Counted from the stretch's first letter, positions 1 to 64,000 are shown. The stretch is 64,000 bases of DNA from an uncultured Hormoscilla sp. (GCA_963921275.4 OZ001293.3:4032001-4096000); one strand, 5' to 3'. Made by a program: numbers and translations. The notes: generated by a model from the letters alone, not told the origin.

Positions 1-120
1 ATTCGGAGAAGTTTCTGAATCATTCGGGGAAGACATGAATTATTCGGGGAAGTCCCTGAATCATTCGGGGAAGTACCGCAGTCAGTTGGGGGACTCTATG
101 ACTGAGTCGGGGGACTCTAT
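1..120. repeat. Degenerate ~21-bp tandem repeats (ATTCGGGGAAGTCCCTGAATC-like), cut by window edge
   Basis: About six units visible, drifting from attcggggaag... to agtcgggggactctat. Confidence 0.7.
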
Positions 121-139
121 CCCCCAACCTTCAACCCCC

Positions 140-470
140 CGCTGCCGTGCCCCCGGCCGTCGCCAAGGATAAACCGATAACATTAGCGATCCCGCGAATT
201 TAACATCATCATATTAACCGATAATTTTACGATCGTGCCCCGACAGAAAATTGGCGATCGCCACCCGCGAATTTAACATGATAATATTAACCGATAATCT
301 GCTGATGCCGTGCTCCTACATTTGTGGCCGGGGCACACAGTAAATTGGCATCCATAGCTAAGGGATATAAACCGAGAAAGTATCTATTGTTGTGCCCCGA
401 CATCCATAGCTAAGGGATATAAACAGAGAAAATATCTATTGGCGATTGCCGTGCCCCGGCAGTCGCCAAT
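140..470. repeat. Cluster of REP-like GCCGTGCCCC elements with duplicated AT-rich spacers
   Basis: (t)gccgtgcccc recurs; near-identical spacer pairs at ~192-230/264-300 and 349-389/401-441. Confidence 0.6.
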
Positions 471-526
471 ATGATATGGTATGATATGATATGATAGAAC
501 ATACAACATCACACCGAAGATATCCG

Positions 527-1633
527 ATGACAATATCAGGTCAAGCAACCGCCGCCGGAACTCAGAAATACAAAGGTCGCCACCGCTGCGCCCCTAACCA
601 TTTCCGAGAAGAAAAGGGTTTAGTTTTCAGTTCCATCGGCATCGGCACCTATCTGGGGGAACCGGATGCTCGAACAGATGCCGCTGTCACTAATGCTATA
701 GTATCGGCAGTACAGCAGGGCATCAACGTAATTGATACTGCCATTAATTATCGCTACATGCATGGGGAACGGAGTGTCAAATCAGCATTATCCCGTCTGG
801 TCGCAGAATTTGATATATCCCGAGAAGAACTGATTATCTGCTCTAAAGGTGGTTTCATTTCTCATCCAGACCCGATCGGGTGGTTTGAGCGGGAATACCT
901 GAATAACAGCAAATTTACCATCCCCGAGAGTGAGATAGTAGCGGGATGTCACTGCATGCACCCAGAATATCTGCAAGACCAACTCGATCGCAGCTTAGAG
1001 AATCTGGGCCTTGACACCATAGATATATATTACATTCACAATCCCGAAACCCAGCTATCCGAAGTATCCCCAGAGAAATTTTACCATCGCCTGTATCAAG
1101 CATTTACAGTGATGGAAGCAGCAGTGAAGAGTGGCAAAATCAAAGCCTACGGTTTAGCAACATGGAATGCATTCCGCCGAGGGCCAACAAAAATCAACCA
1201 CATCGACCTCGCCCATGCTAAAACATTAGCACGGCAAGCAGCAGGTGGGTCGGAAGATAACTTTAAATTCATCCAGTTGCCCTTAAACCCCACTATGCCA
1301 GAAGCTTTGATCAAAGCAACTCAATCTGTCGATAATACCCTCGTACCCGCCATAGAAGCGGCCCGACGCTTGGATATTGCCCCGATCGCCAGCGCCGCGA
1401 TCGGACAAGCAAGGAACTTGAGCAAAATACCGGCAGCAATGGTTTCTGCCTTGAATGAGAGCAATTTCACGAACGGGATGAAAGCACTGCAATTTACGCG
1501 CAGTACACCAGGTTTGCTCACCGCATTAGTAGGAATGAAAGCAACTAATCATATCACGGAAAATCTCTCCCTCACCGCGATCGATCCTCTGTCAGAACAT
1601 AGCTGGCGTGCCTTCCTGTCAGAATCAAATTAA
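527..1633 (+). CDS. Aldo/keto reductase
   Basis: SSIGIGTY, IDTAINYR, SKGG, LDTIDIYYIHNPE and GKIKAYG motifs; start may instead be 491. Confidence 0.9.
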   Translation: MTISGQATAAGTQKYKGRHRCAPNHFREEKGLVFSSIGIGTYLGEPDARTDAAVTNAIVSAVQQGINVIDTAINYRYMHGERSVKSALSRLVAEFDISREELIICSKGGFISHPDPIGWFEREYLNNSKFTIPESEIVAGCHCMHPEYLQDQLDRSLENLGLDTIDIYYIHNPETQLSEVSPEKFYHRLYQAFTVMEAAVKSGKIKAYGLATWNAFRRGPTKINHIDLAHAKTLARQAAGGSEDNFKFIQLPLNPTMPEALIKATQSVDNTLVPAIEAARRLDIAPIASAAIGQARNLSKIPAAMVSALNESNFTNGMKALQFTRSTPGLLTALVGMKATNHITENLSLTAIDPLSEHSWRAFLSESN

Positions 1634-2020
1634 TGACAACCACATTTTAGTTACCAGTTGGCAAATGTAGGGTGTCTTGACTGATACCTACCTGTTATTG
1701 CGATTTTTCGCGCAGCGTGGGGGATCCCAAAGCGACTTTGTGGGGAACTCCATTACCAGACCCCCCGAAGCAATCTCCCCTGGACATCTCTCGATCGCCC
1801 CCCTCGCAATGACAGTTTGTGCCATGTGGTTGCCGAAATAATTGGTTAAACTATTCTTAACCTATAATCTTCATTTTTTAATGATAACATAATCTGCTCG
1901 ATATAAATTGTTGTCCCCTTGATGATACTATGGTCAGGCATCAAGCTTCTCGTGGTCAAAACCCGTCGATCGTTCATGGGCCCTCCCAGTCGTCGGATCC
2001 CCCAAACCCCCCTTAAAAAG

Positions 2021-2324
2021 CTATGCCTTACTCACATATTTTTTAACATTTGTCCGGGAGTGGAGGAGTGGGGGAGTCCGGGAGTGGGGGAGTGAGGGAC
2101 TGTCAATTGGCTTTTGGGATAAGTGTCTAGACAAAATCGATTATACATGACCATCATTGATAGTGAAACCCTGATGAATTCGTGGCGAGCAATTCTCAAT
2201 AAATCGAATAATTTATCAAGAAAGAGAGCAGCAAAAAAGTCAAGCCGCCTGGGTCAGCTAAGCATCGAAACCATTGCATCATAAGGCTTTCAAGATTGTA
2301 AAGAATTATGCGAGTAATGGTAAG
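2021..2324. mobile_element. MITE (IS4-like) inserted in a REP palindrome
   Basis: Imperfect TIRs (20/28 match) and 10-bp TSD CCTTAAAAAG at 2011-2020 and 2325-2334. Confidence 0.7.
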
Positions 2325-2387
2325 CCTTAAAAAGGGGGGCTATGGAAGCCTTACAAGGGTAGGTTTTTTACAAAAAGGCCGTGACTT

Positions 2388-2513
2388 GACAAGGGAGACA
2401 AGGGAGACAAGGGAGACAAGGGAGACTTGCCTGACTTGCCTGACTTGCCGGACTTGCCTGACTTGTTAGACTTGCCAGACTGCCGAAGAAATGGAGTTCG
2501 GAGTTCGGAGTTA
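2388..2513. repeat. Short tandem repeats: (GACAAGGGA)x4, (GACTTGCCT-like)x6, then (GGAGTTC)x~3
   Basis: Directly visible. Confidence 0.9.
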
Positions 2514-2851
2514 TCTAATTTAAAAAAATATCAGATAACATTAACCATCTCATGGCGATACTTTCATGCTCATATTTGTAGTAATGATTTTTGATAAAAT
2601 TATCACTGCGCTATGAACGATCGCGCTATCCGAGAGGTATTGCAACCGCCTCTAATATTTCTGGATTTCTCTCGTTCCTTGACTCTGGCAAGGAACGTCT
2701 TTATTGAGGCAGAGCCTCCGGCCTAGGCCACCATCAGTAGACCGGGAAACCCAACTGCGATCGCTGTTATGTTTTCAGAGAATAAATAATTGATAAATAA
2801 TCTTATATTTAGTAATTATATTATCTTAAACGAGTAAGTAATTGTAATGCA

Positions 2852-3718
2852 GTGAAAACAGACAAGTTGTTTTATGAAGTATTTCTGGAGTTTCCCGAAA
2901 TATTCTTTGAACTAATCGGAGCAAAGAATGTAGATTCTAGGGCCTACGAATTTAAGAAGATCGAGCTTAAGGAGACAGCATCAAGGTTGGATGGAGCAAT
3001 GTTGCGGTTAGACAAAGATCCCAAACAGCCGATTTATTTCATCGAGGTGCAAAGCTACAACAATCCCAAAATATACGCAAATGTTTGGAAGAAAGTAGGC
3101 ATGTACCTAGAGCAAAACGATCCAATACAGGATTGGTGTGCGGTGGTGGTATATGAACGGCGAAGTTTCGCTCCAAAGGAAACAACACCGTATCGAGGGA
3201 TAATAAATTCTGGTCAACTGCGGCGGATATATTTAGACGAAATGGACCCAGCAGCTCCACAGACTAAGGAGATTGGCATCATCAAACTAATTGTCGAGAA
3301 GGCAAAGAATGCCCCTGACCGGGCCAAAGCGCTCATCGAGCAAGTGCGGTCAGAATCAACGGATGTCGAACAGATCAAAAAGATGGTAGACTTGATTGTA
3401 ACCATTATGTCGTACAAATTTGCAGATACTAGCCGAGAGGAGTTGGAAGCCATGTTAGGACTAGAGGACTTCAAAAAGACAAGGTTGGGACAAGAACTGT
3501 TGGCAGAAGGTCGCCAAGAAGGCGAAGAAGTTGGGATCGCAAAAGGTCGCCAAGAAGGTCGCCAAGCTATTCGCATTATTAGCGAGGGATTTGATAGTTT
3601 AGAAGGGCAGTTAAAATTGGTGCCAGTGCTGTTACAGCTCGGTTTTACTTTCGAGGAGGTAGCGGATCTGTTGAAAGTCGAGACCGAACAGGTGCGGCAG
3701 CTAGCTGAACCAGAATAA
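2852..3718 (+). CDS. Rpn-family recombination-promoting nuclease/putative transposase (DUF2887 type)
   Basis: MKTDKLFY start, RLDG and IYFIEVQ PD-(D/E)XK motifs, C-terminal EGRQEG repeats. Confidence 0.88.
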   Translation: MKTDKLFYEVFLEFPEIFFELIGAKNVDSRAYEFKKIELKETASRLDGAMLRLDKDPKQPIYFIEVQSYNNPKIYANVWKKVGMYLEQNDPIQDWCAVVVYERRSFAPKETTPYRGIINSGQLRRIYLDEMDPAAPQTKEIGIIKLIVEKAKNAPDRAKALIEQVRSESTDVEQIKKMVDLIVTIMSYKFADTSREELEAMLGLEDFKKTRLGQELLAEGRQEGEEVGIAKGRQEGRQAIRIISEGFDSLEGQLKLVPVLLQLGFTFEEVADLLKVETEQVRQLAEPE

Positions 3719-3775
3719 CCAGAACAGTCCCTACTGTAGGTTGGGTTGAGATACGAAACCCAACCGCCCCCATTA

Positions 3776-4645
3776 CTATATTCCTGCTTCCACAAAAGCC
3801 CTTTCCAAATCTACCAGCACTGCCAACCGTTCTCCCCATTCTCCCAAGTAATCGAAATCTAGAGCTTTACCCTGTAACTTCAACACCCCCAAAATATCCC
3901 GCCATTGTTTTTGCGACTCTCGCGCTGTCATCTTAAACCAGATCAGTTTTTGTAATATCGTATCTTCCGGGCTACACAAATACAAAGCACCCTCAATGTT
4001 TCCATCCGCAACATGCAGCGATTTCCGCCTCATTTGGGACCGAGAGAAAGCATCATCTCTCATGAGGAAAATATCTGCTTTCTCTGTAGTTTCCAGATGA
4101 ATAATATTAAATGACCAACAGCGTCCGGACATAGCATCTTCTACAGCCACCTCGCTAATATAAAACTCTCCCGAAAGCCGTTCAACAAGTCCCCTAACTC
4201 GATCGGGTTGAATGTGGGCGACCAAATCTAAATCTTCCGTGTACCTGACTTCTCCTTGCAAGGAACTTGCTACCGAACCGCCAATATAGTAAGGAATATC
4301 TAGGGATGACAAAATACCAGCCAGCTTCCGGGCTAACCAGATCGGATCTTCTAACATTAAGCCTCCTGAATATTCGATCTCCGCCAGCAACTTTGCCCCA
4401 GTTTCTCCCCAGCGTTTTCGCACATAAGCATGGCGCAATTCTTGCATAGGTGCATCAGGAAAATGCTGGCAAACTGCTTGCCAAACCAAAACCGAAACTC
4501 GCCGGAAAACCCGCCGCAAAAGGGCTTCTTTTTGTCCCGGACTCATATGTCGCCAGAGAGCAAATTGGACTAATTCTGCCTCAATGGAGGTGTCTGCAGA
4601 CTGAGTTTGATAACCGGACGGAACTTGCCGAGCGCATGTAAACAT
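3776..4645 (-). CDS. Nucleotidyltransferase-family protein with N-terminal helical domain
   Basis: IGGSVASSLQGEVRYTEDLD (GS...DxD Pol-beta-type motif), SPEDTILQKL, KQWRD. Confidence 0.75.
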   Translation of the reverse strand: MFTCARQVPSGYQTQSADTSIEAELVQFALWRHMSPGQKEALLRRVFRRVSVLVWQAVCQHFPDAPMQELRHAYVRKRWGETGAKLLAEIEYSGGLMLEDPIWLARKLAGILSSLDIPYYIGGSVASSLQGEVRYTEDLDLVAHIQPDRVRGLVERLSGEFYISEVAVEDAMSGRCWSFNIIHLETTEKADIFLMRDDAFSRSQMRRKSLHVADGNIEGALYLCSPEDTILQKLIWFKMTARESQKQWRDILGVLKLQGKALDFDYLGEWGERLAVLVDLERAFVEAGI

Positions 4646-4801
4646 AGAGCAATAATAATTGTCAGTTGATAGTTGTCAGTTGATAGTTTCCCTGGCGACC
4701 CCTGGGAAGGACAAGTTAAGGATATGCCTCTAGTCAAGCATTTCAATTATATCACCTTCTGCCTCTGGGTAAACTAAACAGAAAATAGCCCCGATCGCCT
4801 G

Positions 4802-4935
4802 TTAAACGGTTGCCCTCTGCCCCTCCCGTGCCTGCAACCAAGAATCCAAATCTGACACCGTCTCCAACTCAAATATATCACTCAATGCTTCCACTCGATC
4901 TCCGGACAACTTTCCCAGGCGATCGCCTATTTGGG
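4802..4935 (-). pseudogene. DUF4351-like C-terminal fragment
   Basis: LSGDRVEALSDIFELETVSDLDSWL resembles the Rpn C-terminal DUF4351 domain; no intact N-terminus. Confidence 0.55.
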
Positions 4936-5299
4936 TAGACAACGCCCATCTTCTCCCCGATCGCCAGGATCTTAGCCATAACAATTCACACCAGAAATGT
5001 AGGGGTGCTGAACCCTTGCATCCCTACTTGTAATAGCCAATTACACCATATCTTTATCATGACACATTATTTTAGCATTGTCAACCACTTTTTGAGATTT
5101 TTTTTGTCAAACTAAAAAATTAGCGACTTTTTATAAATCGATATAAAATGCTATCATAACGTGACTTGCAGCGGTAAAAATCGAGCAATTGTTAAATTAT
5201 TTTCCCGCCACAAGTTTAACATCGATATGCTACGATAAGAAAAGTAAAAGGTTAATGTCAGGAAACAATGTCGATGGAAGCGTTAGTCCAAGAAAAGCA

Positions 5300-5515
5300 A
5301 TGGGAATTTTGGGTTCCGTAGCGCGGGGTGAAGCAGGACCAGATAGCGATGTGGATTTTTCGATCGAACTGTAGGAAGAGCGCTCTCTAGTGGATCGGAT
5401 AGCGCTGATGCAAGACTGAGAAGACCTGTTGGGCCCAAAAGTAAAAGTGGCCAATGTGAAAGGACTGCGGGACTATTGCCGCGATCGCATACTCCAAGAA
5501 GCAGTTGCATTATGA
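5300..5515 (+). pseudogene. MNT-type minimal nucleotidyltransferase antitoxin, degraded
   Basis: GSVARGEAGPDSDVDF...RDRILQEAVAL with in-frame stops at 5372 and 5417. Confidence 0.8.
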
Positions 5516-5733
5516 CAGAGGTAAGAGATCCTCCCCGTTAACCTTACCTTAACTGAACTGCCTACTGGCGATCAGGGCCAGGGGCAGCAGAGGTACATTG
5601 CCAAGTTTTATCCTTTCGACTCCCATTCCTTAATATGCTGTTCGCCAATCCTCTCTATAGTAAAATAGACCCAGCCTGGTTAGTAGAGAACTAGCTGATG
5701 CTCTAGCAGGACAACAGATAGAGGAGAACACCG

Positions 5734-5835
5734 ATGAGTACAGCCGTTATTGCCGATAAAAAGCCTGCGGTTCTCACCCTGGAACCGGGCACCTATAAGG
5801 TAGGAAAGCTCAGATATGATACCACTGTCTGCTAA
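5734..5835 (+). pseudogene. Truncated CDGSH iron-sulfur protein (N-terminus only)
   Basis: RBS GAGGAG, then MSTAVIADKKPAVLTLEPGTY; the expected Cys/His Fe-S motif is absent. Confidence 0.6.
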
Positions 5836-5876
5836 AAGGTAACGAACTTTAGTAAATTAAAGAAAGGAGAAAGGTA

Positions 5877-6527
5877 ATGAGTCTGACAGAAGCATTGACC
5901 AAGCAACTGGAACAGAATCGGTCGAAAATACCCTCAGAAAAATTAGCTGTGATGGAGCAAGCAACGGCAAACTTGGCCAGTTCGGGGATTGTGGACCGCA
6001 GTTTGAAAGCAGGTGATCGCATGGAGGACTTCAGCTTACCCAACGCCCTGGGCAAAACAATTGCGATCGCACCAATTTTAGCACGAGGTCCAGTAGTAAT
6101 TTCCTTCTACCGAGGAGGGTGGTGTCCCTACTGTAATCTGGAACTGCGGGCATTGCAACAGGCTTTACCAGAGATGAAAGCATTAGGGGCCCAACTGGTC
6201 ACCATTTCACCTCAAACTCCTGATAACTCCCTATCAACCGCAGAAAAGAACGAACTCACCTTTGAAGTTCTCAGCGATGTGGGCAATCATGTAGCCAGGA
6301 AATTCGGCTTAGTTTACCAACTACCGTTACGTCCCATTTACGCCAGCTTCGGCGTTGACTTGCCCGCATATAACGGAGATGATACCTTTGAACTGCCGAT
6401 CGCAGCTACCTATGTCATAGCGCCCGATCGCACTATCATCCACGCCTTTGTTGACGCAGATTATACCAAGCGACAGGATCCAGCGAAGATTGTCGAAGTT
6501 CTCAAAACCATGAAAGTCGCAGCCTAA
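5877..6527 (+). CDS. AhpC/TSA-family peroxiredoxin-like protein
   Basis: FYRGGWCPYCNLEL motif, LPIAATYVI. Confidence 0.92.
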   Translation: MSLTEALTKQLEQNRSKIPSEKLAVMEQATANLASSGIVDRSLKAGDRMEDFSLPNALGKTIAIAPILARGPVVISFYRGGWCPYCNLELRALQQALPEMKALGAQLVTISPQTPDNSLSTAEKNELTFEVLSDVGNHVARKFGLVYQLPLRPIYASFGVDLPAYNGDDTFELPIAATYVIAPDRTIIHAFVDADYTKRQDPAKIVEVLKTMKVAA

Positions 6528-6751
6528 AGGTTCTCAGAAAGGAACGGAACCCTTACAGGAGAGCCCGCCCAGGCGGGCTTTGTATCTGTAGCCGCACCAT
6601 AAATGGTGCGGGTTAGGGTGCGGGGGTGACGGTGGCAGATAATTCTGTTGCAGGTAAATCCCAAATGAATCGTAAAATCCCAAGATCCATCACTTCATAG
6701 GCTGTAAAATTTACCATTACATGTAACAGTAAGAAAAAAATAAGGAAAACT

Positions 6752-7567
6752 ATGCAGCAACTGCATGTAGAACGAAACGGGTCTCGGCAACAAAAGAACC
6801 CGATCGGGACACAGCAATGGGATATGTCCAAACCCCAGTTGGAACTGGAAGCCGTAGATCAGCAACTAGCGGACGCCCACGCGACAGAGATCGTCGAGTG
6901 GGCGGTCCAGACCTTCGGGAATGGCTTAGTAATGAGTAGTAGCTTTGGCATCCAGTCTGCGGTCATGCTACATATGGTCACCAGCGTCGTACCCGATATC
7001 CCAGTAATTTGGGTTGATACTGGCTACCTACCACCAGAGACCTATAAATTTGCCGAGGAAATAACTCAACGACTACAGCTAAACCTGAAAATATATCAGT
7101 CTGGCATCTCTCCAGCACGCATGGAAGCCTTGTATGGCCGCCTCTGGGAACAGAACGACGTGGAAGCCTTCAACCGCTACGACCAGATCCGCAAGGTAGA
7201 ACCCATGCAGCGGGCCTTACAGGAACTCAAGGCCACAGCATCCCTAGCAGGACTGCGGGCAGATCAAACAGACCACCGCAAAACCTTGCGCTTCGTCAAC
7301 CTACAATCAGGTCGATATAAAGTGTTGCCTATTCTCAAATGGAACTCCAGAGACATATACCAATACCTTACCGCCCACGACCTTCCCTATCATCCCTTAT
7401 TCGACCAGGGTTACGTCACCGTGGGTGATTGGCATTCCAGTCGTCCCCTCACTTTCGCTGACCCAAGCGATCGGGACACCCGTTTCCGTGGACTCAAGCA
7501 AGAGTGCGGCCTGCACCTGCCCCAGACCAAAGGTGAAGCAGAAAGCCTCAACTCCAGTACCTTGTGA
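6752..7567 (+). CDS. cysH: Phosphoadenosine phosphosulfate reductase
   Basis: SSSFG, DTGY, RKVEP, GYVTVGD and terminal ECGLH motifs; start may be 6824. Confidence 0.95.
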
Positions 7568-7591
7568 TTGTCGATCGTTCCATCAGTCAAA

Positions 7592-7625
7592 CTAAAAGAC
7601 CGCCCATTTCTAGGCGGTCTTTTAG
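7592..7625. terminator. Bidirectional intrinsic terminator between convergent cysH and psbJ
   Basis: CTAAAAGACCGCC-loop-GGCGGTCTTTTAG hairpin with A/T tails. Confidence 0.8.
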
Positions 7626-7644
7626 ATATAGTGGATCTATACCG

Positions 7645-7764
7645 TTACATAGAGGAACCTACACCGACGTAGGCACCATAGAAGAACAGACCCACAACCA
7701 CGAGTACGCCTGTACCGGCTACTGTTGCTACAATCCACAGAGGGATTCTTCCACCTCCAGACAC
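7645..7764 (-). CDS. psbJ: Photosystem II protein J
   Basis: Hand-translated [39 protein letters not shown] (GTG start); not in the ORF track. Confidence 0.97.
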
Positions 7765-7839
7765 AGCTTTTTCCTCCTGACTTATTTATACGACCTTCTC
7801 CAGTTATATCAGATCCGTTTGATCGACCACGGTAAAAAG

Positions 7840-7942
7840 GGATCCCCCCCAGCCCCCCTTAATAAGCTTAATAAGGGGGGAGCAAAGATCCCCCCCTCGT
7901 TCCCAGGCGGAGCCAGGAAACGTAAGGGGGCTAGGGGGGATC
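7840..7942. repeat. REP-like palindromic element between psbL and psbJ
   Basis: GATCCCCCCCAGCCCCCCTTAATAAG...AAGGGGGCTAGGGGGGATC nested inverted repeats. Confidence 0.8.
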
Positions 7943-7973
7943 GGGAAGTGCGTGCAATTACCCAGAGAAGATA

Positions 7974-8093
7974 TTAGTTGAAGAAATAACTGGAAAACAG
8001 AATCCCGAGAACGAAAATCAACAGCAGACCCAAGTAAAGTGAAGTCCGGTTTAACTCTACTGGCTGCTTATTCGGATTGGAATTGCGATCCAT
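7974..8093 (-). CDS. psbL: Photosystem II protein L
   Basis: [34 protein letters not shown]. Confidence 0.98.
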
Positions 8094-8101
8094 GGTTCCT
8101 C

Positions 8102-8278
<177 letters not shown>

Positions 8279-8527
8279 TTACTTACCAATAAACTCCTCG
8301 ATTTGCCCGCTTCCCCCGAAGCGGTCTGTCACAATTGGCAATTCCTGCCGATCCTGAGTAAAATACTCATTGGGTCGGGGGGTGCCAAATACATCATATG
8401 CCAAGCCCGTGCTCACAAATAGCCAGCCCGAAATAAACAACAATGGGATAGTGAAACTGTGAATCACCCAATAGCGAACGCTAGTAATAATATCCCCAAA
8501 GGGACGTTCTCCAGTTGAACCTGACAT
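8279..8527 (-). CDS. psbE: Cytochrome b559 alpha subunit
   Basis: [24 protein letters not shown]...[10 protein letters not shown]. Confidence 0.99.
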
Positions 8528-8582
8528 TTTTTCTTACTCCTCTCTACAGCAATTGGACCAACAGGTACTATGAAACCCAACA

Positions 8583-9593
8583 TCAGGCAGCTTCTGATGG
8601 CTGCTGATATTTCAGTAACACGCCATTGTTACCAATGATAAACCCCTTCTCTGGCGTCAAGAAAATAATCTTGTAAAAATTTGAAGGGATATCTTCTACT
8701 TCGCGGTCTTTTTGCCATGTCGAACCACCATCGAAACTACACAGCAAATTCCCGCTACCACCCGCCACCCAAATTTCTGTTGGCGTGCGGTATGCCAAAT
8801 CTAGTAAACCCCAGCTAGTCGCCTTTTCCGGATATATAGCTGGTTCCCACTCCTCAAAGTTATCTGGTTTGGTAAACTGGATCTGACCGCCTCTTGCCAG
8901 CATCCACAGCCGACCATCTTTACCAAACCCCATATTCTGGAGGCGCCGGGAACTATTGCGGTTATGGGGTTCCCAGGTATCTGCACCTGGGGACCAAGTC
9001 GAATAGAAATTACCCTTCGCTGATACTGTCACATACTTGCCATCAGCCCCACGAGATATATTTCTAAACACCCCCACTGCTTGTTTCACCATCGCCTTCC
9101 AGGTTTTCCCACCGTCTGTCGTTTGATATATTGCCCCCACATCTGTCGTCATCTCTGCCGAGGATGGTCCGAGAGCTAATATACTTTTAGTATTGCCCGG
9201 TAGTTTAGCACTCAGGGGGATCCGAGACCATGTCTCACCTGCATCTGTAGTATGCAGCAGAATTGAAGGGATGCCCACCATCCATCCTTCATCACCCGAA
9301 AAACTCACCGATGTCAAGCGAACTTTTTCCCCATCCAAATCCAGAGTTCTCGGTTTCCAGGTTTTGCCACCGTCTTTCGTTTCCAAGATGGTCGCGTTGC
9401 TACCCACCAACCACCCATGCATCAGGTCCGAAGTGAACCCTATGTCCTGTAGGGTAGAATCCGTTGGTATTTTTACCTGTTGCCAAGGATTAAACGTCGT
9501 CGATGGCAAATAGGGATTTTTGCAACTCACACAGAGCAGCACCACTACTAATAACGTTACAGCCCGTTGAAACTGTTTCACAATTGATTGCAT
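8583..9593 (-). CDS. ycf48: PSII assembly factor Ycf48/Hcf136
   Basis: BNR repeats (TxDGGxTW), RNSSRRLQNMGF, position upstream of psbE. Confidence 0.97.
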   Translation of the reverse strand: MQSIVKQFQRAVTLLVVVLLCVSCKNPYLPSTTFNPWQQVKIPTDSTLQDIGFTSDLMHGWLVGSNATILETKDGGKTWKPRTLDLDGEKVRLTSVSFSGDEGWMVGIPSILLHTTDAGETWSRIPLSAKLPGNTKSILALGPSSAEMTTDVGAIYQTTDGGKTWKAMVKQAVGVFRNISRGADGKYVTVSAKGNFYSTWSPGADTWEPHNRNSSRRLQNMGFGKDGRLWMLARGGQIQFTKPDNFEEWEPAIYPEKATSWGLLDLAYRTPTEIWVAGGSGNLLCSFDGGSTWQKDREVEDIPSNFYKIIFLTPEKGFIIGNNGVLLKYQQPSEAA

Positions 9594-9630
9594 CGCCTTA
9601 CCAATCTGGGTATGAACCTAAGCCCGGGTT

Positions 9631-9999
9631 TTAGTTTAAGCCATAAAGACTGATAAAGAACAAGAATGCCAAGAACAGGGCCGCAAAAATCAGCAGATTC
9701 TTTTGTCCTGGCGTCATAGAGTTGACGCCAAATCCATAACCCAGATTCTCTGCAAATCCCGAGGCTATTCCCGCCACACCAATGTTCTCAAACTGGGAAA
9801 TTTTGGCCCCGCAAACGGGACAGCGCCAAGAAGCTGGCAACTCGGCGAACGGTGTTCCTGGGGGGATTTTACCCTGGCCATCACCTTTTGTGGGCTCATA
9901 AATGTAGCCACAGGCTCTACATTCATATCGATCTAGCGTCTGTTCTGCTTTCGTTTCGGGAGTTTCGGTGCTCATTGCGCCGGTAGCCTCCTCAGCCAT
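9631..9999 (-). CDS. rubA: Membrane-anchored rubredoxin RubA
   Basis: [10 protein letters not shown] and WRCPVCG motifs plus C-terminal TM helix; start at 9999 or 9975. Confidence 0.95.
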
Positions 10000-10091
10000 C
10001 TTGCCTGAAATCTTAAAATCTATGTTAAATCTTATTACATCTTCGGGAACTTTTTCAATCTTTGAGATTTTTTTGGTAGCTTTTTTTAAGA

Positions 10092-10269
10092 CAATAGTCC
10101 GGACCGTTTTGGCTGTACGTAGCTGCAAGCCTTGCAGCGTCAGCCTTTGGGAGATAAAGCAATTTTAGGCAAGTTAGCCCTGGGGCAGACATTGAAAAAA
10201 ATAAGGCGCGAAGGGCTGCAACCCTTGTGTTGTGGTCGAAATAGGGTCTAAAAACTGTCCGGAGTATTG
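10092..10269. mobile_element. 178-bp MITE upstream of rubA
   Basis: TIRs CAATAGTCCGGACCGTTTT / AAAACTGTCCGGAGTATTG with 6-bp TSD TTAAGA; a similar right end occurs at ~29610-29623. Confidence 0.8.
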
Positions 10270-10642
10270 TTAAGAGCTACAGATATATAGCTGGTCTATG
10301 GCAATGTGACATGGTAATAATCTAACTATGAGCCACTTTCCCATTTCTAGTCTGTAGCTACTATTGAAAAATAGCGATAGCCGATCTCCCCACAACCTAG
10401 GGTCTACATTAAATAACCGGTTATAGACAGAGTTTGGACCGGTGTATAGATGGAAAGTTAGGGCTGGAAGACTGGTGCGGGGGCAATATCAGCTGGCAGG
10501 GGAAAGTCTGTAACCAGTTGGGAGATCGCGGCGATGCGCTCAAAATTGACCACGACGCCGTTGTTGATTGTCATTCTTATTTTAACCACTGGTCCCCCTC
10601 GCAATGCGGTAAAAACATAATTTTGATGCCAAAATTGCATAA

Positions 10643-11306
10643 GTGGTGGAAGATGCCGATGTCAACGTGCGGGCGACAGCTGTAGAAGCCCTGGGTAGTT
10701 TCCACGATCCGCGCGTCCCGCCGGTGTTAATCGCAGCCTTAAAAGATAGTGAGAAAAGAAGCAGCGATCGCTTTGGGTTTCCGAACAGATTTGGCCGGGG
10801 AGTTAAACTTGTTAAGCCATCTGAAACCGCTGCTTTACGATCTGAATATAGAACTGTGCCAGCGGGCGGCGATCGCGATCGGAAAATTCCAGACAGAGGC
10901 GGCGGCGAAAGAGTTATTTTCGGTACTACAATCTCCCCATACACCGGTGAGTTTACAAAAGACGGTAATACAGTCTTTAGGGTGGATGTCAAGCAAGTCC
11001 AGCTTGGAATATTTACAAATTGCGCTTAACAGAGTTGGGGTCGAAAGTCAGCTAGAAATTATCCAGATATTAGGCAGGATAGAGAAAGCCGAACTGCAAC
11101 CATTAGCCGCGCAGATTCTGCTAGAATGGTATGATTTAAACCAGAGGGCGATGGAAACAACGGCCATAAAAAAGGCATTAGCTCATGGTTGGGGACAGCT
11201 GGGAGTGGCATCAGCAGAAGAGGCGATCGCCCAAGCAGGATGCCGGCATCAGCGTCAAATTGCACAAGCGACCCTGAAACATTTGCCGTCTCCTTTGATA
11301 GACTGA
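10643..11306 (+). pseudogene. HEAT-repeat (PBS lyase-like) protein, 5'-truncated and frameshifted
   Basis: VRATAVEALGSFHDPRV..ALKD in one frame; VRKEAAIALG continues in another frame at ~10749. Confidence 0.8.
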
Positions 11307-11359
11307 AATAATTGTCAATTGTGGGAGTGCTATAATTCAGCATTCAAGAAAATTAGATT

Positions 11360-12424
11360 ATGAGCAAACAGTTTCGAGAATTATTGCAAAAAGTCGGTAG
11401 CGGCAAGCATACCCACAAGGATTTAACTCGCTCAGAAGCTGCTACCGCAATGCGGATGATGCTCCAGGAAGAAGCAACTCCAGCTCAAATAGGTGCTTTT
11501 CTGATTGCTCACCGGATCAAACGACCCACGGCAATGGAACTAGCAGGTATGTTGGATGCCTATGAGGAACTCGGACCGCAACTGGAACCATTACCAGATC
11601 CAGAGAAAGAGGTAGTTGTTTTGGGAGTTCCCTACGACGGACGGGCGCGAACTGCTCCCATAAGTCAGATTACGGCTTTACTGCTGGCGGTCTCGGGCCC
11701 GCGAGTGATTATGCATGGCGGTAACAGAATGGCAACCAAGTATGGTATTCCCGCCTTTGAAATCTGGAAAAGCTTGGGATTGGATTTTGATGAATTGGCA
11801 TTAGCAGATTTGCACTCATTACTCGTACAAACAGGGTTGGCTTTTATCTATATACCAAAACATTTCCCCCAAATTGAACCCTTAGTTGCCTATCGAGATC
11901 AAATTGGCAAGCGTCCCCCCTTAGCAACTTTAGAGTTAATTTGGTCTCCCTATAAACATAAAGTTCATCAGATTGCTGGTTACGTCCATCCGCCAACAGA
12001 AGCCACAGTCAGAGAAACATTTAAGCTGCGGGGAGAAAAAAAATATACTTTGGTCAAGGGACTAGAGGGTAGCTGCGATTTACGACTTTCCCAAACCACG
12101 ATCGTCGCTGTTAGCGATCCCGAAAGTTCAGAAGGGTTTGATTATCTGAAAGCCACTCCTAGGAAATACGGTTTACAGGGTAAGGATGTGGCGATCGAGT
12201 CTGAGGCGCAACTCCTAACAGAGATCGAGCAAGTTGTGCAAGGAAAGGAATCGAAATTGATGCAAGCAGCCATTTGGAACGGCGGGTTTTATCTCTGGCG
12301 TTGTGGGGTTTGTGCTAATATATCCTCAGGAATTAACAAGGCTAAAGAATTACTGAAAAGCAGGAGTCTGGAACAGAAAATGGAGGAAATTAAATCGGCG
12401 ATTAAAGGAAAAAGTGACAAATAA
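11360..12424 (+). CDS. Anthranilate phosphoribosyltransferase-family (TrpD2/YbiB-like) protein
   Basis: KVGSGKHT, AQIGAFLIAHRIK, PYDGRART and VKGLEGS motifs. Confidence 0.88.
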   Translation: MSKQFRELLQKVGSGKHTHKDLTRSEAATAMRMMLQEEATPAQIGAFLIAHRIKRPTAMELAGMLDAYEELGPQLEPLPDPEKEVVVLGVPYDGRARTAPISQITALLLAVSGPRVIMHGGNRMATKYGIPAFEIWKSLGLDFDELALADLHSLLVQTGLAFIYIPKHFPQIEPLVAYRDQIGKRPPLATLELIWSPYKHKVHQIAGYVHPPTEATVRETFKLRGEKKYTLVKGLEGSCDLRLSQTTIVAVSDPESSEGFDYLKATPRKYGLQGKDVAIESEAQLLTEIEQVVQGKESKLMQAAIWNGGFYLWRCGVCANISSGINKAKELLKSRSLEQKMEEIKSAIKGKSDK

Positions 12425-12501
12425 TAAAGATCGCGCCAGGCGCTAGGAAATTTTTTCGGTTACCAGTTATACTATATTCGATGCGTTTGCCCTGAATTAA
12501 T

Positions 12502-13197
12502 ATGTTCGAGCAACAACCAGAAACTCTACGCCAAAAAGTCAGACAACTATCAGCAGCGGCAATCAGACGTGACGATCCTGCTAGCTGGTTTGAAGAACTA
12601 TATGCCCAGGCCCGAGGGGATTATACCCAGGTTCCTTGGGCAGGATTGACTCTGCATCCCCATGCCCAAGATTGGTTTGAACACTATGGATTTCCAGAGG
12701 AATTTCATGATGTTCCGCGTCATGCTGTGGTGGTGGGTTGTGGACTGGGCGATGATGCGGAAGCTTTGCAAAACAGGGGGTTTCAGGTTACAGCTTTTGA
12801 TATTTCTCCGACGGCGATCGCATGGTGCCAGCAACGGTTCCCCCCATCATCTGTTAACTATCAAGTAGCAGATCTATTGTGCCTAGATTCCAGCTGGCAC
12901 CATGGCTTTGACTTCGTTTTGGAATGTCGTAACTTGCAAGCATTACCGTTGTCGATCCGAGCAACTGCCATCCAAGCAGTTGGGCAACTGGTTGCCGAGC
13001 AGGGAACATTACTGGCGATCGCCCGCCTACGGGAAACGGAGTCTGAACCGGATGGTCCACCCTGGCCATTGTCGAACCAAGAATTAGCTCAGTTAACCAC
13101 CCAGGGCCTTACGGAAATTCGCCGAAAGATGTTTCTTGTGGGTGACGATCCAGTCGTGAAGCAACTTTGGGTCGAATATAAGAGGGAAAGGATCTAA
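12502..13197 (+). CDS. Class I SAM-dependent methyltransferase (TPMT-like)
   Basis: VVGCGLGDDA, FDISPTAI, GPPWPL. Confidence 0.88.
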   Translation: MFEQQPETLRQKVRQLSAAAIRRDDPASWFEELYAQARGDYTQVPWAGLTLHPHAQDWFEHYGFPEEFHDVPRHAVVVGCGLGDDAEALQNRGFQVTAFDISPTAIAWCQQRFPPSSVNYQVADLLCLDSSWHHGFDFVLECRNLQALPLSIRATAIQAVGQLVAEQGTLLAIARLRETESEPDGPPWPLSNQELAQLTTQGLTEIRRKMFLVGDDPVVKQLWVEYKRERI

Positions 13198-13345
13198 TTT
13201 ACGCTCGCCGTCGATGGGTCAGGAGTGGTGTGTCGAGGGTAGAGTTAGGGAAGTCCGGGTCCGGAGTGATCGCAGTTACTCGGGCCACCCTTCGTTATTT
13301 TCGAGCTGCCAATTGAAGTTCGGGACTGGGGTCTCCTATCAGGGG

Positions 13346-13691
13346 TTAGTCGCAAATAGGACTTATTTCAATTGCGACATATCCCATATTCATTATCCTT
13401 ACTTGTTCTCCACCGGCAGGGAAATAACTGTCGATAGCTCCTGGAGCACATGGGACAAAATTTCGATTTGTTATTGGCGGGAATTGAGGAATAACCTCCA
13501 TGGAGTAAACTCCGAACTCATACGGGGAACGGGGCAGCACTGACCTCAATTTGGGGACATATAGGTCCCACGAAGTCCTGGCCCGGGGGTATGCTTATGG
13601 CGTTGGCGGGAAGGACTATGGTTTGTATGAGGGTGATGACTACCGCGAAGACGGCTAGCCATTGGGTGACTTGGTTCATGTACTTCTTCAT
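13346..13691 (-). pseudogene. Small secreted protein, frameshifted
   Basis: Signal-peptide-like N-terminus (...LPANA) joins YEFGVYSMEV... via a frameshift near 13525. Confidence 0.45.
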
Positions 13692-13972
13692 TTGGCTGAT
13701 TTTGGCGCTTGGCAAGGTGTTGAGGTTCTATAGGTAGCAACTTAGGTTAACTATTATTTGTCGATCGCCACCCAATTTTATAGTGCCAGTGTTCCTGAAA
13801 GTAGGTTGGCGATCGCCAGTGTACTGGCAGCGATCGGGTGACAGGGGGGATGCTTGTCCGAGGAAGGAGGCATGAGCCCCCTATGGAACCGGGATCTGAT
13901 TGAGGATTCTGCAACTGGGAGCCAAATATGTAAAAATGTAAAGCGTCCATAGAATGTGATAAATTATCAATT

Positions 13973-14335
13973 GTGTTTGTCCTCAGCGGCTACGAATACC
14001 TCTTAGGCTTCCTACTGATCTGCGGGTTGATACCCGTCGGAGCACTGAGCGTTTCCAAGCTAGTCGGCCCCCGTACTCGCGGTCCAGAACGACGCAGCAC
14101 TTACGAGTCGGGCATTGAACCAGTAGGGGGGGCTTGGATCCAGTTCAACATTCGCTACTACATGTTCGCCCTAGTCTTTGTCATATTCGATGTGGAGACA
14201 GTATTTCTGTACCCCTGGGCAGTAGCATTTAGCAAGCTAGGACTGCTCGCATTTATCGAAGCCCTGATTTTCATTGCCATTCTGGTCGGAGGTCTTGTCT
14301 ACGCTTGGAGAAAAGGAGCATTAGAATGGTCGTAA
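13973..14335 (+). CDS. ndhC: NDH-1 subunit C
   Basis: [39 protein letters not shown]. Confidence 0.98.
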
Positions 14336-15054
14336 ATACGACAACCTCAGATATCAAACAGCAACTGCTCAACCCGGTAGAACGCCCGCAAGTCACTAGG
14401 GAACTCTCGGAAAACGTCATCCTGACAACGGTAGATGACATCTACAACTGGGCGCGGCTGTCCTCCCTGTGGCCCCTGCTGTACGGCACAGCCTGCTGCT
14501 TCATTGAGTTTGCGGCCCTGATCGGGTCTCGGTTTGACTTCGATCGCTTTGGCCTAGTGCCCCGTTCTAGCCCCCGCCAAGCTGACTTACTGATCACAGC
14601 AGGCACGATCACCATGAAGTACACTCCCACTCTGGTGCGTCTATACGAGCAAATGCCCGAACCCAAATACGTAATCGCCATGGGAGCCTGCACGATCACC
14701 GGTGGAATGTTTAGCGTGGATTCTCCCTCAGCGGTGCGCGGGGTAGATAAACTGATTCCGGTGGATGTGTACATTCCCGGTTGTCCTCCTCGGCCAGAAG
14801 CGATTATTGATGCGATCGTCAAGCTGCGGAAAAAAATTGCTAATGATTCCCTGCAAGAGCGGGAGCGGATCGGACAAACTAACCGGTATTATAGCATCAC
14901 TCACCAGATGAAGGTAGTCGAACCGATCTTAACTGGCGAGTATCTGAAGTCTGAATCAAGGCAAGCACCGCCCATGCAATTGACAGAAGCAATGGGAATG
15001 CCTGTACCACCAGCGATCGCATCGACGGAAAAGGAGGAAGTCAACCGTGGCTGA
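14326..15054 (+). CDS. ndhK: NDH-1 subunit K
   Basis: [32 protein letters not shown]. Confidence 0.98.
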
Positions 15055-15571
15055 AGAAGAAAAACCAGTACCAACAGAGCCATCACAACCTGTTGAAACT
15101 GGTAAGGTTTCCCAATTATTGACGGAAAAAAACCTTGCTCATGAAGCCTTAGCAGCGGATCGTCTGGGCGTCGAGATGATTAAAGTAGAGCCAGAATTCC
15201 TGCTGCCAGTAGCCAAAGCCCTCCATGAAGACGGATTTAACTATCTCCAATGTCAAGGGGCTTATGATTCTGGTCCGGGAGAGGAGTTAGTCAGTTTTTA
15301 CCATCTGATTAAGGTAAGCGATGATGCCGATCGCCCAGAAGAAGTGCGGGTGAAGGTATTTCTCCCCCGGGAAAACCCCCGAGTTTCTTCGGTGTATTGG
15401 ATCTGGAAAGCAGCAGATTTCCAAGAGCGGGAATCCTATGATATGTATGGCATCATCTACGAGGGTCATCCGAACCTGAAGCGAATTTTAATGCCAGAAG
15501 ATTGGGTAGGCTGGCCTTTAAGGAAGGATTACATCTCCCCTGACTTCTACGAGTTGCAGGACGCTTATTAG
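15047..15571 (+). CDS. ndhJ: NDH-1 subunit J
   Basis: [31 protein letters not shown]. Confidence 0.98.
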
Positions 15572-15610
15572 AGTCAACAGCCATCTTGGAACGTTTGCGA
15601 ACTAAAAAAT

Positions 15611-15648
15611 GCCCAGAAACCCGGTTTCTTGAAGCAACCGGGTTTCTC
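15611..15648. repeat. REP-like AGAAACCCGGTTTCT palindrome pair
   Basis: Same motif family at ~39286, 39810, 40877, 43508-43573 and 63576. Confidence 0.75.
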
Positions 15649-15681
15649 AATTCTTGTGAAGAGGACAAAGGGAGCGACAAA

Positions 15682-16254
15682 TTATTCTCTTGATGCTTTG
15701 GTGACAGTGCGATCGCCCGGACCGAGAACAAATTTTAATGGTATGCCCTCCGGGTAGGCTTTGGCAACTTCCCGATAAACTTGATAGTTGGTAGGCAGGT
15801 TGCGCGTTTGTGTTCCAACTTGATAGCTGAGGTGGTACTTGACATCTTTCAACAGTTCCGGACTGCTGGGATCTTCATCATATTCCTGGCGCTGTTCTAT
15901 ATCATCTACAGTGGGGCGGGGAGGCAGAGCAGGCCACCACAGGCCCCGATCGTCGGGTCCAGTGACTGCGCCTTCTGGCTTCTGGCCGTTGCGATTAACT
16001 AAGGAGGTGGAGGCAAAAGTTTCCCGACGTGGGAACTCCCTGTCTCTGGAGTTTGTGGAGTAATTCACCTGCCAGGTATAGGTAACAGTAGCAGTGGCTT
16101 CATACCGATCTGTAAGGATGTTGTTGCAGCCGGTGATGGCGAATAATAAGGTACTGGCTGCCAGAACGGATAAAATAGATCGCGGTCTGGCAGGAGAAAA
16201 ATGTGGGCGATCGCCCGTGATGGGTGTAATTGAATTTTTCTTCATTGAAAACAT
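15682..16254 (-). CDS. Hypothetical lipoprotein
   Basis: Hydrophobic stretch followed by lipobox-like ITGC. Confidence 0.7.
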   Translation of the reverse strand: MFSMKKNSITPITGDRPHFSPARPRSILSVLAASTLLFAITGCNNILTDRYEATATVTYTWQVNYSTNSRDREFPRRETFASTSLVNRNGQKPEGAVTGPDDRGLWWPALPPRPTVDDIEQRQEYDEDPSSPELLKDVKYHLSYQVGTQTRNLPTNYQVYREVAKAYPEGIPLKFVLGPGDRTVTKASRE

Positions 16255-16379
16255 ACAAAACCTTTAACGCGGCTAGCGATGCAATTTGCTCCGCTAATTT
16301 CTATTCTGTACCCGATCGGACAGCGCAGGGATGATAGTTGTCTGCGATCGGACAGTCGGTGAATAAGGAACTAGCTTGT

Positions 16380-16817
16380 TTACCATCCACCAATCCATTT
16401 ACCGCCCCGGAATCGCCATCTAGGAAACAGCAGCCGCATTACTACCCAAGAAGACAGGTATATAGCTACCCAAACCAGACTGTAGTGCAGTGCAAACCAT
16501 TCTAGGGAAAATTCATGCTGTCGAATGTTTGGTAAACCCATAATTTCGATCAGCAACACTAGCACTACTATTTCAGCATTAGCAGCAAAGAATTGAAGTA
16601 TCCCAGGCCAGTCACGATCCCACCGATACTTCTGCAAAAGCTGATAGAGAACATCCCAGGCTAAACCAAAAAGACCGACATAGAACAATATCCAGTAGTA
16701 TCTTGAGGTGGGTTCAGGTCCCCAATAACCGACAGCGAAGGGCAAGGTGACTAAAACACCAACTGTTCCCAACAGGAATATCCTAGTTTGCCAGCGTCCC
16801 AATAAAGTAGGTGTCAT
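16380..16817 (-). CDS. Conserved hypothetical membrane protein (4 TM)
   Basis: MTPTLLGRWQTR, RWDRDWP, PRWRFRGG; hydrophobic segments. Confidence 0.75.
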   Translation of the reverse strand: MTPTLLGRWQTRIFLLGTVGVLVTLPFAVGYWGPEPTSRYYWILFYVGLFGLAWDVLYQLLQKYRWDRDWPGILQFFAANAEIVVLVLLIEIMGLPNIRQHEFSLEWFALHYSLVWVAIYLSSWVVMRLLFPRWRFRGGKWIGGW

Positions 16818-16903
16818 ACTCGCTTCCATGAATTAACAACAGCCGCCTTTTGAATTGAGATCGAGTTTTATTTAGTATTTTGGCGGTTTCTGCTCCGCTC
16901 TTC

Positions 16904-17512
16904 TCAATTCTGCTCTTCTCGATCCTGCTCTTCTCGATCCTGCTCTTCTCGACAGGTTTCGTCTAGGCAGATTATTTGAGGTTTTATCTCTGCCATATAA
17001 GGTCGTACAACCAGTGCCAGGGAGCTAGCTGCTATTGTTAATGCAATTAAAGCTTTTCCTGGGATAGATATGGACTGCCCGCTTCCCTTAATAACCCAAG
17101 ACCTGGCCATCATGTCATGAAGGGCTTGGTTTTCCTCGGTAAAACTAGCCATGATAAAGCCAATGCACAAACTTAGCCAAGATATTAGCTTGCTAAAGAA
17201 CCTTATGCTTGCTCGAATAAACGAAATTCTGTTTCCTTGCAGGTCGGTTACAATAATCCCAAGGGCTATCTTCCCAGGTCTTGCTTGTAATGGCGAACTC
17301 TCCAAACCTGCGGAATAAATCCATGTAAGTATAGTTGCGCCCATATAGTACAATATCATATAAACAAAATACATCTCTATGTCAGCAATTTTTTCATCTA
17401 ATGCTAGCTTTGGACCAATAACTAATCGACACACAACAGTCAAGATAATTCCATCAATGAATGCAGCTATGAACCTTTTCATAAAACCAGCATACTCTAC
17501 TTCATTTGACAC
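16904..17512 (-). CDS. RDD-family membrane protein
   Basis: YAGFMKRFIAAFID, GKIALGI, QALHD; (REEQD)x3 tail from a 15-bp repeat. Confidence 0.88.
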   Translation of the reverse strand: MSNEVEYAGFMKRFIAAFIDGIILTVVCRLVIGPKLALDEKIADIEMYFVYMILYYMGATILTWIYSAGLESSPLQARPGKIALGIIVTDLQGNRISFIRASIRFFSKLISWLSLCIGFIMASFTEENQALHDMMARSWVIKGSGQSISIPGKALIALTIAASSLALVVRPYMAEIKPQIICLDETCREEQDREEQDREEQN

Positions 17513-17513
17513 C

Positions 17514-18743
17514 TTATTTCCTCCTTATAACTATACATCCAGAAATAATGTCGTGCAATGTTCGCTTTTTTTTCGTGACTCCTGCCAGAACAAATCCTAT
17601 TAAAATCTTTAAATATGAAATCAGCTTGCTAACATGCCTTTGAGAAGCTTTTTTATAGGTAAGTCTCTTTACCTTAACAGTTGTAACAGCAATTCCAATC
17701 GCCATTTTACCAAGTGTTCCTTGTGTTGGAGAGCTGTCCATAACTGAGCCATAAACAAAACCTATTATGATGTAGTTAAATAACCATAGTGCTAAGAAAT
17801 CCACGTCAGGAGTTGATTCATATGTGATTAAGCTAATGACCAAACTAACTATTATTAAAATCATTTTATCTATAAAGTCTGCTGCAAACCTCCTCCAGAA
17901 ACCTGCATATTTTATCAGCGGCGCCGGTGGATGCGGTTCGATCAAGTCCTCGATCGCCTGCAACGCCTCCATCGCTGACGGATAGCGATCTTGAGAGTCA
18001 CGCCGCACCATCTTGTCTATTATATTTCTCAGTTGAGGGCTAACCGAGATATGGTTGGGCCACATGATTTGACCATTGTTGTTATGCTTAAGTAAGCTGA
18101 GAGTGCTAGAGGGCAGTCCAGCTATAGCCTGGATAGCCATTACGCCTACAGCATAGACATCGCTCGCGAACTCAGGTATGCCATTATCTTGCTCCCTAGG
18201 CATATATCCTGGTGTCCCAATAACAGTTGGTGGTTGCCCCTGCGGGTTAACTACAACACTTCCAACTTTTTTAACTGCTCCAAAGTCAATTAAAACTAGC
18301 TTGCCATCTTGCTTGCGCCGTATTATATTGGAGGGCTTAATATCCCGATGAACAACTCCTTGCCAGTGTACAAACTGCAATACTTCTAGGATATCGTGCA
18401 ACATTTGAATCACGTTTTTTCCCGTCCACTGTCTACCTGTAAATTCCTCGCTCAGAACGTGACCGTAGATCCACTCTTGTACTATATAAAATTCTTTATT
18501 TTCGTTAAAATATTCCCACAGGCTAGGAATCTGGTCATGATTACCCAAATTTTTCAATGTTTTGGCTTCTCTAGCGAACATATCTGTTGCCTTTTGCAAG
18601 GTGTATGGATCCGTCTGCTGAGGCTGGAGTTTCTTGACCACACAATAAGGAACGCCCGATCGCTGCCTATCTCTGGCCAGGTATGTCTGACCAAAGTTTC
18701 CACTCCCTAGGGGTTTGATTATTTCGTAGCGTCCTTTAAGCAT
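17514..18743 (-). CDS. Ser/Thr protein kinase fused to a C-terminal RDD domain
   Basis: GSGNFG, HRDIKPSN, DFG, GTPGY; then YAGFWRRFAADFID...LHD. Confidence 0.92.
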   Translation of the reverse strand: MLKGRYEIIKPLGSGNFGQTYLARDRQRSGVPYCVVKKLQPQQTDPYTLQKATDMFAREAKTLKNLGNHDQIPSLWEYFNENKEFYIVQEWIYGHVLSEEFTGRQWTGKNVIQMLHDILEVLQFVHWQGVVHRDIKPSNIIRRKQDGKLVLIDFGAVKKVGSVVVNPQGQPPTVIGTPGYMPREQDNGIPEFASDVYAVGVMAIQAIAGLPSSTLSLLKHNNNGQIMWPNHISVSPQLRNIIDKMVRRDSQDRYPSAMEALQAIEDLIEPHPPAPLIKYAGFWRRFAADFIDKMILIIVSLVISLITYESTPDVDFLALWLFNYIIIGFVYGSVMDSSPTQGTLGKMAIGIAVTTVKVKRLTYKKASQRHVSKLISYLKILIGFVLAGVTKKKRTLHDIISGCIVIRRK

Positions 18744-18872
18744 GATAGTTATGATAGTGATTTAGTATTATTCCCTACCTACCATATTTCTTCTGCCTAT
18801 TATGACATCAAATTTTGCTTTTGGGCATAAATCTTGATTTTCACCCTATAATAACACATACAGGACTTACAG

Positions 18873-19010
18873 GGCACTGGTGAGCGCCTGATTAAAAAAT
18901 CAGATCAATCCCTTGCTAGTCAAAGGTTTGACCGCTTTATTAACTAATAGCCTCAAATCATAATGGTGTAGGGCATTCAAGCTTTCATTTAACTAGACTG
19001 AACCAGTGCC
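18873..19010. mobile_element. 138-bp MITE (GGCACTG termini; IS6/IS1595-like)
   Basis: TIRs GGCACTGGT/ACCAGTGCC and 8-bp TSD ACTTACAG. Confidence 0.85.
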
Positions 19011-19051
19011 ACTTACAGCCAGAAGGCAAAGATTATTCCAGGCTCAAGGCA

Positions 19052-19671
19052 ATGCAGGAACTTACGTTAAAATGGACTGAATCCAATTTGGTGAGAATCG
19101 AGACCATTCGGGAACAGCAGCCCAGTAAACATCCTGATACCGTCAGGCTGGGTCGCGACCCAGCCACTTGCGACATTATTTTCAAGGACCAAACAGTATC
19201 CAGACTACACGTGGAAATTTTCTATGACCGCAGGCGGGGTAGCTTTTGCTTACGTAACCTCAAACCTGACAATCCTCCGATGGTAGATGACCAAATCGTC
19301 GGAAGTGCTGAAGTGACCCTAAGTTTCGGTAACATTATCCATCTAGGTCAAACAGAAATCAAAGTCATTGCACCGGTTCCTCCCACGATTTTGCACCCTC
19401 CCCAGCCACGAAAGCCCAGGCAGCCGCCGGTCCAGGAAAAGATAAAGTCCACGATTTGCGACCTCCCCAACGCCCTAGCGGACCCACTCCCCCATCGCCA
19501 CCGCCTGTATTGAGTCCGAATACCTACGCCTTGGTGTGCCCAAACCAGCAATGCAAAAACCCAGATGCTCGGCGGATTGTACCCTATGAATACCTGGGTC
19601 AGACTTGTCCTTGGTGTGGCACTGACCTAGCCAATGCGGGGAGCATTCTCTTACCTCGGGGTAGCAGTTGA
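19052..19671 (+). pseudogene. FHA-domain protein with Pro-rich linker and C-terminal Zn ribbon, frameshifted
   Basis: LGRD and VSRLH FHA motifs; CPNQQC..CPWC lies in another frame (19456-19671). Confidence 0.75.
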
Positions 19672-19753
19672 GGTTGAGAACTACTATAGCATATTAAAGA
19701 CTCGTGGGCACAAGTAGAGCTAATGTGATGAAATATAGTAAAGAGGGGATGAT

Positions 19754-21718
19754 ATGAGTTCCTTTCGCATTCAACTTAGTTGGAGGGAGCCGGTCACGGG
19801 AGCGGAGCAGCAACAAGAATCCCAGATTCCAGTGGCCATAGGGCGAGTTCTGACGCAGATGCCACCTAATCTTCGCGGCGAGCAGGTATTTAGACTGGTG
19901 CTCGATCACAATGAGGTTTCTCGCTATCATACCCTGATTGATGTAGAGCAGGGTCAAGCAGTAGTAAGAAATCAAAGTACCACCAACGGCACCTTAGTCA
20001 ATGGCACGCCTCAAACTTGGTGTTTTCTCATGGATGGCGATACCCTGCAAATTGGCCCCTACCAGATTGCAGTTAGATTAGTCCAGCCAACTGGCAGTAA
20101 CTTTCCGCCCCCTGCATTCTTAAATGCGGAGAAGGTTTCAGTTCAAGACCTCTATGCAACGGGAATGTCTGTAAACGAGATTACCTATGCAACGATCGGA
20201 GGTGGGTTAGGTAGCTTTATCTGGGTTGATTTCCTGAGAATTTTTGGGGTTAAGTCCGATCAAATTGCCGCTGTGGGCATAGTTCCGTTGGACAGCAACA
20301 AAAATATCCCGCCCAACGAACAACAAAAGCCCTACTGGCACTACCAGCAGCTATGTCTTTACTCTCAGATCCCCCCCCACGAAAGATTGCGGTCTAATTC
20401 TGATTCCTGTCCCGATAATATTTGGGGCTGGCCCAGCTATGCTCTGCGGGAAGCGTGGCAAGATTTCTTTCGGGGTAAAATAGGCTCTGCCCTGGGATAT
20501 TTGTGGCAGGTATTTGCCGAGCCAGCTTTTGCCGAAACCTATACCCCCAGGGCTGAGAATGTATTCGCCTCAATTGACCGGGAAGCCCAGCGAATTGGCT
20601 GGGGCCAAATATTTCGCTTCGGGCGAGTCCGCGCCATTCGCAAAACTGATGACGGGCGTTACGCAATCGCTTATTCCTGCTCCAGTGGCCATCGTAGAGA
20701 GTATGCCTTTCTAGTGGCCCGCTACCTGCATCTAGCCACTGGCTACCCCAAAATTAAATTGCTAGAGGAGTTGCAGACTTATCGATCGCAATATGAGACT
20801 AAAGAAGGAATAGTTAAATTAGTAGTGAATGCCTATGAAGACCACGATTACGTCTACCAGCATCTAGAAAAGCATGGCGGTACGGTACTGATTCGGGGCC
20901 GGGGAATTGTGGCCTCGCGAATTATTCAACGGATTTATGAAGCCAGACAGAAGAGTGGCAAAGATATTAAAGTGCTGCACTTGATCCGATCGAGAAAAAC
21001 CCAAGGTAACAAATTCGGTTTTTCCCAACGTCAAGTAGAAAATAACTTTGAATTTCAACCGTTTAACTGGCCGAAAGCTGCTTGGGGTGGCGAACAGCGG
21101 GTGACGCTGGAGAAAGCCAGCTCCGAAAAGCGACAGGAATTACTAAGTAAGTGGGGCGGCACTACTACCGCTAGCCGGGATGACTGGCGACAAATTATCA
21201 AGGATGGCCAAGCCGAGCAATGGTATAAACCAGAATATGGTAAGGTGGAACGGGTGGAACGGAACCATAAAAACCGCCTCAATACTCACTACATTTCGAC
21301 AGAAAAGGGTTTTGAGAGCAGAACGAACCTATTAGCTGACTTTATCATTGATGCCACGGGTCTTGATGCCGAGGTAAAGGCAAACGAACTCCTAAACGAT
21401 CTGGTAATTCGCTATAATCTACCTCTTAACTCCTTAAAACGTTTGACTGTTTCCAATGATTTTGAAATCAAGGAAATGCGTAATGAGAAAGACGAACGGG
21501 GTCAGACATATGACAGACAGGGTCGGATGTATGCATGTGGCACTATGACTTTTGGTGGTCCCTATGCTGCTGTTGATAGCTTTCTGGGGTTGCAGTACAC
21601 AGCTTTGCGCTCAGTCGATAACTTGATAAAGGCAAAAGCTCCTGGAATTAATTACTTGAACGGTCTCAGTTCTCTGGGACAATGGTGGAAGTGGGTTACA
21701 AATCAATCTCCTTCGTAA
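19754..21718 (+). CDS. FHA domain fused to FAD/NAD(P)-binding oxidoreductase-like domain
   Basis: FHA (IGR, VSRYH, STTNGT); GGGLGS, LATGY, RGRGIVA and IDATG motifs. Confidence 0.8.
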   Translation: MSSFRIQLSWREPVTGAEQQQESQIPVAIGRVLTQMPPNLRGEQVFRLVLDHNEVSRYHTLIDVEQGQAVVRNQSTTNGTLVNGTPQTWCFLMDGDTLQIGPYQIAVRLVQPTGSNFPPPAFLNAEKVSVQDLYATGMSVNEITYATIGGGLGSFIWVDFLRIFGVKSDQIAAVGIVPLDSNKNIPPNEQQKPYWHYQQLCLYSQIPPHERLRSNSDSCPDNIWGWPSYALREAWQDFFRGKIGSALGYLWQVFAEPAFAETYTPRAENVFASIDREAQRIGWGQIFRFGRVRAIRKTDDGRYAIAYSCSSGHRREYAFLVARYLHLATGYPKIKLLEELQTYRSQYETKEGIVKLVVNAYEDHDYVYQHLEKHGGTVLIRGRGIVASRIIQRIYEARQKSGKDIKVLHLIRSRKTQGNKFGFSQRQVENNFEFQPFNWPKAAWGGEQRVTLEKASSEKRQELLSKWGGTTTASRDDWRQIIKDGQAEQWYKPEYGKVERVERNHKNRLNTHYISTEKGFESRTNLLADFIIDATGLDAEVKANELLNDLVIRYNLPLNSLKRLTVSNDFEIKEMRNEKDERGQTYDRQGRMYACGTMTFGGPYAAVDSFLGLQYTALRSVDNLIKAKAPGINYLNGLSSLGQWWKWVTNQSPS

Positions 21719-21799
21719 AGTTCAGATGAGATATGTTTTTCTCGTAATCTAAGAAGCAAACCATGAACAAATAATCACTTTCGCGAACCCACAGGGGCG

Positions 21800-22430
21800 A
21801 TCTCCACCCCCAACAGCAGCACAACCGCACCCAAGCATACCAACAGCGAAGCCTGTCGGTACTTCTCCAAAAACCAAATAACCCAGCCAACTGGCACCAA
21901 CTGGTTAAAATAAAATTGCCAGGGAAACCAAAGTAGCGGGACTTTGAGAAAAAATAGGAGTCAATTGGAATCAAACCCTTTCATAGAGGCACTTTTAGGT
22001 CGATCAGGTCTCGTTCTCCGTCGGCTCAGGGTTTGCTGCCATTTGATACCCTTCGACGTAAAACACTCACCCCGTAAGGGTTTGAGCAGTTTTTTGCCTA
22101 AGAAAATTCTCAAGTCTCGGTAGGTGAGATCCAGCGTACAGCCCTATTGCAGCTCCTGTGCCCCACCACCCAAGAAAGTCGCAAAATGCTCCCGCCATAA
22201 ATGCCCCAGCAGCTCCCCCATAGCCTCAGGCATAGCGAGTTAGCTCAGCATACCGCAAGCTCCTCGGCTAGGCAGCTAGATCGAAGAGGCCACAGTAGCC
22301 CAGCTGCCAGCACCAGACCTTACCCCATGAGTCCCACCCCAGCGGCTTCAATAGCCAGATGGCTCAAAATCGGCGCAGTAGAAATAGCAAGTACACCGAG
22401 GCATAAAATCAATCTACCCGTCTGATTTTC
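21800..22430 (-). pseudogene. DMT/EamA transporter remnant with internal foreign segment
   Basis: GVLAISTAPIL near 22400 and PVGASWLGYLVFGEVP near 21880; stops and unrelated DNA between. Confidence 0.55.
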
Positions 22431-22609
22431 CACTTCACCATGATTATACTGGGAGTATGGTCCTATGTTAGCATTATATTGCTGACCTGCTGGCCAACGG
22501 CTGACGCCATCATCTCAGATTCCATGAGGTATAGGTCAGATGTGAGCATACCCCTCAGCCGTGAGGCTCAATAGGATCCCAGCTAAAATCTAGATAATGA
22601 GGCGGTACT

Positions 22610-23476
22610 GTGCCCAAAGGTAATCGGTTGCTATCTCTGTTGGTAATAGGTGGATTATTAATTGCTGCCGCACCAGTATATGGACAGGCATTAGTGCCTC
22701 ATACCTTACAGCTGGAAGAAGCTCAATTACAGTTAAAAGGCACGAGGCTAGTACAGCAAGCGGAACAGTTGTTGCAGATCGGGCAATTTCAACTGGCGTT
22801 GCCCAGAATGGTTCTGGCCACGCAGCTGCTGCCTGATATACCGCGATTATGGTTGATTCTGGGTGGGTTGTATTTAGAAGCAAATGAGTTAGATAAGTCA
22901 ATTGCAGCGCTGCAATCAGCCCGGTCCTTGGAACCCAATAACCCGATAATTCTGTTTAGTTTGGGGTCAGCTTACTTCGGTCAAGAAAAGTATGGAGCAG
23001 CAGCCCAATACCTGCAAGCAGGTTTGAGAATACAACCAGATGAAATCATGGCTTTGTTTAACTTGGGTAATACCTACTACAAGTTGAACGACTACGAATC
23101 GGCGATCGCCGAGTATGAAAAAGCAGTAGCCCAAGACCTCAACTTCTGGCAAGCAATTAACAATATAGGGCTGGTAAAATATGAACAGGGAGATACCACT
23201 GGCGCGATCGCCCAGTGGCGAGCGGCTGTAGAAATTGACAGCCAAGCTGCTGAACCGCAGTTGGCACTAGCAGTGGCTCTATATAGCTCCGGGCAGATAG
23301 AACCGGGATTGGCGATGGCCCAAGCAGCTTTGCAGCTAGACCCAAACTACGCCGATCTAGAGTTCCTCAAAGAAAATCTCTGGGGCGCGAAGCTGATAGC
23401 AGAAACTAAAAAACTCCTGGAAACTCACCGCATTCGGGAAACCCTTACCCAAGTCAAAGGAGGAAGTCCAGAATGA
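22610..23476 (+). CDS. TPR-repeat protein with signal peptide
   Basis: Multiple TPRs (ALFNLGNTYY, AINNIGLV). Confidence 0.9.
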   Translation: MPKGNRLLSLLVIGGLLIAAAPVYGQALVPHTLQLEEAQLQLKGTRLVQQAEQLLQIGQFQLALPRMVLATQLLPDIPRLWLILGGLYLEANELDKSIAALQSARSLEPNNPIILFSLGSAYFGQEKYGAAAQYLQAGLRIQPDEIMALFNLGNTYYKLNDYESAIAEYEKAVAQDLNFWQAINNIGLVKYEQGDTTGAIAQWRAAVEIDSQAAEPQLALAVALYSSGQIEPGLAMAQAALQLDPNYADLEFLKENLWGAKLIAETKKLLETHRIRETLTQVKGGSPE

Positions 23477-23487
23477 AACGGAAAGAA

Positions 23488-24843
23488 TCATTGATTTAGA
23501 TCTGGCCTCCTCCAGCAGTGCAAAAGACTGGGACGCGCTGCTGGTTTAGGGAACATATCTCGGAAAGCTGCTTGACGTTCGGCAGGCTTTTCTGGAGTTA
23601 AATTCCACAGAGTTTCGTAGAAAAAGAACGACACACCAGCAAGTCCCTGACTGCGCATAGCTTGGACTTGCTGCTGAAGAAGTTCAGTCCGAACTGGACG
23701 ATTTTTAAGACCGGTCAAGATGCCAACAGCGACAGGGATGTGGTTAATGGCGATCTGGACTTCTGGACGCTTCAACTCCTGGATAAACCGATCGAGATCG
23801 TTACGGTACACCTGCAAGATCAATTCCTCCACGAAGCCGCGCCTTTCCCAGTTAAACCAGTCCTGCAAATAGTTTCTGTAGGCAAAAGCCTGGGGGTTGG
23901 GAGACAAAGCAACGATCGCATGAGGCTTTTGCCCTTTTACCGCCGCAAAAACCTGTGCCATCACTCCCGTAATTTTATTGGCTCGCCAACGGATCCACTC
24001 AGGGTCAACAGGATTATCAGGAGGACTCTGTCCCTGATGTTCCATCTGGTACAGCTGCACCGTGTAGGGGTCGTAACCCAATTGGACCGGCAACCCAAAG
24101 TGGTCGTCAAGCTGAATCCCATCGATATCGTAGTTGGTAACAATTTCCGTGATTAAATCAACGATGAACTGCTGCACTTCCGGGTGAAAGGGATTTAGCC
24201 ACACCCGGTCATGCTTGCTCTCCTTGACAATTTGACTGCCATCGGACCGTGAAGCGATCCACTCAGGATGGCGATCGGCCAAGTCTGAATCTGCCGGTGC
24301 CATAAAACCAAACTCAAACCAGGGAATAACACTCATCCCCAAGGCATGTCCTTGCTCAACAATTTCTTTGAGCATATCTCGCCCCCTTAAACCTGGTTCG
24401 GGGCCGACCGCACGACCGATCGCATTTTCGGCTACAGAACTGGGGTAGAGAGTATAACCCCAATTCCAAACCGTGGGGTAAACAGTGTTAAAGTTAAGTC
24501 GATCCAGATTTTGTAAAGCATTGGTGACGGTGGCCCGTGAAAAGAGCACATCGCTGTCGATGTTCGTCAACCAGACTCCTCGTAACTCCGTTGCCGGAGT
24601 AGCTGGCGATGTGCGAAGGACAGTGCGATTAGCGCGTCCCGAGTGCATCGGCTGTCCGGGGGTGCTGTGTTCCCCGGTGAGGTGTCTCCTGGGAGCGCTA
24701 CTCGCACTACCCAGGAGACCGCTCGCGCTGTACTCGCACTGGGAACACAGGGCATCAATTAACAGCGAAAGCATCACTAACAAGCTTAACAGAACCACAA
24801 ACCGCAAGGGGCGCTTAGCATACATTTGGGCTAAATACTCCAA
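23488..24843 (-). CDS. Glycoside hydrolase-like 10 (GHL10/DUF187, YddW-like) protein
   Basis: ELRGVWL, NFNTVYP, PWFEFG, YDIDGIQLDDHF; repeat insertion in the N-terminal region. Confidence 0.9.
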   Translation of the reverse strand: MEYLAQMYAKRPLRFVVLLSLLVMLSLLIDALCSQCEYSASGLLGSASSAPRRHLTGEHSTPGQPMHSGRANRTVLRTSPATPATELRGVWLTNIDSDVLFSRATVTNALQNLDRLNFNTVYPTVWNWGYTLYPSSVAENAIGRAVGPEPGLRGRDMLKEIVEQGHALGMSVIPWFEFGFMAPADSDLADRHPEWIASRSDGSQIVKESKHDRVWLNPFHPEVQQFIVDLITEIVTNYDIDGIQLDDHFGLPVQLGYDPYTVQLYQMEHQGQSPPDNPVDPEWIRWRANKITGVMAQVFAAVKGQKPHAIVALSPNPQAFAYRNYLQDWFNWERRGFVEELILQVYRNDLDRFIQELKRPEVQIAINHIPVAVGILTGLKNRPVRTELLQQQVQAMRSQGLAGVSFFFYETLWNLTPEKPAERQAAFRDMFPKPAARPSLLHCWRRPDLNQ

Positions 24844-24863
24844 AGTCTTTTGATAGACTGATG

Positions 24864-25259
24864 TTAATCTTTGGGCAGCAGTGACAAAATTTTATTCACG
24901 AATTCCCGATGATCCACAACTGGCTTAGAGATGTAGTCATCGGCACCACTTTGCTCGAAAAACTTTTCCCGCTCGCCCACCATGGCGTGAGCTGTCACCA
25001 GGATAATTGGGATGTTTGCCGTTTCTGGATCTGCCTTTAGCATTTGGGTAATCTCGATCCCGTCAACGGATTTGCCCTGGTAAACACTATTAGACAGAGA
25101 AACATCCATCAAAATAATACCGGCTTCACCAGCGGTAACAATTTTCATCACCTCATCAACATTTTCGGTATCCTTCACCTCGAAACTGCCTCGCTTGGTG
25201 AGAATTTTAGTAAAAACCCGGCGATTAATGATATCATCCACAATTAAAACAGTTGTCAT
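24864..25259 (-). CDS. Single-domain response regulator (CheY/DivK-like)
   Basis: VLIVDD, ILMDVSL, VTAHA, YISKP. Confidence 0.9.
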   Translation of the reverse strand: MTTVLIVDDIINRRVFTKILTKRGSFEVKDTENVDEVMKIVTAGEAGIILMDVSLSNSVYQGKSVDGIEITQMLKADPETANIPIILVTAHAMVGEREKFFEQSGADDYISKPVVDHREFVNKILSLLPKD

Positions 25260-25663
25260 GGCACTTTCCTTTTGGTTTGATTACACAATGGATGTAAAAT
25301 TATTTCCCTGGGTATGAATGCTACTGTAAAACCAACTCGATTTGGTCTCAAGTCAATTGCAACTGACCAGTGATGACTGCCGACGATGATGATTGCTCTC
25401 GCCAGTGCGCGAACTCTGGGTGCCCCAAGGGAAGAAATAGCACCGGCGATCGCCATCGCTCCCACGGAGTCAGTGGGTTCCGAGCTTTGATGCACTCGGG
25501 GGGCTTGATGCCTCCCGAGTGCGCTACTCGCACAAAAGAGGAGACATCGTACTCGCACTACCCCTCGCGCATCGACATTCGCTCGTCCAGAAAGTTTCTC
25601 CCATCTATAAGGAGCGCCCTCGCTTTGAGCATATAACTGACAACAGAGCGTTATTTTAGATTC

Positions 25664-25723
25664 AGGGATTAAAGAATTTAAACTCATGGCTAAAGGGATT
25701 AAAGAATTTAAACTCATGGCTAA
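25664..25723 (+). repeat. 30-bp tandem duplication spanning the RBS/start of the topoisomerase gene
   Basis: AGGGATTAAAGAATTTAAACTCATGGCTAA x2. Confidence 0.92.
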
Positions 25724-28355
25724 ACAGTTGAACCTTTTCACGACAGGACAGGTAATCGCCACAGATCTGCACACCGAGATGCAGCGGTCATATCTTGAAT
25801 ATGCCATGAGTGTAATCGTTGGACGAGCGCTGCCAGATGTCCGGGATGGGTTGAAACCAGTTCATCGGCGGATTTTGTACGCCATGCACGAACTGGGTTT
25901 GACTCCCGATAAACCTTACCGTAAGTGTGCTCGTGTGGTGGGAGATGTTTTGGGAAAATATCATCCCCACGGGGACCAAGCAGTTTATGACGCCCTGGTG
26001 CGGATGGTGCAGGACTTTTCTTGCCGCTATCCCTTGTTAGCCGGTCACGGGAACTTTGGCTCGGTGGACAATGACCCACCAGCGGCGATGCGCTATACGG
26101 AAACTCGCTTGGCACCGATTAGCCACGAGGCGTTGCTATCAGAAATTAGCTCCGCCACGGTTGACTTTACAGAGAACTTCGATAACTCTCAAGCTGAACC
26201 TGTGGTATTGCCTGCCCAGTTGCCAGTGTTGTTGCTCAATGGCTGTTCTGGGATTGCAGTCGGGATGGCGACTAATGTTCCTCCTCATAACTTAGGGGAG
26301 GTAGTAGATGGTCTGATTGCTCTGATTGACTTTCCAGAAATATCTGATGAGAAGCTTTTTACTATGATTTCTGGACCAGACTTTCCCACAGGCGGTCAGA
26401 TTGTGGGAACGGAAGGGATAAAAAGCGCTTATACCACAGGTAGAGGCAGTATCCTAGTGCGGGGTGTAGCGTCAAACGAGCAGATTCAATCGGGTAGTCG
26501 TGGGCGGAGACGGCGCGATTGCATTTTGGTGACAGAATTGCCCTATCAGGTGAATAAAGCGGCCTGGATTGAGAAAATTGCTGATTTGGTAAATACTGGC
26601 AAGATTGAGGGTATCTCTGACGTGCGGGATGAAAGCGATCGCACGGGCATGCGAGTGGTGATTGAACTGAAACGGGAGGCTAACCCCAAAGCTATCTTGG
26701 AATTGCTCTACAAACTAACGCAGCTACAAAGCACTTTTGGCGCGATCATGCTAGCGTTGGTAGAAGGACAACCCCGCCAGTTGACGCTGCGGCAGATGTT
26801 GCAGGAGTTTTTGGATTTCCGGTTGTTAACTCTCACCCGACAATACACCCACGAACTCCAAGAATCAGAAAAACGACTGCACTTGGTCGAAGGGTTACTG
26901 GGGGCTCTCCGTCAACTAGATGCGGTGCTCAACATTCTTAGAAATGCCCCAGATGGGACCACGGCTAAAGCTATGCTGCACGAACAACTCCAGTTTAGCG
27001 ATTGGCAATCAGATGCTATTTTAGCAATGCCGATGCGACGATTGACTGGTTTGGAGCGGAATAATTTGCAGGCCGAGTTTGCACAACTGAGCGGTCGCAT
27101 ACAGGAGTTACAGAGGTTGCTGGGCTCACGGCACCACCTTCGGAAGTCCCTGAAAAAAGAATTGCGATCGCTCAAACGCAAGTATGGTAACCCGCGTCGG
27201 ACTAAGATTGTCCATCCTCATAAGGCGCAGGACTTAGACCCCAAACAGCCTCAGCCTAAGAATAATTCCCCAACCAAGAATAATTCCCCAACCAAGAATA
27301 ATTCCCCAACCAAGAATAATTCCCCAACCAGGAATAATTCCCCAACCAGGAATAATTCCCCCTCGACAAGAACAACTCAAGAAGAGACCATCGCAAAAAA
27401 AAACCGCATCGAGGATGGTGGAGAAACAATGGTTGAATTTACCTATCGGGGGTCTGTGCGGCGAACTAGGCCTCAGCCCTCTCCAACTCCAGACAATCAA
27501 GGGAATCGCAGCGATTATGACGGTTATGCTCTCAAGCCTATTGATGACTTTACCACAGAAACTCAACTTACTCACACTAAGGCCGATGCCTTGGTATTCA
27601 CGAATGATGGCAAAGCCTATGTGATTAAGGTGGGACATATTCCCCTAGAGTCCCGAGGCACCTCACTGATCGGCTTGCTACCCCAGCATTCTCACCGGCG
27701 GAACACAGAGATTGTCGCCCAGTTTATCCTCTCTGATTATCAGCCTGACCGCCAAATAGTCACGCTTACCAAGACTGGACGCATGAAACGCTTGCCTCTG
27801 TCAGAATTTGCTAACATCAAGAGTCGGGGTCTTAGTACTGTTAAGTTTAAGGACGATGATGACCAGTTGCTGTCTGCTAACCTGACCCAAACCGGCGAAC
27901 AGCTGCTGCTAGCTACTACTGGGGGGCGTATCCTGCGGCTGGAGGTTAACGATCGGCAGCTGCCGATTCTAAGTCGCACGGCTGTTGGCTATCAAGCTTT
28001 ATACCTACAGAAGCAAGATCAACTGGTAGGCTGCGCCGCAGTTCGTATGAAAGATAGTTTCTTGGTAGTTACTCGGCAGGGGTATGCTAAACGCATGTTG
28101 GTTAATCTGCTGCCACCATCTCCTCGGGGTGACATTGGCTCAGAGGCCATACAATTTACCAATACTACAGATTTAGTGGTAGCAATAACGCCGGTACATG
28201 AAGACTCTTTGGCGATCTTGCTTACTAATACCGAGCGACTCTGGCAGATACCCACGGCTTCTATTGGCTTCTGGAATACAGATGGTCCGGGCAATCGCCT
28301 CCTTCAACTTAACCCCGACGAAATTATTACCACTGTCTTATCCCTTCGTCTTTAG
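25716..28355 (+). CDS. DNA gyrase/topoisomerase IV subunit A (ParC-like paralog, no GyrA-box seen)
   Basis: [29 protein letters not shown] catalytic Tyr; degenerate beta-pinwheel CTD. Confidence 0.93.
27258..27365 (+). repeat. In-frame 18-bp tandem repeat x6 encoding (K/R)NNSPT
   Basis: AAGAATAATTCCCCAACC units. Confidence 0.95.
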
Positions 28356-28362
28356 TCATTCA

Positions 28363-28603
28363 TAGGACGGGCTCGATGTCTCCTGGTCGCTCGATGTCTC
28401 TCGGGAGCGCTAGTCGCACAAAAGGGGAGACATCGTATAGCACTACCCAGGAGACATCGCTCGCCTGTCCCTGGTCGTAGGACGGGCTCAATGTCTCCTG
28501 GTCGCTCGATGTCTCCCGGGAGCGCTAGTCGCACAAAAGGGGAGACATCGTATCGTACTACCCAGGAGACATCGCTCGCCTGTCCGGGGTCGTAGGACGG
28601 GCA
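28363..28603. repeat. 115-bp nested-palindrome repeat, two copies plus start of a third
   Basis: Units start at 28363, 28478 and 28593; related pieces at 24683-24719, ~25505-25585, ~39185-39280 and ~40790-40858. Confidence 0.9.
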
Positions 28604-28683
28604 GTCGTAGGTCACAAGTAGTGATTTTAGCGCCTGAAACCCTGAGTGGACCGTAGTCAAATCACTACATCTTGACCACTACC
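28602..28683. mobile_element. Short IS1-like MITE
   Basis: Near-identical in reverse complement to 58749-58829; GGTAGTG terminus. Confidence 0.6.
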
Positions 28684-28885
28684 CCTGCTCACTGGCGATC
28701 GCCCTTTCTGATCGTGGGACGATATCTGGATAATAGACCTCTTGCATAAGTCGAGAACCTGAGTAAAAATACTCAGGGATTTTTACTCAGGTTAGGCTAT
28801 AATAAGTGGTGAGTAAGCGCAACTGATAAGTATTACTTATCAATGAATAACAGGCCAACCAACCCCTTGAATTTCCAACGATTAT

Positions 28886-29439
28886 TAGACATCTCCAAAA
28901 TAGAAACTTATGCTATAACAAAATTTGACAACTTTAATTTTGGGACTTAAATCCATGAGTTATACCTGGACAGCCAAAAAATCCGTGCATAAGCAAAGCG
29001 GTAGGTATCAGTTATGAAAACCTAATACAACTTATAAGCTTAGCCAAAAAGTTAGATGCCGATTATAAAGAAAAGCTTGAAAAACAGAAAACTAGATTGC
29101 TCCGTGCTGGTGGAGGTGCTAAGCCTAAATTATCAGTGTTAGAAGTATTAGAATCTGGTGATGGATCTGGTAAAATTGAGGGCGTTGCACTTCGGACGAG
29201 ATGATGAGCATCGTTGCAGAAGTTTTAAACCTAGACTACAAGCCACTTTCAGTTATATGCAAAAAATGGCATCATCCCCAAAATGTGCAACGCCGAAATT
29301 AATCAATACCATCGAGAGATCGCAATATTTATAGAAACTCTATCAAACCCCGATGCTGTCGTTTAAGTAACATATGTGAGAATGTGAGGTGGAGGTTTCA
29401 ACCCATATCTGGCAAGGGTTTTATTTTTGGAGATGTCTA
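28886..29439 (+). mobile_element. Nested ISL2-like derivative
   Basis: TIRs TAGACATCTCCAAAA / TTTTGGAGATGTCTA; transposase N-terminal fragment ...RAGGGAKPKLS. Confidence 0.75.
29181..29294. mobile_element. IS1595-like MITE (GGCGTTGCA termini)
   Basis: Reverse-complement copy of the 52472-52584 element. Confidence 0.85.
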
Positions 29440-30256
29440 TTTGGTGTCCTACCTGAAACTTATATAAAAATGGTTTCCGGTTGTCAATTTATCTGAGCAA
29501 CAAAAGAAAAAAATAGCGTCAGCGTAGAGCTGCGAAATTATAACGAAAGATTAAATCTCACGCCCTACTACCAGAACCTGCTTGCCTACGGGGCCATAGC
29601 CTCCTAATTTTGTCCGGAGTATTCTTAAGTAAAGCTGACAAAAAAAGAAATCGAAATTTGTCGTCCGAACGAGTAGTCATTGAACATGTTAATCGAGAAC
29701 TTAAAGTATTTAAAATCTTAGGAGAAACTTATCGTAATCGTCAAAAAAGATTTCAACTCAGATTTAATTTGATTGCTGGATTATATAACTATAATTTGAG
29801 GAGACAGTCAAACCTATAGCGTTCGGAAAATACAGCGACGCGCTCATCCATTTGTTACGTCAGGCCAGGGGGCTTGCCGCTGAAACCCTTACAATCTTCT
29901 GGGTTTGAGAAATTATGGGTTGCACAACTCACTTCTCTAAAGGCCCTATTTTTTATCATTAATGACTTTTTGAGGTAAATTACAAGGCGAGCAACGGTAT
30001 TTTTGGTGAATATGGGTGCGTTCGGTTCCGTAGGTAGCCTATGAAGTTATAAGTAATACTTATAAAACAGGGGATAATTGACCTCCTGTGTCCCTTGACA
30101 CGCATGAGAAGATAGGATCTCATCTGTGTCAAGGGACACAGCAGCCAAATTCATCTATAATCCCCCCCTGGGACTTTTGCAAGAGGTCTAATAATTTGTT
30201 ACAATTTAGTTACATTAGTTAATAGAAAGACAAATTACCACTAGGAGTAACCTCCC

Positions 30257-30475
30257 ATGGAAGATAACCAAAATCCCCCTATCCCTACCCTTGACTCCGC
30301 AGAACGGAATGCTTGGAAGTTTGGCTTTACCCCTCAAGCCGAAATCTGGAACGGCCGCTTTGCCATGATTGGCTTTTTCGTTACCTTCCTGGTCGGGGTC
30401 GAGCTGTCCCTCACGGGACAACCCTCCCTTTCGGAACCGGACTTGCGACTTTCACCGCATCCGGCTACTGGTTGA
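30257..30475 (+). pseudogene. hli: High-light-inducible (Hli/SCP) gene interrupted at 30391 by a group II intron
   Basis: FGFTPQAEIWNGRFAMIGF (ExxNGRxAM); ORF then reads into antisense intron DVI/DV. Confidence 0.85.
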
Positions 30476-31314
30476 TAAGCTGTTGTCATCAGTAGGATTA
30501 CTAGGGGTTACCCCCATTGTCCCTTACCTCTCGCAATTTCACCCCTTATGGTCAATCCTATTGGACCGTTAATGATTTCAGCTCCGGAAGGTTCACGGAG
30601 GGTAGTTCAGAAAACCGTTCTAGCCGCTCTTTACTAACATTTTCCCATTCTTGGTTTATCGGGACTCTGAACTTTACCTGGCTGAAACTCTAGTCCATAT
30701 CCAACTCTTGGATTTCTCCTAAGTTTTGCGACGTATTAGAGCTACTCTCACCAAAGACCTCTTATCATATCCGTCCGACGTCAGCTTATCCACAGGCATT
30801 ACCCCAGGCATTTGCTTCTTAGGACATCCCTCCCCTCGTGGCTTGCGCTTTACATCTAACTGGTTCTGCCCCGTTGAGCCGAACTGCACACAAGAGGTTA
30901 CTTCGTTCCCTGGTATCATTTCACGATGCTTTTAGATCCCTGCTATACCCCGGGAGTTCTTCGGGTGCGATGCTGGCAAGTACAGACTACCAACACTTAC
31001 TACCATTTCCCTTTTGGGCCAGCGTATCAGCCTTATTCCGCTGGTTATAGGTGACGAGACTTTCACAGGTTCGCTTGTTCTAACCATGAGCATCTAACAA
31101 GCGCGGTGTCGCCGGCTTAGGCTGCCAGCTATCCTAGATTTAAGTCCTAGCGGAGCACCACGGCGATGTGACTCCGCAGCACTAAGGACCGGTAGTACCC
31201 TCGACCCCCCACACCTGGGGAGAGGGAATTTAACCCCCATGATAACCAGAGTTTCTGGCAAATGAAACCAGTCAGACTTTCACCGTTACCGGTTTACGCC
31301 TGAACGAATCGCAC
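30392..31314 (-). mobile_element. Complete ORF-less group IIB intron (~923 nt)
   Basis: 5' GUGCGAUUCGUU at 31314; DV at 30434-30467 with AGC triad and GAAA loop; DVI with bulged A ending ...CCCCGAC; no RT ORF. Confidence 0.88.
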
Positions 31315-31316
31315 TA

Positions 31317-32189
31317 GAATGTGTCATCAATCAAATTGCTTGACAGAAATAGATGGATACGGTATGGAGTCCTTATCCAGCAATAACAATCAAGAGGGCA
31401 TGATATGAGACGCTATGGCTTGCGAGACGACCAGTGGGAACGGATCGAACACCTTTTACCTGGTAAAGAGGGTGACCCAGGCGCTACAGCCAAGAACAAT
31501 AGATTATTCGTGTTCTGCCGTGTTATATCGATATCGTGCTGGCATTCCCTGGCGGGATTTACCGGAGTGTTTTGGGGATTTTCGGGTTGTTCATACCCGC
31601 CATACCCGTTGGTCTGAAAAGGGAGTTTGGAAGCAGGTATTCGATGTCTTGGCCTCAGACGCCGATAACGAATACGCCGCGATTGATGCCACCATCCTGC
31701 GTGCCCATCAACGAGCGTGCGGGTGCAAAAAAAAACACCCTCAGATACGTGCGAAACCCAAGCCATAGGCCGTAGTAAAGGGGGACTATCGACAAAGATT
31801 CATGCCACTTGCGATTGCCCAAGGCAATCCCACAGGATTTCATCTTACCCCTGGCCAAGCCCACGACGGGAAAGGCGCTGACGTGCTATTGGATAAAATC
31901 GGTGAGATTGGCGCGCTGCTTGCAGATAAAGCCTATGATGCGGAACAACGTGTGCTCGAGCGCCTGAAAGAGGCGGATTGGATGGCTGTCATTCCTCCAA
32001 AAAGTAACCGCACAGAACACAGAGAATACGATGAAGAAATGTACAAGTGGCGGCATCTAATTGAAAATCTATTCCAAAAACTCAAGCAATACAGGGCTCT
32101 GGCGACACGCTACGATAAAACGGCTCGCAATTTCTTGGGTGCCATCTACCTCGCGGCAGCTGTAATATGGCTTAATTGATGACACGCAC
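31317..32189 (+). mobile_element. IS5-family (IS427-like) element, transposase frameshifted
   Basis: TIRs GAATGTGTCATCAAT / ATTGATGACACGCAC flanked by [43 protein letters not shown]-run slippage site ~31727. Confidence 0.9.
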
Positions 32190-32497
32190 TAGTATCCTCC
32201 TATCCTCTAACTCTTTATTATAGCATATACAGCGTCTGCGTTTTTTGGTCAAGGAATTGGAACAATTTTAACAAAATTTTAATTCACAAGACATTGAGTT
32301 GGCGCCCCTGCCGAAAGTTGCCATAACAGGAGTCCTTGTCAATCGCTGGTGATTCCGGTAAAACAAAATCTTTTGGACGATCGGGGGAGTAGTTAAACCC
32401 TGATCGTCTAACTGGTTTGATGCAATTTCTGGTAAACCCGATCGTTTTCCAGTGTCCGACGTACTCACCCCGAGGGCGGTAAACGGGGGAATACTTT

Positions 32498-33628
32498 TTA
32501 GCGGATGTATTCTTTGAGAACGCTGTTGCGGTTGGGATGGCGCAACTTACGCAGGGCCTTAGCCTCGATTTGACGAATCCGTTCTCGCGTCACGTTAAAG
32601 ATTTGACCAATTTCCTCTAAGGTCTTCATGCGCCCATCATCCAATCCGTAGCGCAGGCGCAACACATCCCGTTCCCGGGGGCTGAGGGTATCTAGGACCC
32701 CTTTGAGGTCTTCCCGCAAGAGACTTTTAGAGACTTGATCTTCTGGCGTTTCACCATCAGATTCAATAAAATCCCCCAATCGAGAGTCTTCCTCTTTGCC
32801 GATCGGGGTTTCTAGGGAAATCGGCAGCTGGGCCGATTTGGCTATGAATCGCAGCTTTTCGATTGTCATTTCCATCCATTCGGCGATTTCTTCCTCCGTG
32901 GGTTTGCGACTTAGTTCCTGAGACAGCAGTTTTGTGGTTTTTTTGATCCGAGAGATCGTTTCGTACAGATGTACCGGCAGGCGTATAGTCCGAGATTGGT
33001 CTGCGATCGCCCGGGTTATCGCCTGACGGATCCACCAAGTCGCGTAGGTGGAAAACTTATAGCCCTTTTCATGGTCAAATTTTTCCGCTGCTCGAATCAA
33101 ACCCAGACTTCCTTCTTGAATTAGGTCTTGGAAGGACAGTCCCCGATTCATATATTTTTTCGCGATCGACACCACTAGACGCAGGTTGGACTGTACCATT
33201 TTCTCCTTTGCCCGCCTGCCCACATGCAGGCGATGGCGAAACGCTGGCAAGGCCATACTTACAGCTTCTGCCCACTCTCCATCCCTTGGGCAACGATCTA
33301 GCTGCATCTCCAGTCCCTCTCGGATCCGCTCTAATTCCAGCAAGTCCGCTATTTTGCGTGCCAGTTCTATCTCTTCGTCTGCTCGCAGTAGGCGGATCCG
33401 ACCAATCTCTTGCAGGTACAGGCGGATTGAATCCTCCGTATATTGCTTCTTCTTTGCCGCCTGCGTCTTCGTCGTCTTTCGACGACCCGTGCGTTTGCCT
33501 GATTTTCCGTCTATTCCCTCATGCCCTGCATCTAGATAATCATATTGACGGTCTTCTGAATCTAGTAAATCGATGGGTTCCAGCTCAGGCGAATCGATGG
33601 TTTGGAGTAGGTTGTTTGCCTGGGTCAT
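32498..33628 (-). CDS. sigA: Primary RNA polymerase sigma factor
   Basis: [52 protein letters not shown]. Confidence 0.97.
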
Positions 33629-34128
33629 GCCGCGTTCCTCATGCTCCTTATATTAAAGAATACATTTTTTCGGTGAAAGTTGTCCTTTCCGCCTTCTACA
33701 GCTAGTCAGTCATATACTCCTCTTGTTTACAATACCTGTGCTGACTGCCTTTTGCTACGGTTTACTGCTTCCCAACATAGAGCATCATTGGGTAGAAGCA
33801 CCTTGTTTTCCCGGGTTGGATCTGAGGGAAATATTTTGAATATTTTGGTAGCCTCTCTGGTCTAATTGCATTTTCTGGCTGAACCGAGATTTTCAATCTT
33901 CTTTTCCCAAGTCTTTTCCCTTCTTGATGTACGTTAACCCATTTTTTTCCTAAATGGGTGCTGATTTTTTAGTTAAGTTATGTTTCTTTTTCCCAAGGAA
34001 GTTTTTTCACTGTCTGTCAGCCTAGCTGCGATCGGCATGCCAACCACCGCCGCCTCCCTATAGGCTGGTTTTACCATAGATTCCCTCCCGATTATTGTCT
34101 GTTCTCTGTTGTCAATTGTCTCTTGTCC

Positions 34129-35935
34129 GTGTGATTCGTTTGGTGGTCCCCCACGGTGGGGGACCACCAGCAGGGTTCCATTAGCCCTGACAACTTATAG
34201 ATGATGTGGGTGCAAGCCCCACCCTCCAGGTGCAGGAGTGACAGCACCTTCCCGGCGGTAGCGATGGCATCAATCCGTAAAGCGGGAAGGAAAGGCGCAC
34301 GGCTGGCGCCGCGCAGCGCGATCTGGCTGGCAGCCTAAAACCGGTCATCGTCAAGCAAGTAGCCATGGTGAACGCAAGTGAAGGCTCACAAGTGTCGTTA
34401 GACATAACCAGTGAAATAAGGCTGATACACTGGCCCCAAAAGGGGAAGGATATAGGTCGCTGGCCAATGGGCAATGGACGCACCGACAACAAACCCGGCA
34501 TAAAGAGTCCACCTAAAGCTACAACCAATCGTCTATAGGAACGAAGTAACCCGGATATGTACTCTCTACCAAGGTCGATAGGTAGAGTAGCCACCAAAGG
34601 CGCAACATCTGCTTCCATCAGGCAGGTCATAACCGCAAACTCCAGAGATTACTAACGAAGTCCTGGTCAGCAAAATGCCTGGCCGTGCGACGGGTAACAC
34701 AGGATAATAAGGGCAAAAACACCGCCAGCGTTGATGGGGTCAAAACTATTAGCCCTAAAGAGCGCCTAGAGATGGTAAAGGAACTGCGGGTGTCTAACAC
34801 CAGCAAGCCAGCCCGAAGAGTATGGATACCGAAGCCTGGGAGGGCCGAAAAACGTCCACTTGGTATACCCGTTATGTACGATAGGGCCCTACAAGGTCTA
34901 GTCAAGCTAGCACTGGAGTCAGAATGGGAAGCCCATTTTGAGGCTAACTCATATGGATTCATGCCAGACAGGGGATGTCACGATACGATCGGAGCAATCT
35001 TTCTCAGCATCAGACAAAAACCCAAATGGGTACTAGATGCTGACATAGCCAAATGCTTTGACAAAATTGACCATCAAGCGCTACTAGCAAAATTAAATAC
35101 CTCACCTACCTTCCGTAGACAGATACGCGCATGGTTGAAAGCCGGTGTGGTAGATGTAGGACAAATACAACAGACACCCGAAGGAACCCCTCAAGGTGGA
35201 GTCATATCGCCCCTGTTGGCAAACGTGGCCCTACATGGAATTGAGGAGGCAGTAATGTCACTGGCAGGAAACAACAGAGACAGAAGGAGAGAACTGACAG
35301 TAGTCAGATACGCCTCCGACCTTGTAGTCCTGCACAAAGACAAAGGAATGATAGAAAAAGCGCAAGAGGTCATCGCGCGATGGCTAAGGGGAATAGGACT
35401 TGAATTAAAAACGGAGAAAACTCAACCCATACACTCCACGAGGACAACCCGGGATTCGATTTCCTGGGATTCAACGTAAGGCAGTATGAGATAGGCAAAT
35501 ATCACTCTGGAAAATATGCAAATGGGAAACTCCTAGGATTCAAAACTCTGATAAAGCCAAGCGAAAAAGCCATAGCAGAACACATGGAAAAGCTAAAAGG
35601 GATAGTGTCCAAACACAAGGCGGCCCCGCAAGCCGCATTAATCAATCACCTTAACCCGGTAATACGGGGATGGGCGAATTACTACCGGACGGTGGTAAGC
35701 AAGGAAACCTTCTCTTATTTAGACCACTACTTGTGGGAACTGCTATGGAAATGGGCCAAACGAAGACATCCCAACAAAACAGGAAAATGGATAGCCAAGA
35801 AATACTGGTCAAAAAATCAGGATGAACAATGGCGATTCCGAAGCAAAGAGGGTGAAAAGGAAAACGTGCTACTAAAACACAGCTCTGTGGAAATAGTCAG
35901 GCACATAAAGGTGAAGGAAACAGTAAGCCCCTACG
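34129..35935 (+). mobile_element. 3'-truncated group II intron with defective RT/maturase
   Basis: 5' GTGTGATTCGTT; RT motifs RPLGIP, DIAKCFD, GTPQGG, YASD (for YADD), FDFLGF after a frameshift at ~35430, GWANYY; DV/DVI absent. Confidence 0.88.
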
Positions 35936-36272
35936 CCCTTTGGGTTTGTTCCAGGGATTGCTTGAGCGTGCTCTGACTGAGTAGAGGAAAGATCTGATGA
36001 GTATATCCATGCAGACCAATCCAATGACTCCGCTGATATACCTGTCTAGCAATAGCAGGCGCTTGCTCCACACAGACGCCTAACCAAAAGAAACTGGCCT
36101 GAATGTCGTAGCTTTCTAGCACTTGTAGCAGTTCCGGGGTGTAATGTCGATGGGGACCATCATCAAAAGTTAGGGTGATCGCCGGTGTATTGCTAGGGCC
36201 AGACCAGAGCCACCTGTTAAAGGCTGGCTGAAGAAGACGATACAAAACGGGATATATTGGTTCGATCGGCAT
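35931..36272 (-). pseudogene. Polysaccharide deacetylase (NodB-like), 3'-truncated
   Basis: LTFDDGP, ASFFWLG, IGLHGYTH; ends at the junction with the intron ORF. Confidence 0.85.
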
Positions 36273-36276
36273 CGCT

Positions 36277-36684
36277 CTAACTGTGACAAACTGCAGCATG
36301 CAAACAGCTCTGTCTGGCCCAAGCCGACTGCACCAGAGAGCATAACACATCACCCTCGATCGGCTTGACCAAATACCCATCTACGCCGGGATTCTCCTCT
36401 TGGTGCAACCAACTTGGTGCGTGAAAGTCGCTCAGAGCTACAATCGTGGTGCCGCAAATTCTGGCCATCTGCCGCAGCTGCTTGACTAAATTGGGCGACC
36501 AGTCTTGCAGATCGCCTGAGAGGATTACTAGATATGGCAGGGTTTGACTTGCTTGCGCTACTGCTTGATCTGCGCAAGAAGCCACCGCTACTGAACATCT
36601 TAATCTACTCAGTAAGGACTCTAGGGCTTGAATATCTTCCGATTGCTTACCTAAAACCAAAATGTAATCATTTAACATGTTCAT
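36277..36684 (-). CDS. Receiver-like (pseudo-receiver) domain protein
   Basis: IVALSD, DGYLVKP; phospho-Asp apparently replaced (VILSG). Confidence 0.7.
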   Translation of the reverse strand: MNMLNDYILVLGKQSEDIQALESLLSRLRCSVAVASCADQAVAQASQTLPYLVILSGDLQDWSPNLVKQLRQMARICGTTIVALSDFHAPSWLHQEENPGVDGYLVKPIEGDVLCSLVQSAWARQSCLHAAVCHS

Positions 36685-37028
36685 ACTCCACCTGGCACAC
36701 GCTACGCTATTGGTTAGTCTAGGAAACTGCAAAAAAGCTGAATTTTGGCTCCATCACGCAGCACAAAATTCTCTTATCCTTATCCTTTCATACAGAGAAG
36801 CTTTTCGGAAATAATTTCCATTTTTCTTAGGATTTCAGCCAGCAACGCCAATTATCTGTACTGACAGTACCAGTAGCTTTGAGGGTGGGTATTCCCTCAG
36901 ACATTAGTGAGAGTATGTAATCGGAGTATTTATTGAGTTTTATATATTATTTCTCAATATTTCTTAAAGAAATGCTAACAAGCTGTAAAATATTGTGAGA
37001 GTTTTACTTCTGTTAGTTTGATACTGCC

Positions 37029-37934
37029 TCAGTCTCGATCCTGACAGGGGTCTAGACGTTCTGCCATCCTGAGTTTGGCGGAACGCGATCGCTGATTGGC
37101 TGCTAGTTCCTCGCTTTGGGCGGTGATGGGCTTTTTAGTCAGAACCCGCAACAGTGGCGATTCTCGGAAGCTATGCTTTACCAGTCTGTCTTCCAGACTG
37201 TGAAAACTAATGATGGCAATTTTGCCCCCAGGCTTTAACCAATGTGGGGAAATCTTAAGAAACTCTAATAATGATTCCAGTTCTTGATTGACGGCGATCC
37301 GCAAGGCTTGAAATACTCGGGTGGCGGGGTGAATTCGGCCATAGCGGTATTTGCGGGGCACAGATTGGGCGATCACAGTAGCCAATTCGTCAGTTGTCTG
37401 GAAGGGACGCCTCTGGACAATAGATCTGGCAATTCGCCGCGATAACCTTTCTTCTCCATACTGGTAGAAAATATCTGCTAGCTTGACTTCTTCCCAATGA
37501 TTGACGATCTCTGCTGCGGTGAGAGTCTGTCGCCGATTCATCCGCATGTCTATTTCGGCTGGGTGACGAAAGCTAAAGCCTCTTTCTGCTATGTCTAACT
37601 GGGCCGAACTGACTCCTAAATCGGCAACGATCCCATCAAGGAAAAGATGCTGTGGGCGATATTCAGAAAAGTTGATATGGCATAATTGCAGCCGTGAGCC
37701 CTCAGAGGCCAGTAGGGACCGGACATGGGCGATCGCCTCCCCATCCCGGTCCAGAGCGGTGACGCGCAGATCGGAACTGGCATTCAAGAGCAGCTGGGTA
37801 TGTCCGCCTGCGCCAACCGTGGCATCCAGATAATGTCCTGCCGGACGTACCTCTAACCCGGCTATTAACTCGCGACTCAATACCGGTATATGTGCAAACG
37901 CCGGTGTATATCTTGACGGTATGAGGTCAACCAT
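37029..37934 (-). CDS. rsmH: 16S rRNA m4C1402 methyltransferase
   Basis: [42 protein letters not shown]. Confidence 0.97.
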
Positions 37935-37990
37935 AGCCCATATAATTGAAAAGATGTAATAAAGATAAAAATACAAGAGACCTCAAGCAT

Positions 37991-39175
37991 ATGACCAGGA
38001 TTGAGACCAAGACCGAACCAATGGTCATCAACATGGGGCCGCACCATCCCTCAATGCATGGGGTACTGCGGTTAATCGTCACTCTCGACGGCGAGGACGT
38101 GATTGATTGCGAACCCGTGTTGGGCTACTTGCATAGGGGGATGGAAAAAATTGCCGAAAACCGTACCAATATCATGTTCGTCCCCTACGTTAGCCGCTGG
38201 GACTACGCGGCGGGGATGTTCAATGAGGCAATTACTGTCAACGCCCCGGAACAACTGGCAGATATTGAGGTGCCCAAACGCGCTAGCTATATCCGCGTCA
38301 TCATGCTGGAGTTGAACCGGATCGCTAATCACTTGCTGTGGTTGGGGCCATTTTTGGCAGATGTAGGTGCCCAGACTCCCTTCTTCTATATCTTTCGGGA
38401 ACGGGAGATGATTTACGATCTGTGGGAAGCGGCTAGTGGGATGCGGTTGATTAATAACAACTATTTCCGTATCGGTGGCGTGGCGGTGGATTTACCCTAT
38501 GGTTGGGTAGATAAATGCGAGGATTTCTGCGATTACTTTTACCCCAAGGTGGACGAGTATGAGAGGTTGATTACCAATAACCCGATCTTCCGGCGTCGGG
38601 TCGAGGGTATTGGCACAATTTCTCGCGAAGATGCGATTAACTGGGGTCTCTCCGGTCCTATCCTGCGGGCGTCCGGCGTTAAGTGGGACTTGCGGAAGGT
38701 TGACCATTATGAATGCTATGACGACTTTGACTGGGATGTACATTGGGAAACTGCTGGTGATTGTATGGCCCGCTATCTGGTGCGGATTCGGGAAATGCGG
38801 GAATCAGTTAAGATTCTTCGTCAGGCCCTGAAAGGTCTTCCCGGCGGTCCGTTTGAGAACCTGGAAGCTAAACGGATGGCAGAAGGTCGAAAGTCTGAGT
38901 GGAATGGCTTTGATTACCAGTGCATGGGAAAGAAAATATCCCCCACTTTCAAGATTCCCAAGGGAGAACATTATGTTCGTCTGGAAAGTGGCAAGGGAGA
39001 ACTGGGTGTCTTCATTATGGGAGATGATAATATGTTCCCTTGGCGCTTTAAGATTCGTGCGGCTGATTTTAATAATTTGCAGGTTTTTCCCCATATACTG
39101 CGGGGGATGAAGGTTGCTGATATTGTCGCTATTTTGGGCAGTATCGATATTATTATGGGTTCGGTCGATCGGTAG
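37991..39175 (+). CDS. ndhH: NDH-1 subunit H
   Basis: [24 protein letters not shown], terminal GSVDR. Confidence 0.98.
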
Positions 39176-39561
39176 GTTGATTCGCTGTCTTCTGGGTAGT
39201 GCGAGTACGATGTCGAGTGGGAGCGCTCAGCCGCGTCGCACTACCCACTCGACATAGAGCGACCAGGAGATAGCGAAGCCAGTAGCCCAGAAACCTGGTT
39301 TTTTCAAAAAAACTGGGTTTCTTAATTTAAGTTTAATTTCACTCTTAAGCAATTCAAAATTCTCTCATTCAAAATTCTTGCATGTTGACATATATCAAGA
39401 GCTGGCACCTGTTGCTAATTTTATCATTGTCAGTGAACTAAATTCCGAGACTGACTCAATCGAGTCGAGCGGTTTTAAGTTTTACAACGCAAACTTGATC
39501 GAAGAACTTCAAGCCAACTTTGAAGAACTATAACTCATAAAATTTGGCGATAATTTGTCTC

Positions 39562-39756
39562 TATAGTAAGTCGTGCAGGAGTTATGTAACTGAGGTGGGG
39601 TTTAAATTATTATCAGGCGGTGAGATTGCTTCGGGATATCTTTATGGGGATCATTAAAATGTTGGTTGGGATCGCTCCTCGTAATGACAAATTATAGTTA
39701 TTGAAATATTAGTACCCACTCCCATAAATTTGCACAAATGATTTAGGCTTGCTATA
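39562..39756. mobile_element. Degenerate TATAG-terminated MITE
   Basis: TATAGTAAGTC... / ...TTTAGGCTTGCTATA termini. Confidence 0.5.
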
Positions 39757-39922
39757 TACCGAGTAAAAGCATGAGGATTGCATCAAAATAATGTCTGACT
39801 CGCAAAAATCCCAGAAACCAGGTTTTTTGTCAAAACCTGGTTTCTTAATTTACAGCATTTTTCATGAGAGTACAGAATTGAATATAGATATGGGAAAAAC
39901 TCGGTAGATAGCATATGTCTTC

Positions 39923-40669
39923 TTAATACTCTCCCATCTCTTTTCCTTCCAAAAATGCTCGTTTGGCGTACTTGCGCATATTCGACTCGGTTATTTTTGC
40001 AAAACAGACCAGTTCGTGGCCTTTGTAATATTCGGGATTGCGTTCTAAAAAATACTTGATATCTGGTTTCTCGCGAAAATTGTCTTTGATTTCAGCCCAT
40101 TGCTCTCGCAAATGTCCTCGGGAAGTGGGGAATTTAACCAGGCCGTTGTTGGGGCTATAATGTTCTCCAAATTTCTCCCCTGCCAGATAATCCATCAAGG
40201 CTTGGTCTTCAGACGGCATAGGATAGCGCCAAGTGGGATAAAATTTTTCTCCAAACACCGGCAAATAGCGATAAGTGCGGTATCCCTTGACAATTAAAAA
40301 CCAATAAAGGGGCACGTCCGGTTTTTGGGCTTTTACTCGACCAGCCAAGCGACACCAGGCCATCGGTAGGGTTTGTTCTCCCCAATAATCATTATGGATA
40401 ATCGTATCTCCAGAAAATAGGGCTCGTCTCGGCTGTCCGTTAAATTCAAATTCCAGAAGAGCCAAGGTAGAAAAGCCTTTCAATCGATGTTGGTCATCCC
40501 ATAATAAAATGACAAAATCTTTGTTTTTTAGGTCGCCAGAAAATATCTCCCAGCTCGTCCCATCGTAATACTGGAAATATAAATAATACATTGAGCGGCT
40601 TATGGGACCTGGTACTACTGGCTCTTTGGGATCTTTTTTTAAAGCAGTTTCAGCGGTTAAGCGACTCAT
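39923..40669 (-). CDS. Hypothetical GNAT-like protein (last gene of the cluster)
   Basis: LKGFST, FSGDTIIHNDYWG, YWFLIVKGYRTYRYL, FLERNP, GHELVC; downstream of the GH3 gene. Confidence 0.7.
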   Translation of the reverse strand: MSRLTAETALKKDPKEPVVPGPISRSMYYLYFQYYDGTSWEIFSGDLKNKDFVILLWDDQHRLKGFSTLALLEFEFNGQPRRALFSGDTIIHNDYWGEQTLPMAWCRLAGRVKAQKPDVPLYWFLIVKGYRTYRYLPVFGEKFYPTWRYPMPSEDQALMDYLAGEKFGEHYSPNNGLVKFPTSRGHLREQWAEIKDNFREKPDIKYFLERNPEYYKGHELVCFAKITESNMRKYAKRAFLEGKEMGEY

Positions 40670-40732
40670 TAGACAACCTCCAAGTAACTGTGGCGTATAA
40701 CTGTTAGATCGCATCCGGATAATCTTAATATG

Positions 40733-41150
40733 GTAGGTTGGGTTGAGCTAAGCGCGAAACCCAACATGTGCATCTCATTTTTGCTTCGCTGTCTCCTGGG
40801 TAGTGCGACGCGGCTGAGCGCAAGGCGTGGATACATCGAGCGACCAGGAGACAGCGAAGGCCATCGGAACCAGTAACCCAGAAACCAGGTTTCGCAGGAG
40901 TTCCCTGGTTTCTTAATTCAGTTTTTTAATTCCAAAGTGAGATGCTCCCCCAACAGCCCCAACAGGCGTTGGTGCTGTTGGGTTTCGTGCCTGATGCTGT
41001 TGGCGAAATCAGTTTAATTCTCTGAAACCCCTTTTCTACGGTAGACAGCATCAACGATAAATTTGGCTTTCTCCCAATTCGCCAACAGCATCCGTGCCTC
41101 AACCCAACCTACAGCTGCGTTCATTTTATTATGGGCATTCAACTGGATTT
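40733..41150. repeat. Nest of REP elements and MITEs
   Basis: GTAGGTTGGGTTGAG-type REP, ISKra4-like ends (TGCATCTCA / TGAGATGCTCCC), nested-palindrome repeat and GAAACC REP. Confidence 0.7.
40993..41092. mobile_element. 100-bp MITE inserted in a REP
   Basis: Perfect 15-bp TIR GATGCTGTTGGCGAA and 7-bp TSD CGTGCCT; the empty REP is seen at ~55720-55748. Confidence 0.9.
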
Positions 41151-41236
41151 CTAGGGGCAAAACCAGAAGCGATCGCCCTCCCACTGACAAGTTTCACGAT
41201 TTATTTAAGACTGCTATTATTCTCAAAATCTAACGC

Positions 41237-42751
41237 TCAAAATTCCGCAAGCAGTTCCGGCGCTATGGGCGTCGTGGCTAAGACATCGTTTTTGATATCG
41301 CCCCACTTGCTTCCAGACCTTGTCTTATATAGTGTAACAATTTCGAGAATTTTTGGCGAGACCAGCACTCGGGCCGTCCCAAGCTGACCGAGAAGCCGCG
41401 CCTGACGGTAGTGGGGCGATCGCATGAGGGCAGCGTCTAGGCGCGACCCAATTTCCTCTGCTGGATCCTCAGCCTTGTCCAGCAAGAGGATGTAATGCTC
41501 GGTAGGTATAATTGCGGGTGCTAGGCTCTTAAAAAAAGTTTTTTCCAATCCTAGATTATCTAAAACTTCCTGCACAAAGTCCTCAGACAGCTTTTCGCCT
41601 ACCAAATCGCTAGTTTTGCCACCGCGCCCGAGGAATTCTAGGCAGGGTGTTTGGCCATAGAAATGGCTGACGCAGACGCGATCGCCCATTCGGTAGCGGT
41701 ATAGACCCCCTTTTTGGGAAATAATTAGCGAGTAAACCCCACCCTTCTCTATTTCCTCCAGGGGATAAATCTTTCCTTCGGAGTCTTCAAATTCAAAAAA
41801 GACTTCATCGAGTAAGGGCACAAATCCAGAAGCCTCGATTAAAGGAAGGGTCATCGGCGCCTCGGTTGCCAGCAGTCCTTTCCCCTGAACCATCGTGCCC
41901 GGGAAGAGCGATCGCCAAAATTGCGCTTTGTTCGCCGCGCGGGCGCTATCCCAGCAAGAAATTAGCTTCAGTTCCGGCCAGAGCTGACTCCAGGGAATCT
42001 CTTCTTCCAAAAGCAGGCGGGAGCGATCGCCGGATATTCCCTTTCCCAGTTTCTCCCGCAAGCGCATCCGATGGGTCTGAATATAATCTAGATGAACCTT
42101 GAGGAAACTGGGACTCCAGATGGAGATTATCTCCAGCTTATCTTCGATGAGCAGAGCGGTACAAAGTTTTTCCTTAAACTCCTCCGGGTCTTGAAGGCGA
42201 TTTAATCCGGGGGGCGAAACTACAAAGGGTGAGACAAGCGATCGCAACCACCCGTCTAAATACTCCGAATCGTCTGCCAATCCTCTTGGGGCCTCCCCCT
42301 TACCGAGCTGGGGAGAGATACAGAAATATACTTTACCCGTGCGGAACTGCGGGCTATGCAAAATTAGGTCCCGTGCCCAGACGCAGAACAAATGGTTAAA
42401 AGAGCGTCTGAGAGATTTTGTATAAGGAATCAACTTTGCTGGCCCGCGACTGCCAGAGGTTTTCTCATAAAATAAAATCGGTTCCGGCGTTAGCAGGCTT
42501 TTTCTGGAATAAGGGCGATCGGCCTCTGGAATAATCCACCCTTCGATATCATCGTAATTCACAATGGGAATGCGATGCCAATCAGCAACAGATTCGATCC
42601 CGAGGTGTTTGCCATATTCGCTCTCGATCAGACGGTTGAGGATTTCGGCTCTAACTATAGCCTGCGCTTCTTGGGGATTGGCCAGCGCCTTGCGAAACTT
42701 TTGAGCGTGAGGCTCAAACAGCCAGGTGAAGAGTTGAAATATCGGGCGCAT
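41237..42751 (-). CDS. GH3-family acyl-adenylate-forming (amido) ligase
   Basis: EKTSGSRGPAKLIPYT, GLLATEA, FFEF, GGLYRYRMGD, EFLGR, LVGEKL. Confidence 0.9.
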   Translation of the reverse strand: MRPIFQLFTWLFEPHAQKFRKALANPQEAQAIVRAEILNRLIESEYGKHLGIESVADWHRIPIVNYDDIEGWIIPEADRPYSRKSLLTPEPILFYEKTSGSRGPAKLIPYTKSLRRSFNHLFCVWARDLILHSPQFRTGKVYFCISPQLGKGEAPRGLADDSEYLDGWLRSLVSPFVVSPPGLNRLQDPEEFKEKLCTALLIEDKLEIISIWSPSFLKVHLDYIQTHRMRLREKLGKGISGDRSRLLLEEEIPWSQLWPELKLISCWDSARAANKAQFWRSLFPGTMVQGKGLLATEAPMTLPLIEASGFVPLLDEVFFEFEDSEGKIYPLEEIEKGGVYSLIISQKGGLYRYRMGDRVCVSHFYGQTPCLEFLGRGGKTSDLVGEKLSEDFVQEVLDNLGLEKTFFKSLAPAIIPTEHYILLLDKAEDPAEEIGSRLDAALMRSPHYRQARLLGQLGTARVLVSPKILEIVTLYKTRSGSKWGDIKNDVLATTPIAPELLAEF

Positions 42752-42784
42752 GGTTGGGTAAAAGGGGATTTTAGGGACAAATTG

Positions 42785-43405
42785 TCAGTCAACATTTTCC
42801 GACATTTTTTTATTGGGAAGCAAATCCGTGGTGACCGGAACGAAGGCGCCATCTTCTATTACGACTCCCGGACCCATGCGCGAAGCAGAACCTAGGAAAA
42901 CATTGTTGCCAATTTTGACTTTTTTCACATAGAGCATCAGGTCTCCTTTCTTGGGTTTGATGACGTGGGAATACATCCCGACCTGGTGCCCGATAATAGC
43001 CCGATCGCCTATTTCAATTAAACCGCGATCGGCGATCGCCAGTCCTAGATTCCAATACACGTTCTGTCCCACCTGGGCCCCCCAAAGTCTCAGCCACGCC
43101 GAGAAAGCGCCGGGAATCAAGCGCAGCAGGGTTTCCAGAGCCGGAAAGGCAATATACACCGCCTGAATCTGGTGACTGCCCCACCAAGGAGAATATTTTT
43201 CTCCCAGCAGATAGCTAATGCCTTCTTCTATGGGATAGAAATATCTGTGGATCCGATAGATCAGGAGCGGCAGTCCATAAAGAGAAAAAATGAGCGCCCC
43301 GACGCTAGCAAATCCTGGAGCTATACAAATCCAGAGGAACGACGCTGCCGCCATTAGCATCACAAAGGCGGGAAAAAAGGACAATAAGGTGCTTAGAGGA
43401 GTCAT
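42785..43405 (-). CDS. Membrane-bound hexapeptide-repeat (LbH) acyltransferase
   Basis: N-terminal TMs, WLRLWGAQVGQNV, VKIGNNVFLG; the 43423 start lies within an ATTCAAA heptamer repeat. Confidence 0.82.
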   Translation of the reverse strand: MTPLSTLLSFFPAFVMLMAAASFLWICIAPGFASVGALIFSLYGLPLLIYRIHRYFYPIEEGISYLLGEKYSPWWGSHQIQAVYIAFPALETLLRLIPGAFSAWLRLWGAQVGQNVYWNLGLAIADRGLIEIGDRAIIGHQVGMYSHVIKPKKGDLMLYVKKVKIGNNVFLGSASRMGPGVVIEDGAFVPVTTDLLPNKKMSENVD

Positions 43406-43602
43406 AAGCAATTCAAAATTCAAAATTCAAAATTCTTGCATTTGCAAATACTTGGAGAACAACGATCGAGCGCAATACCTCGTTCGGGGGGCGGACTGGT
43501 TGGGGCCAGAAACCGGGTTATTGGTGGGAAATATTGGTTGGGGTGCCTACATTCTGGCAGAAACCCGGTTTCTCGTTCGCTGTCGCTATAAATTGTCCCC
43601 AA

Positions 43603-44328
43603 TTAAAAAGGCCAGACTAATTTTTGCATGAGAGTGAGATTGGTTTCAATTCCGAGAGCTTCTGGGGCGCGATCGCTTGGGTAATAAGTTCCGTGCAGGC
43701 GGTCCCAGAGTTTGAGATTTGCCCCGTAATTCTGGCGATTAATCTCGGTTTTGGCGTGATGCCATGCATGGTCTTGGGGCAAAATCAGCACTAGCGATAG
43801 CAGCCCATGCAGCCAAGGGATTTCCAAGTCAATCTCGCTATGACGCCACAAGTCCAACGCTGAAGTGAGGCTGACTCCCGCAATATACCAAGTCGGGTCT
43901 TGGAGCAGGTAGATAAATAAAGCGTGAATCCACAAATAAATAATTAAAAAGCTCGTCCACAAACTATTGCGGGATGTTCCCAGCACGTCTCTGTCGGTCA
44001 TGGTATGATGTACCTGATGCAAAGGCCAGAGCCAGGGACTGTGCAGCAGGCGATGGTTCCAATAATAAAGATAATCGACTAACACAAAACTAAGCAAGAA
44101 TGCTATGGCCGGATGCCAGTCCCAGCATCCCCGCGCTGCGGGTAGCAGATAGCGATAGATTTGATAAACTACGGTTATCTGCAGGATGGGGATGAGAATG
44201 CCTTGGAAAAATAAACCGATGGCATCCAGAAGCCAGTCGCCACGACTTTTGGCTAGCATGGTTGCTAAACGGCGATCGTTTTTGGCTGTCAGGGCTATGA
44301 GCATTGCAAAGGCGATAAAAACTTCCAT
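43603..44328 (-). CDS. Sterol desaturase/fatty-acid hydroxylase family protein
   Basis: His boxes YWNHRLLH, HQVHH, HAWHH; NYG..WDRLHGT. Confidence 0.92.
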   Translation of the reverse strand: MEVFIAFAMLIALTAKNDRRLATMLAKSRGDWLLDAIGLFFQGILIPILQITVVYQIYRYLLPAARGCWDWHPAIAFLLSFVLVDYLYYWNHRLLHSPWLWPLHQVHHTMTDRDVLGTSRNSLWTSFLIIYLWIHALFIYLLQDPTWYIAGVSLTSALDLWRHSEIDLEIPWLHGLLSLVLILPQDHAWHHAKTEINRQNYGANLKLWDRLHGTYYPSDRAPEALGIETNLTLMQKLVWPF

Positions 44329-44366
44329 AATCCTAAGCGATCGCTCTCCTGTCGCTGCTGCTACGG

Positions 44367-45403
44367 TTAAACCCAGAATGTAATCTCGCGGGAGATTTCC
44401 GGTAGCTTGCGGGGGTCTTTTCCCGCTGCAATGCTATCGCGGATCGATTCTACGAAAACATGGATGGTGTCGGCGGGGGTGTTGGCAAACTTGGTGCCGT
44501 ATTTTTCGATAACCTCCTGCTGAATTCCCATAATTTCTACATCTTGGTTGATAATATACTGAGCCGTCCAACGGATAAAAGGCCGAGCCAGCTTATTCCA
44601 AATTCCGTAGTCGTAGGTGACGTCGGTATAAACTAAGGTCGAATCTTCTGCTTCGGGAATCGATTGGCTAGTAATAAAAAGTCGCCTGTTCTTTCCCAAG
44701 TTGTATTCTACGCTGGTAATGTTGGGCGCGTGAAAGCTATCGGTATGTTTGATTTCGCCACCCCCCGGGTTCAGGAATTTGCTATACCAACCCAGATTAT
44801 TGGTTTCCTTGCGGTACTCGACCAAGACCGAGCCCTTGCGTCGCGATACCGTCATTTCTAGTTTCTGCTGGCGGGGATTTCTAAATACGCCGGGGTGAAC
44901 CGAGGCCGTATGGGGAATATCGATAAAGTTCTCGGCACAGTTGGTGACGTTATTGCGAAAGCGATTAATCACCCGCACGGTTTCCCACCCTGGCTTACCA
45001 TAGTAGGGCATGGCAAAAGGCTCGATTTCTTCGGCGGGCTCCGTACCGGAAAAATCGGATGCTAGCCTCACATAAACATATCCATCCTGCTCTCGGGTAT
45101 CGTATCCCTTGGTTCGCCGCGATGCTAGGGTTTTGAAGTTCTCTCCTTCGGCGGGCACGGCGACAACTTCACCCCTTGGTCGTAGGTCCAGCCGTGGTAG
45201 GGACATTGGATTTTGCCCTTGCTCACTTTTCCCCGAGAGAGACGGCTATTTCTATGCATGCAGCGATCGCGCAGAGCCACTGGTTGGCCATCTTCTCCTC
45301 GAAACACTGCCAGCCATTCCCCCAGCACCGTGCGAGCCAGCACCCTATTGGGTCCCAGTTGCTCGCTCAGGGCGACTATGTACCAGAAATCCTCGAATTT
45401 CAT
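44367..45403 (-). pseudogene. Rieske non-heme iron oxygenase alpha subunit, frameshifted at ~45175
   Basis: DRCMHR...CPYHGW in 45125-45403; ENFIDIPHTASVH in 44367-45206; the junction is a G-run one base short. Confidence 0.85.
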
Positions 45404-45703
45404 CTAATTTGTTGATAATGTTCTTATCTTAATATCCCCGGTTAAATCTAACTGGCAAGCCAGCCTTGCTTGGGTATTTCCCGCCGCCACAATCTCCAGA
45501 ATTTCTTTTTCCTCTTCCCTGGGCGGCGGGATATCCCCTTCCACTAATACCGCGCAAGTGCCGCAGATGCCCGTCCGACATCCAAACAATACTGGCGAGT
45601 TCTGCACCGTCAGATGCTCGGAAAGGTTCTGGTGCTTTTTCAGGGCGAGCCCCTCCCAATCCGTTCCCGGGAAACTGATAATACAGATTTGCTCGTTCAT
45701 CAA
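45404..45703 (-). CDS. 2Fe-2S ferredoxin
   Basis: CRTGICGTC...RLACQ. Confidence 0.92.
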   Translation of the reverse strand: MMNEQICIISFPGTDWEGLALKKHQNLSEHLTVQNSPVLFGCRTGICGTCAVLVEGDIPPPREEEKEILEIVAAGNTQARLACQLDLTGDIKIRTLSTN

Positions 45704-45739
45704 TCTGCAATACTCCAGCTTTTCATGATTTCTATTATT

Positions 45740-46788
45740 CTAACCTTTCGGGAAGGCAATTCTCGACCAAATCGACGGTTCCAGTTGATTGACATAATTC
45801 ATGTACTCTATCAAAGAGCGATCGATGCTCAGCAAGACATGGGGATGATAGCGAATATTATCGTAAATCTGTCCGTCTTCCTCCTTGAGGGTATAGTATG
45901 CTAGCCGGTCAGCAGCAGCAAAAATTTGGCAACTAACCATCCCCAAATTCCGTTTCTTTTCTCCGCTACATAAATCGGTTGGATTATAGTTTTGTCGGGA
46001 GCCACTGGCCTATAGGCATAAATCATGTGCAGCGGCGGCAGCAAGCGCACGTTTTTCATAATAGTCAGCAGTCCCATACAGCCATCTGCATACCGCATGG
46101 AGTAGGCGTAGCTGCTGCCAAGTATCCTGCGTCCAATCCGTTCTTTCCAGGTAGTGCTGGGAAACTCGCCGCTCAGGGTAAAATCGACGATATTGCCCCT
46201 TTGATTTTGCTCCAGGGATAGCTCCATGTCAACATGCACTTTGTGGACGGTTTGCAAATGCTGGGCATCGATGTTATTCATCATGCAGATATGGTGATGG
46301 CAAGAGCGATCGAAGGGCTTGTCGGTTTCTACGACTAGAGGTTTGCCTTTGAGTTCGTCAAATTCGACGACGCCCTCCGGCGCTTGGGAGTCGGGATAGA
46401 CCCAAATAAAATCGTATTTTTCGTCGGTGGCATAGGATTGCAGGCGAGCTTTCTCGGGAATATCCGATTGACAAGGGATATCCTGACAGCGGCCAGCACC
46501 GTCAAATGCCCAATGATGAAAAAAACAGCGAATCAGATTTCCATCCACTCGCCCGATCCCTAAGTCCGTTCCTAGATGGGGACAATAGGCATCAATTGCA
46601 CGAACTTTGTCATCCTCTCCTCGGAATACGGCGATTTTTTGCCCGCAGACTTCTACCGATTTGACTTGGCCTCGGGGTAGTTCTCGACTGGGACAGGCAA
46701 TGTACCAACCTTTGGCTACTATATCCCAGTTGTTGAAGATTTTCATCTTCAACAGGGGTTGAGTATTTTGATTCTGAAGAGCCTTCAT
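45740..46788 (-). pseudogene. Rieske oxygenase alpha subunit, frameshifted at ~45905
   Basis: CPHLG..CFFHHW and NNIDAQHLQTVH; C-terminal EEDGQIY segment lies in another frame (45740-45946). Confidence 0.85.
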
Positions 46789-46856
46789 TTTTGGGGGTTA
46801 GTGCGATTTGGGGTGGGCGCGCAGGTGGGACGCCCGCGCTACGGGGGGTTTCTCAA

Positions 46857-48041
46857 TTATGAATTCCAAATTCTCAATGCTTTTCGTTGGATCGCCAGAT
46901 ATTGGGGAATTGAACTTGCCGCCATTATAGACATTTCTCGGTTGCTCTGCTACGCATAGTCTATCCCTTCCAGATAGGCTTTGTATGATTCTAACGCTTC
47001 TCGGTGCGTTTGGTAGCTGCGATGTAGTCCTTCGGATTCTTGGCCGAAGCAGGCTGTTAACATTTCCTTTGCTTCCCGATCGCTCATCTCAAATACAGGC
47101 GATCGCAGCACTTCATAAACCGCTCCATACAGGGCCGGGTCGTACCAAAAAATTCCATTGATCACCGCTGAAAAGTGATAGTGGTCTCGCTGACACCCGC
47201 GCAGTCCCATATTTGCCGCCCACTTCTCGAACTCCGTCGGCGGCTTCAGACATTTCATCACGTCATGGGAAATAATCGTAGAACTATTAAAGTGAAAGCT
47301 CTCATCCATAAAATGATAAAAAGAAATCTGCGAGGGTATGGGTGCCTTCTCCCGATCGGGATGCTTCTGGTAGTAGCTGCTGAGCTTGTGCTGCACTAGC
47401 TTGCCATTTAGGGTCCGCACCCCCCGAACTGTAAAATACTGACAAGCTAGGAAGCTATTGCCCGCCGAAAGCAACCCGAACGCTTGCAGTTGCAGCTTCT
47501 TCCACCAAGTTTTAATCCCGTTGGTGTCCGCATAAATCATCGTCTGGGCAAAGGGCCCGCGCATGGCGTAGGTAAACACCCGTTTTCCAAACAATGCTGC
47601 TTCTACTTGGCTGGATATCTTCTTAAAAGCGCTAATATGCGCTCGCTCCTGGTTGGATTCCAAATCTAGCATATCGCAGACGAGGCGAAAATCCTCTTGG
47701 GCGTAAAGTCCGGCGGCGCTGGTTTGATTGAAAAAGATCGTGGCAATTTCCGCCGAAATAATCTGTGAGTAGTACGCTACCCAGTACAAGTGGTTCAAAA
47801 TCTGCCGCTGGCTCGGACTGGCTTGCTCCCACAAGGCCGTGCCATACAGCAGGGAAAACTCTTTGGGATTCCAGTATTCCTCCCGGCAGTCTTCATATCT
47901 AAAGGCCGCTGCTGCGGAGTCGATCGCCTCTGTTCGATCCTGCTGCTTATTCCGCTTATAGTTAATCTCCAGCTTCCGGTTTGTCTTCTCGCTCTCAGAG
48001 AGAGTATTGGTTTTGGGCTCTTCTAATAAAGTAACGCTCAT
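46857..48041 (-). CDS. CylC/AurF-like dimetal-carboxylate enzyme (candidate halogenase), premature TAG at 46950-46952
   Basis: YWNPKEFSLLYGT, YWVAYYSQIISAEIAT, QERAH and DESFH ExxH motifs; frame continues 30 aa past the TAG. Confidence 0.75.
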
Positions 48042-48078
48042 AATTTATAACCTTTTTCGATAGATGTTCCCGAGGGAT

Positions 48079-49110
48079 CTACGCCAAAGCCGCGCATTGG
48101 CTTGCGGGGAAAGACTGGAACGCCCCCCGCTCCTCTAATTCCCGGACAATTGTTTTGGGAACTGGCGAGACGTTAGCGCTGCCAAGCATCAGAGAGCGCA
48201 AGGTTGCCAGACGGGCGCTGCTATGAGTTTCTGTATCTAGTTCCTCAAATAGTTTGACTTTCTGGGAACGAGAGAAATGTCCTTTTACTTTCTCCATCGC
48301 AGCTACTACCCTCTGGGGCCCTGCTTGCACCATCCCCAAAAATAGGGTTAAGGTTTCTACGATCGCATCCCGACTTGTTACTGAAACATTGCTCCGGTCA
48401 AATAGGATAACCCCCGTACTGTTGTGACGGGCTTCGTCCTGGAGAAATCCTGTTAATACTTCAGCCACAGAGCGATCGCGACAGCTCCGGGAAATGCTTC
48501 TATAATGGCTCAGCCCCCATCCTTCCAGCACTACCTGAATCACAAACAGCAGCAGAGCTTTATCAGAGCTTTCTCCCAAATCGGATAAAAAGCGCAAAAA
48601 ACCATCGGACGTTGCTACCGGTTCGGAGGGCAAAAACTGCCTAACCTGGGACAGGTGGGTTGCTTCCTCGGCGCTAAATAGTCCGTAGATCATCCGCTCT
48701 TCGGTGCTTTCTGCCAGCAGCAACATTTTCGCCATATAGCCCATGCCGGATTTTTCCACAAAATAGGCTTCTTCTAATAGTCCGCGACTGCATAGATGCA
48801 ATATTTTTTGTTGCTCTTCCGGTCGAGATTCCTGGAATAGCTTGACATTTTTCAAGTCAAAGTATTCAGGATCCCAGTATGTCACACCGCCATCTTCTAC
48901 TTCGGCGTGGCTATTGCAATTCTGGATCTCTGGGGCGATCGTCTCAGAAACCCAACGGCTTTTAAGAGTCGAAGAGAGGACGCGATGTAACTTGTCATTC
49001 TCTCCCAGATTTGGCAAGTCAAATCCCGCTATTGTGTTTTTTATCATCCTCTTTTTTTTAACTATGTCTAATTTATTAGACAACTCTTTGGTTGCAGCCA
49101 ACCCACCCAA
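48079..49110 (-). CDS. Ferritin-like diiron protein
   Basis: EAYFVEK, EEATH, VLEGWG and DEARH ligand pattern. Confidence 0.82.
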   Translation of the reverse strand: MGGLAATKELSNKLDIVKKKRMIKNTIAGFDLPNLGENDKLHRVLSSTLKSRWVSETIAPEIQNCNSHAEVEDGGVTYWDPEYFDLKNVKLFQESRPEEQQKILHLCSRGLLEEAYFVEKSGMGYMAKMLLLAESTEERMIYGLFSAEEATHLSQVRQFLPSEPVATSDGFLRFLSDLGESSDKALLLFVIQVVLEGWGLSHYRSISRSCRDRSVAEVLTGFLQDEARHNSTGVILFDRSNVSVTSRDAIVETLTLFLGMVQAGPQRVVAAMEKVKGHFSRSQKVKLFEELDTETHSSARLATLRSLMLGSANVSPVPKTIVRELEERGAFQSFPASQCAALA

Positions 49111-49135
49111 GGTTGTTCGGTAGCGATATCCTCAA

Positions 49136-50218
49136 TTAAGATTGCTGAGATGCACAGAATATTTCCCGAGATTTCCCCACAACTTCTCGGGTTAATTCTG
49201 AAGCAGTCGCTGCCTCTATTTCCTCCCAGGTAGCCCACGCCAGAGGTTTTTGGCTTTCCACATGCTCTATTAATTCCACCACTGACTTATCTGGCGCGAT
49301 CGGGGTTTGAAAATCAAAATTAATGGTTTGAAATACTTTCGTATCCCCTTTAGCAAAATAGTTGCCCACCAGTTGCGTCACCAGCAGGACGATGCGATTA
49401 AAAATCCATCCCCATATTCCCGGGCGTTTTTTGGTAATTAGAATCGTTTGCCCCTCGGTTTTTCCCCCTTCTATGAGGCGCAGGGCAAACATAATATAGA
49501 AGTGGAGAAAGTCCGGGCCCAGGGTCACCGTGCCTGTGCTTCCATACCAGTAGCACATGCTGTAGGTGCCTTCGTTCCGGTAGAAGGGGCGGATCAGTTT
49601 TATCAACCAGGAGTCGTCTCCTCCCCGAGTCGTGTTGCTAAAGACGATCGCGTTTTCGTTGAGTTTTTCTTTCTTGAATACGATATCTATGGGAAAGTTG
49701 TGGACGGTATTGAAGTGCTGGGCGTCGATGGCGTTAATCATGACTGCGTTCGGGTGGCAATTTTTAACGAATCTAGACCCAAAGGCTGTATCGCATTCTG
49801 AGTTTTCCAGTTCCGGGATGAAGGGCAGGGGCTGCTTCGGACTGTCACCGGTCCATACCCAAACCATGCCGTATTTTTCCGCCGTCGGCCAGGTTTTGAT
49901 TTTCACCGCCAGGGGCTTCCCCAAGGAGGGAACATCAACGCAAGTGCCAGTTGCGTCGAACTTCCAGTTATGGAAAAAACACCGGATGCCATTGCCATCC
50001 ACGGTTCCCTCCGCTAGGTGCGCCCCCATGTGGGGACAGTAGGCGTCCACCGCCATCGCCTTGCTATCCCCTCTGCGCGCGATCGCCAGCTTCCGTCCCT
50101 GTAGAGTAACTGGCTTTATCTGGCCCATCTTCAGTTCCCGAGACGGTATCGCCCAGTACCATCCCTCAATAAATCTTTCTGGATTGTTAAATGTTGTGGC
50201 TTTACGAATCGTTTTCAT
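49136..50218 (-). CDS. Rieske oxygenase alpha subunit (first gene of the cluster)
   Basis: CPHMG..CFFHNW, NAIDAQHFNTVH, GDTKVF. Confidence 0.92.
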   Translation of the reverse strand: MKTIRKATTFNNPERFIEGWYWAIPSRELKMGQIKPVTLQGRKLAIARRGDSKAMAVDAYCPHMGAHLAEGTVDGNGIRCFFHNWKFDATGTCVDVPSLGKPLAVKIKTWPTAEKYGMVWVWTGDSPKQPLPFIPELENSECDTAFGSRFVKNCHPNAVMINAIDAQHFNTVHNFPIDIVFKKEKLNENAIVFSNTTRGGDDSWLIKLIRPFYRNEGTYSMCYWYGSTGTVTLGPDFLHFYIMFALRLIEGGKTEGQTILITKKRPGIWGWIFNRIVLLVTQLVGNYFAKGDTKVFQTINFDFQTPIAPDKSVVELIEHVESQKPLAWATWEEIEAATASELTREVVGKSREIFCASQQS

Positions 50219-50527
50219 ATAATTCCTATACGCTCAAAAGCCTTTTCTCCAAGGCTAACGCAAATCCGATCGCAGCTGGGCGGTCCCGGGCCGCTGCCCC
50301 CAAAAGCCCCTCGCTGCTCTATCGGGACCACTGCGACCGTTTTTCTGCTATTATAGCAAGCCGTGCAGTATGGCAAGACCTTGTATTTTTCCCACCTTGG
50401 AGGTACACTTTAAAGGGATGGACTTGCGCTTTAAGGCATTGTTGGTGTCCGGAGCGAGGAGGGATCTAGCAGCAGTAACGAAGGTTCGCACAACTGTCAG
50501 ACCCCCCGGCCTTCGCAGCGACGACCC

Positions 50528-50761
50528 TAAGCAATTCGCTCCCAAATCTCATTCAAAATTCACAGGGGGAAAATCTTTGAGAACAAGGATCTCCGCGGCT
50601 CAGCCTATGCAATTTAAATGCACGACAGCTTAATGAAATTTTAATGATTGATATGCGCTAAGCAATTCGCTCATTATTTCTTCAAAATTCACAGGGGTAA
50701 AACAATTGAGAACAAGGGTTTCAGCTTTTTGACCGTAGCAATGTAAATGAGCGACAGCTTA
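50528..50761. mobile_element. Two tandem ~104-bp MITE copies (TAAGC...GCTTA termini)
   Basis: Copies at 50528-50632 and 50659-50761; TIRs TAAGCAATTCGCTC / GAGCGACAGCTTA. Confidence 0.75.
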
Positions 50762-51173
50762 TATAATAACTAAAGTTGCCACCTATAAAAATTATACGTC
50801 CGAAACATTGATTTGGGGTATTGTATCCACAGAAATGCCATTAGGGGGTAATATACAAGGATATATGGGATGATATGGATTGATTGTGACCTTGATTTGC
50901 AATCTTGTTGCAACTTAGGTTATAACTGGGATCTTGCACCATTCTCGATTAGTTTCATGGCCCGCCGTGGGTTCAAACCCACGGCTAATAGCTTAAGTGG
51001 GTTAAAACCCACTGGAAGCATTGTCGCTGAAAGGATTTCCTCTCGTTCCCTGGCTCCGCCAGGGAACGAGTTCTAGAGGCAGAGCCTCTAGTTGAAAATG
51101 ATGCAAAATATGAGTTATAATAGAGAAAACAGCGAACGCTGGTGGGCACCGCCCACCCTACGGAGGAAAAGTT

Positions 51174-51947
51174 ATGGCTGATGTGATAGATTACAAAATT
51201 TACGGCGGCGACCTGCAATTAGTTGAGGTCGAACTGGACCCCAGGGAAGGGGTGCAAGCTGAAGTTGGCACGATGACCTATATGGAAGAAGGCATTGAAA
51301 TGCAAACTGGTATGGGTGGCGGCGGTCTCTTCTCTGGCTTCAAACGGATGTTGACAGGTGAGAGTTTCTTTATTACTACTTTTGTTAACGGCGGTCGCGG
51401 TAAGGCGCGGGTGGGTTTCGCTGCTACTTCCCCAGGTCAAATTATCCCTCTGGATCTGGGTGCCTTAGGCGGCGAATTTTTGTGTCAGAAGGATGCTTTT
51501 CTCTGTGCAGCTAGCGGGACTGAGATCAGTGTTGCTTTTACTAAACGCTTGGGGGCTGGCTTCTTTGGCGGTGAGGGTTTTATTCTGCAAAAGTTGCGCG
51601 GGGATGGTATGGCTTTCGTGCAAGCTGGGGGCGCTATTGTTGAGAAAGGTCTCGAACGCAGAGAAGAGTTGCGGGTGGATACTGGCTGTTTGGTGGCTTT
51701 CTCCCCCTCGGTGGACTACAGCATTGATTTTATCGGCGGGTTCAGGAATGCTTTATTTGGTGGCGAGGGTTTGTTCTTGGCCAAGCTGAAGGGGCCGGGT
51801 AAGGTGTTCGTCCAAAGTCTGCCTTTCTCGCGGCTAGCTGAACGCATTGGCGGGACTTACTTTAAACAAATAACTGGGGCGGAACAAGATGCCTCTGGTG
51901 CTGCTGGTTTGATTGGTGGACTGCTGGGAAGAGGCGAGGATGGCTGA
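51174..51947 (+). CDS. TIGR00266/AIM24-family protein
   Basis: TGESFF, CQKDAFLC, FFGGEGFILQ, VDTGCLVAF, QSLPFSRLA. Confidence 0.92.
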   Translation: MADVIDYKIYGGDLQLVEVELDPREGVQAEVGTMTYMEEGIEMQTGMGGGGLFSGFKRMLTGESFFITTFVNGGRGKARVGFAATSPGQIIPLDLGALGGEFLCQKDAFLCAASGTEISVAFTKRLGAGFFGGEGFILQKLRGDGMAFVQAGGAIVEKGLERREELRVDTGCLVAFSPSVDYSIDFIGGFRNALFGGEGLFLAKLKGPGKVFVQSLPFSRLAERIGGTYFKQITGAEQDASGAAGLIGGLLGRGEDG

Positions 51948-52471
51948 GTTGGACATGGGGCTTGGGGCTGGGAGGTCATACAATCGCTTGCATTAGTCTC
52001 GTCTATGCCAGAATAAAGCCAGTGTAAAGGATAGGTGATCGATGACTTGGATATCTGGGCAAAGTTTACAAAACGGAAAGTACGTTATTGACAGCGTTCT
52101 GGGCGAAGGTGGCTTTGCGGTTACCTATCGGGCCAAAGACGGTAAGGGACGCTACGTGGCCATCAAAACCCTGAATGACAGGGTACAGCAAGGGCCTGAT
52201 TTTGAGAAGTTGCAGCAGGATTTCCTGAACGAGGCATTGAAGATTCAGAAATGCTGGCATCCCCATATCCTGGAGGTCTACGAGGTCATCCAAGAGGGTG
52301 GCCTGTGGTGCATGGAATGCATTAACGGGGAAGATTTAGCTAGTCGGGTGAGTCGGGAGCTTTTGTCGGAAGGGGAGGCGCTGCAATATATTCAGCAAAT
52401 CGGCGAGGCCCTGATAGTGGTTCACTCTCAAGGTTTGCTGCACCGGGATGTGAAGCCCGAAAATATTATGC

Positions 52472-52584
52472 GGCGTTGCACATTTTGGGGATGATGCCCT
52501 TTTTTGCACATAACTGAAACTGGCTTGTAGTCTAGGTTTAAGACTTCTGCAACTATGCCCATCATCCCATAATTGTGCAACGCC
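52472..52584. mobile_element. 113-bp IS1595-like MITE
   Basis: TIRs GGCGTTGCACA/TGTGCAACGCC and 8-bp TSD TATTATGC. Confidence 0.92.
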
Positions 52585-52851
52585 TATTATGCTGCGTTCT
52601 GGCAAGTCGGAAGCGGTGTTGATTGATTTTGGCATTGCCCGGGAGTTTACCCATGATGTGGCCCAGACTCAAACTAGCTACCGGACTGATTATTATGCTC
52701 CTATCGAGCAGTATGAGAACCGGGCTAAGCGGGGGGCCTATACGGATATTTATGCCCTGGCGGCGACTCTGTATTTTATGTTGACGGGCCAGTTGCCAGC
52801 TTCTGCTCCCAGTAGGGCTGCGGATACGCCCTTAGTGCCTTCTCGGGCTAT

Positions 52852-53321
52852 CTCTCCCCTCGCGGCTTGCGCTTTACATCTAACTTGTCCAATCTAGACA
52901 GCACACGAGAAGTTACTTCGTTCCCTAGTATCATTTCACGATGCTTTTAGGCCCCTGCTATACCCCGGGAGTTCTTAGAGTGCGATACTGGCCAAGTGCA
53001 AGAACCAGCACAAACTACCATTTCCCTTTTGGGCCAGCGCTTTAAGCCTTATTTCGCTGGTTCTAGATAACGAGGCGTACACAGGTTCGCTTGTTCTAGC
53101 CATTAGCATCTTTCCTAGCGGCGTCACTAGCTTAGGCTGCTAGCTATCCTACATTTAAGTCCTTGCTCCGCACCACCGTGATGTGACTCAGCAGCACTAA
53201 GGACCGGTGTTACTCCCACACTTGGAGAGAGGGAATCTAACCCCCATGAATACCAGAGTTACCAGTTTGGACCTGGCCTAGCGTTCCGTAGTTGCCCACG
53301 TTAGACTAGAACGAATCGCAC
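52852..53321 (-). mobile_element. 5' fragment (domain I region) of a group II intron
   Basis: GUGCGAUUCGUU at 53321; highly similar to 30829-31314. Confidence 0.85.
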
Positions 53322-53470
53322 AACACTATTGCTAGTGGCAGTGACGATGAAAAAATTAAGCTGTGGGATGCGAGCAGTGGGGACTTGAAAAGCACTATTA
53401 ATGGTAATTCTGGGTACGTTAATTCTGCTGCTTTCCGCCCGAATAGCAAAGTGGTGGTAATTAGCAGTGC

Positions 53471-54660
53471 GGGTGCATTTCAGAAGGAAACTAAGCAGAA
53501 ATACTCAGGAGAGAGGAATTGTTGAGGTAAGCACATCTCAGATGAAGAATTCTCTGAACATTATCACGCTTCCAACGAGCACCAGAAAGTTTGACACGAG
53601 CAGCAACCTGTTTGATTTTGGACTCAACGGAACCCGAACCGATCTGGATGCCCAATTGCCGATATTGGTGATAGCAAGGAATGCGGTGGCGATGTTTAAA
53701 TAGATAATTTTGAAAATTGCGGGCGCGTTTATTCTTGAGGGTATCTTATTCAGCCATAGCCTTATCAACCCATCCATGCCAGAGAAAGTTTTCCACCCGC
53801 GCTAAACGTTGGATCGACCCGCCGACCTTGTGAAGATTTTCCATCAAATGGAACCAATCTCAAACCTCACGCTTCAGGATGGGACGTTTTCTTCCTAGAC
53901 TCTCGAATACATTCCAGACTCCTGGATGTCCGTCTCCCAAACAAGTAATAAGCCAATCGAGGGGTTGTTTTTCACTCCATTCTTCCAAAGCATCCGGGTC
54001 TTGGAAAAAAGCTTCACAGACTTTACCATGCAGGTTTACTAACTTATAATCGCGCCACTCTCCAAGTCCTGTCTCTTCCGAACGTAGACAAATCTGGCCA
54101 CCATCCACACTGACTGTCGAGGTTTTGTTAATAGCTTGGGCCGGTGGTAATTCTACTCGTTGCACTAAGCGATGCAAAGTGCTGTGTCCAACATTAATTC
54201 CCATCAAGGTTTTAAGTCTTCTTCGGCTTGCTGATCAGAACTCTTGGCACACAATCGCAAACAGCATTTTTTCAAACCGGGGCTGATGGGCGTTTTCCTC
54301 TTCAATCCTAACTTTTTACCTTGAGATGAGCTGATTTTTACCTCTCCTACACAGGTTTTCACCCTTCGTTGCTTTCCTGATGTTTTTTCTCCTCCTTCTG
54401 AAAAAAAAAATTCTCCTACTTTAGGAGCGACTTCTTCAATAACAAGCTTCCTCGCTTCCGCCTCTATGGTCTCGAAATCTTTGAGTTTTTCGGGGTCAGT
54501 ATATTTACGCAAGAGTCGAGATGCTTCCCTAATATGCTCATCCAATATTGCTTGGTCTTCTTGGGGGATGTTTAACATGGTGATTTCCTATTTTTCCCTT
54601 CCATTCTACATCCTGGAGATAGCTGAGTATTTTTACTCATTTTCCTTCTGGGATGCACCC
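53471..54660 (-). mobile_element. ISKra4-family IS with disrupted transposase
   Basis: TIR GGGTGCAT(T/C)(T/C)CAGAAGG; VSVDGG, LGDGHPGVW, DWFHLMEN and IGSGSVES motifs with stops and frameshifts. Confidence 0.85.
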
Positions 54661-55063
54661 AGCGTGAGGTTTGAGATTGGTTCCATTTGATGGAAAATCT
54701 TCACAAGGTCGGCGGGTCGATCCAACGTTTAGCGCGGGTGGAAAACTTTCTCTGGCATGGATGGGTTGATAAGGCTATGGCTGAATAAGATACCCTCAAG
54801 AATAAACGCGCCCGCAATTTTCAAAATTATCTATTTAAACATCGCCACCGCATTCCTTGCTATCACCAATATCGGCAATTGGGCATCCAGATCGGTTCGG
54901 GTTCCGTTGAGTCCAAAATCAAACAGGTTGCTGCTCGTGTCAAACTTTCTGGTGCTCGTTGGAAGCGTGATAATGTTCAGAGAATTCTTCGTCTGAGATG
55001 TGCTTACCTCAACAATTCCTCTCTCCTGAGTATTTCTGCTTAGTTTCCTTCTGGGATGCACCC
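54661..55063 (+). mobile_element. Inverted 403-bp copy of the ISKra4 3' end
   Basis: Reverse complement of 53471-53873, ending TGGGATGCACCC. Confidence 0.9.
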
Positions 55064-55286
55064 TGCTAGTGAGTCTCCATATATGATCGAATTGCTAACA
55101 GGTTATGGCGCCATATCTCGCCTGTATTGGTGGGTGGAGATATTTGGAGGGTGACGATAGTTAACGATCTGCTCTCATCGCCCCTGCATCTATTGTACAA
55201 TACCTCCCATCCTCAGAAAATAAATGGTGATCGGGAATTTGCGACAGTAATGCGACAATAAAAATATTCAGTAATTATGTGAGGTA

Positions 55287-55469
55287 GTGATGACAACAAC
55301 GAATGGAACCAAGGGAGAGTTATATCTTGTCATTGAACGAGATGAAGATGGCTATTATGTTGGAGAAGTTCCTCAACTTAAAGCCTATTATAGCCAGGGA
55401 GAAACTATTGATGAGTTGCTGCCCAATATCAAAGAAGTTATCGAACTATGTTTAGAAGCGGCTGAGTAG
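55287..55469 (+). CDS. HicB-family antitoxin (no adjacent hicA seen)
   Basis: IERDEDGYYVGEVPQL..SQGETIDE..NIKEVIEL. Confidence 0.8.
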   Translation: MMTTTNGTKGELYLVIERDEDGYYVGEVPQLKAYYSQGETIDELLPNIKEVIELCLEAAE

Positions 55470-55511
55470 GTTGGGTGGCTATAGCAATTTTATATCAAGT
55501 CGGGCAATTAC

Positions 55512-55640
55512 CAGGGAAAACGCATCTAAATTCCGGAAGCCTTTCCCAGCAAGGGTTTGATACTTTAATAAATATAAATACGCAATCTTGCTGAAACCCT
55601 TGCCCTGTAAGCATTTCAAGAAGAAGATGCGTTCGCCCTG
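55512..55640. mobile_element. 129-bp IS4-like MITE
   Basis: TIRs CAGGGAAAACGCATC / GATGCGTTCGCCCTG and 10-bp TSD GGGCAATTAC. Confidence 0.9.
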
Positions 55641-55904
55641 GGGCAATTACCCACAATTTGTGAACCTGGGACTTTCATCATCTAGAGTGGAACGCAAAAC
55701 TCAACCGGGTGTTGGGGTGTTGGGTTTCGTGCCTCAACCCAACCTACAGGTGATGCAATTTTTATTATGGGCATTTAATCTGACATGATATTATTAGTCG
55801 GTTGAAACAGACTTGAGTCGCGTTCCCTGGCTCCCGCCAGGGAACGCGGGTGTTTGAAGCCCCGGCGGTCTGACAGCGAAGTGAAGGATTTTAAACTTCC
55901 AAAA

Positions 55905-56900
55905 ATGTTTATTAACTGTGCCACACAACACCGCAAGACAAGGGGAGGTCGATTAATCCTTGCCTTTAGCCTGAGTCTTCTGAGTCTATATCTTCAGGAT
56001 GGGACGACCCTAGCAGCAGTTCCGTCCCAAGCGATCGCCTAAACTTCGACTGGGTTAACTGTCTCTTCAGTTGACGCCCAAGGGCTGCACCAGAGGGTGG
56101 CCCAACTTTCACAGCCTGCTCCAAAACCGACTGGTACTTTTTTACAAGGTCAAGTGACCTCTGTCAACCAGCTCGTAGATGTACGGCCCACAGACTGGGC
56201 TTTTCAAGCTCTTCAGTCTTTAGTCGAGCGCTATAGCGCGATCGCGGGCTATCCCAACGGCCTGTTTGGAGGCAACCGAGCCATCACCCGTTACGAGTTT
56301 GCTGCTGGACTGAACTCAGCCCTCGATCGCATTAACGAACTGATCGCCGCAGGTCTAGCAGAGCGAATCGCTCGGGAAGATGTGGTAGTATTGCAGCGAC
56401 TCCAGGAGGAATTCGCGGCTGAATTAGCGACCTGGCGTGGGCGAGTAGACGCCCTTGAAGCCCGTACTGCCGAGTTAGAAGCGAATCAGTTTTCGACTAC
56501 TACCGTTCTCAAGGGTCTACTCGTCCTTGCTATTAATCAGGGAGGGTTTGCGGGCGATCGCATTTTGAGTGCGACAGGGGCAGAAATTACCACCGACGAT
56601 CCCAATGCCACAATTCTCTATCGAGCTTCTCTGAACTTCAACACCAGCTTTACTGGCACGGACCTGCTGAGAATTATCTTAGATTTCGCTAGCAATGGTC
56701 CTTTTGATAATGTCGCAGGAGTTCTAGAGCCTAGCTTTGGCAGCATTTTGGGCTTCACTGTTAAACCCCCCACAACACAGGCCCTCAGTCGGCTGCACTA
56801 CGATTTTACCCCCTTGAAGGACTTGAGGGTTTCTCTCGGTCCCGCGATCGTGTCTACAGACTACATCGATCGCAATAGCTACGCTAAATGGAGAATGTAA
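55905..56900 (+). pseudogene. SLH-domain/OprB-type (iron uptake) porin, internal stop and 3' truncation
   Basis: QVTSVNQLVDVRPTDWAFQALQSLVERY, RYEFAAGL, QFSTTT; stop at 56040-56042 after the signal region; barrel incomplete. Confidence 0.85.
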
Positions 56901-57066
56901 TCTATAGCCGAGATGTTTTAGCTAAGTGTTGCGAAGAAACTCAGGTGGTGGGAGAGTTGTAAGTTGCTAATCCTAAATCAGTTCTAGAGTCAAAACCAGA
57001 TTCACAAGCTGCTTTAGAATTTGAAGCCCTAGGCGAAGAAGTCTTACAGAAAATCGGAATGGATGC

Positions 57067-57357
57067 ATGCAAAAATTAATGCCTTCACTTATTGCGGTCA
57101 AAAAAATTAAATCCCAGGAGCCTCGCGATCGCTTTCCCGCAGAAGATTTAGAAAGTGCCGCACAACTGAGTTTAGCAGCTAGCGGGTTGATTAATCCGAT
57201 TATCCTGCGCCGCACCAGTTTGCAATCCTACGAAGTGGTTGATGGGCATTTTGAATACTATATTGCAGTCAGGGCCAGAGAAATAGATCCCCGCAAAGGT
57301 GAGACGATCGGGGCATTTATTCTGGAACCGTCCAATTCCGAAGCGATTCTAGAATAA
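57067..57357 (+). pseudogene. ParB/Srx N-terminal-like protein, probably truncated
   Basis: GLINPIILRR, YEVVDGHFEY. Confidence 0.65.
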
Positions 57358-57840
57358 ATAAAAGCACTCAGACAGGAAGGAAAGAAAGTGGATATTCCCC
57401 CAGTTCATCCGCCGGAACATTCGATGGAAACGGTTACAGAAATGGCAGTGACTGCTTTAAGTGAGGAAATCAAACAGATTAAATGTTTGGTGAAAATCTG
57501 GAAACCCGTTTTCAGGAGAATGTCGAATTTCTGACTCAAAAAATTGAAACTACCTCGGTCGAGCAAAATCTTTTCGTGGGGATAGAAAAACTTTTCGATC
57601 GCCAACTATAGGCCCTTCGCAATGAAGTTAAGACAGGAAGCGAGTCGCTGCTACTTCAAAAACCAGCTATCGGAAGATGACAGTTGGCGAACTCAAAGCA
57701 TTGGCGAAAAAGCAAGGGATAAGCGGTTATTCTCGCATGAAAAAGCCGATCTCCGTAATAAAAAATGTGTCACCAGAATGCTAAATAGCATCGCCCCTTG
57801 ACAAGAACCAAAATTTAGGATAGAATAGAATTAGGACTAG

Positions 57841-58059
57841 ATGAGGTATGGAGAAATGGAGAAGTACATATTGCTGCGCATCAAATCCATTCAAAGAGAA
57901 TTGGATGAATTAAGAAAGATCCTGGAACGGAAGGTAGAAGGGAAGCCGCCGCGCCAGATAAAATTAGAAGGATTGTGGGCGGGCCTTGAGGTGACAGATG
58001 AGGAATTAGAGGAGGCGAAGCGGGAGGTTTTTCGAGATGCTTATCAACTAAAAGAGTGA
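57841..58059 (+). CDS. Putative antitoxin
   Basis: Small ORF directly upstream of a PIN toxin; LEGLWAG..EELEEAKRE. Confidence 0.7.
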   Translation: MRYGEMEKYILLRIKSIQRELDELRKILERKVEGKPPRQIKLEGLWAGLEVTDEELEEAKREVFRDAYQLKE

Positions 58060-58064
58060 GGTAA

Positions 58065-58463
58065 ATGATGGAAGTTTATGTAGTCGATAGTCATGCTTTA
58101 CTCTGGTTCCTGACTCGAAACCAAAAATTATCACCGGTGGCAAGGCAAATTCTCAAACAAGCTGAAATTGGAGAGGTTATGGCTTTCGTCCCCACCATAG
58201 TTTTAGCTGAACTTGACAACATTGTTCGCAAGAAAAACCTGGGAATTACTATTGAGGAAATACTCGACCGAATTGCACAAGGTGATGGGTTGGAGATCGC
58301 GGCCTTCGACTTAACTGTTTTCCAGACAGTGCTGAGATTACCACAAAATTGGGAAATTCACGATCGAATAATTGCAGCTACAGCCCTTTACTTGGAAGCA
58401 AAGCTGATTACAAGAGATGAAGTTTTGCGAAATGCGGATGAACTGGAAACAGCATGGGACTGA
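58065..58463 (+). CDS. vapC: PIN-domain (VapC) toxin
   Basis: VVDSHALLW, IVLAE, IHDRIIAATA, LITRD. Confidence 0.88.
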   Translation: MMEVYVVDSHALLWFLTRNQKLSPVARQILKQAEIGEVMAFVPTIVLAELDNIVRKKNLGITIEEILDRIAQGDGLEIAAFDLTVFQTVLRLPQNWEIHDRIIAATALYLEAKLITRDEVLRNADELETAWD

Positions 58464-58748
58464 GGCAAAATATATCAGTTTTCACCTGTATGAGGTACAG
58501 CCTAAACAATGCCTGACCAGTGATAGCCGATGATTATGAACCTGCGCTAGCGGTTAAACCCCTGGCAAGGGTCCAGCAGCAGGGTTGAAACCACTGGCAA
58601 CAGGTAAGGACGAATCTCTGGGAAGTATCTGCTTGACATGGAACAGAATGATGTGTTTAAGTTAGTAGAGGTTAGACTTGTTTGGCGGCCCAAAGGCTTC
58701 AGGCGAGCAGTATGGCGATCGCGATGGGACTGGCGACGAAGCCTTGCC

Positions 58749-58829
58749 GGTAGTGGTCAAGATGTAGTGATTTGACTGCGGGGAGCCCTGGGTTTCAGCG
58801 GCTAAAATCACGACTTGTGACGCACTACC
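58749..58829. mobile_element. Short IS1-like MITE
   Basis: GGTAGTGGTCAAG...GACGCACTACC termini; second copy at ~28602-28683. Confidence 0.65.
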
Positions 58830-59001
58830 CACGGTTTCTCGAACCAAATTTAAGTAGGTGGACAAAAATATTTACACATTCCTACGTTGGCTTAACTGCG
58901 ATGGTGGTGGGCGGTGCCCACCCTACGTTTCTCGAAACCAAATTTATTGGAGCAATCCGCGCTCAGTGGGCTCCAGATTAATGATAAAAAGGATTCTCTA
59001 A

Positions 59002-59613
59002 ATGGCTGATTTTTGGCATAATTGTAATTCGCAAACCTGTATGGGTCTTCCAGAAATTTCAGGCAGGCAGCGTTTTCGGTTGGGTGTGATGTTGGTGGCA
59101 ATCTTGCTATTTGCGATCGTGGAATGGTTGGCAGGGTACTGGAGTCATAGCCTGGCCCTGCGATCGGATGCTTGGCACATGGTTGCAGATTCGGGCGCCA
59201 TTTTACTGGCTTTAAGTGCGAGTTTGTTGATGCGCTTGGCCAATGTTGGTCGCCTACCAGGACAGCCTCGCTTGGATGCGATCGCGGCTTTTTTGAATAG
59301 CCTGGCATTGATTCTGATGGCGGGATTGATCGCTACTGAAGCGATTCAGCACTTGATAGAACCTCCACAGCAGATCCTGAGTGGACCAATGTTTGTGACC
59401 GCAGCGAGCGGCCTTGCTATTAATGCGATCGGGATTGTGATGCTGCATGAAAATAGCCAAAATAATCTGAATGTGCGGGGGGCTTTTCTACATATGTTAG
59501 CAGATTTAGTCAGTTCCGTGGGAGTCATGGTCGCGGCGCTCGCCATTTATCTGTTCCAATGCTTTTGGTTAGATGGTGCGATCGGCTTACTCATCTCCCT
59601 ATTCATTGCTTAA
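59002..59613 (+). pseudogene. Cation diffusion facilitator (CzcD-like), premature stop
   Basis: SLALRSDAWHMVAD, NVRGAFLHMLAD; TAA at 59611 within the last TM, with the frame continuing SAIPLLK... Confidence 0.8.
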
Positions 59614-59725
59614 AGTGCCATTCCTTTGCTAAAGTTAAGCAGGGAACAATGGAACAAGCCATCACTTCCTTTCAATAGCTTGATGATGCCAGAGATTGGT
59701 CGAACAAATATTGCGGATTTGATCG

Positions 59726-60931
59726 TTGATACGCCCTCTAAAAATACCGATAGTGAAAATAAAACATCACAATAACTCAGAACTATGTCGGGAGATCGCG
59801 CAACGCATCGCCGAAACTCCCCAAAATCGGATTACATTTGCGGAGTACATGGATTTAGTGCTATATCACCTCCAGCAAGGTTATTATAGCAGTAACCAAG
59901 TCAAGATCGGCAAGCAGGGAGACTTTTTTACTTCCGCAAATCTCGGTGCGGACTTAGGGGAACTCTTAGCAGTCCAATTTGCCGAAATGTGGGAGATCCT
60001 AGCACGACCAACTCCTTTTATCTTAGTGGAAATGGGTGCCGGGGAAGGACTAATGGCCGCCGATATCTTACAATACCTTCAGCAAAAGCATCCAGACTGC
60101 TTGGCGGTACTGGAATACACGATCGTGGAAAAAGCAACAGGGTTGTCCGCAACACAACAGCAACGCTTGCAAAACTGGCCGGGGGAGAAAGTTCGCTGGT
60201 GCAGTTGGGAGGAAATTCCGCCCAACTCGGTGACTGGCTGTTTTTTCTGTAATGAATTGCTTGACGCCTTCCCCGTCCATCAGATTATCAGAGAAAATGG
60301 ACAGCCCAGAGAAATTTATGTTACCATTGGCCAGGACGATCGGTTTGTGGAAGTCATCGGCGAACTTTCCACCCCCCAGCTAGAAGCATATTTGGCATTA
60401 GTCGGAATTAACTTAACAGGAGATAATTACCCAGAAGGTTATCGCAGCGAGGTCAATCTCGCAGCATTAGACTGGGTAAAGACAGTAGCATCTTCCTTAA
60501 GGCGGGGATATCTGCTGGCGATCGACTATGGTTACAGGGCCGATCGATACTATCACCCCCAGAGGAGTTCGGGCACCTTACAATGCTACTATCGCCACCA
60601 GCGCCATCACAATCCTTATCTAAATGTAGGACATCAAGATATCACGGCTCATGTAGATTTTACGGCCCTGGAGCGCCAAGGCCAATTGAGCGGCCTGGAA
60701 AAACTGGGTTTTACCCAACAGGGATTATTTCTCATGGCTCTCGGATTGGGAGATCGCCTGCATGGACTCTCTACTGCTAAGATGGGGAGAGAACAAGTAT
60801 TGCAGCGTCGCGATGCCCTCCACCAGTTGATAGACCCAATGGGATTGGGCGGTTTTGGGGTTTTGGTCCAGACTAAGGGACTCTCTGAAGTGGAAAAGGC
60901 GCGATCGCTCCTGGGTTTAAGCATACCTTAA
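59726..60931 (+). CDS. MidA/NDUFAF7-family SAM-dependent methyltransferase
   Basis: ITFAEYM, GDFFTS, EMGAGEG, NELLDAFP, IDYGY, QDITAHVDF. Confidence 0.92.
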   Translation: MIRPLKIPIVKIKHHNNSELCREIAQRIAETPQNRITFAEYMDLVLYHLQQGYYSSNQVKIGKQGDFFTSANLGADLGELLAVQFAEMWEILARPTPFILVEMGAGEGLMAADILQYLQQKHPDCLAVLEYTIVEKATGLSATQQQRLQNWPGEKVRWCSWEEIPPNSVTGCFFCNELLDAFPVHQIIRENGQPREIYVTIGQDDRFVEVIGELSTPQLEAYLALVGINLTGDNYPEGYRSEVNLAALDWVKTVASSLRRGYLLAIDYGYRADRYYHPQRSSGTLQCYYRHQRHHNPYLNVGHQDITAHVDFTALERQGQLSGLEKLGFTQQGLFLMALGLGDRLHGLSTAKMGREQVLQRRDALHQLIDPMGLGGFGVLVQTKGLSEVEKARSLLGLSIP

Positions 60932-60994
60932 GGCAGCCGCCTGATCGCGCCTTGCTAGAATTGTAGTTGTAGAATCTGCTATAGTGGGGGAAAG

Positions 60995-61300
60995 ATGAAT
61001 AATAAAGACGATCGGGAATGGCAGCGCAAGCTCCAACAAATGGAAGCCCAAATAAATTCCCAGTTCTCGCCAGAGTTGAAGAGCAAGGTTTCGAGGATGT
61101 CTGAGAAATTAGTCAGCTGGTATCGAGAATTGCCTAGCGTCGGCAAGTTTGCAGTCATTGGCGCGGCGCTATTCATGGGGTTGACAGTCTTGAATATGTT
61201 CGTGCATCTGATGGCCAGTCTGGTGAGTATGGCCTTTCTAGCAGTCCTAGTTTACATAGTCTACAAGATTTTCTTGGCAGATAATCCATCGTCAAATTAA
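60995..61300 (+). CDS. Hypothetical membrane protein
   Basis: Coiled-coil N-terminus plus two TM helices. Confidence 0.7.
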   Translation: MNNKDDREWQRKLQQMEAQINSQFSPELKSKVSRMSEKLVSWYRELPSVGKFAVIGAALFMGLTVLNMFVHLMASLVSMAFLAVLVYIVYKIFLADNPSSN

Positions 61301-61308
61301 AGACTCTT

Positions 61309-61390
61309 AAGCGCTCAAGCGCTTACTACGAACGGGGAAGCGCTCAAGCGCTTACTACGAACGGGGAAGCGCTCAAGCGCTTACTACGAA
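61309..61390. repeat. 29-bp tandem repeat x~3 with palindrome AAGCGCTCAAGCGCTT
   Basis: Units at 61309, 61338 and 61367. Confidence 0.92.
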
Positions 61391-61446
61391 AGGGTATTGA
61401 CAAAGGGGAAATTTTTAGCTACCAAGAGAAAAATATAGACAGACCT

Positions 61447-63567
61447 ATGGCAAGCCCCACCGTGACGACCGGCAAAAACCAACCAGATAAACCCCTCCTG
61501 CGCATCCCGAAACCGCCACTTGCCATCAGACGACTCGGTGCTTGGGTGGTGGAAGTCTCCCTACTCGCAGCTACGGGTGTGGTTCCTTTCAAACTCGGGG
61601 AGTATACTAGGGTTCACTTCACCTCAGAACAAGTCCCCCTTAATCCTGTCCTGGTCTCAACATCCGAGGCAATCGCCCAAACTCTAGCACAGCCGGTCAC
61701 TTCCCGGGAGCGCCAAGTATCCCCCCTCACTAACTTATTTTGGTCTGTAGCTCTGGCCACGCCGATACTCCTGGCTAGCTGGCAACTGTTCTTACTCAGC
61801 ACGACTGGTCAAACATCCCCCAAGCGCTGGTTCGGCGTCCGGGTCATCGCTGCTAGCGGCGAACATCCAGGTATAATTAGAGCATTTGTCCGGGAAGCGA
61901 TCGGACGCTGGGGATTGCCGGTAGGCACGGCCTATGCGATCTGGCGCTACAGTGGAGCCTTTCCTAACCTGGAAATATTAGCAGGGGTGGTCGGAGTATT
62001 CATGCTGGTAGAAGCCCTCAGCGGTCCCTTAAACCGTCACCGACGGGCAATGCATGATCGCCTAGCTGATACTTACGTGGTTTCCGAACAGGTTGTGATC
62101 GCTCCTGATGATGATAGTATGACAGAGGCGATCGTCCTGACACCAGAGTCCATCAGTAGCAGGCGGAGTCTGTGGAACTGGATGCGCCAACACCCGGGGA
62201 TGACTTTACTGATAGTCTCCGTCGCGGGGATGACATCCGTCTTAGGAACCTTCGTCGGGACTCAGATCTATATCCAAAGTCAAGAAAGTCTCCGAGAGTT
62301 TCGCCGCCGAAACGACCAAGTCTATCTGCAACTGGTTGATAAGTTAAATCCAGATTCGCCACAAGCAGCAGCGGAGCGACGGGAAGCAATTATCGCACTC
62401 GGCACCATCGACGACCCCCGAGCCCTGCAATTTTTAGTCGATCTACTGCTGCAAGAACATTCCCTTAAAAACATCGACGCCGTTCAACAAGCTTTATTCA
62501 GTAGCGGACCTGGGGCCCTCCCCTACCTCCAACGCGCTAATCAAGCTCTCTTAAATGATATTGCTGCTATTAAACCCGGTAGCAACAGGCAACAGCAAAA
62601 AATTCTCCAACTCCGACTGCGGGCCACTAAACAGGCGATCGCGAAAATCCTCAATATTTATAGCGATCGCACTCACGATGCCGATCTGAGTCGGGCACAC
62701 CTAGGAAAAACCAGGGATCCGATGCCCTTCACCCTGATCCTGGACCAAACCGATCTATCGGGAATTAACTTCCGAGGAGCGATCCTCTCCAATGCCAGTT
62801 TCAAATATAGTCGCTTCTATGGAGCAGGAGCAGACGAGCACCTAGGAACCTTCGATGATTGGATAGCGGACCTCAGCGGTGCCAACCTGCAAGACTCTAA
62901 CTTGAGCGGCGCGGTGCTACAGAACGTAGACATCATTCGTACCAACCTGATCCGTGCCAAGCTCAACCAAGCTAACCTCAAGGGCGCGCGCTTGAACGGC
63001 GCTAACCTCAGCAGTGCCCAATTAATAGGAGCATCTTTAGAAAAAGCAGTCTTAGAAAATGCCAAACTCACGGGGGCCGATCTAGACGAGACCAACCTAG
63101 AATGGGCGAATTTAAGCGGCGCGAGGATGGTACAAGTGAAAGGGGTAGCTGCTAAGTTCAAATTTGCGGACTTGAGCAAAACGGAGTGGCAAGGAGCAGA
63201 CCTGTCTGGGGCAGACTTGAGTAATACGAAACTGGAAAATGCTGACCTGAACGCGGCGAAGCTGACTGGCGCTAACATGAGCAAGGCGGTGCTAAAGAAT
63301 GTGAGTCTGCGGAATGCGGACATAACACTTGTAGATTTCCGGGGCGCAACCCTGACGGAAGTTGATTTTAAGGGAGCAATTTTTGCTGACCCGAATATTT
63401 CGGTAGAAGAGATTTCTCAGGAGATGGAATTCCTGAAAAAAGCACCTGCTGGTTCGACAGCAGCTCTTTTGAGTGGGGTGGACTTCACCAATGCCAAAAA
63501 TTTAGATGCGAATCAACTCAGCTATATTTGTTCAAAAGGGGCGATTCATCCCCAATGTCCTCTATAA
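61447..63567 (+). CDS. RDD + HEAT + pentapeptide-repeat protein
   Basis: RRLGAWVVE..GQTSPKRWFG..AMHDRLADT; AIIALG HEAT; many A(N/D)LxG repeats. Confidence 0.88.
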   Translation: MASPTVTTGKNQPDKPLLRIPKPPLAIRRLGAWVVEVSLLAATGVVPFKLGEYTRVHFTSEQVPLNPVLVSTSEAIAQTLAQPVTSRERQVSPLTNLFWSVALATPILLASWQLFLLSTTGQTSPKRWFGVRVIAASGEHPGIIRAFVREAIGRWGLPVGTAYAIWRYSGAFPNLEILAGVVGVFMLVEALSGPLNRHRRAMHDRLADTYVVSEQVVIAPDDDSMTEAIVLTPESISSRRSLWNWMRQHPGMTLLIVSVAGMTSVLGTFVGTQIYIQSQESLREFRRRNDQVYLQLVDKLNPDSPQAAAERREAIIALGTIDDPRALQFLVDLLLQEHSLKNIDAVQQALFSSGPGALPYLQRANQALLNDIAAIKPGSNRQQQKILQLRLRATKQAIAKILNIYSDRTHDADLSRAHLGKTRDPMPFTLILDQTDLSGINFRGAILSNASFKYSRFYGAGADEHLGTFDDWIADLSGANLQDSNLSGAVLQNVDIIRTNLIRAKLNQANLKGARLNGANLSSAQLIGASLEKAVLENAKLTGADLDETNLEWANLSGARMVQVKGVAAKFKFADLSKTEWQGADLSGADLSNTKLENADLNAAKLTGANMSKAVLKNVSLRNADITLVDFRGATLTEVDFKGAIFADPNISVEEISQEMEFLKKAPAGSTAALLSGVDFTNAKNLDANQLSYICSKGAIHPQCPL

Positions 63568-63606
63568 TTTGAATTAAGAAACCAGGTTTCTGGGTTACGA
63601 TTGCCC

Positions 63607-64000
63607 TTAGCGTGACTCAACCTCCGACAACCAATTCAACAAATCCTCCAGACTGTTGAACTCGAAAATATCCTCGATTAATGCTTCCAAATCTGACAGC
63701 GACAAACTTTCAACTTGACTGTTGATTTCCGCTGTCAATTCTCCAAATCGCTTTTTGAGCAGACGCATTGCCAAAGCGCACGCTTCATCAATAATACCTT
63801 CTTCGCGCCCTTCTGCACGGCCTTCTTCGCGCCCTTCTGCACGGCTTTCTTCCAATGCTTCTTTCCGTGCTTCCTCTCTTGCATACTGTATCCGCCCTAT
63901 CTCATCTTGCCACTGAATGGCGCGACGATTTACTGCCTCTGCTTCTTCCGGTGTCATGTTCGCTAGCTTTGCTATCCTTGAGGCTTTTTCTATTGCTGCA
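63607..64000 (-). CDS. Rpn-family nuclease C-terminus with DUF4351 (partial, runs off the window)
   Basis: GREEG repeats, RLLKKRFG, LEALIEDIFEFNSLEDLLNWL; frame open to the window end. Confidence 0.8.
   Translation of the reverse strand, partial: AAIEKASRIAKLANMTPEEAEAVNRRAIQWQDEIGRIQYAREEARKEALEESRAEGREEGRAEGREEGIIDEACALAMRLLKKRFGELTAEINSQVESLSLSDLEALIEDIFEFNSLEDLLNWLSEVESR

Follow-up and report, generated by a model that had tools for sequence, protein, structure and literature searches.

A run of ten co-oriented genes, all on the minus strand at 39923-50218, raises two questions: what would such a set of iron enzymes, acyltransferases and a ligase make, and does the present copy still make it? 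We analysed the genes within the window, the whole 64-kb (64,000-nucleotide) stretch of DNA from an uncultured Hormoscilla sp. The layout given in a preliminary description of the sequence is confirmed by the ORF coordinates, and its family calls all hold, by Pfam and NCBIfam, by conserved motifs for the CylC-like protein or by predicted fold for the GNAT-like protein. The features are as follows.

39186..51138, no strand: strain-specific island of about 12 kb, between ndhH and an AIM24-family gene (similarity break to same-genus genomes)
39813..39845, minus strand: terminator-like hairpin with a 14-bp stem, downstream of the GNAT-like gene (consensus match only)
39923..40714, minus strand: GNAT-fold protein of an unnamed family, 263 aa (predicted fold)
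41237..42751, minus strand: divergent GH3 acyl-acid amido synthetase, 504 aa (Pfam GH3 N, M and C domains)
42785..43423, minus strand: left-handed beta-helix acyltransferase with a hydrophobic N-terminus, 212 aa (Pfam Hexapep, 30.3 bits)
43603..44328, minus strand: membrane di-iron protein of the FA_hydroxylase/sterol-desaturase family, 241 aa (Pfam, 92 bits; cut-off 31)
44367..45403, minus strand: Rieske oxygenase 3, split (ORFs 45125-45403 and 44367-45206)
45404..45703, minus strand: [2Fe-2S] ferredoxin, 99 aa (Pfam Fer2, 35.2 bits)
45740..46788, minus strand: Rieske oxygenase 2, frameshifted (ORFs 45901-46788 and 45740-45946; Pfam Rieske, 90.5 bits)
46857..48041, minus strand: CylC-like diiron protein, open ORF 46950-48041, 363 aa (QExxH and HxxDExxH motifs)
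48079..49110, minus strand: second ferritin-like diiron protein, 343 aa (Pfam Ferritin_2, weak)
49136..50218, minus strand: Rieske oxygenase 1, 360 aa, intact (Pfam Rieske, 77.7 bits; KshA_C, weak)

The intergenic gaps are mostly 0-68 bp; the acyltransferase gene is preceded by a gap of 179 bp and the GNAT-like gene by one of 522 bp. ACP, FAAL, PKS and NRPS genes were sought by Pfam and among the conserved families of the loci, and none was found in the cassette; PP-binding and AMP-binding had no match among the ten genes or their flanks. The CylC homologue is the single match in the whole genome (G000). Eusebio et al. (2021; PMC8406957) described a 'Rieske-containing' class that was the most abundant among their classified CylC-homologue clusters (36 of 95) and had no known product. 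As described there, members have 2-4 Rieske proteins and a single CylC homologue, lack a carrier protein and mostly encode a sterol-desaturase-family protein. The present cluster shares all of this: it has three Rieske proteins, within the range of the survey and two of them frameshifted, one CylC homologue, a sterol-desaturase-family protein and no carrier, and like the class it includes an acyltransferase and is product-orphan. Because every feature that defines the class is present, the cluster almost certainly belongs to it, and the earlier statement that Rieske-containing clusters with CylC homologues had been seen in genome surveys is accurate. No characterised cluster with a known product matched, and literature searches turned up the 2021 survey alone as relevant to this cluster type. 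The cassette comprises ten genes in eight families and is of a product-orphan type already recorded in cyanobacteria. The window copy differs from the class in its three disrupted genes, in the GNAT-fold gene at the far end and in its location on a strain-specific island.

The central enzyme is the diiron protein that had been likened to CylC and AurF. It scored 19.1 bits against Pfam AurF (PF11583), below the gathering cut-off of 29.6, and a profile of 20 CylC-like orthologues matched no PDB chain at E <= 1. In these 20 orthologues E98, Q131, E132, H135, H243, D246, E247 and H250 are invariant. The same set (E98, Q131-E132-H135, H243-D246-E247-H250) is common to the window protein and to FAAL-adjacent paralogues, with which it shares 34-41% identity. 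Q217 replaces the Glu found at a ninth position (E252 in NocO); the NocO study reported nine active-site residues as essential and this Glu/Gln site as the one position that varies (PMC12101540). A quick IQ-TREE analysis covered 65 cluster-type and 5 FAAL-adjacent sequences. The 65 cluster-type sequences, including the one from the window, formed one clade with an SH-aLRT of 100, apart from the 5 FAAL-adjacent paralogues. The CylC/NocO-type motifs and the 100%-supported clade of cluster-type sequences place the protein within the CylC group. It has in common with CylC and NocO the ferritin-like fold family, QExxH, HxxDExxH and the first-helix Glu, as these are described in PMC12101540. In contrast to them, it lies in a separate clade, carries Gln at the E252 position, has no ACP or FAAL neighbour and is truncated by a stop. 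The characterised relatives of CylC covered in the published accounts all take ACP-bound substrates and act on fatty acyl chains (PMC8406957, PMC12101540). The CylC-like clade may perhaps consist of putative halogenases, with chlorination a possible activity. In the second, ferritin-like diiron protein, E119, E149, H152, E196, E226 and H229 are invariant across 28 orthologues and form a 4-Glu/2-His site. Its model has a pLDDT of 85, and the top folds are AurF, PaaA, ADO and R2, all weak (E >= 0.027).

The CxH...CxxH and DxxHxxxxH motifs were seen in the translations of all three Rieske proteins, whose PDB relatives were found at E values of 1e-20 to 4e-24. Rieske 1 and Rieske 2 are nearest to the 3-ketosteroid 9-alpha-hydroxylase KshA (4qdc, E 4e-24 for Rieske 1, with SxtT/SxtDIOX likewise among its nearest solved relatives), and their top NCBIfam match is the sterol demethylase SdmA, far under its cut-off. 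The N-terminal piece of Rieske 3 matches Rieske-type NCBIfam models and its C-terminal piece matches VanA_C (38.2 bits); the closest solved relative is NdmA (E 2.6e-20), with DdmC likewise near. Two of the cassette enzymes have hydrophobic membrane segments in translation. The membrane hydroxylase carries the His boxes HRLLH, HQVHH and HAWHH. Its top NCBIfam match is the ornithine-lipid hydroxylase OlsE, a likeness at superfamily level only (66.7 bits against a cut-off of 475). The membrane-anchored hexapeptide acyltransferase has a weak top NCBIfam match to the Pls/PosA NRPS terminal domain (39.9 bits against 423).

The ligase matched the GH3 N, M and C domains at 89.8, 58.6 and 23.8 bits, each with a cut-off of 23.6, and was matched by the plant GH3 structure 4b2g at E 1e-13. 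Alignment with plant GH3-1 recovered motif I (TSGSRGPAK) and motif III (GLYRYRMGD); motif II was not located. The cassette GH3 forms a divergent subfamily: its Pfam E values are about 1e-19 to 1e-27, whereas the common cyanobacterial GH3 reaches 1e-75 to 1e-87. The GNAT-like protein had no sequence match in Pfam, NCBIfam or PDB, and its assignment comes from a model with a pLDDT of 89 (Foldseek E 6e-6; VIA Z 10-12, with Z 12.4 over 153 aligned residues at rmsd 3.0). Its family occurs in 50 of 71 loci, mostly directly upstream of Rieske 1, and is present as one copy per genome in all five genomes searched. The GNAT-like gene is a core member of the cassette that has been moved to the far end in the present copy.

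Conserved synteny in other genomes proved to be strong. We found 67 loci and used the 37 with full 10-kb flanks for gene-content counts. All ten genes, in eight families and constant order, were present in 22 of these 37, including loci in non-cyanobacterial MAGs. All but Rieske 2 were present in 28, with every gene on the same strand in 22 of the 28, and the ferredoxin was found in 33 of the 37. Identity between phyla is 55-62% with gene order unchanged. Any other family is limited to at most 10 of 71 loci, and among the recurring families of these loci no transporter, regulator, carrier protein or uptake system is conserved with the cassette. The accessory genes seen across phyla encode an SDR (10 loci), an amidohydrolase (10) and an Mpo1-like 2-hydroxy-fatty-acid dioxygenase family protein (9). 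Cassette carriers made up 31 of 401 sampled genomes. GH3 was present in all 31 compared to 68 of the 401 genomes overall, a co-occurrence that overstates independence since the carrier genomes are related. In G137, G198 and G219 about 1-3 Mb separate the GH3 gene from the CylC-like gene. The two genes are also apart throughout genus g10 (G137, G161 and G198; 1-2 Mb in G137 and G198), whose genomes we infer to be Synechocystis. A GNAT-fold/Rieske 1/ferritin-like/CylC-like sub-module, seen in locus L081, corresponds to the 'PriA-containing' arrangement described for Synechocystis. There the rest of the genes are scattered through the genome, whereas all ten stand together in the window.

The cassette occupies a variable site, as an island of about 12 kb. 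In comparisons with three same-genus genomes, similarity ends at about 39185 and returns at about 51139. The interval between ndhH and the AIM24-family gene measures 541 bp in G001, 4.2 kb in G002 and 12.7 kb in G004, and none of these three intervals contains remnants of the cluster genes. The cassette was not found in any of four same-genus genomes. The cluster has 13 HIP1 sites (GCGATCGC) in 10.3 kb compared to 46 across the whole 64-kb window, a richness from which long cyanobacterial residence had been proposed. The sites speak for residence in HIP1-bearing cyanobacteria but not in the present lineage: none of the four same-genus genomes yielded the cassette, and its location is a variable one.

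To return to the present copy, three of its genes have been damaged recently, the CylC-like gene by a nonsense codon and Rieske 2 and Rieske 3 each by a frameshift. The CylC-like gene had been described as ending at 46857, which reads through an in-frame TAG at 46950-46952. This stop replaces a column that is mostly W in the orthologues; they extend about 30 conserved residues past it, and the downstream frame is still conserved here. Rieske 2 has a 1-base frameshift near 45907, close to the 3' end, and its orthologue in locus L011 is a single continuous frame of about 349 aa. A 1-base frameshift near 45175 cuts Rieske 3 after about 75 of 340 residues, and its orthologues are in one frame. In run X1, a relative with about 96% identity carries an additional base behind 45175 and another behind 45907. 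The truncated CylC-like and Rieske 2 proteins would lose C-terminal parts only, and some activity could remain.

Sequencing artefacts or tolerated changes in an operon that functions in the strain are a very improbable explanation. Both frameshifts fall within short homopolymer runs and two of the three lesions cost C-terminal residues only, as this explanation would have it; against it, the CylC-like lesion is a substitution-type stop codon with no indel, and Rieske 3 is cut as early as residue 75 or so. Contigs from X4, X5 and X6, assembled separately, agree with 44300-47000 at every base, at a word depth of 33-69 and in contigs of up to 347 kb. These samples are possibly the source of the genome, a point in favour of the artefact, so their agreement excludes an error of the deposited assembly but does not represent independent strains. 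Housekeeping genes of the window such as gyrA, rsmH and the ndh genes show no such disruption, which also counts against this explanation. The three lesions are very likely real in the DNA. With three of ten genes disrupted, the copy is probably non-functional, and most likely it is decaying and non-producing.

What an intact cassette would make is suggested by its GH3 ligase. OlsH of Singulisphaera acidiphila, the one characterised bacterial GH3, converts free fatty acid, ornithine and ATP to N-acyl ornithine, and its partner OlsI is an alpha/beta hydrolase (PMC12493201). The cassette resembles the OlsH/OlsI pathway, as described, in its bacterial GH3-family ligase, lipid context, lack of an acyl carrier and nearby di-iron hydroxylase of the OlsE superfamily. 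It differs in having neither the OlsI alpha/beta hydrolase, a type that is not among the conserved cassette families, nor the OlsG methyltransferase, and in its six extra oxygenases. Its GH3, a relative of OlsH at family level, is of the divergent subfamily. By this analogy, the intact cassette would act on free fatty acids or fatty amides instead of carrier-bound acyl chains. The GH3 would adenylate a fatty carboxylate and couple it to an amino acid in an OlsH-like manner, and further N- and O-acylation could come from the GNAT-fold and hexapeptide enzymes. Hydroxylation, desaturation and perhaps chlorination of unactivated carbons would fall to the two diiron enzymes, the membrane hydroxylase and the Rieske enzymes supplied by the ferredoxin. 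The outcome would be an N-acyl-amino-acid lipid that is heavily oxidised and associated with the membrane. Our best reading of the product is such a lipid, oxidised and possibly chlorinated, and the acyl-amide or lipid-like product proposed in the preliminary description is also favoured here through the OlsH precedent. Taken as a separate element, the acyl-amino-acid lipid chemistry is tentative and falls somewhat short of an even chance.

A conventional natural-product cluster is an unlikely source of these genes. It would yield an oxidised and halogenated derivative of a fatty acid that lacks an aminolipid-type scaffold, with GH3 capping or activating the acid and the CylC-like protein acting as a true chlorinase. 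That protein does keep eight of the nine residues essential in NocO, the ninth being a documented variant; the survey treats the class as a BGC working on fatty-acid intermediates (PMC8406957), and the distribution is patchy (31 of 401 genomes). However, gene order and sequence (55-62% identity between phyla) are better conserved than is usual for a specialised-metabolite cluster, the cassette lacks a conserved transporter, regulator or carrier protein, and amide chemistry is indicated by GH3, by the GNAT-fold protein and by the amidohydrolase of some loci. The amidohydrolase and the Mpo1-like alpha-oxidation family protein beside some cassettes could also belong to a catabolic or salvage pathway that demethylates, hydroxylates and re-conjugates an exogenous lipid or N-acyl compound and builds no product. 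This fits with the proximity of Rieske 3 to the demethylases NdmA and DdmC and with the predatory or host-associated lineages among the carriers (Oligoflexus, Legionellales MAGs). It is nonetheless improbable: the ligase and the two acyltransferases serve to build compounds, the cassette has no conserved uptake system alongside it, and the demethylase similarity is at superfamily level only (E of about 1e-20).

The KshA-like Rieske 1 and 2, with SdmA as their top NCBIfam match far under its cut-off, and the sterol-desaturase-family membrane enzyme would suit the tailoring of a polycyclic, hopanoid- or sterol-like isoprenoid lipid on its ring or side chain. A squalene-hopene-cyclase domain was found in only two of five non-cyanobacterial carrier genomes, one of them weakly and in a set of genomes that may be incomplete, and the characterised CylC relatives in the published accounts all act on fatty acyl chains, which makes such tailoring highly improbable. 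We slightly favour the explanation as a whole that the window holds an orphan-class cassette, in a decaying island copy, which when intact is a route to an oxidised N-acyl-amino-acid lipid.

The decay of the present copy, its status as an island of about 12 kb and the presence of GH3 in all 31 carrier genomes are new. A wider proposal, that the cassette is a mobile, cross-phylum pathway for a new class of membrane lipid, made by OlsH-like N-acylation followed by hydroxylation, desaturation and chlorination of free substrates, is doubtful. If true, it would provide the first cyanobacterial aminolipid, none being reported from cyanobacteria in the portion of a 2026 review available, and the first carrier-independent diiron halogenase. 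A carrier-free CylC-type enzyme, if true, would be a sought-after C-H functionalisation catalyst according to the 2021 survey (PMC8406957), in whose available text a term search found no mention of GH3. The present strain is a poor starting point because its copy is broken. Together, the GH3 link and the cross-phylum conservation turn the cluster into a concrete, testable hypothesis, that of N-acyl amino-acid lipids, and also point to tractable hosts in the form of cultured strains with intact orthologous cassettes.

The region from 39923 to 50218 contains ten ORFs, all on the minus strand, and the observation of a ten-gene cluster in the preliminary description is confirmed. Matches to Pfam and NCBIfam agreed with its naming of three Rieske oxygenases, a ferredoxin, a desaturase-type enzyme, an acyltransferase and a GH3 protein.

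Genes of the cluster (coordinates, strand, description)
49136-50218, minus, Rieske oxygenase 1 (Rieske-type oxygenase, Pfam/NCBIfam)
48079-49110, minus, second diiron protein, ferritin-like (weak Pfam Ferritin_2 match)
46950-48041, minus, CylC-like diiron protein (weak Pfam AurF match, 19.1 bits against a cut-off of 29.6)
45901-46788, with a tail at 45740-45946 in another frame, minus, Rieske oxygenase 2 (Rieske-type, Pfam/NCBIfam)
45404-45703, minus, ferredoxin (Pfam Fer2)
45125-45403 (Rieske domain) and 44367-45206 (VanA_C domain), minus, Rieske oxygenase 3 in two ORFs (Pfam/NCBIfam)
43603-44328, minus, FA_hydroxylase (Pfam, 92 bits)
42785-43423, minus, hexapeptide acyltransferase (Pfam/NCBIfam)
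41237-42751, minus, three-domain GH3 protein (Pfam/NCBIfam)
39923-40714, minus, GNAT-like protein (no family match, predicted GNAT fold)

The product of 39923-40714 matched no family in Pfam or NCBIfam. Profiles of the GNAT-like family and of the CylC-like family, searched against PDB sequences, returned no match. A model built from 32 relatives of the GNAT-like protein (pLDDT 89.4) has a GNAT fold, as had been proposed, with a best Foldseek E of 6e-6 and, by VIA, a Z of 12.4 (3.0 A over 153 aligned residues). The close spacing and HIP1 richness described earlier were also found: most junctions measure 0-68 bp, the gaps ahead of the acyltransferase and GNAT-like genes being wider at 179 and 522 bp, and 13 of the 46 HIP1 sites of the 64-kb window fall within the 10.3-kb cluster. 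No Rfam family matched 39000-51500 at E <= 0.1, and a promoter and terminator scan gave counts near the shuffled expectation, with a hairpin at 39845-39813 as the sole standout.

The two proposed diiron enzymes, one of them CylC/AurF-like, gave weak family matches and retain diiron-site residues. The CylC-like protein has E98, Q131-E132-x-x-H135 and H243-x-x-D246-E247-x-x-H250, which correspond to residues essential in NocO; Q217 lies at the position of NocO E252, the one variable residue of that enzyme (PMC12101540). In the second diiron protein the site is of the classical 4-Glu/2-His type. When the two were compared as possible paralogues, hhalign gave a probability of 8.9%, confined to a short YWxPExF stretch at the N-terminus. 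The model of the second protein had no Foldseek match at E <= 0.001, so no subfamily was assigned to it. Cluster and iron motifs occur in the translations of all three Rieske proteins, whose nearest relatives are KshA, SxtT and NdmA. The FA_hydroxylase translation contains three His boxes, and both it and the acyltransferase have hydrophobic segments.

The preliminary description mentioned Rieske clusters with CylC homologues from genome surveys, without a known product, and this is correct. In Eusebio et al. 2021 (PMC8406957), 95 CylC-homologue clusters fall into seven architectures, of which the "Rieske-containing" one is the commonest (n = 36). As described there, it combines 2-4 Rieske proteins with a single CylC homologue and, in most cases, a sterol-desaturase-family protein; it has no carrier protein, and its product is not known. 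The CylC homologues of this architecture fall in one clade with those of the "PriA-containing" Synechocystis arrangement and share a sequence-similarity cluster with non-cyanobacterial homologues (PMC8406957). The window cluster has every feature of the class as that text describes it. Among the literature searched for later characterisation of this cluster type, Eusebio et al. 2021 alone was relevant. The window cluster adds a new, damaged example to a class that is known yet still orphan.

The damage affects three genes. The CylC-like ORF ends at a TAG (46950-46952) where most of 19 aligned orthologues have W. If translation continues past the TAG as far as the TAA at 46857, the end coordinate in the preliminary description, ~30 more residues follow, and all 19 orthologues have a conserved tail that aligns with them. 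Rieske gene 2 is 48 residues short and its tail resumes in another frame (45740-45946); both parts share one frame in its counterpart in L011, a locus from another genome. Rieske gene 3 is split behind its Rieske domain and is in a single frame in L011 and in a further such locus, L012. The remaining seven genes align end to end with orthologues. Window 44300-47000 showed zero differences from contigs of X4, X5 and X6, three sequencing runs of one study (word depth 33-69) that may be the source data of the genome itself. Four more runs (X2, X3, X8 and X9) contained small shares of the words, and no conclusion rests on them. A coral-metagenome contig from a further run, X1, is ~96% identical (50 and 38 changed letters over 1420 and 1035 bases). 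At each of the two frameshift sites, directly behind 45175 and 45907, this contig carries a single extra base. The agreement among X4-X6 at all three sites and the X1 comparison at the two frameshifts indicate that the lesions are very probably present in the DNA and are recent; that they are artefacts or harmless seems highly improbable.

Elsewhere in the window, a Ser/Thr protein kinase domain just beyond the island extends over two plus-strand ORFs (52042-52494 and 52589-52897; Pkinase profile positions 1-130 and 135-201) and is a probable further broken gene. An SLH/OprB-type porin ORF (56097-56900, plus strand) is probably truncated, since it covers only positions 2-75 of 372 in the profile. 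The RVT_1 and GIIM maturase domains of a group II intron lie in separate plus-strand ORFs (34685-35479 and 35584-35976), adjoined by a truncated polysaccharide deacetylase and a response-regulator fragment in a region that includes 35931-36732 (minus strand). Signalling genes at 16904-21718 encode an RDD-domain protein, a kinase-RDD fusion and two FHA-domain proteins, and another RDD-pentapeptide protein lies at 61447-63567.

The cassette CylC-like orthologue was absent from all four same-genus genomes searched (G001-G004), two of which had only paralogues 34-41% identical, adjoining FAAL-like genes. Both ndhH and the AIM24-family gene are present in all four (95-98% and 92-96% identical, respectively), on separate contigs in G003 and on one contig in the others. 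The two genes are 12.0 kb apart in the window, 4.2 kb in G002, 12.7 kb in G004 and 541 bp in G001, where the interval is nearly empty. The fillers in G002 (C6:215500-223500) and G004 (C60:3000-19000) hold different genes of mobile type, among them those for an HNH endonuclease, an IS200-like transposase, a DUF433 / nucleotidyltransferase pair and proteins resembling toxin-antitoxin systems, and no remnants of cluster genes were found in the same-genus interval. Similarity to three of the same-genus genomes stops at ~39185 and returns at ~51139. The missing orthologue, the break in similarity and the varied fillers show that the cassette is a strain-specific island in a variable spot.

In the window the GNAT-like gene stands at the end of the cluster opposite to the one it normally occupies, and in G025, which has the closest complete cluster, it is on another contig. 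The relocated gene is bracketed by two copies of a small dispersed repeat with internal hairpins (39177-39335 and 40781-40925, ~85-93% identical in pieces), which looks MITE- or REP-like and pieces of which match 45 places in the genome. A candidate GNAT-like remnant upstream of Rieske gene 1 was rejected, as it consisted of weak opposite-strand matches (50117-50275, E 0.046-0.73). The 955-bp region upstream of that gene holds an 81-nt direct repeat (50552-50632 and 50681-50761; 77% identical, 129 nt apart), and a 48-bp piece (50721-50768) recurs beside the AIM24-family gene in G002 and G004.

When a single genome per species was scanned, 67 loci were found. When all ORFs of 71 loci were clustered, only eight families were recurrent.

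Loci containing each family (of 71)
Rieske, 65 (150 proteins)
CylC-like, 65
Ferritin-like, 60
GNAT-like, 50
FA hydroxylase, 48
GH3, 46
Acyltransferase, 44
Ferredoxin, 44
Next commonest family, 10

Synteny across genomes was evident: the genes usually run from GNAT-like through Rieske 1, ferritin-like, CylC-like, Rieske 2, ferredoxin, Rieske 3, hydroxylase and acyltransferase to GH3. Intact orthologous cassettes include those at L029 (Tolypothrix tenuis PCC 7101) and L016 (Phormidium sp. CCY1219). Of 37 loci with full 10-kb flanks, 22 have all ten genes and 28 have all bar Rieske 2, the latter on a single strand throughout in 22 cases. Apparent fusions in L072 (acyltransferase with GH3) and L071 (ferredoxin with Rieske) were ORF-start artefacts, the matches lying in different frames. 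Three accessory genes absent from the window accompany the cassette in distant taxa of several phyla. An SDR, lying between the Rieske 1 and ferritin-like genes, and an amidohydrolase each occur in 10 loci, and an Mpo1-like member of the 2-hydroxy-fatty-acid dioxygenase family occurs in 9.

Accessory genes in other loci
L028:8198-9040, L063:15604-16446, L022:680-1102, L029:3530-3913, L022:1116-2825 and L063:19096-21057, SDR, Mpo1-like and Amidohydro_3

Of 401 genomes sampled evenly across the phylum, 31, from 21 of 152 genera, carry the CylC-like orthologue (E <= 1e-100), and ten of these carriers belong to another class of the phylum. Partly rearranged cassette genes occur in MAGs labelled Gammaproteobacteria, Legionellales, Rokubacteria, Elusimicrobia, Acidobacteria, Oligoflexus, Halobacteriovoraceae and Caulobacterales, with CylC-like proteins 52-62% identical to that of the window. 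A quick tree places ten rows labelled non-cyanobacterial together with L051, possibly a mis-binned cyanobacterium with a Rickettsiales label, in a single clade (SH-aLRT 96) that lies within the cyanobacterial rows. This placement suggests a possible export of the cassette from cyanobacteria.

A GH3 match was found in all 31 carriers compared to 68 of the 401 genomes overall, a co-occurrence that suggests coupling of the GH3 and CylC-like genes. The cassette-type GH3 is a low-scoring subfamily; most GH3 matches in 37 sampled genomes without the cassette are canonical and high-scoring. Three genomes (G137, G198 and G219) keep the GH3 gene though it lies ~1-3 Mb from the CylC-like gene. The window's own genome has a second, canonical GH3 at another locus (L090:6918-8603, 561 aa, Pfam 271 bits; region G000:C1:6320917-6323634), directly followed by a Cupin_8/JmjC-type oxygenase (L090:8667-9635). 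OlsH, the only characterised bacterial GH3, converts free fatty acid, ornithine and ATP to N-acyl ornithine (PMC12493201). Hydroxylation of the ornithine head group is carried out by OlsE, a member of the FA-hydroxylase superfamily. A literature search found no link between OlsH or GH3 and this cluster type.

By analogy with OlsH, we infer that the pathway may act on free fatty acids or their amides. GH3 would make the amide, two acyltransferases would attach acyl groups and six oxygenases would decorate the chain; chlorination is possible. A plain halogenated fatty-acid natural product is an unlikely alternative to this amide pathway, and a catabolic route is very unlikely. Tailoring of an isoprenoid, with a hopanoid or sterol as substrate, is highly unlikely and is weakened by the presence of a squalene-hopene-cyclase domain in only two of five non-cyanobacterial carriers, one of them weak, although these genomes may be incomplete. 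The preliminary interpretation, a pathway to an oxidised acyl-amide or lipid-like metabolite, is supported. What makes the finding interesting is the class, together with the GH3/aminolipid hypothesis, more than the copy in the window.
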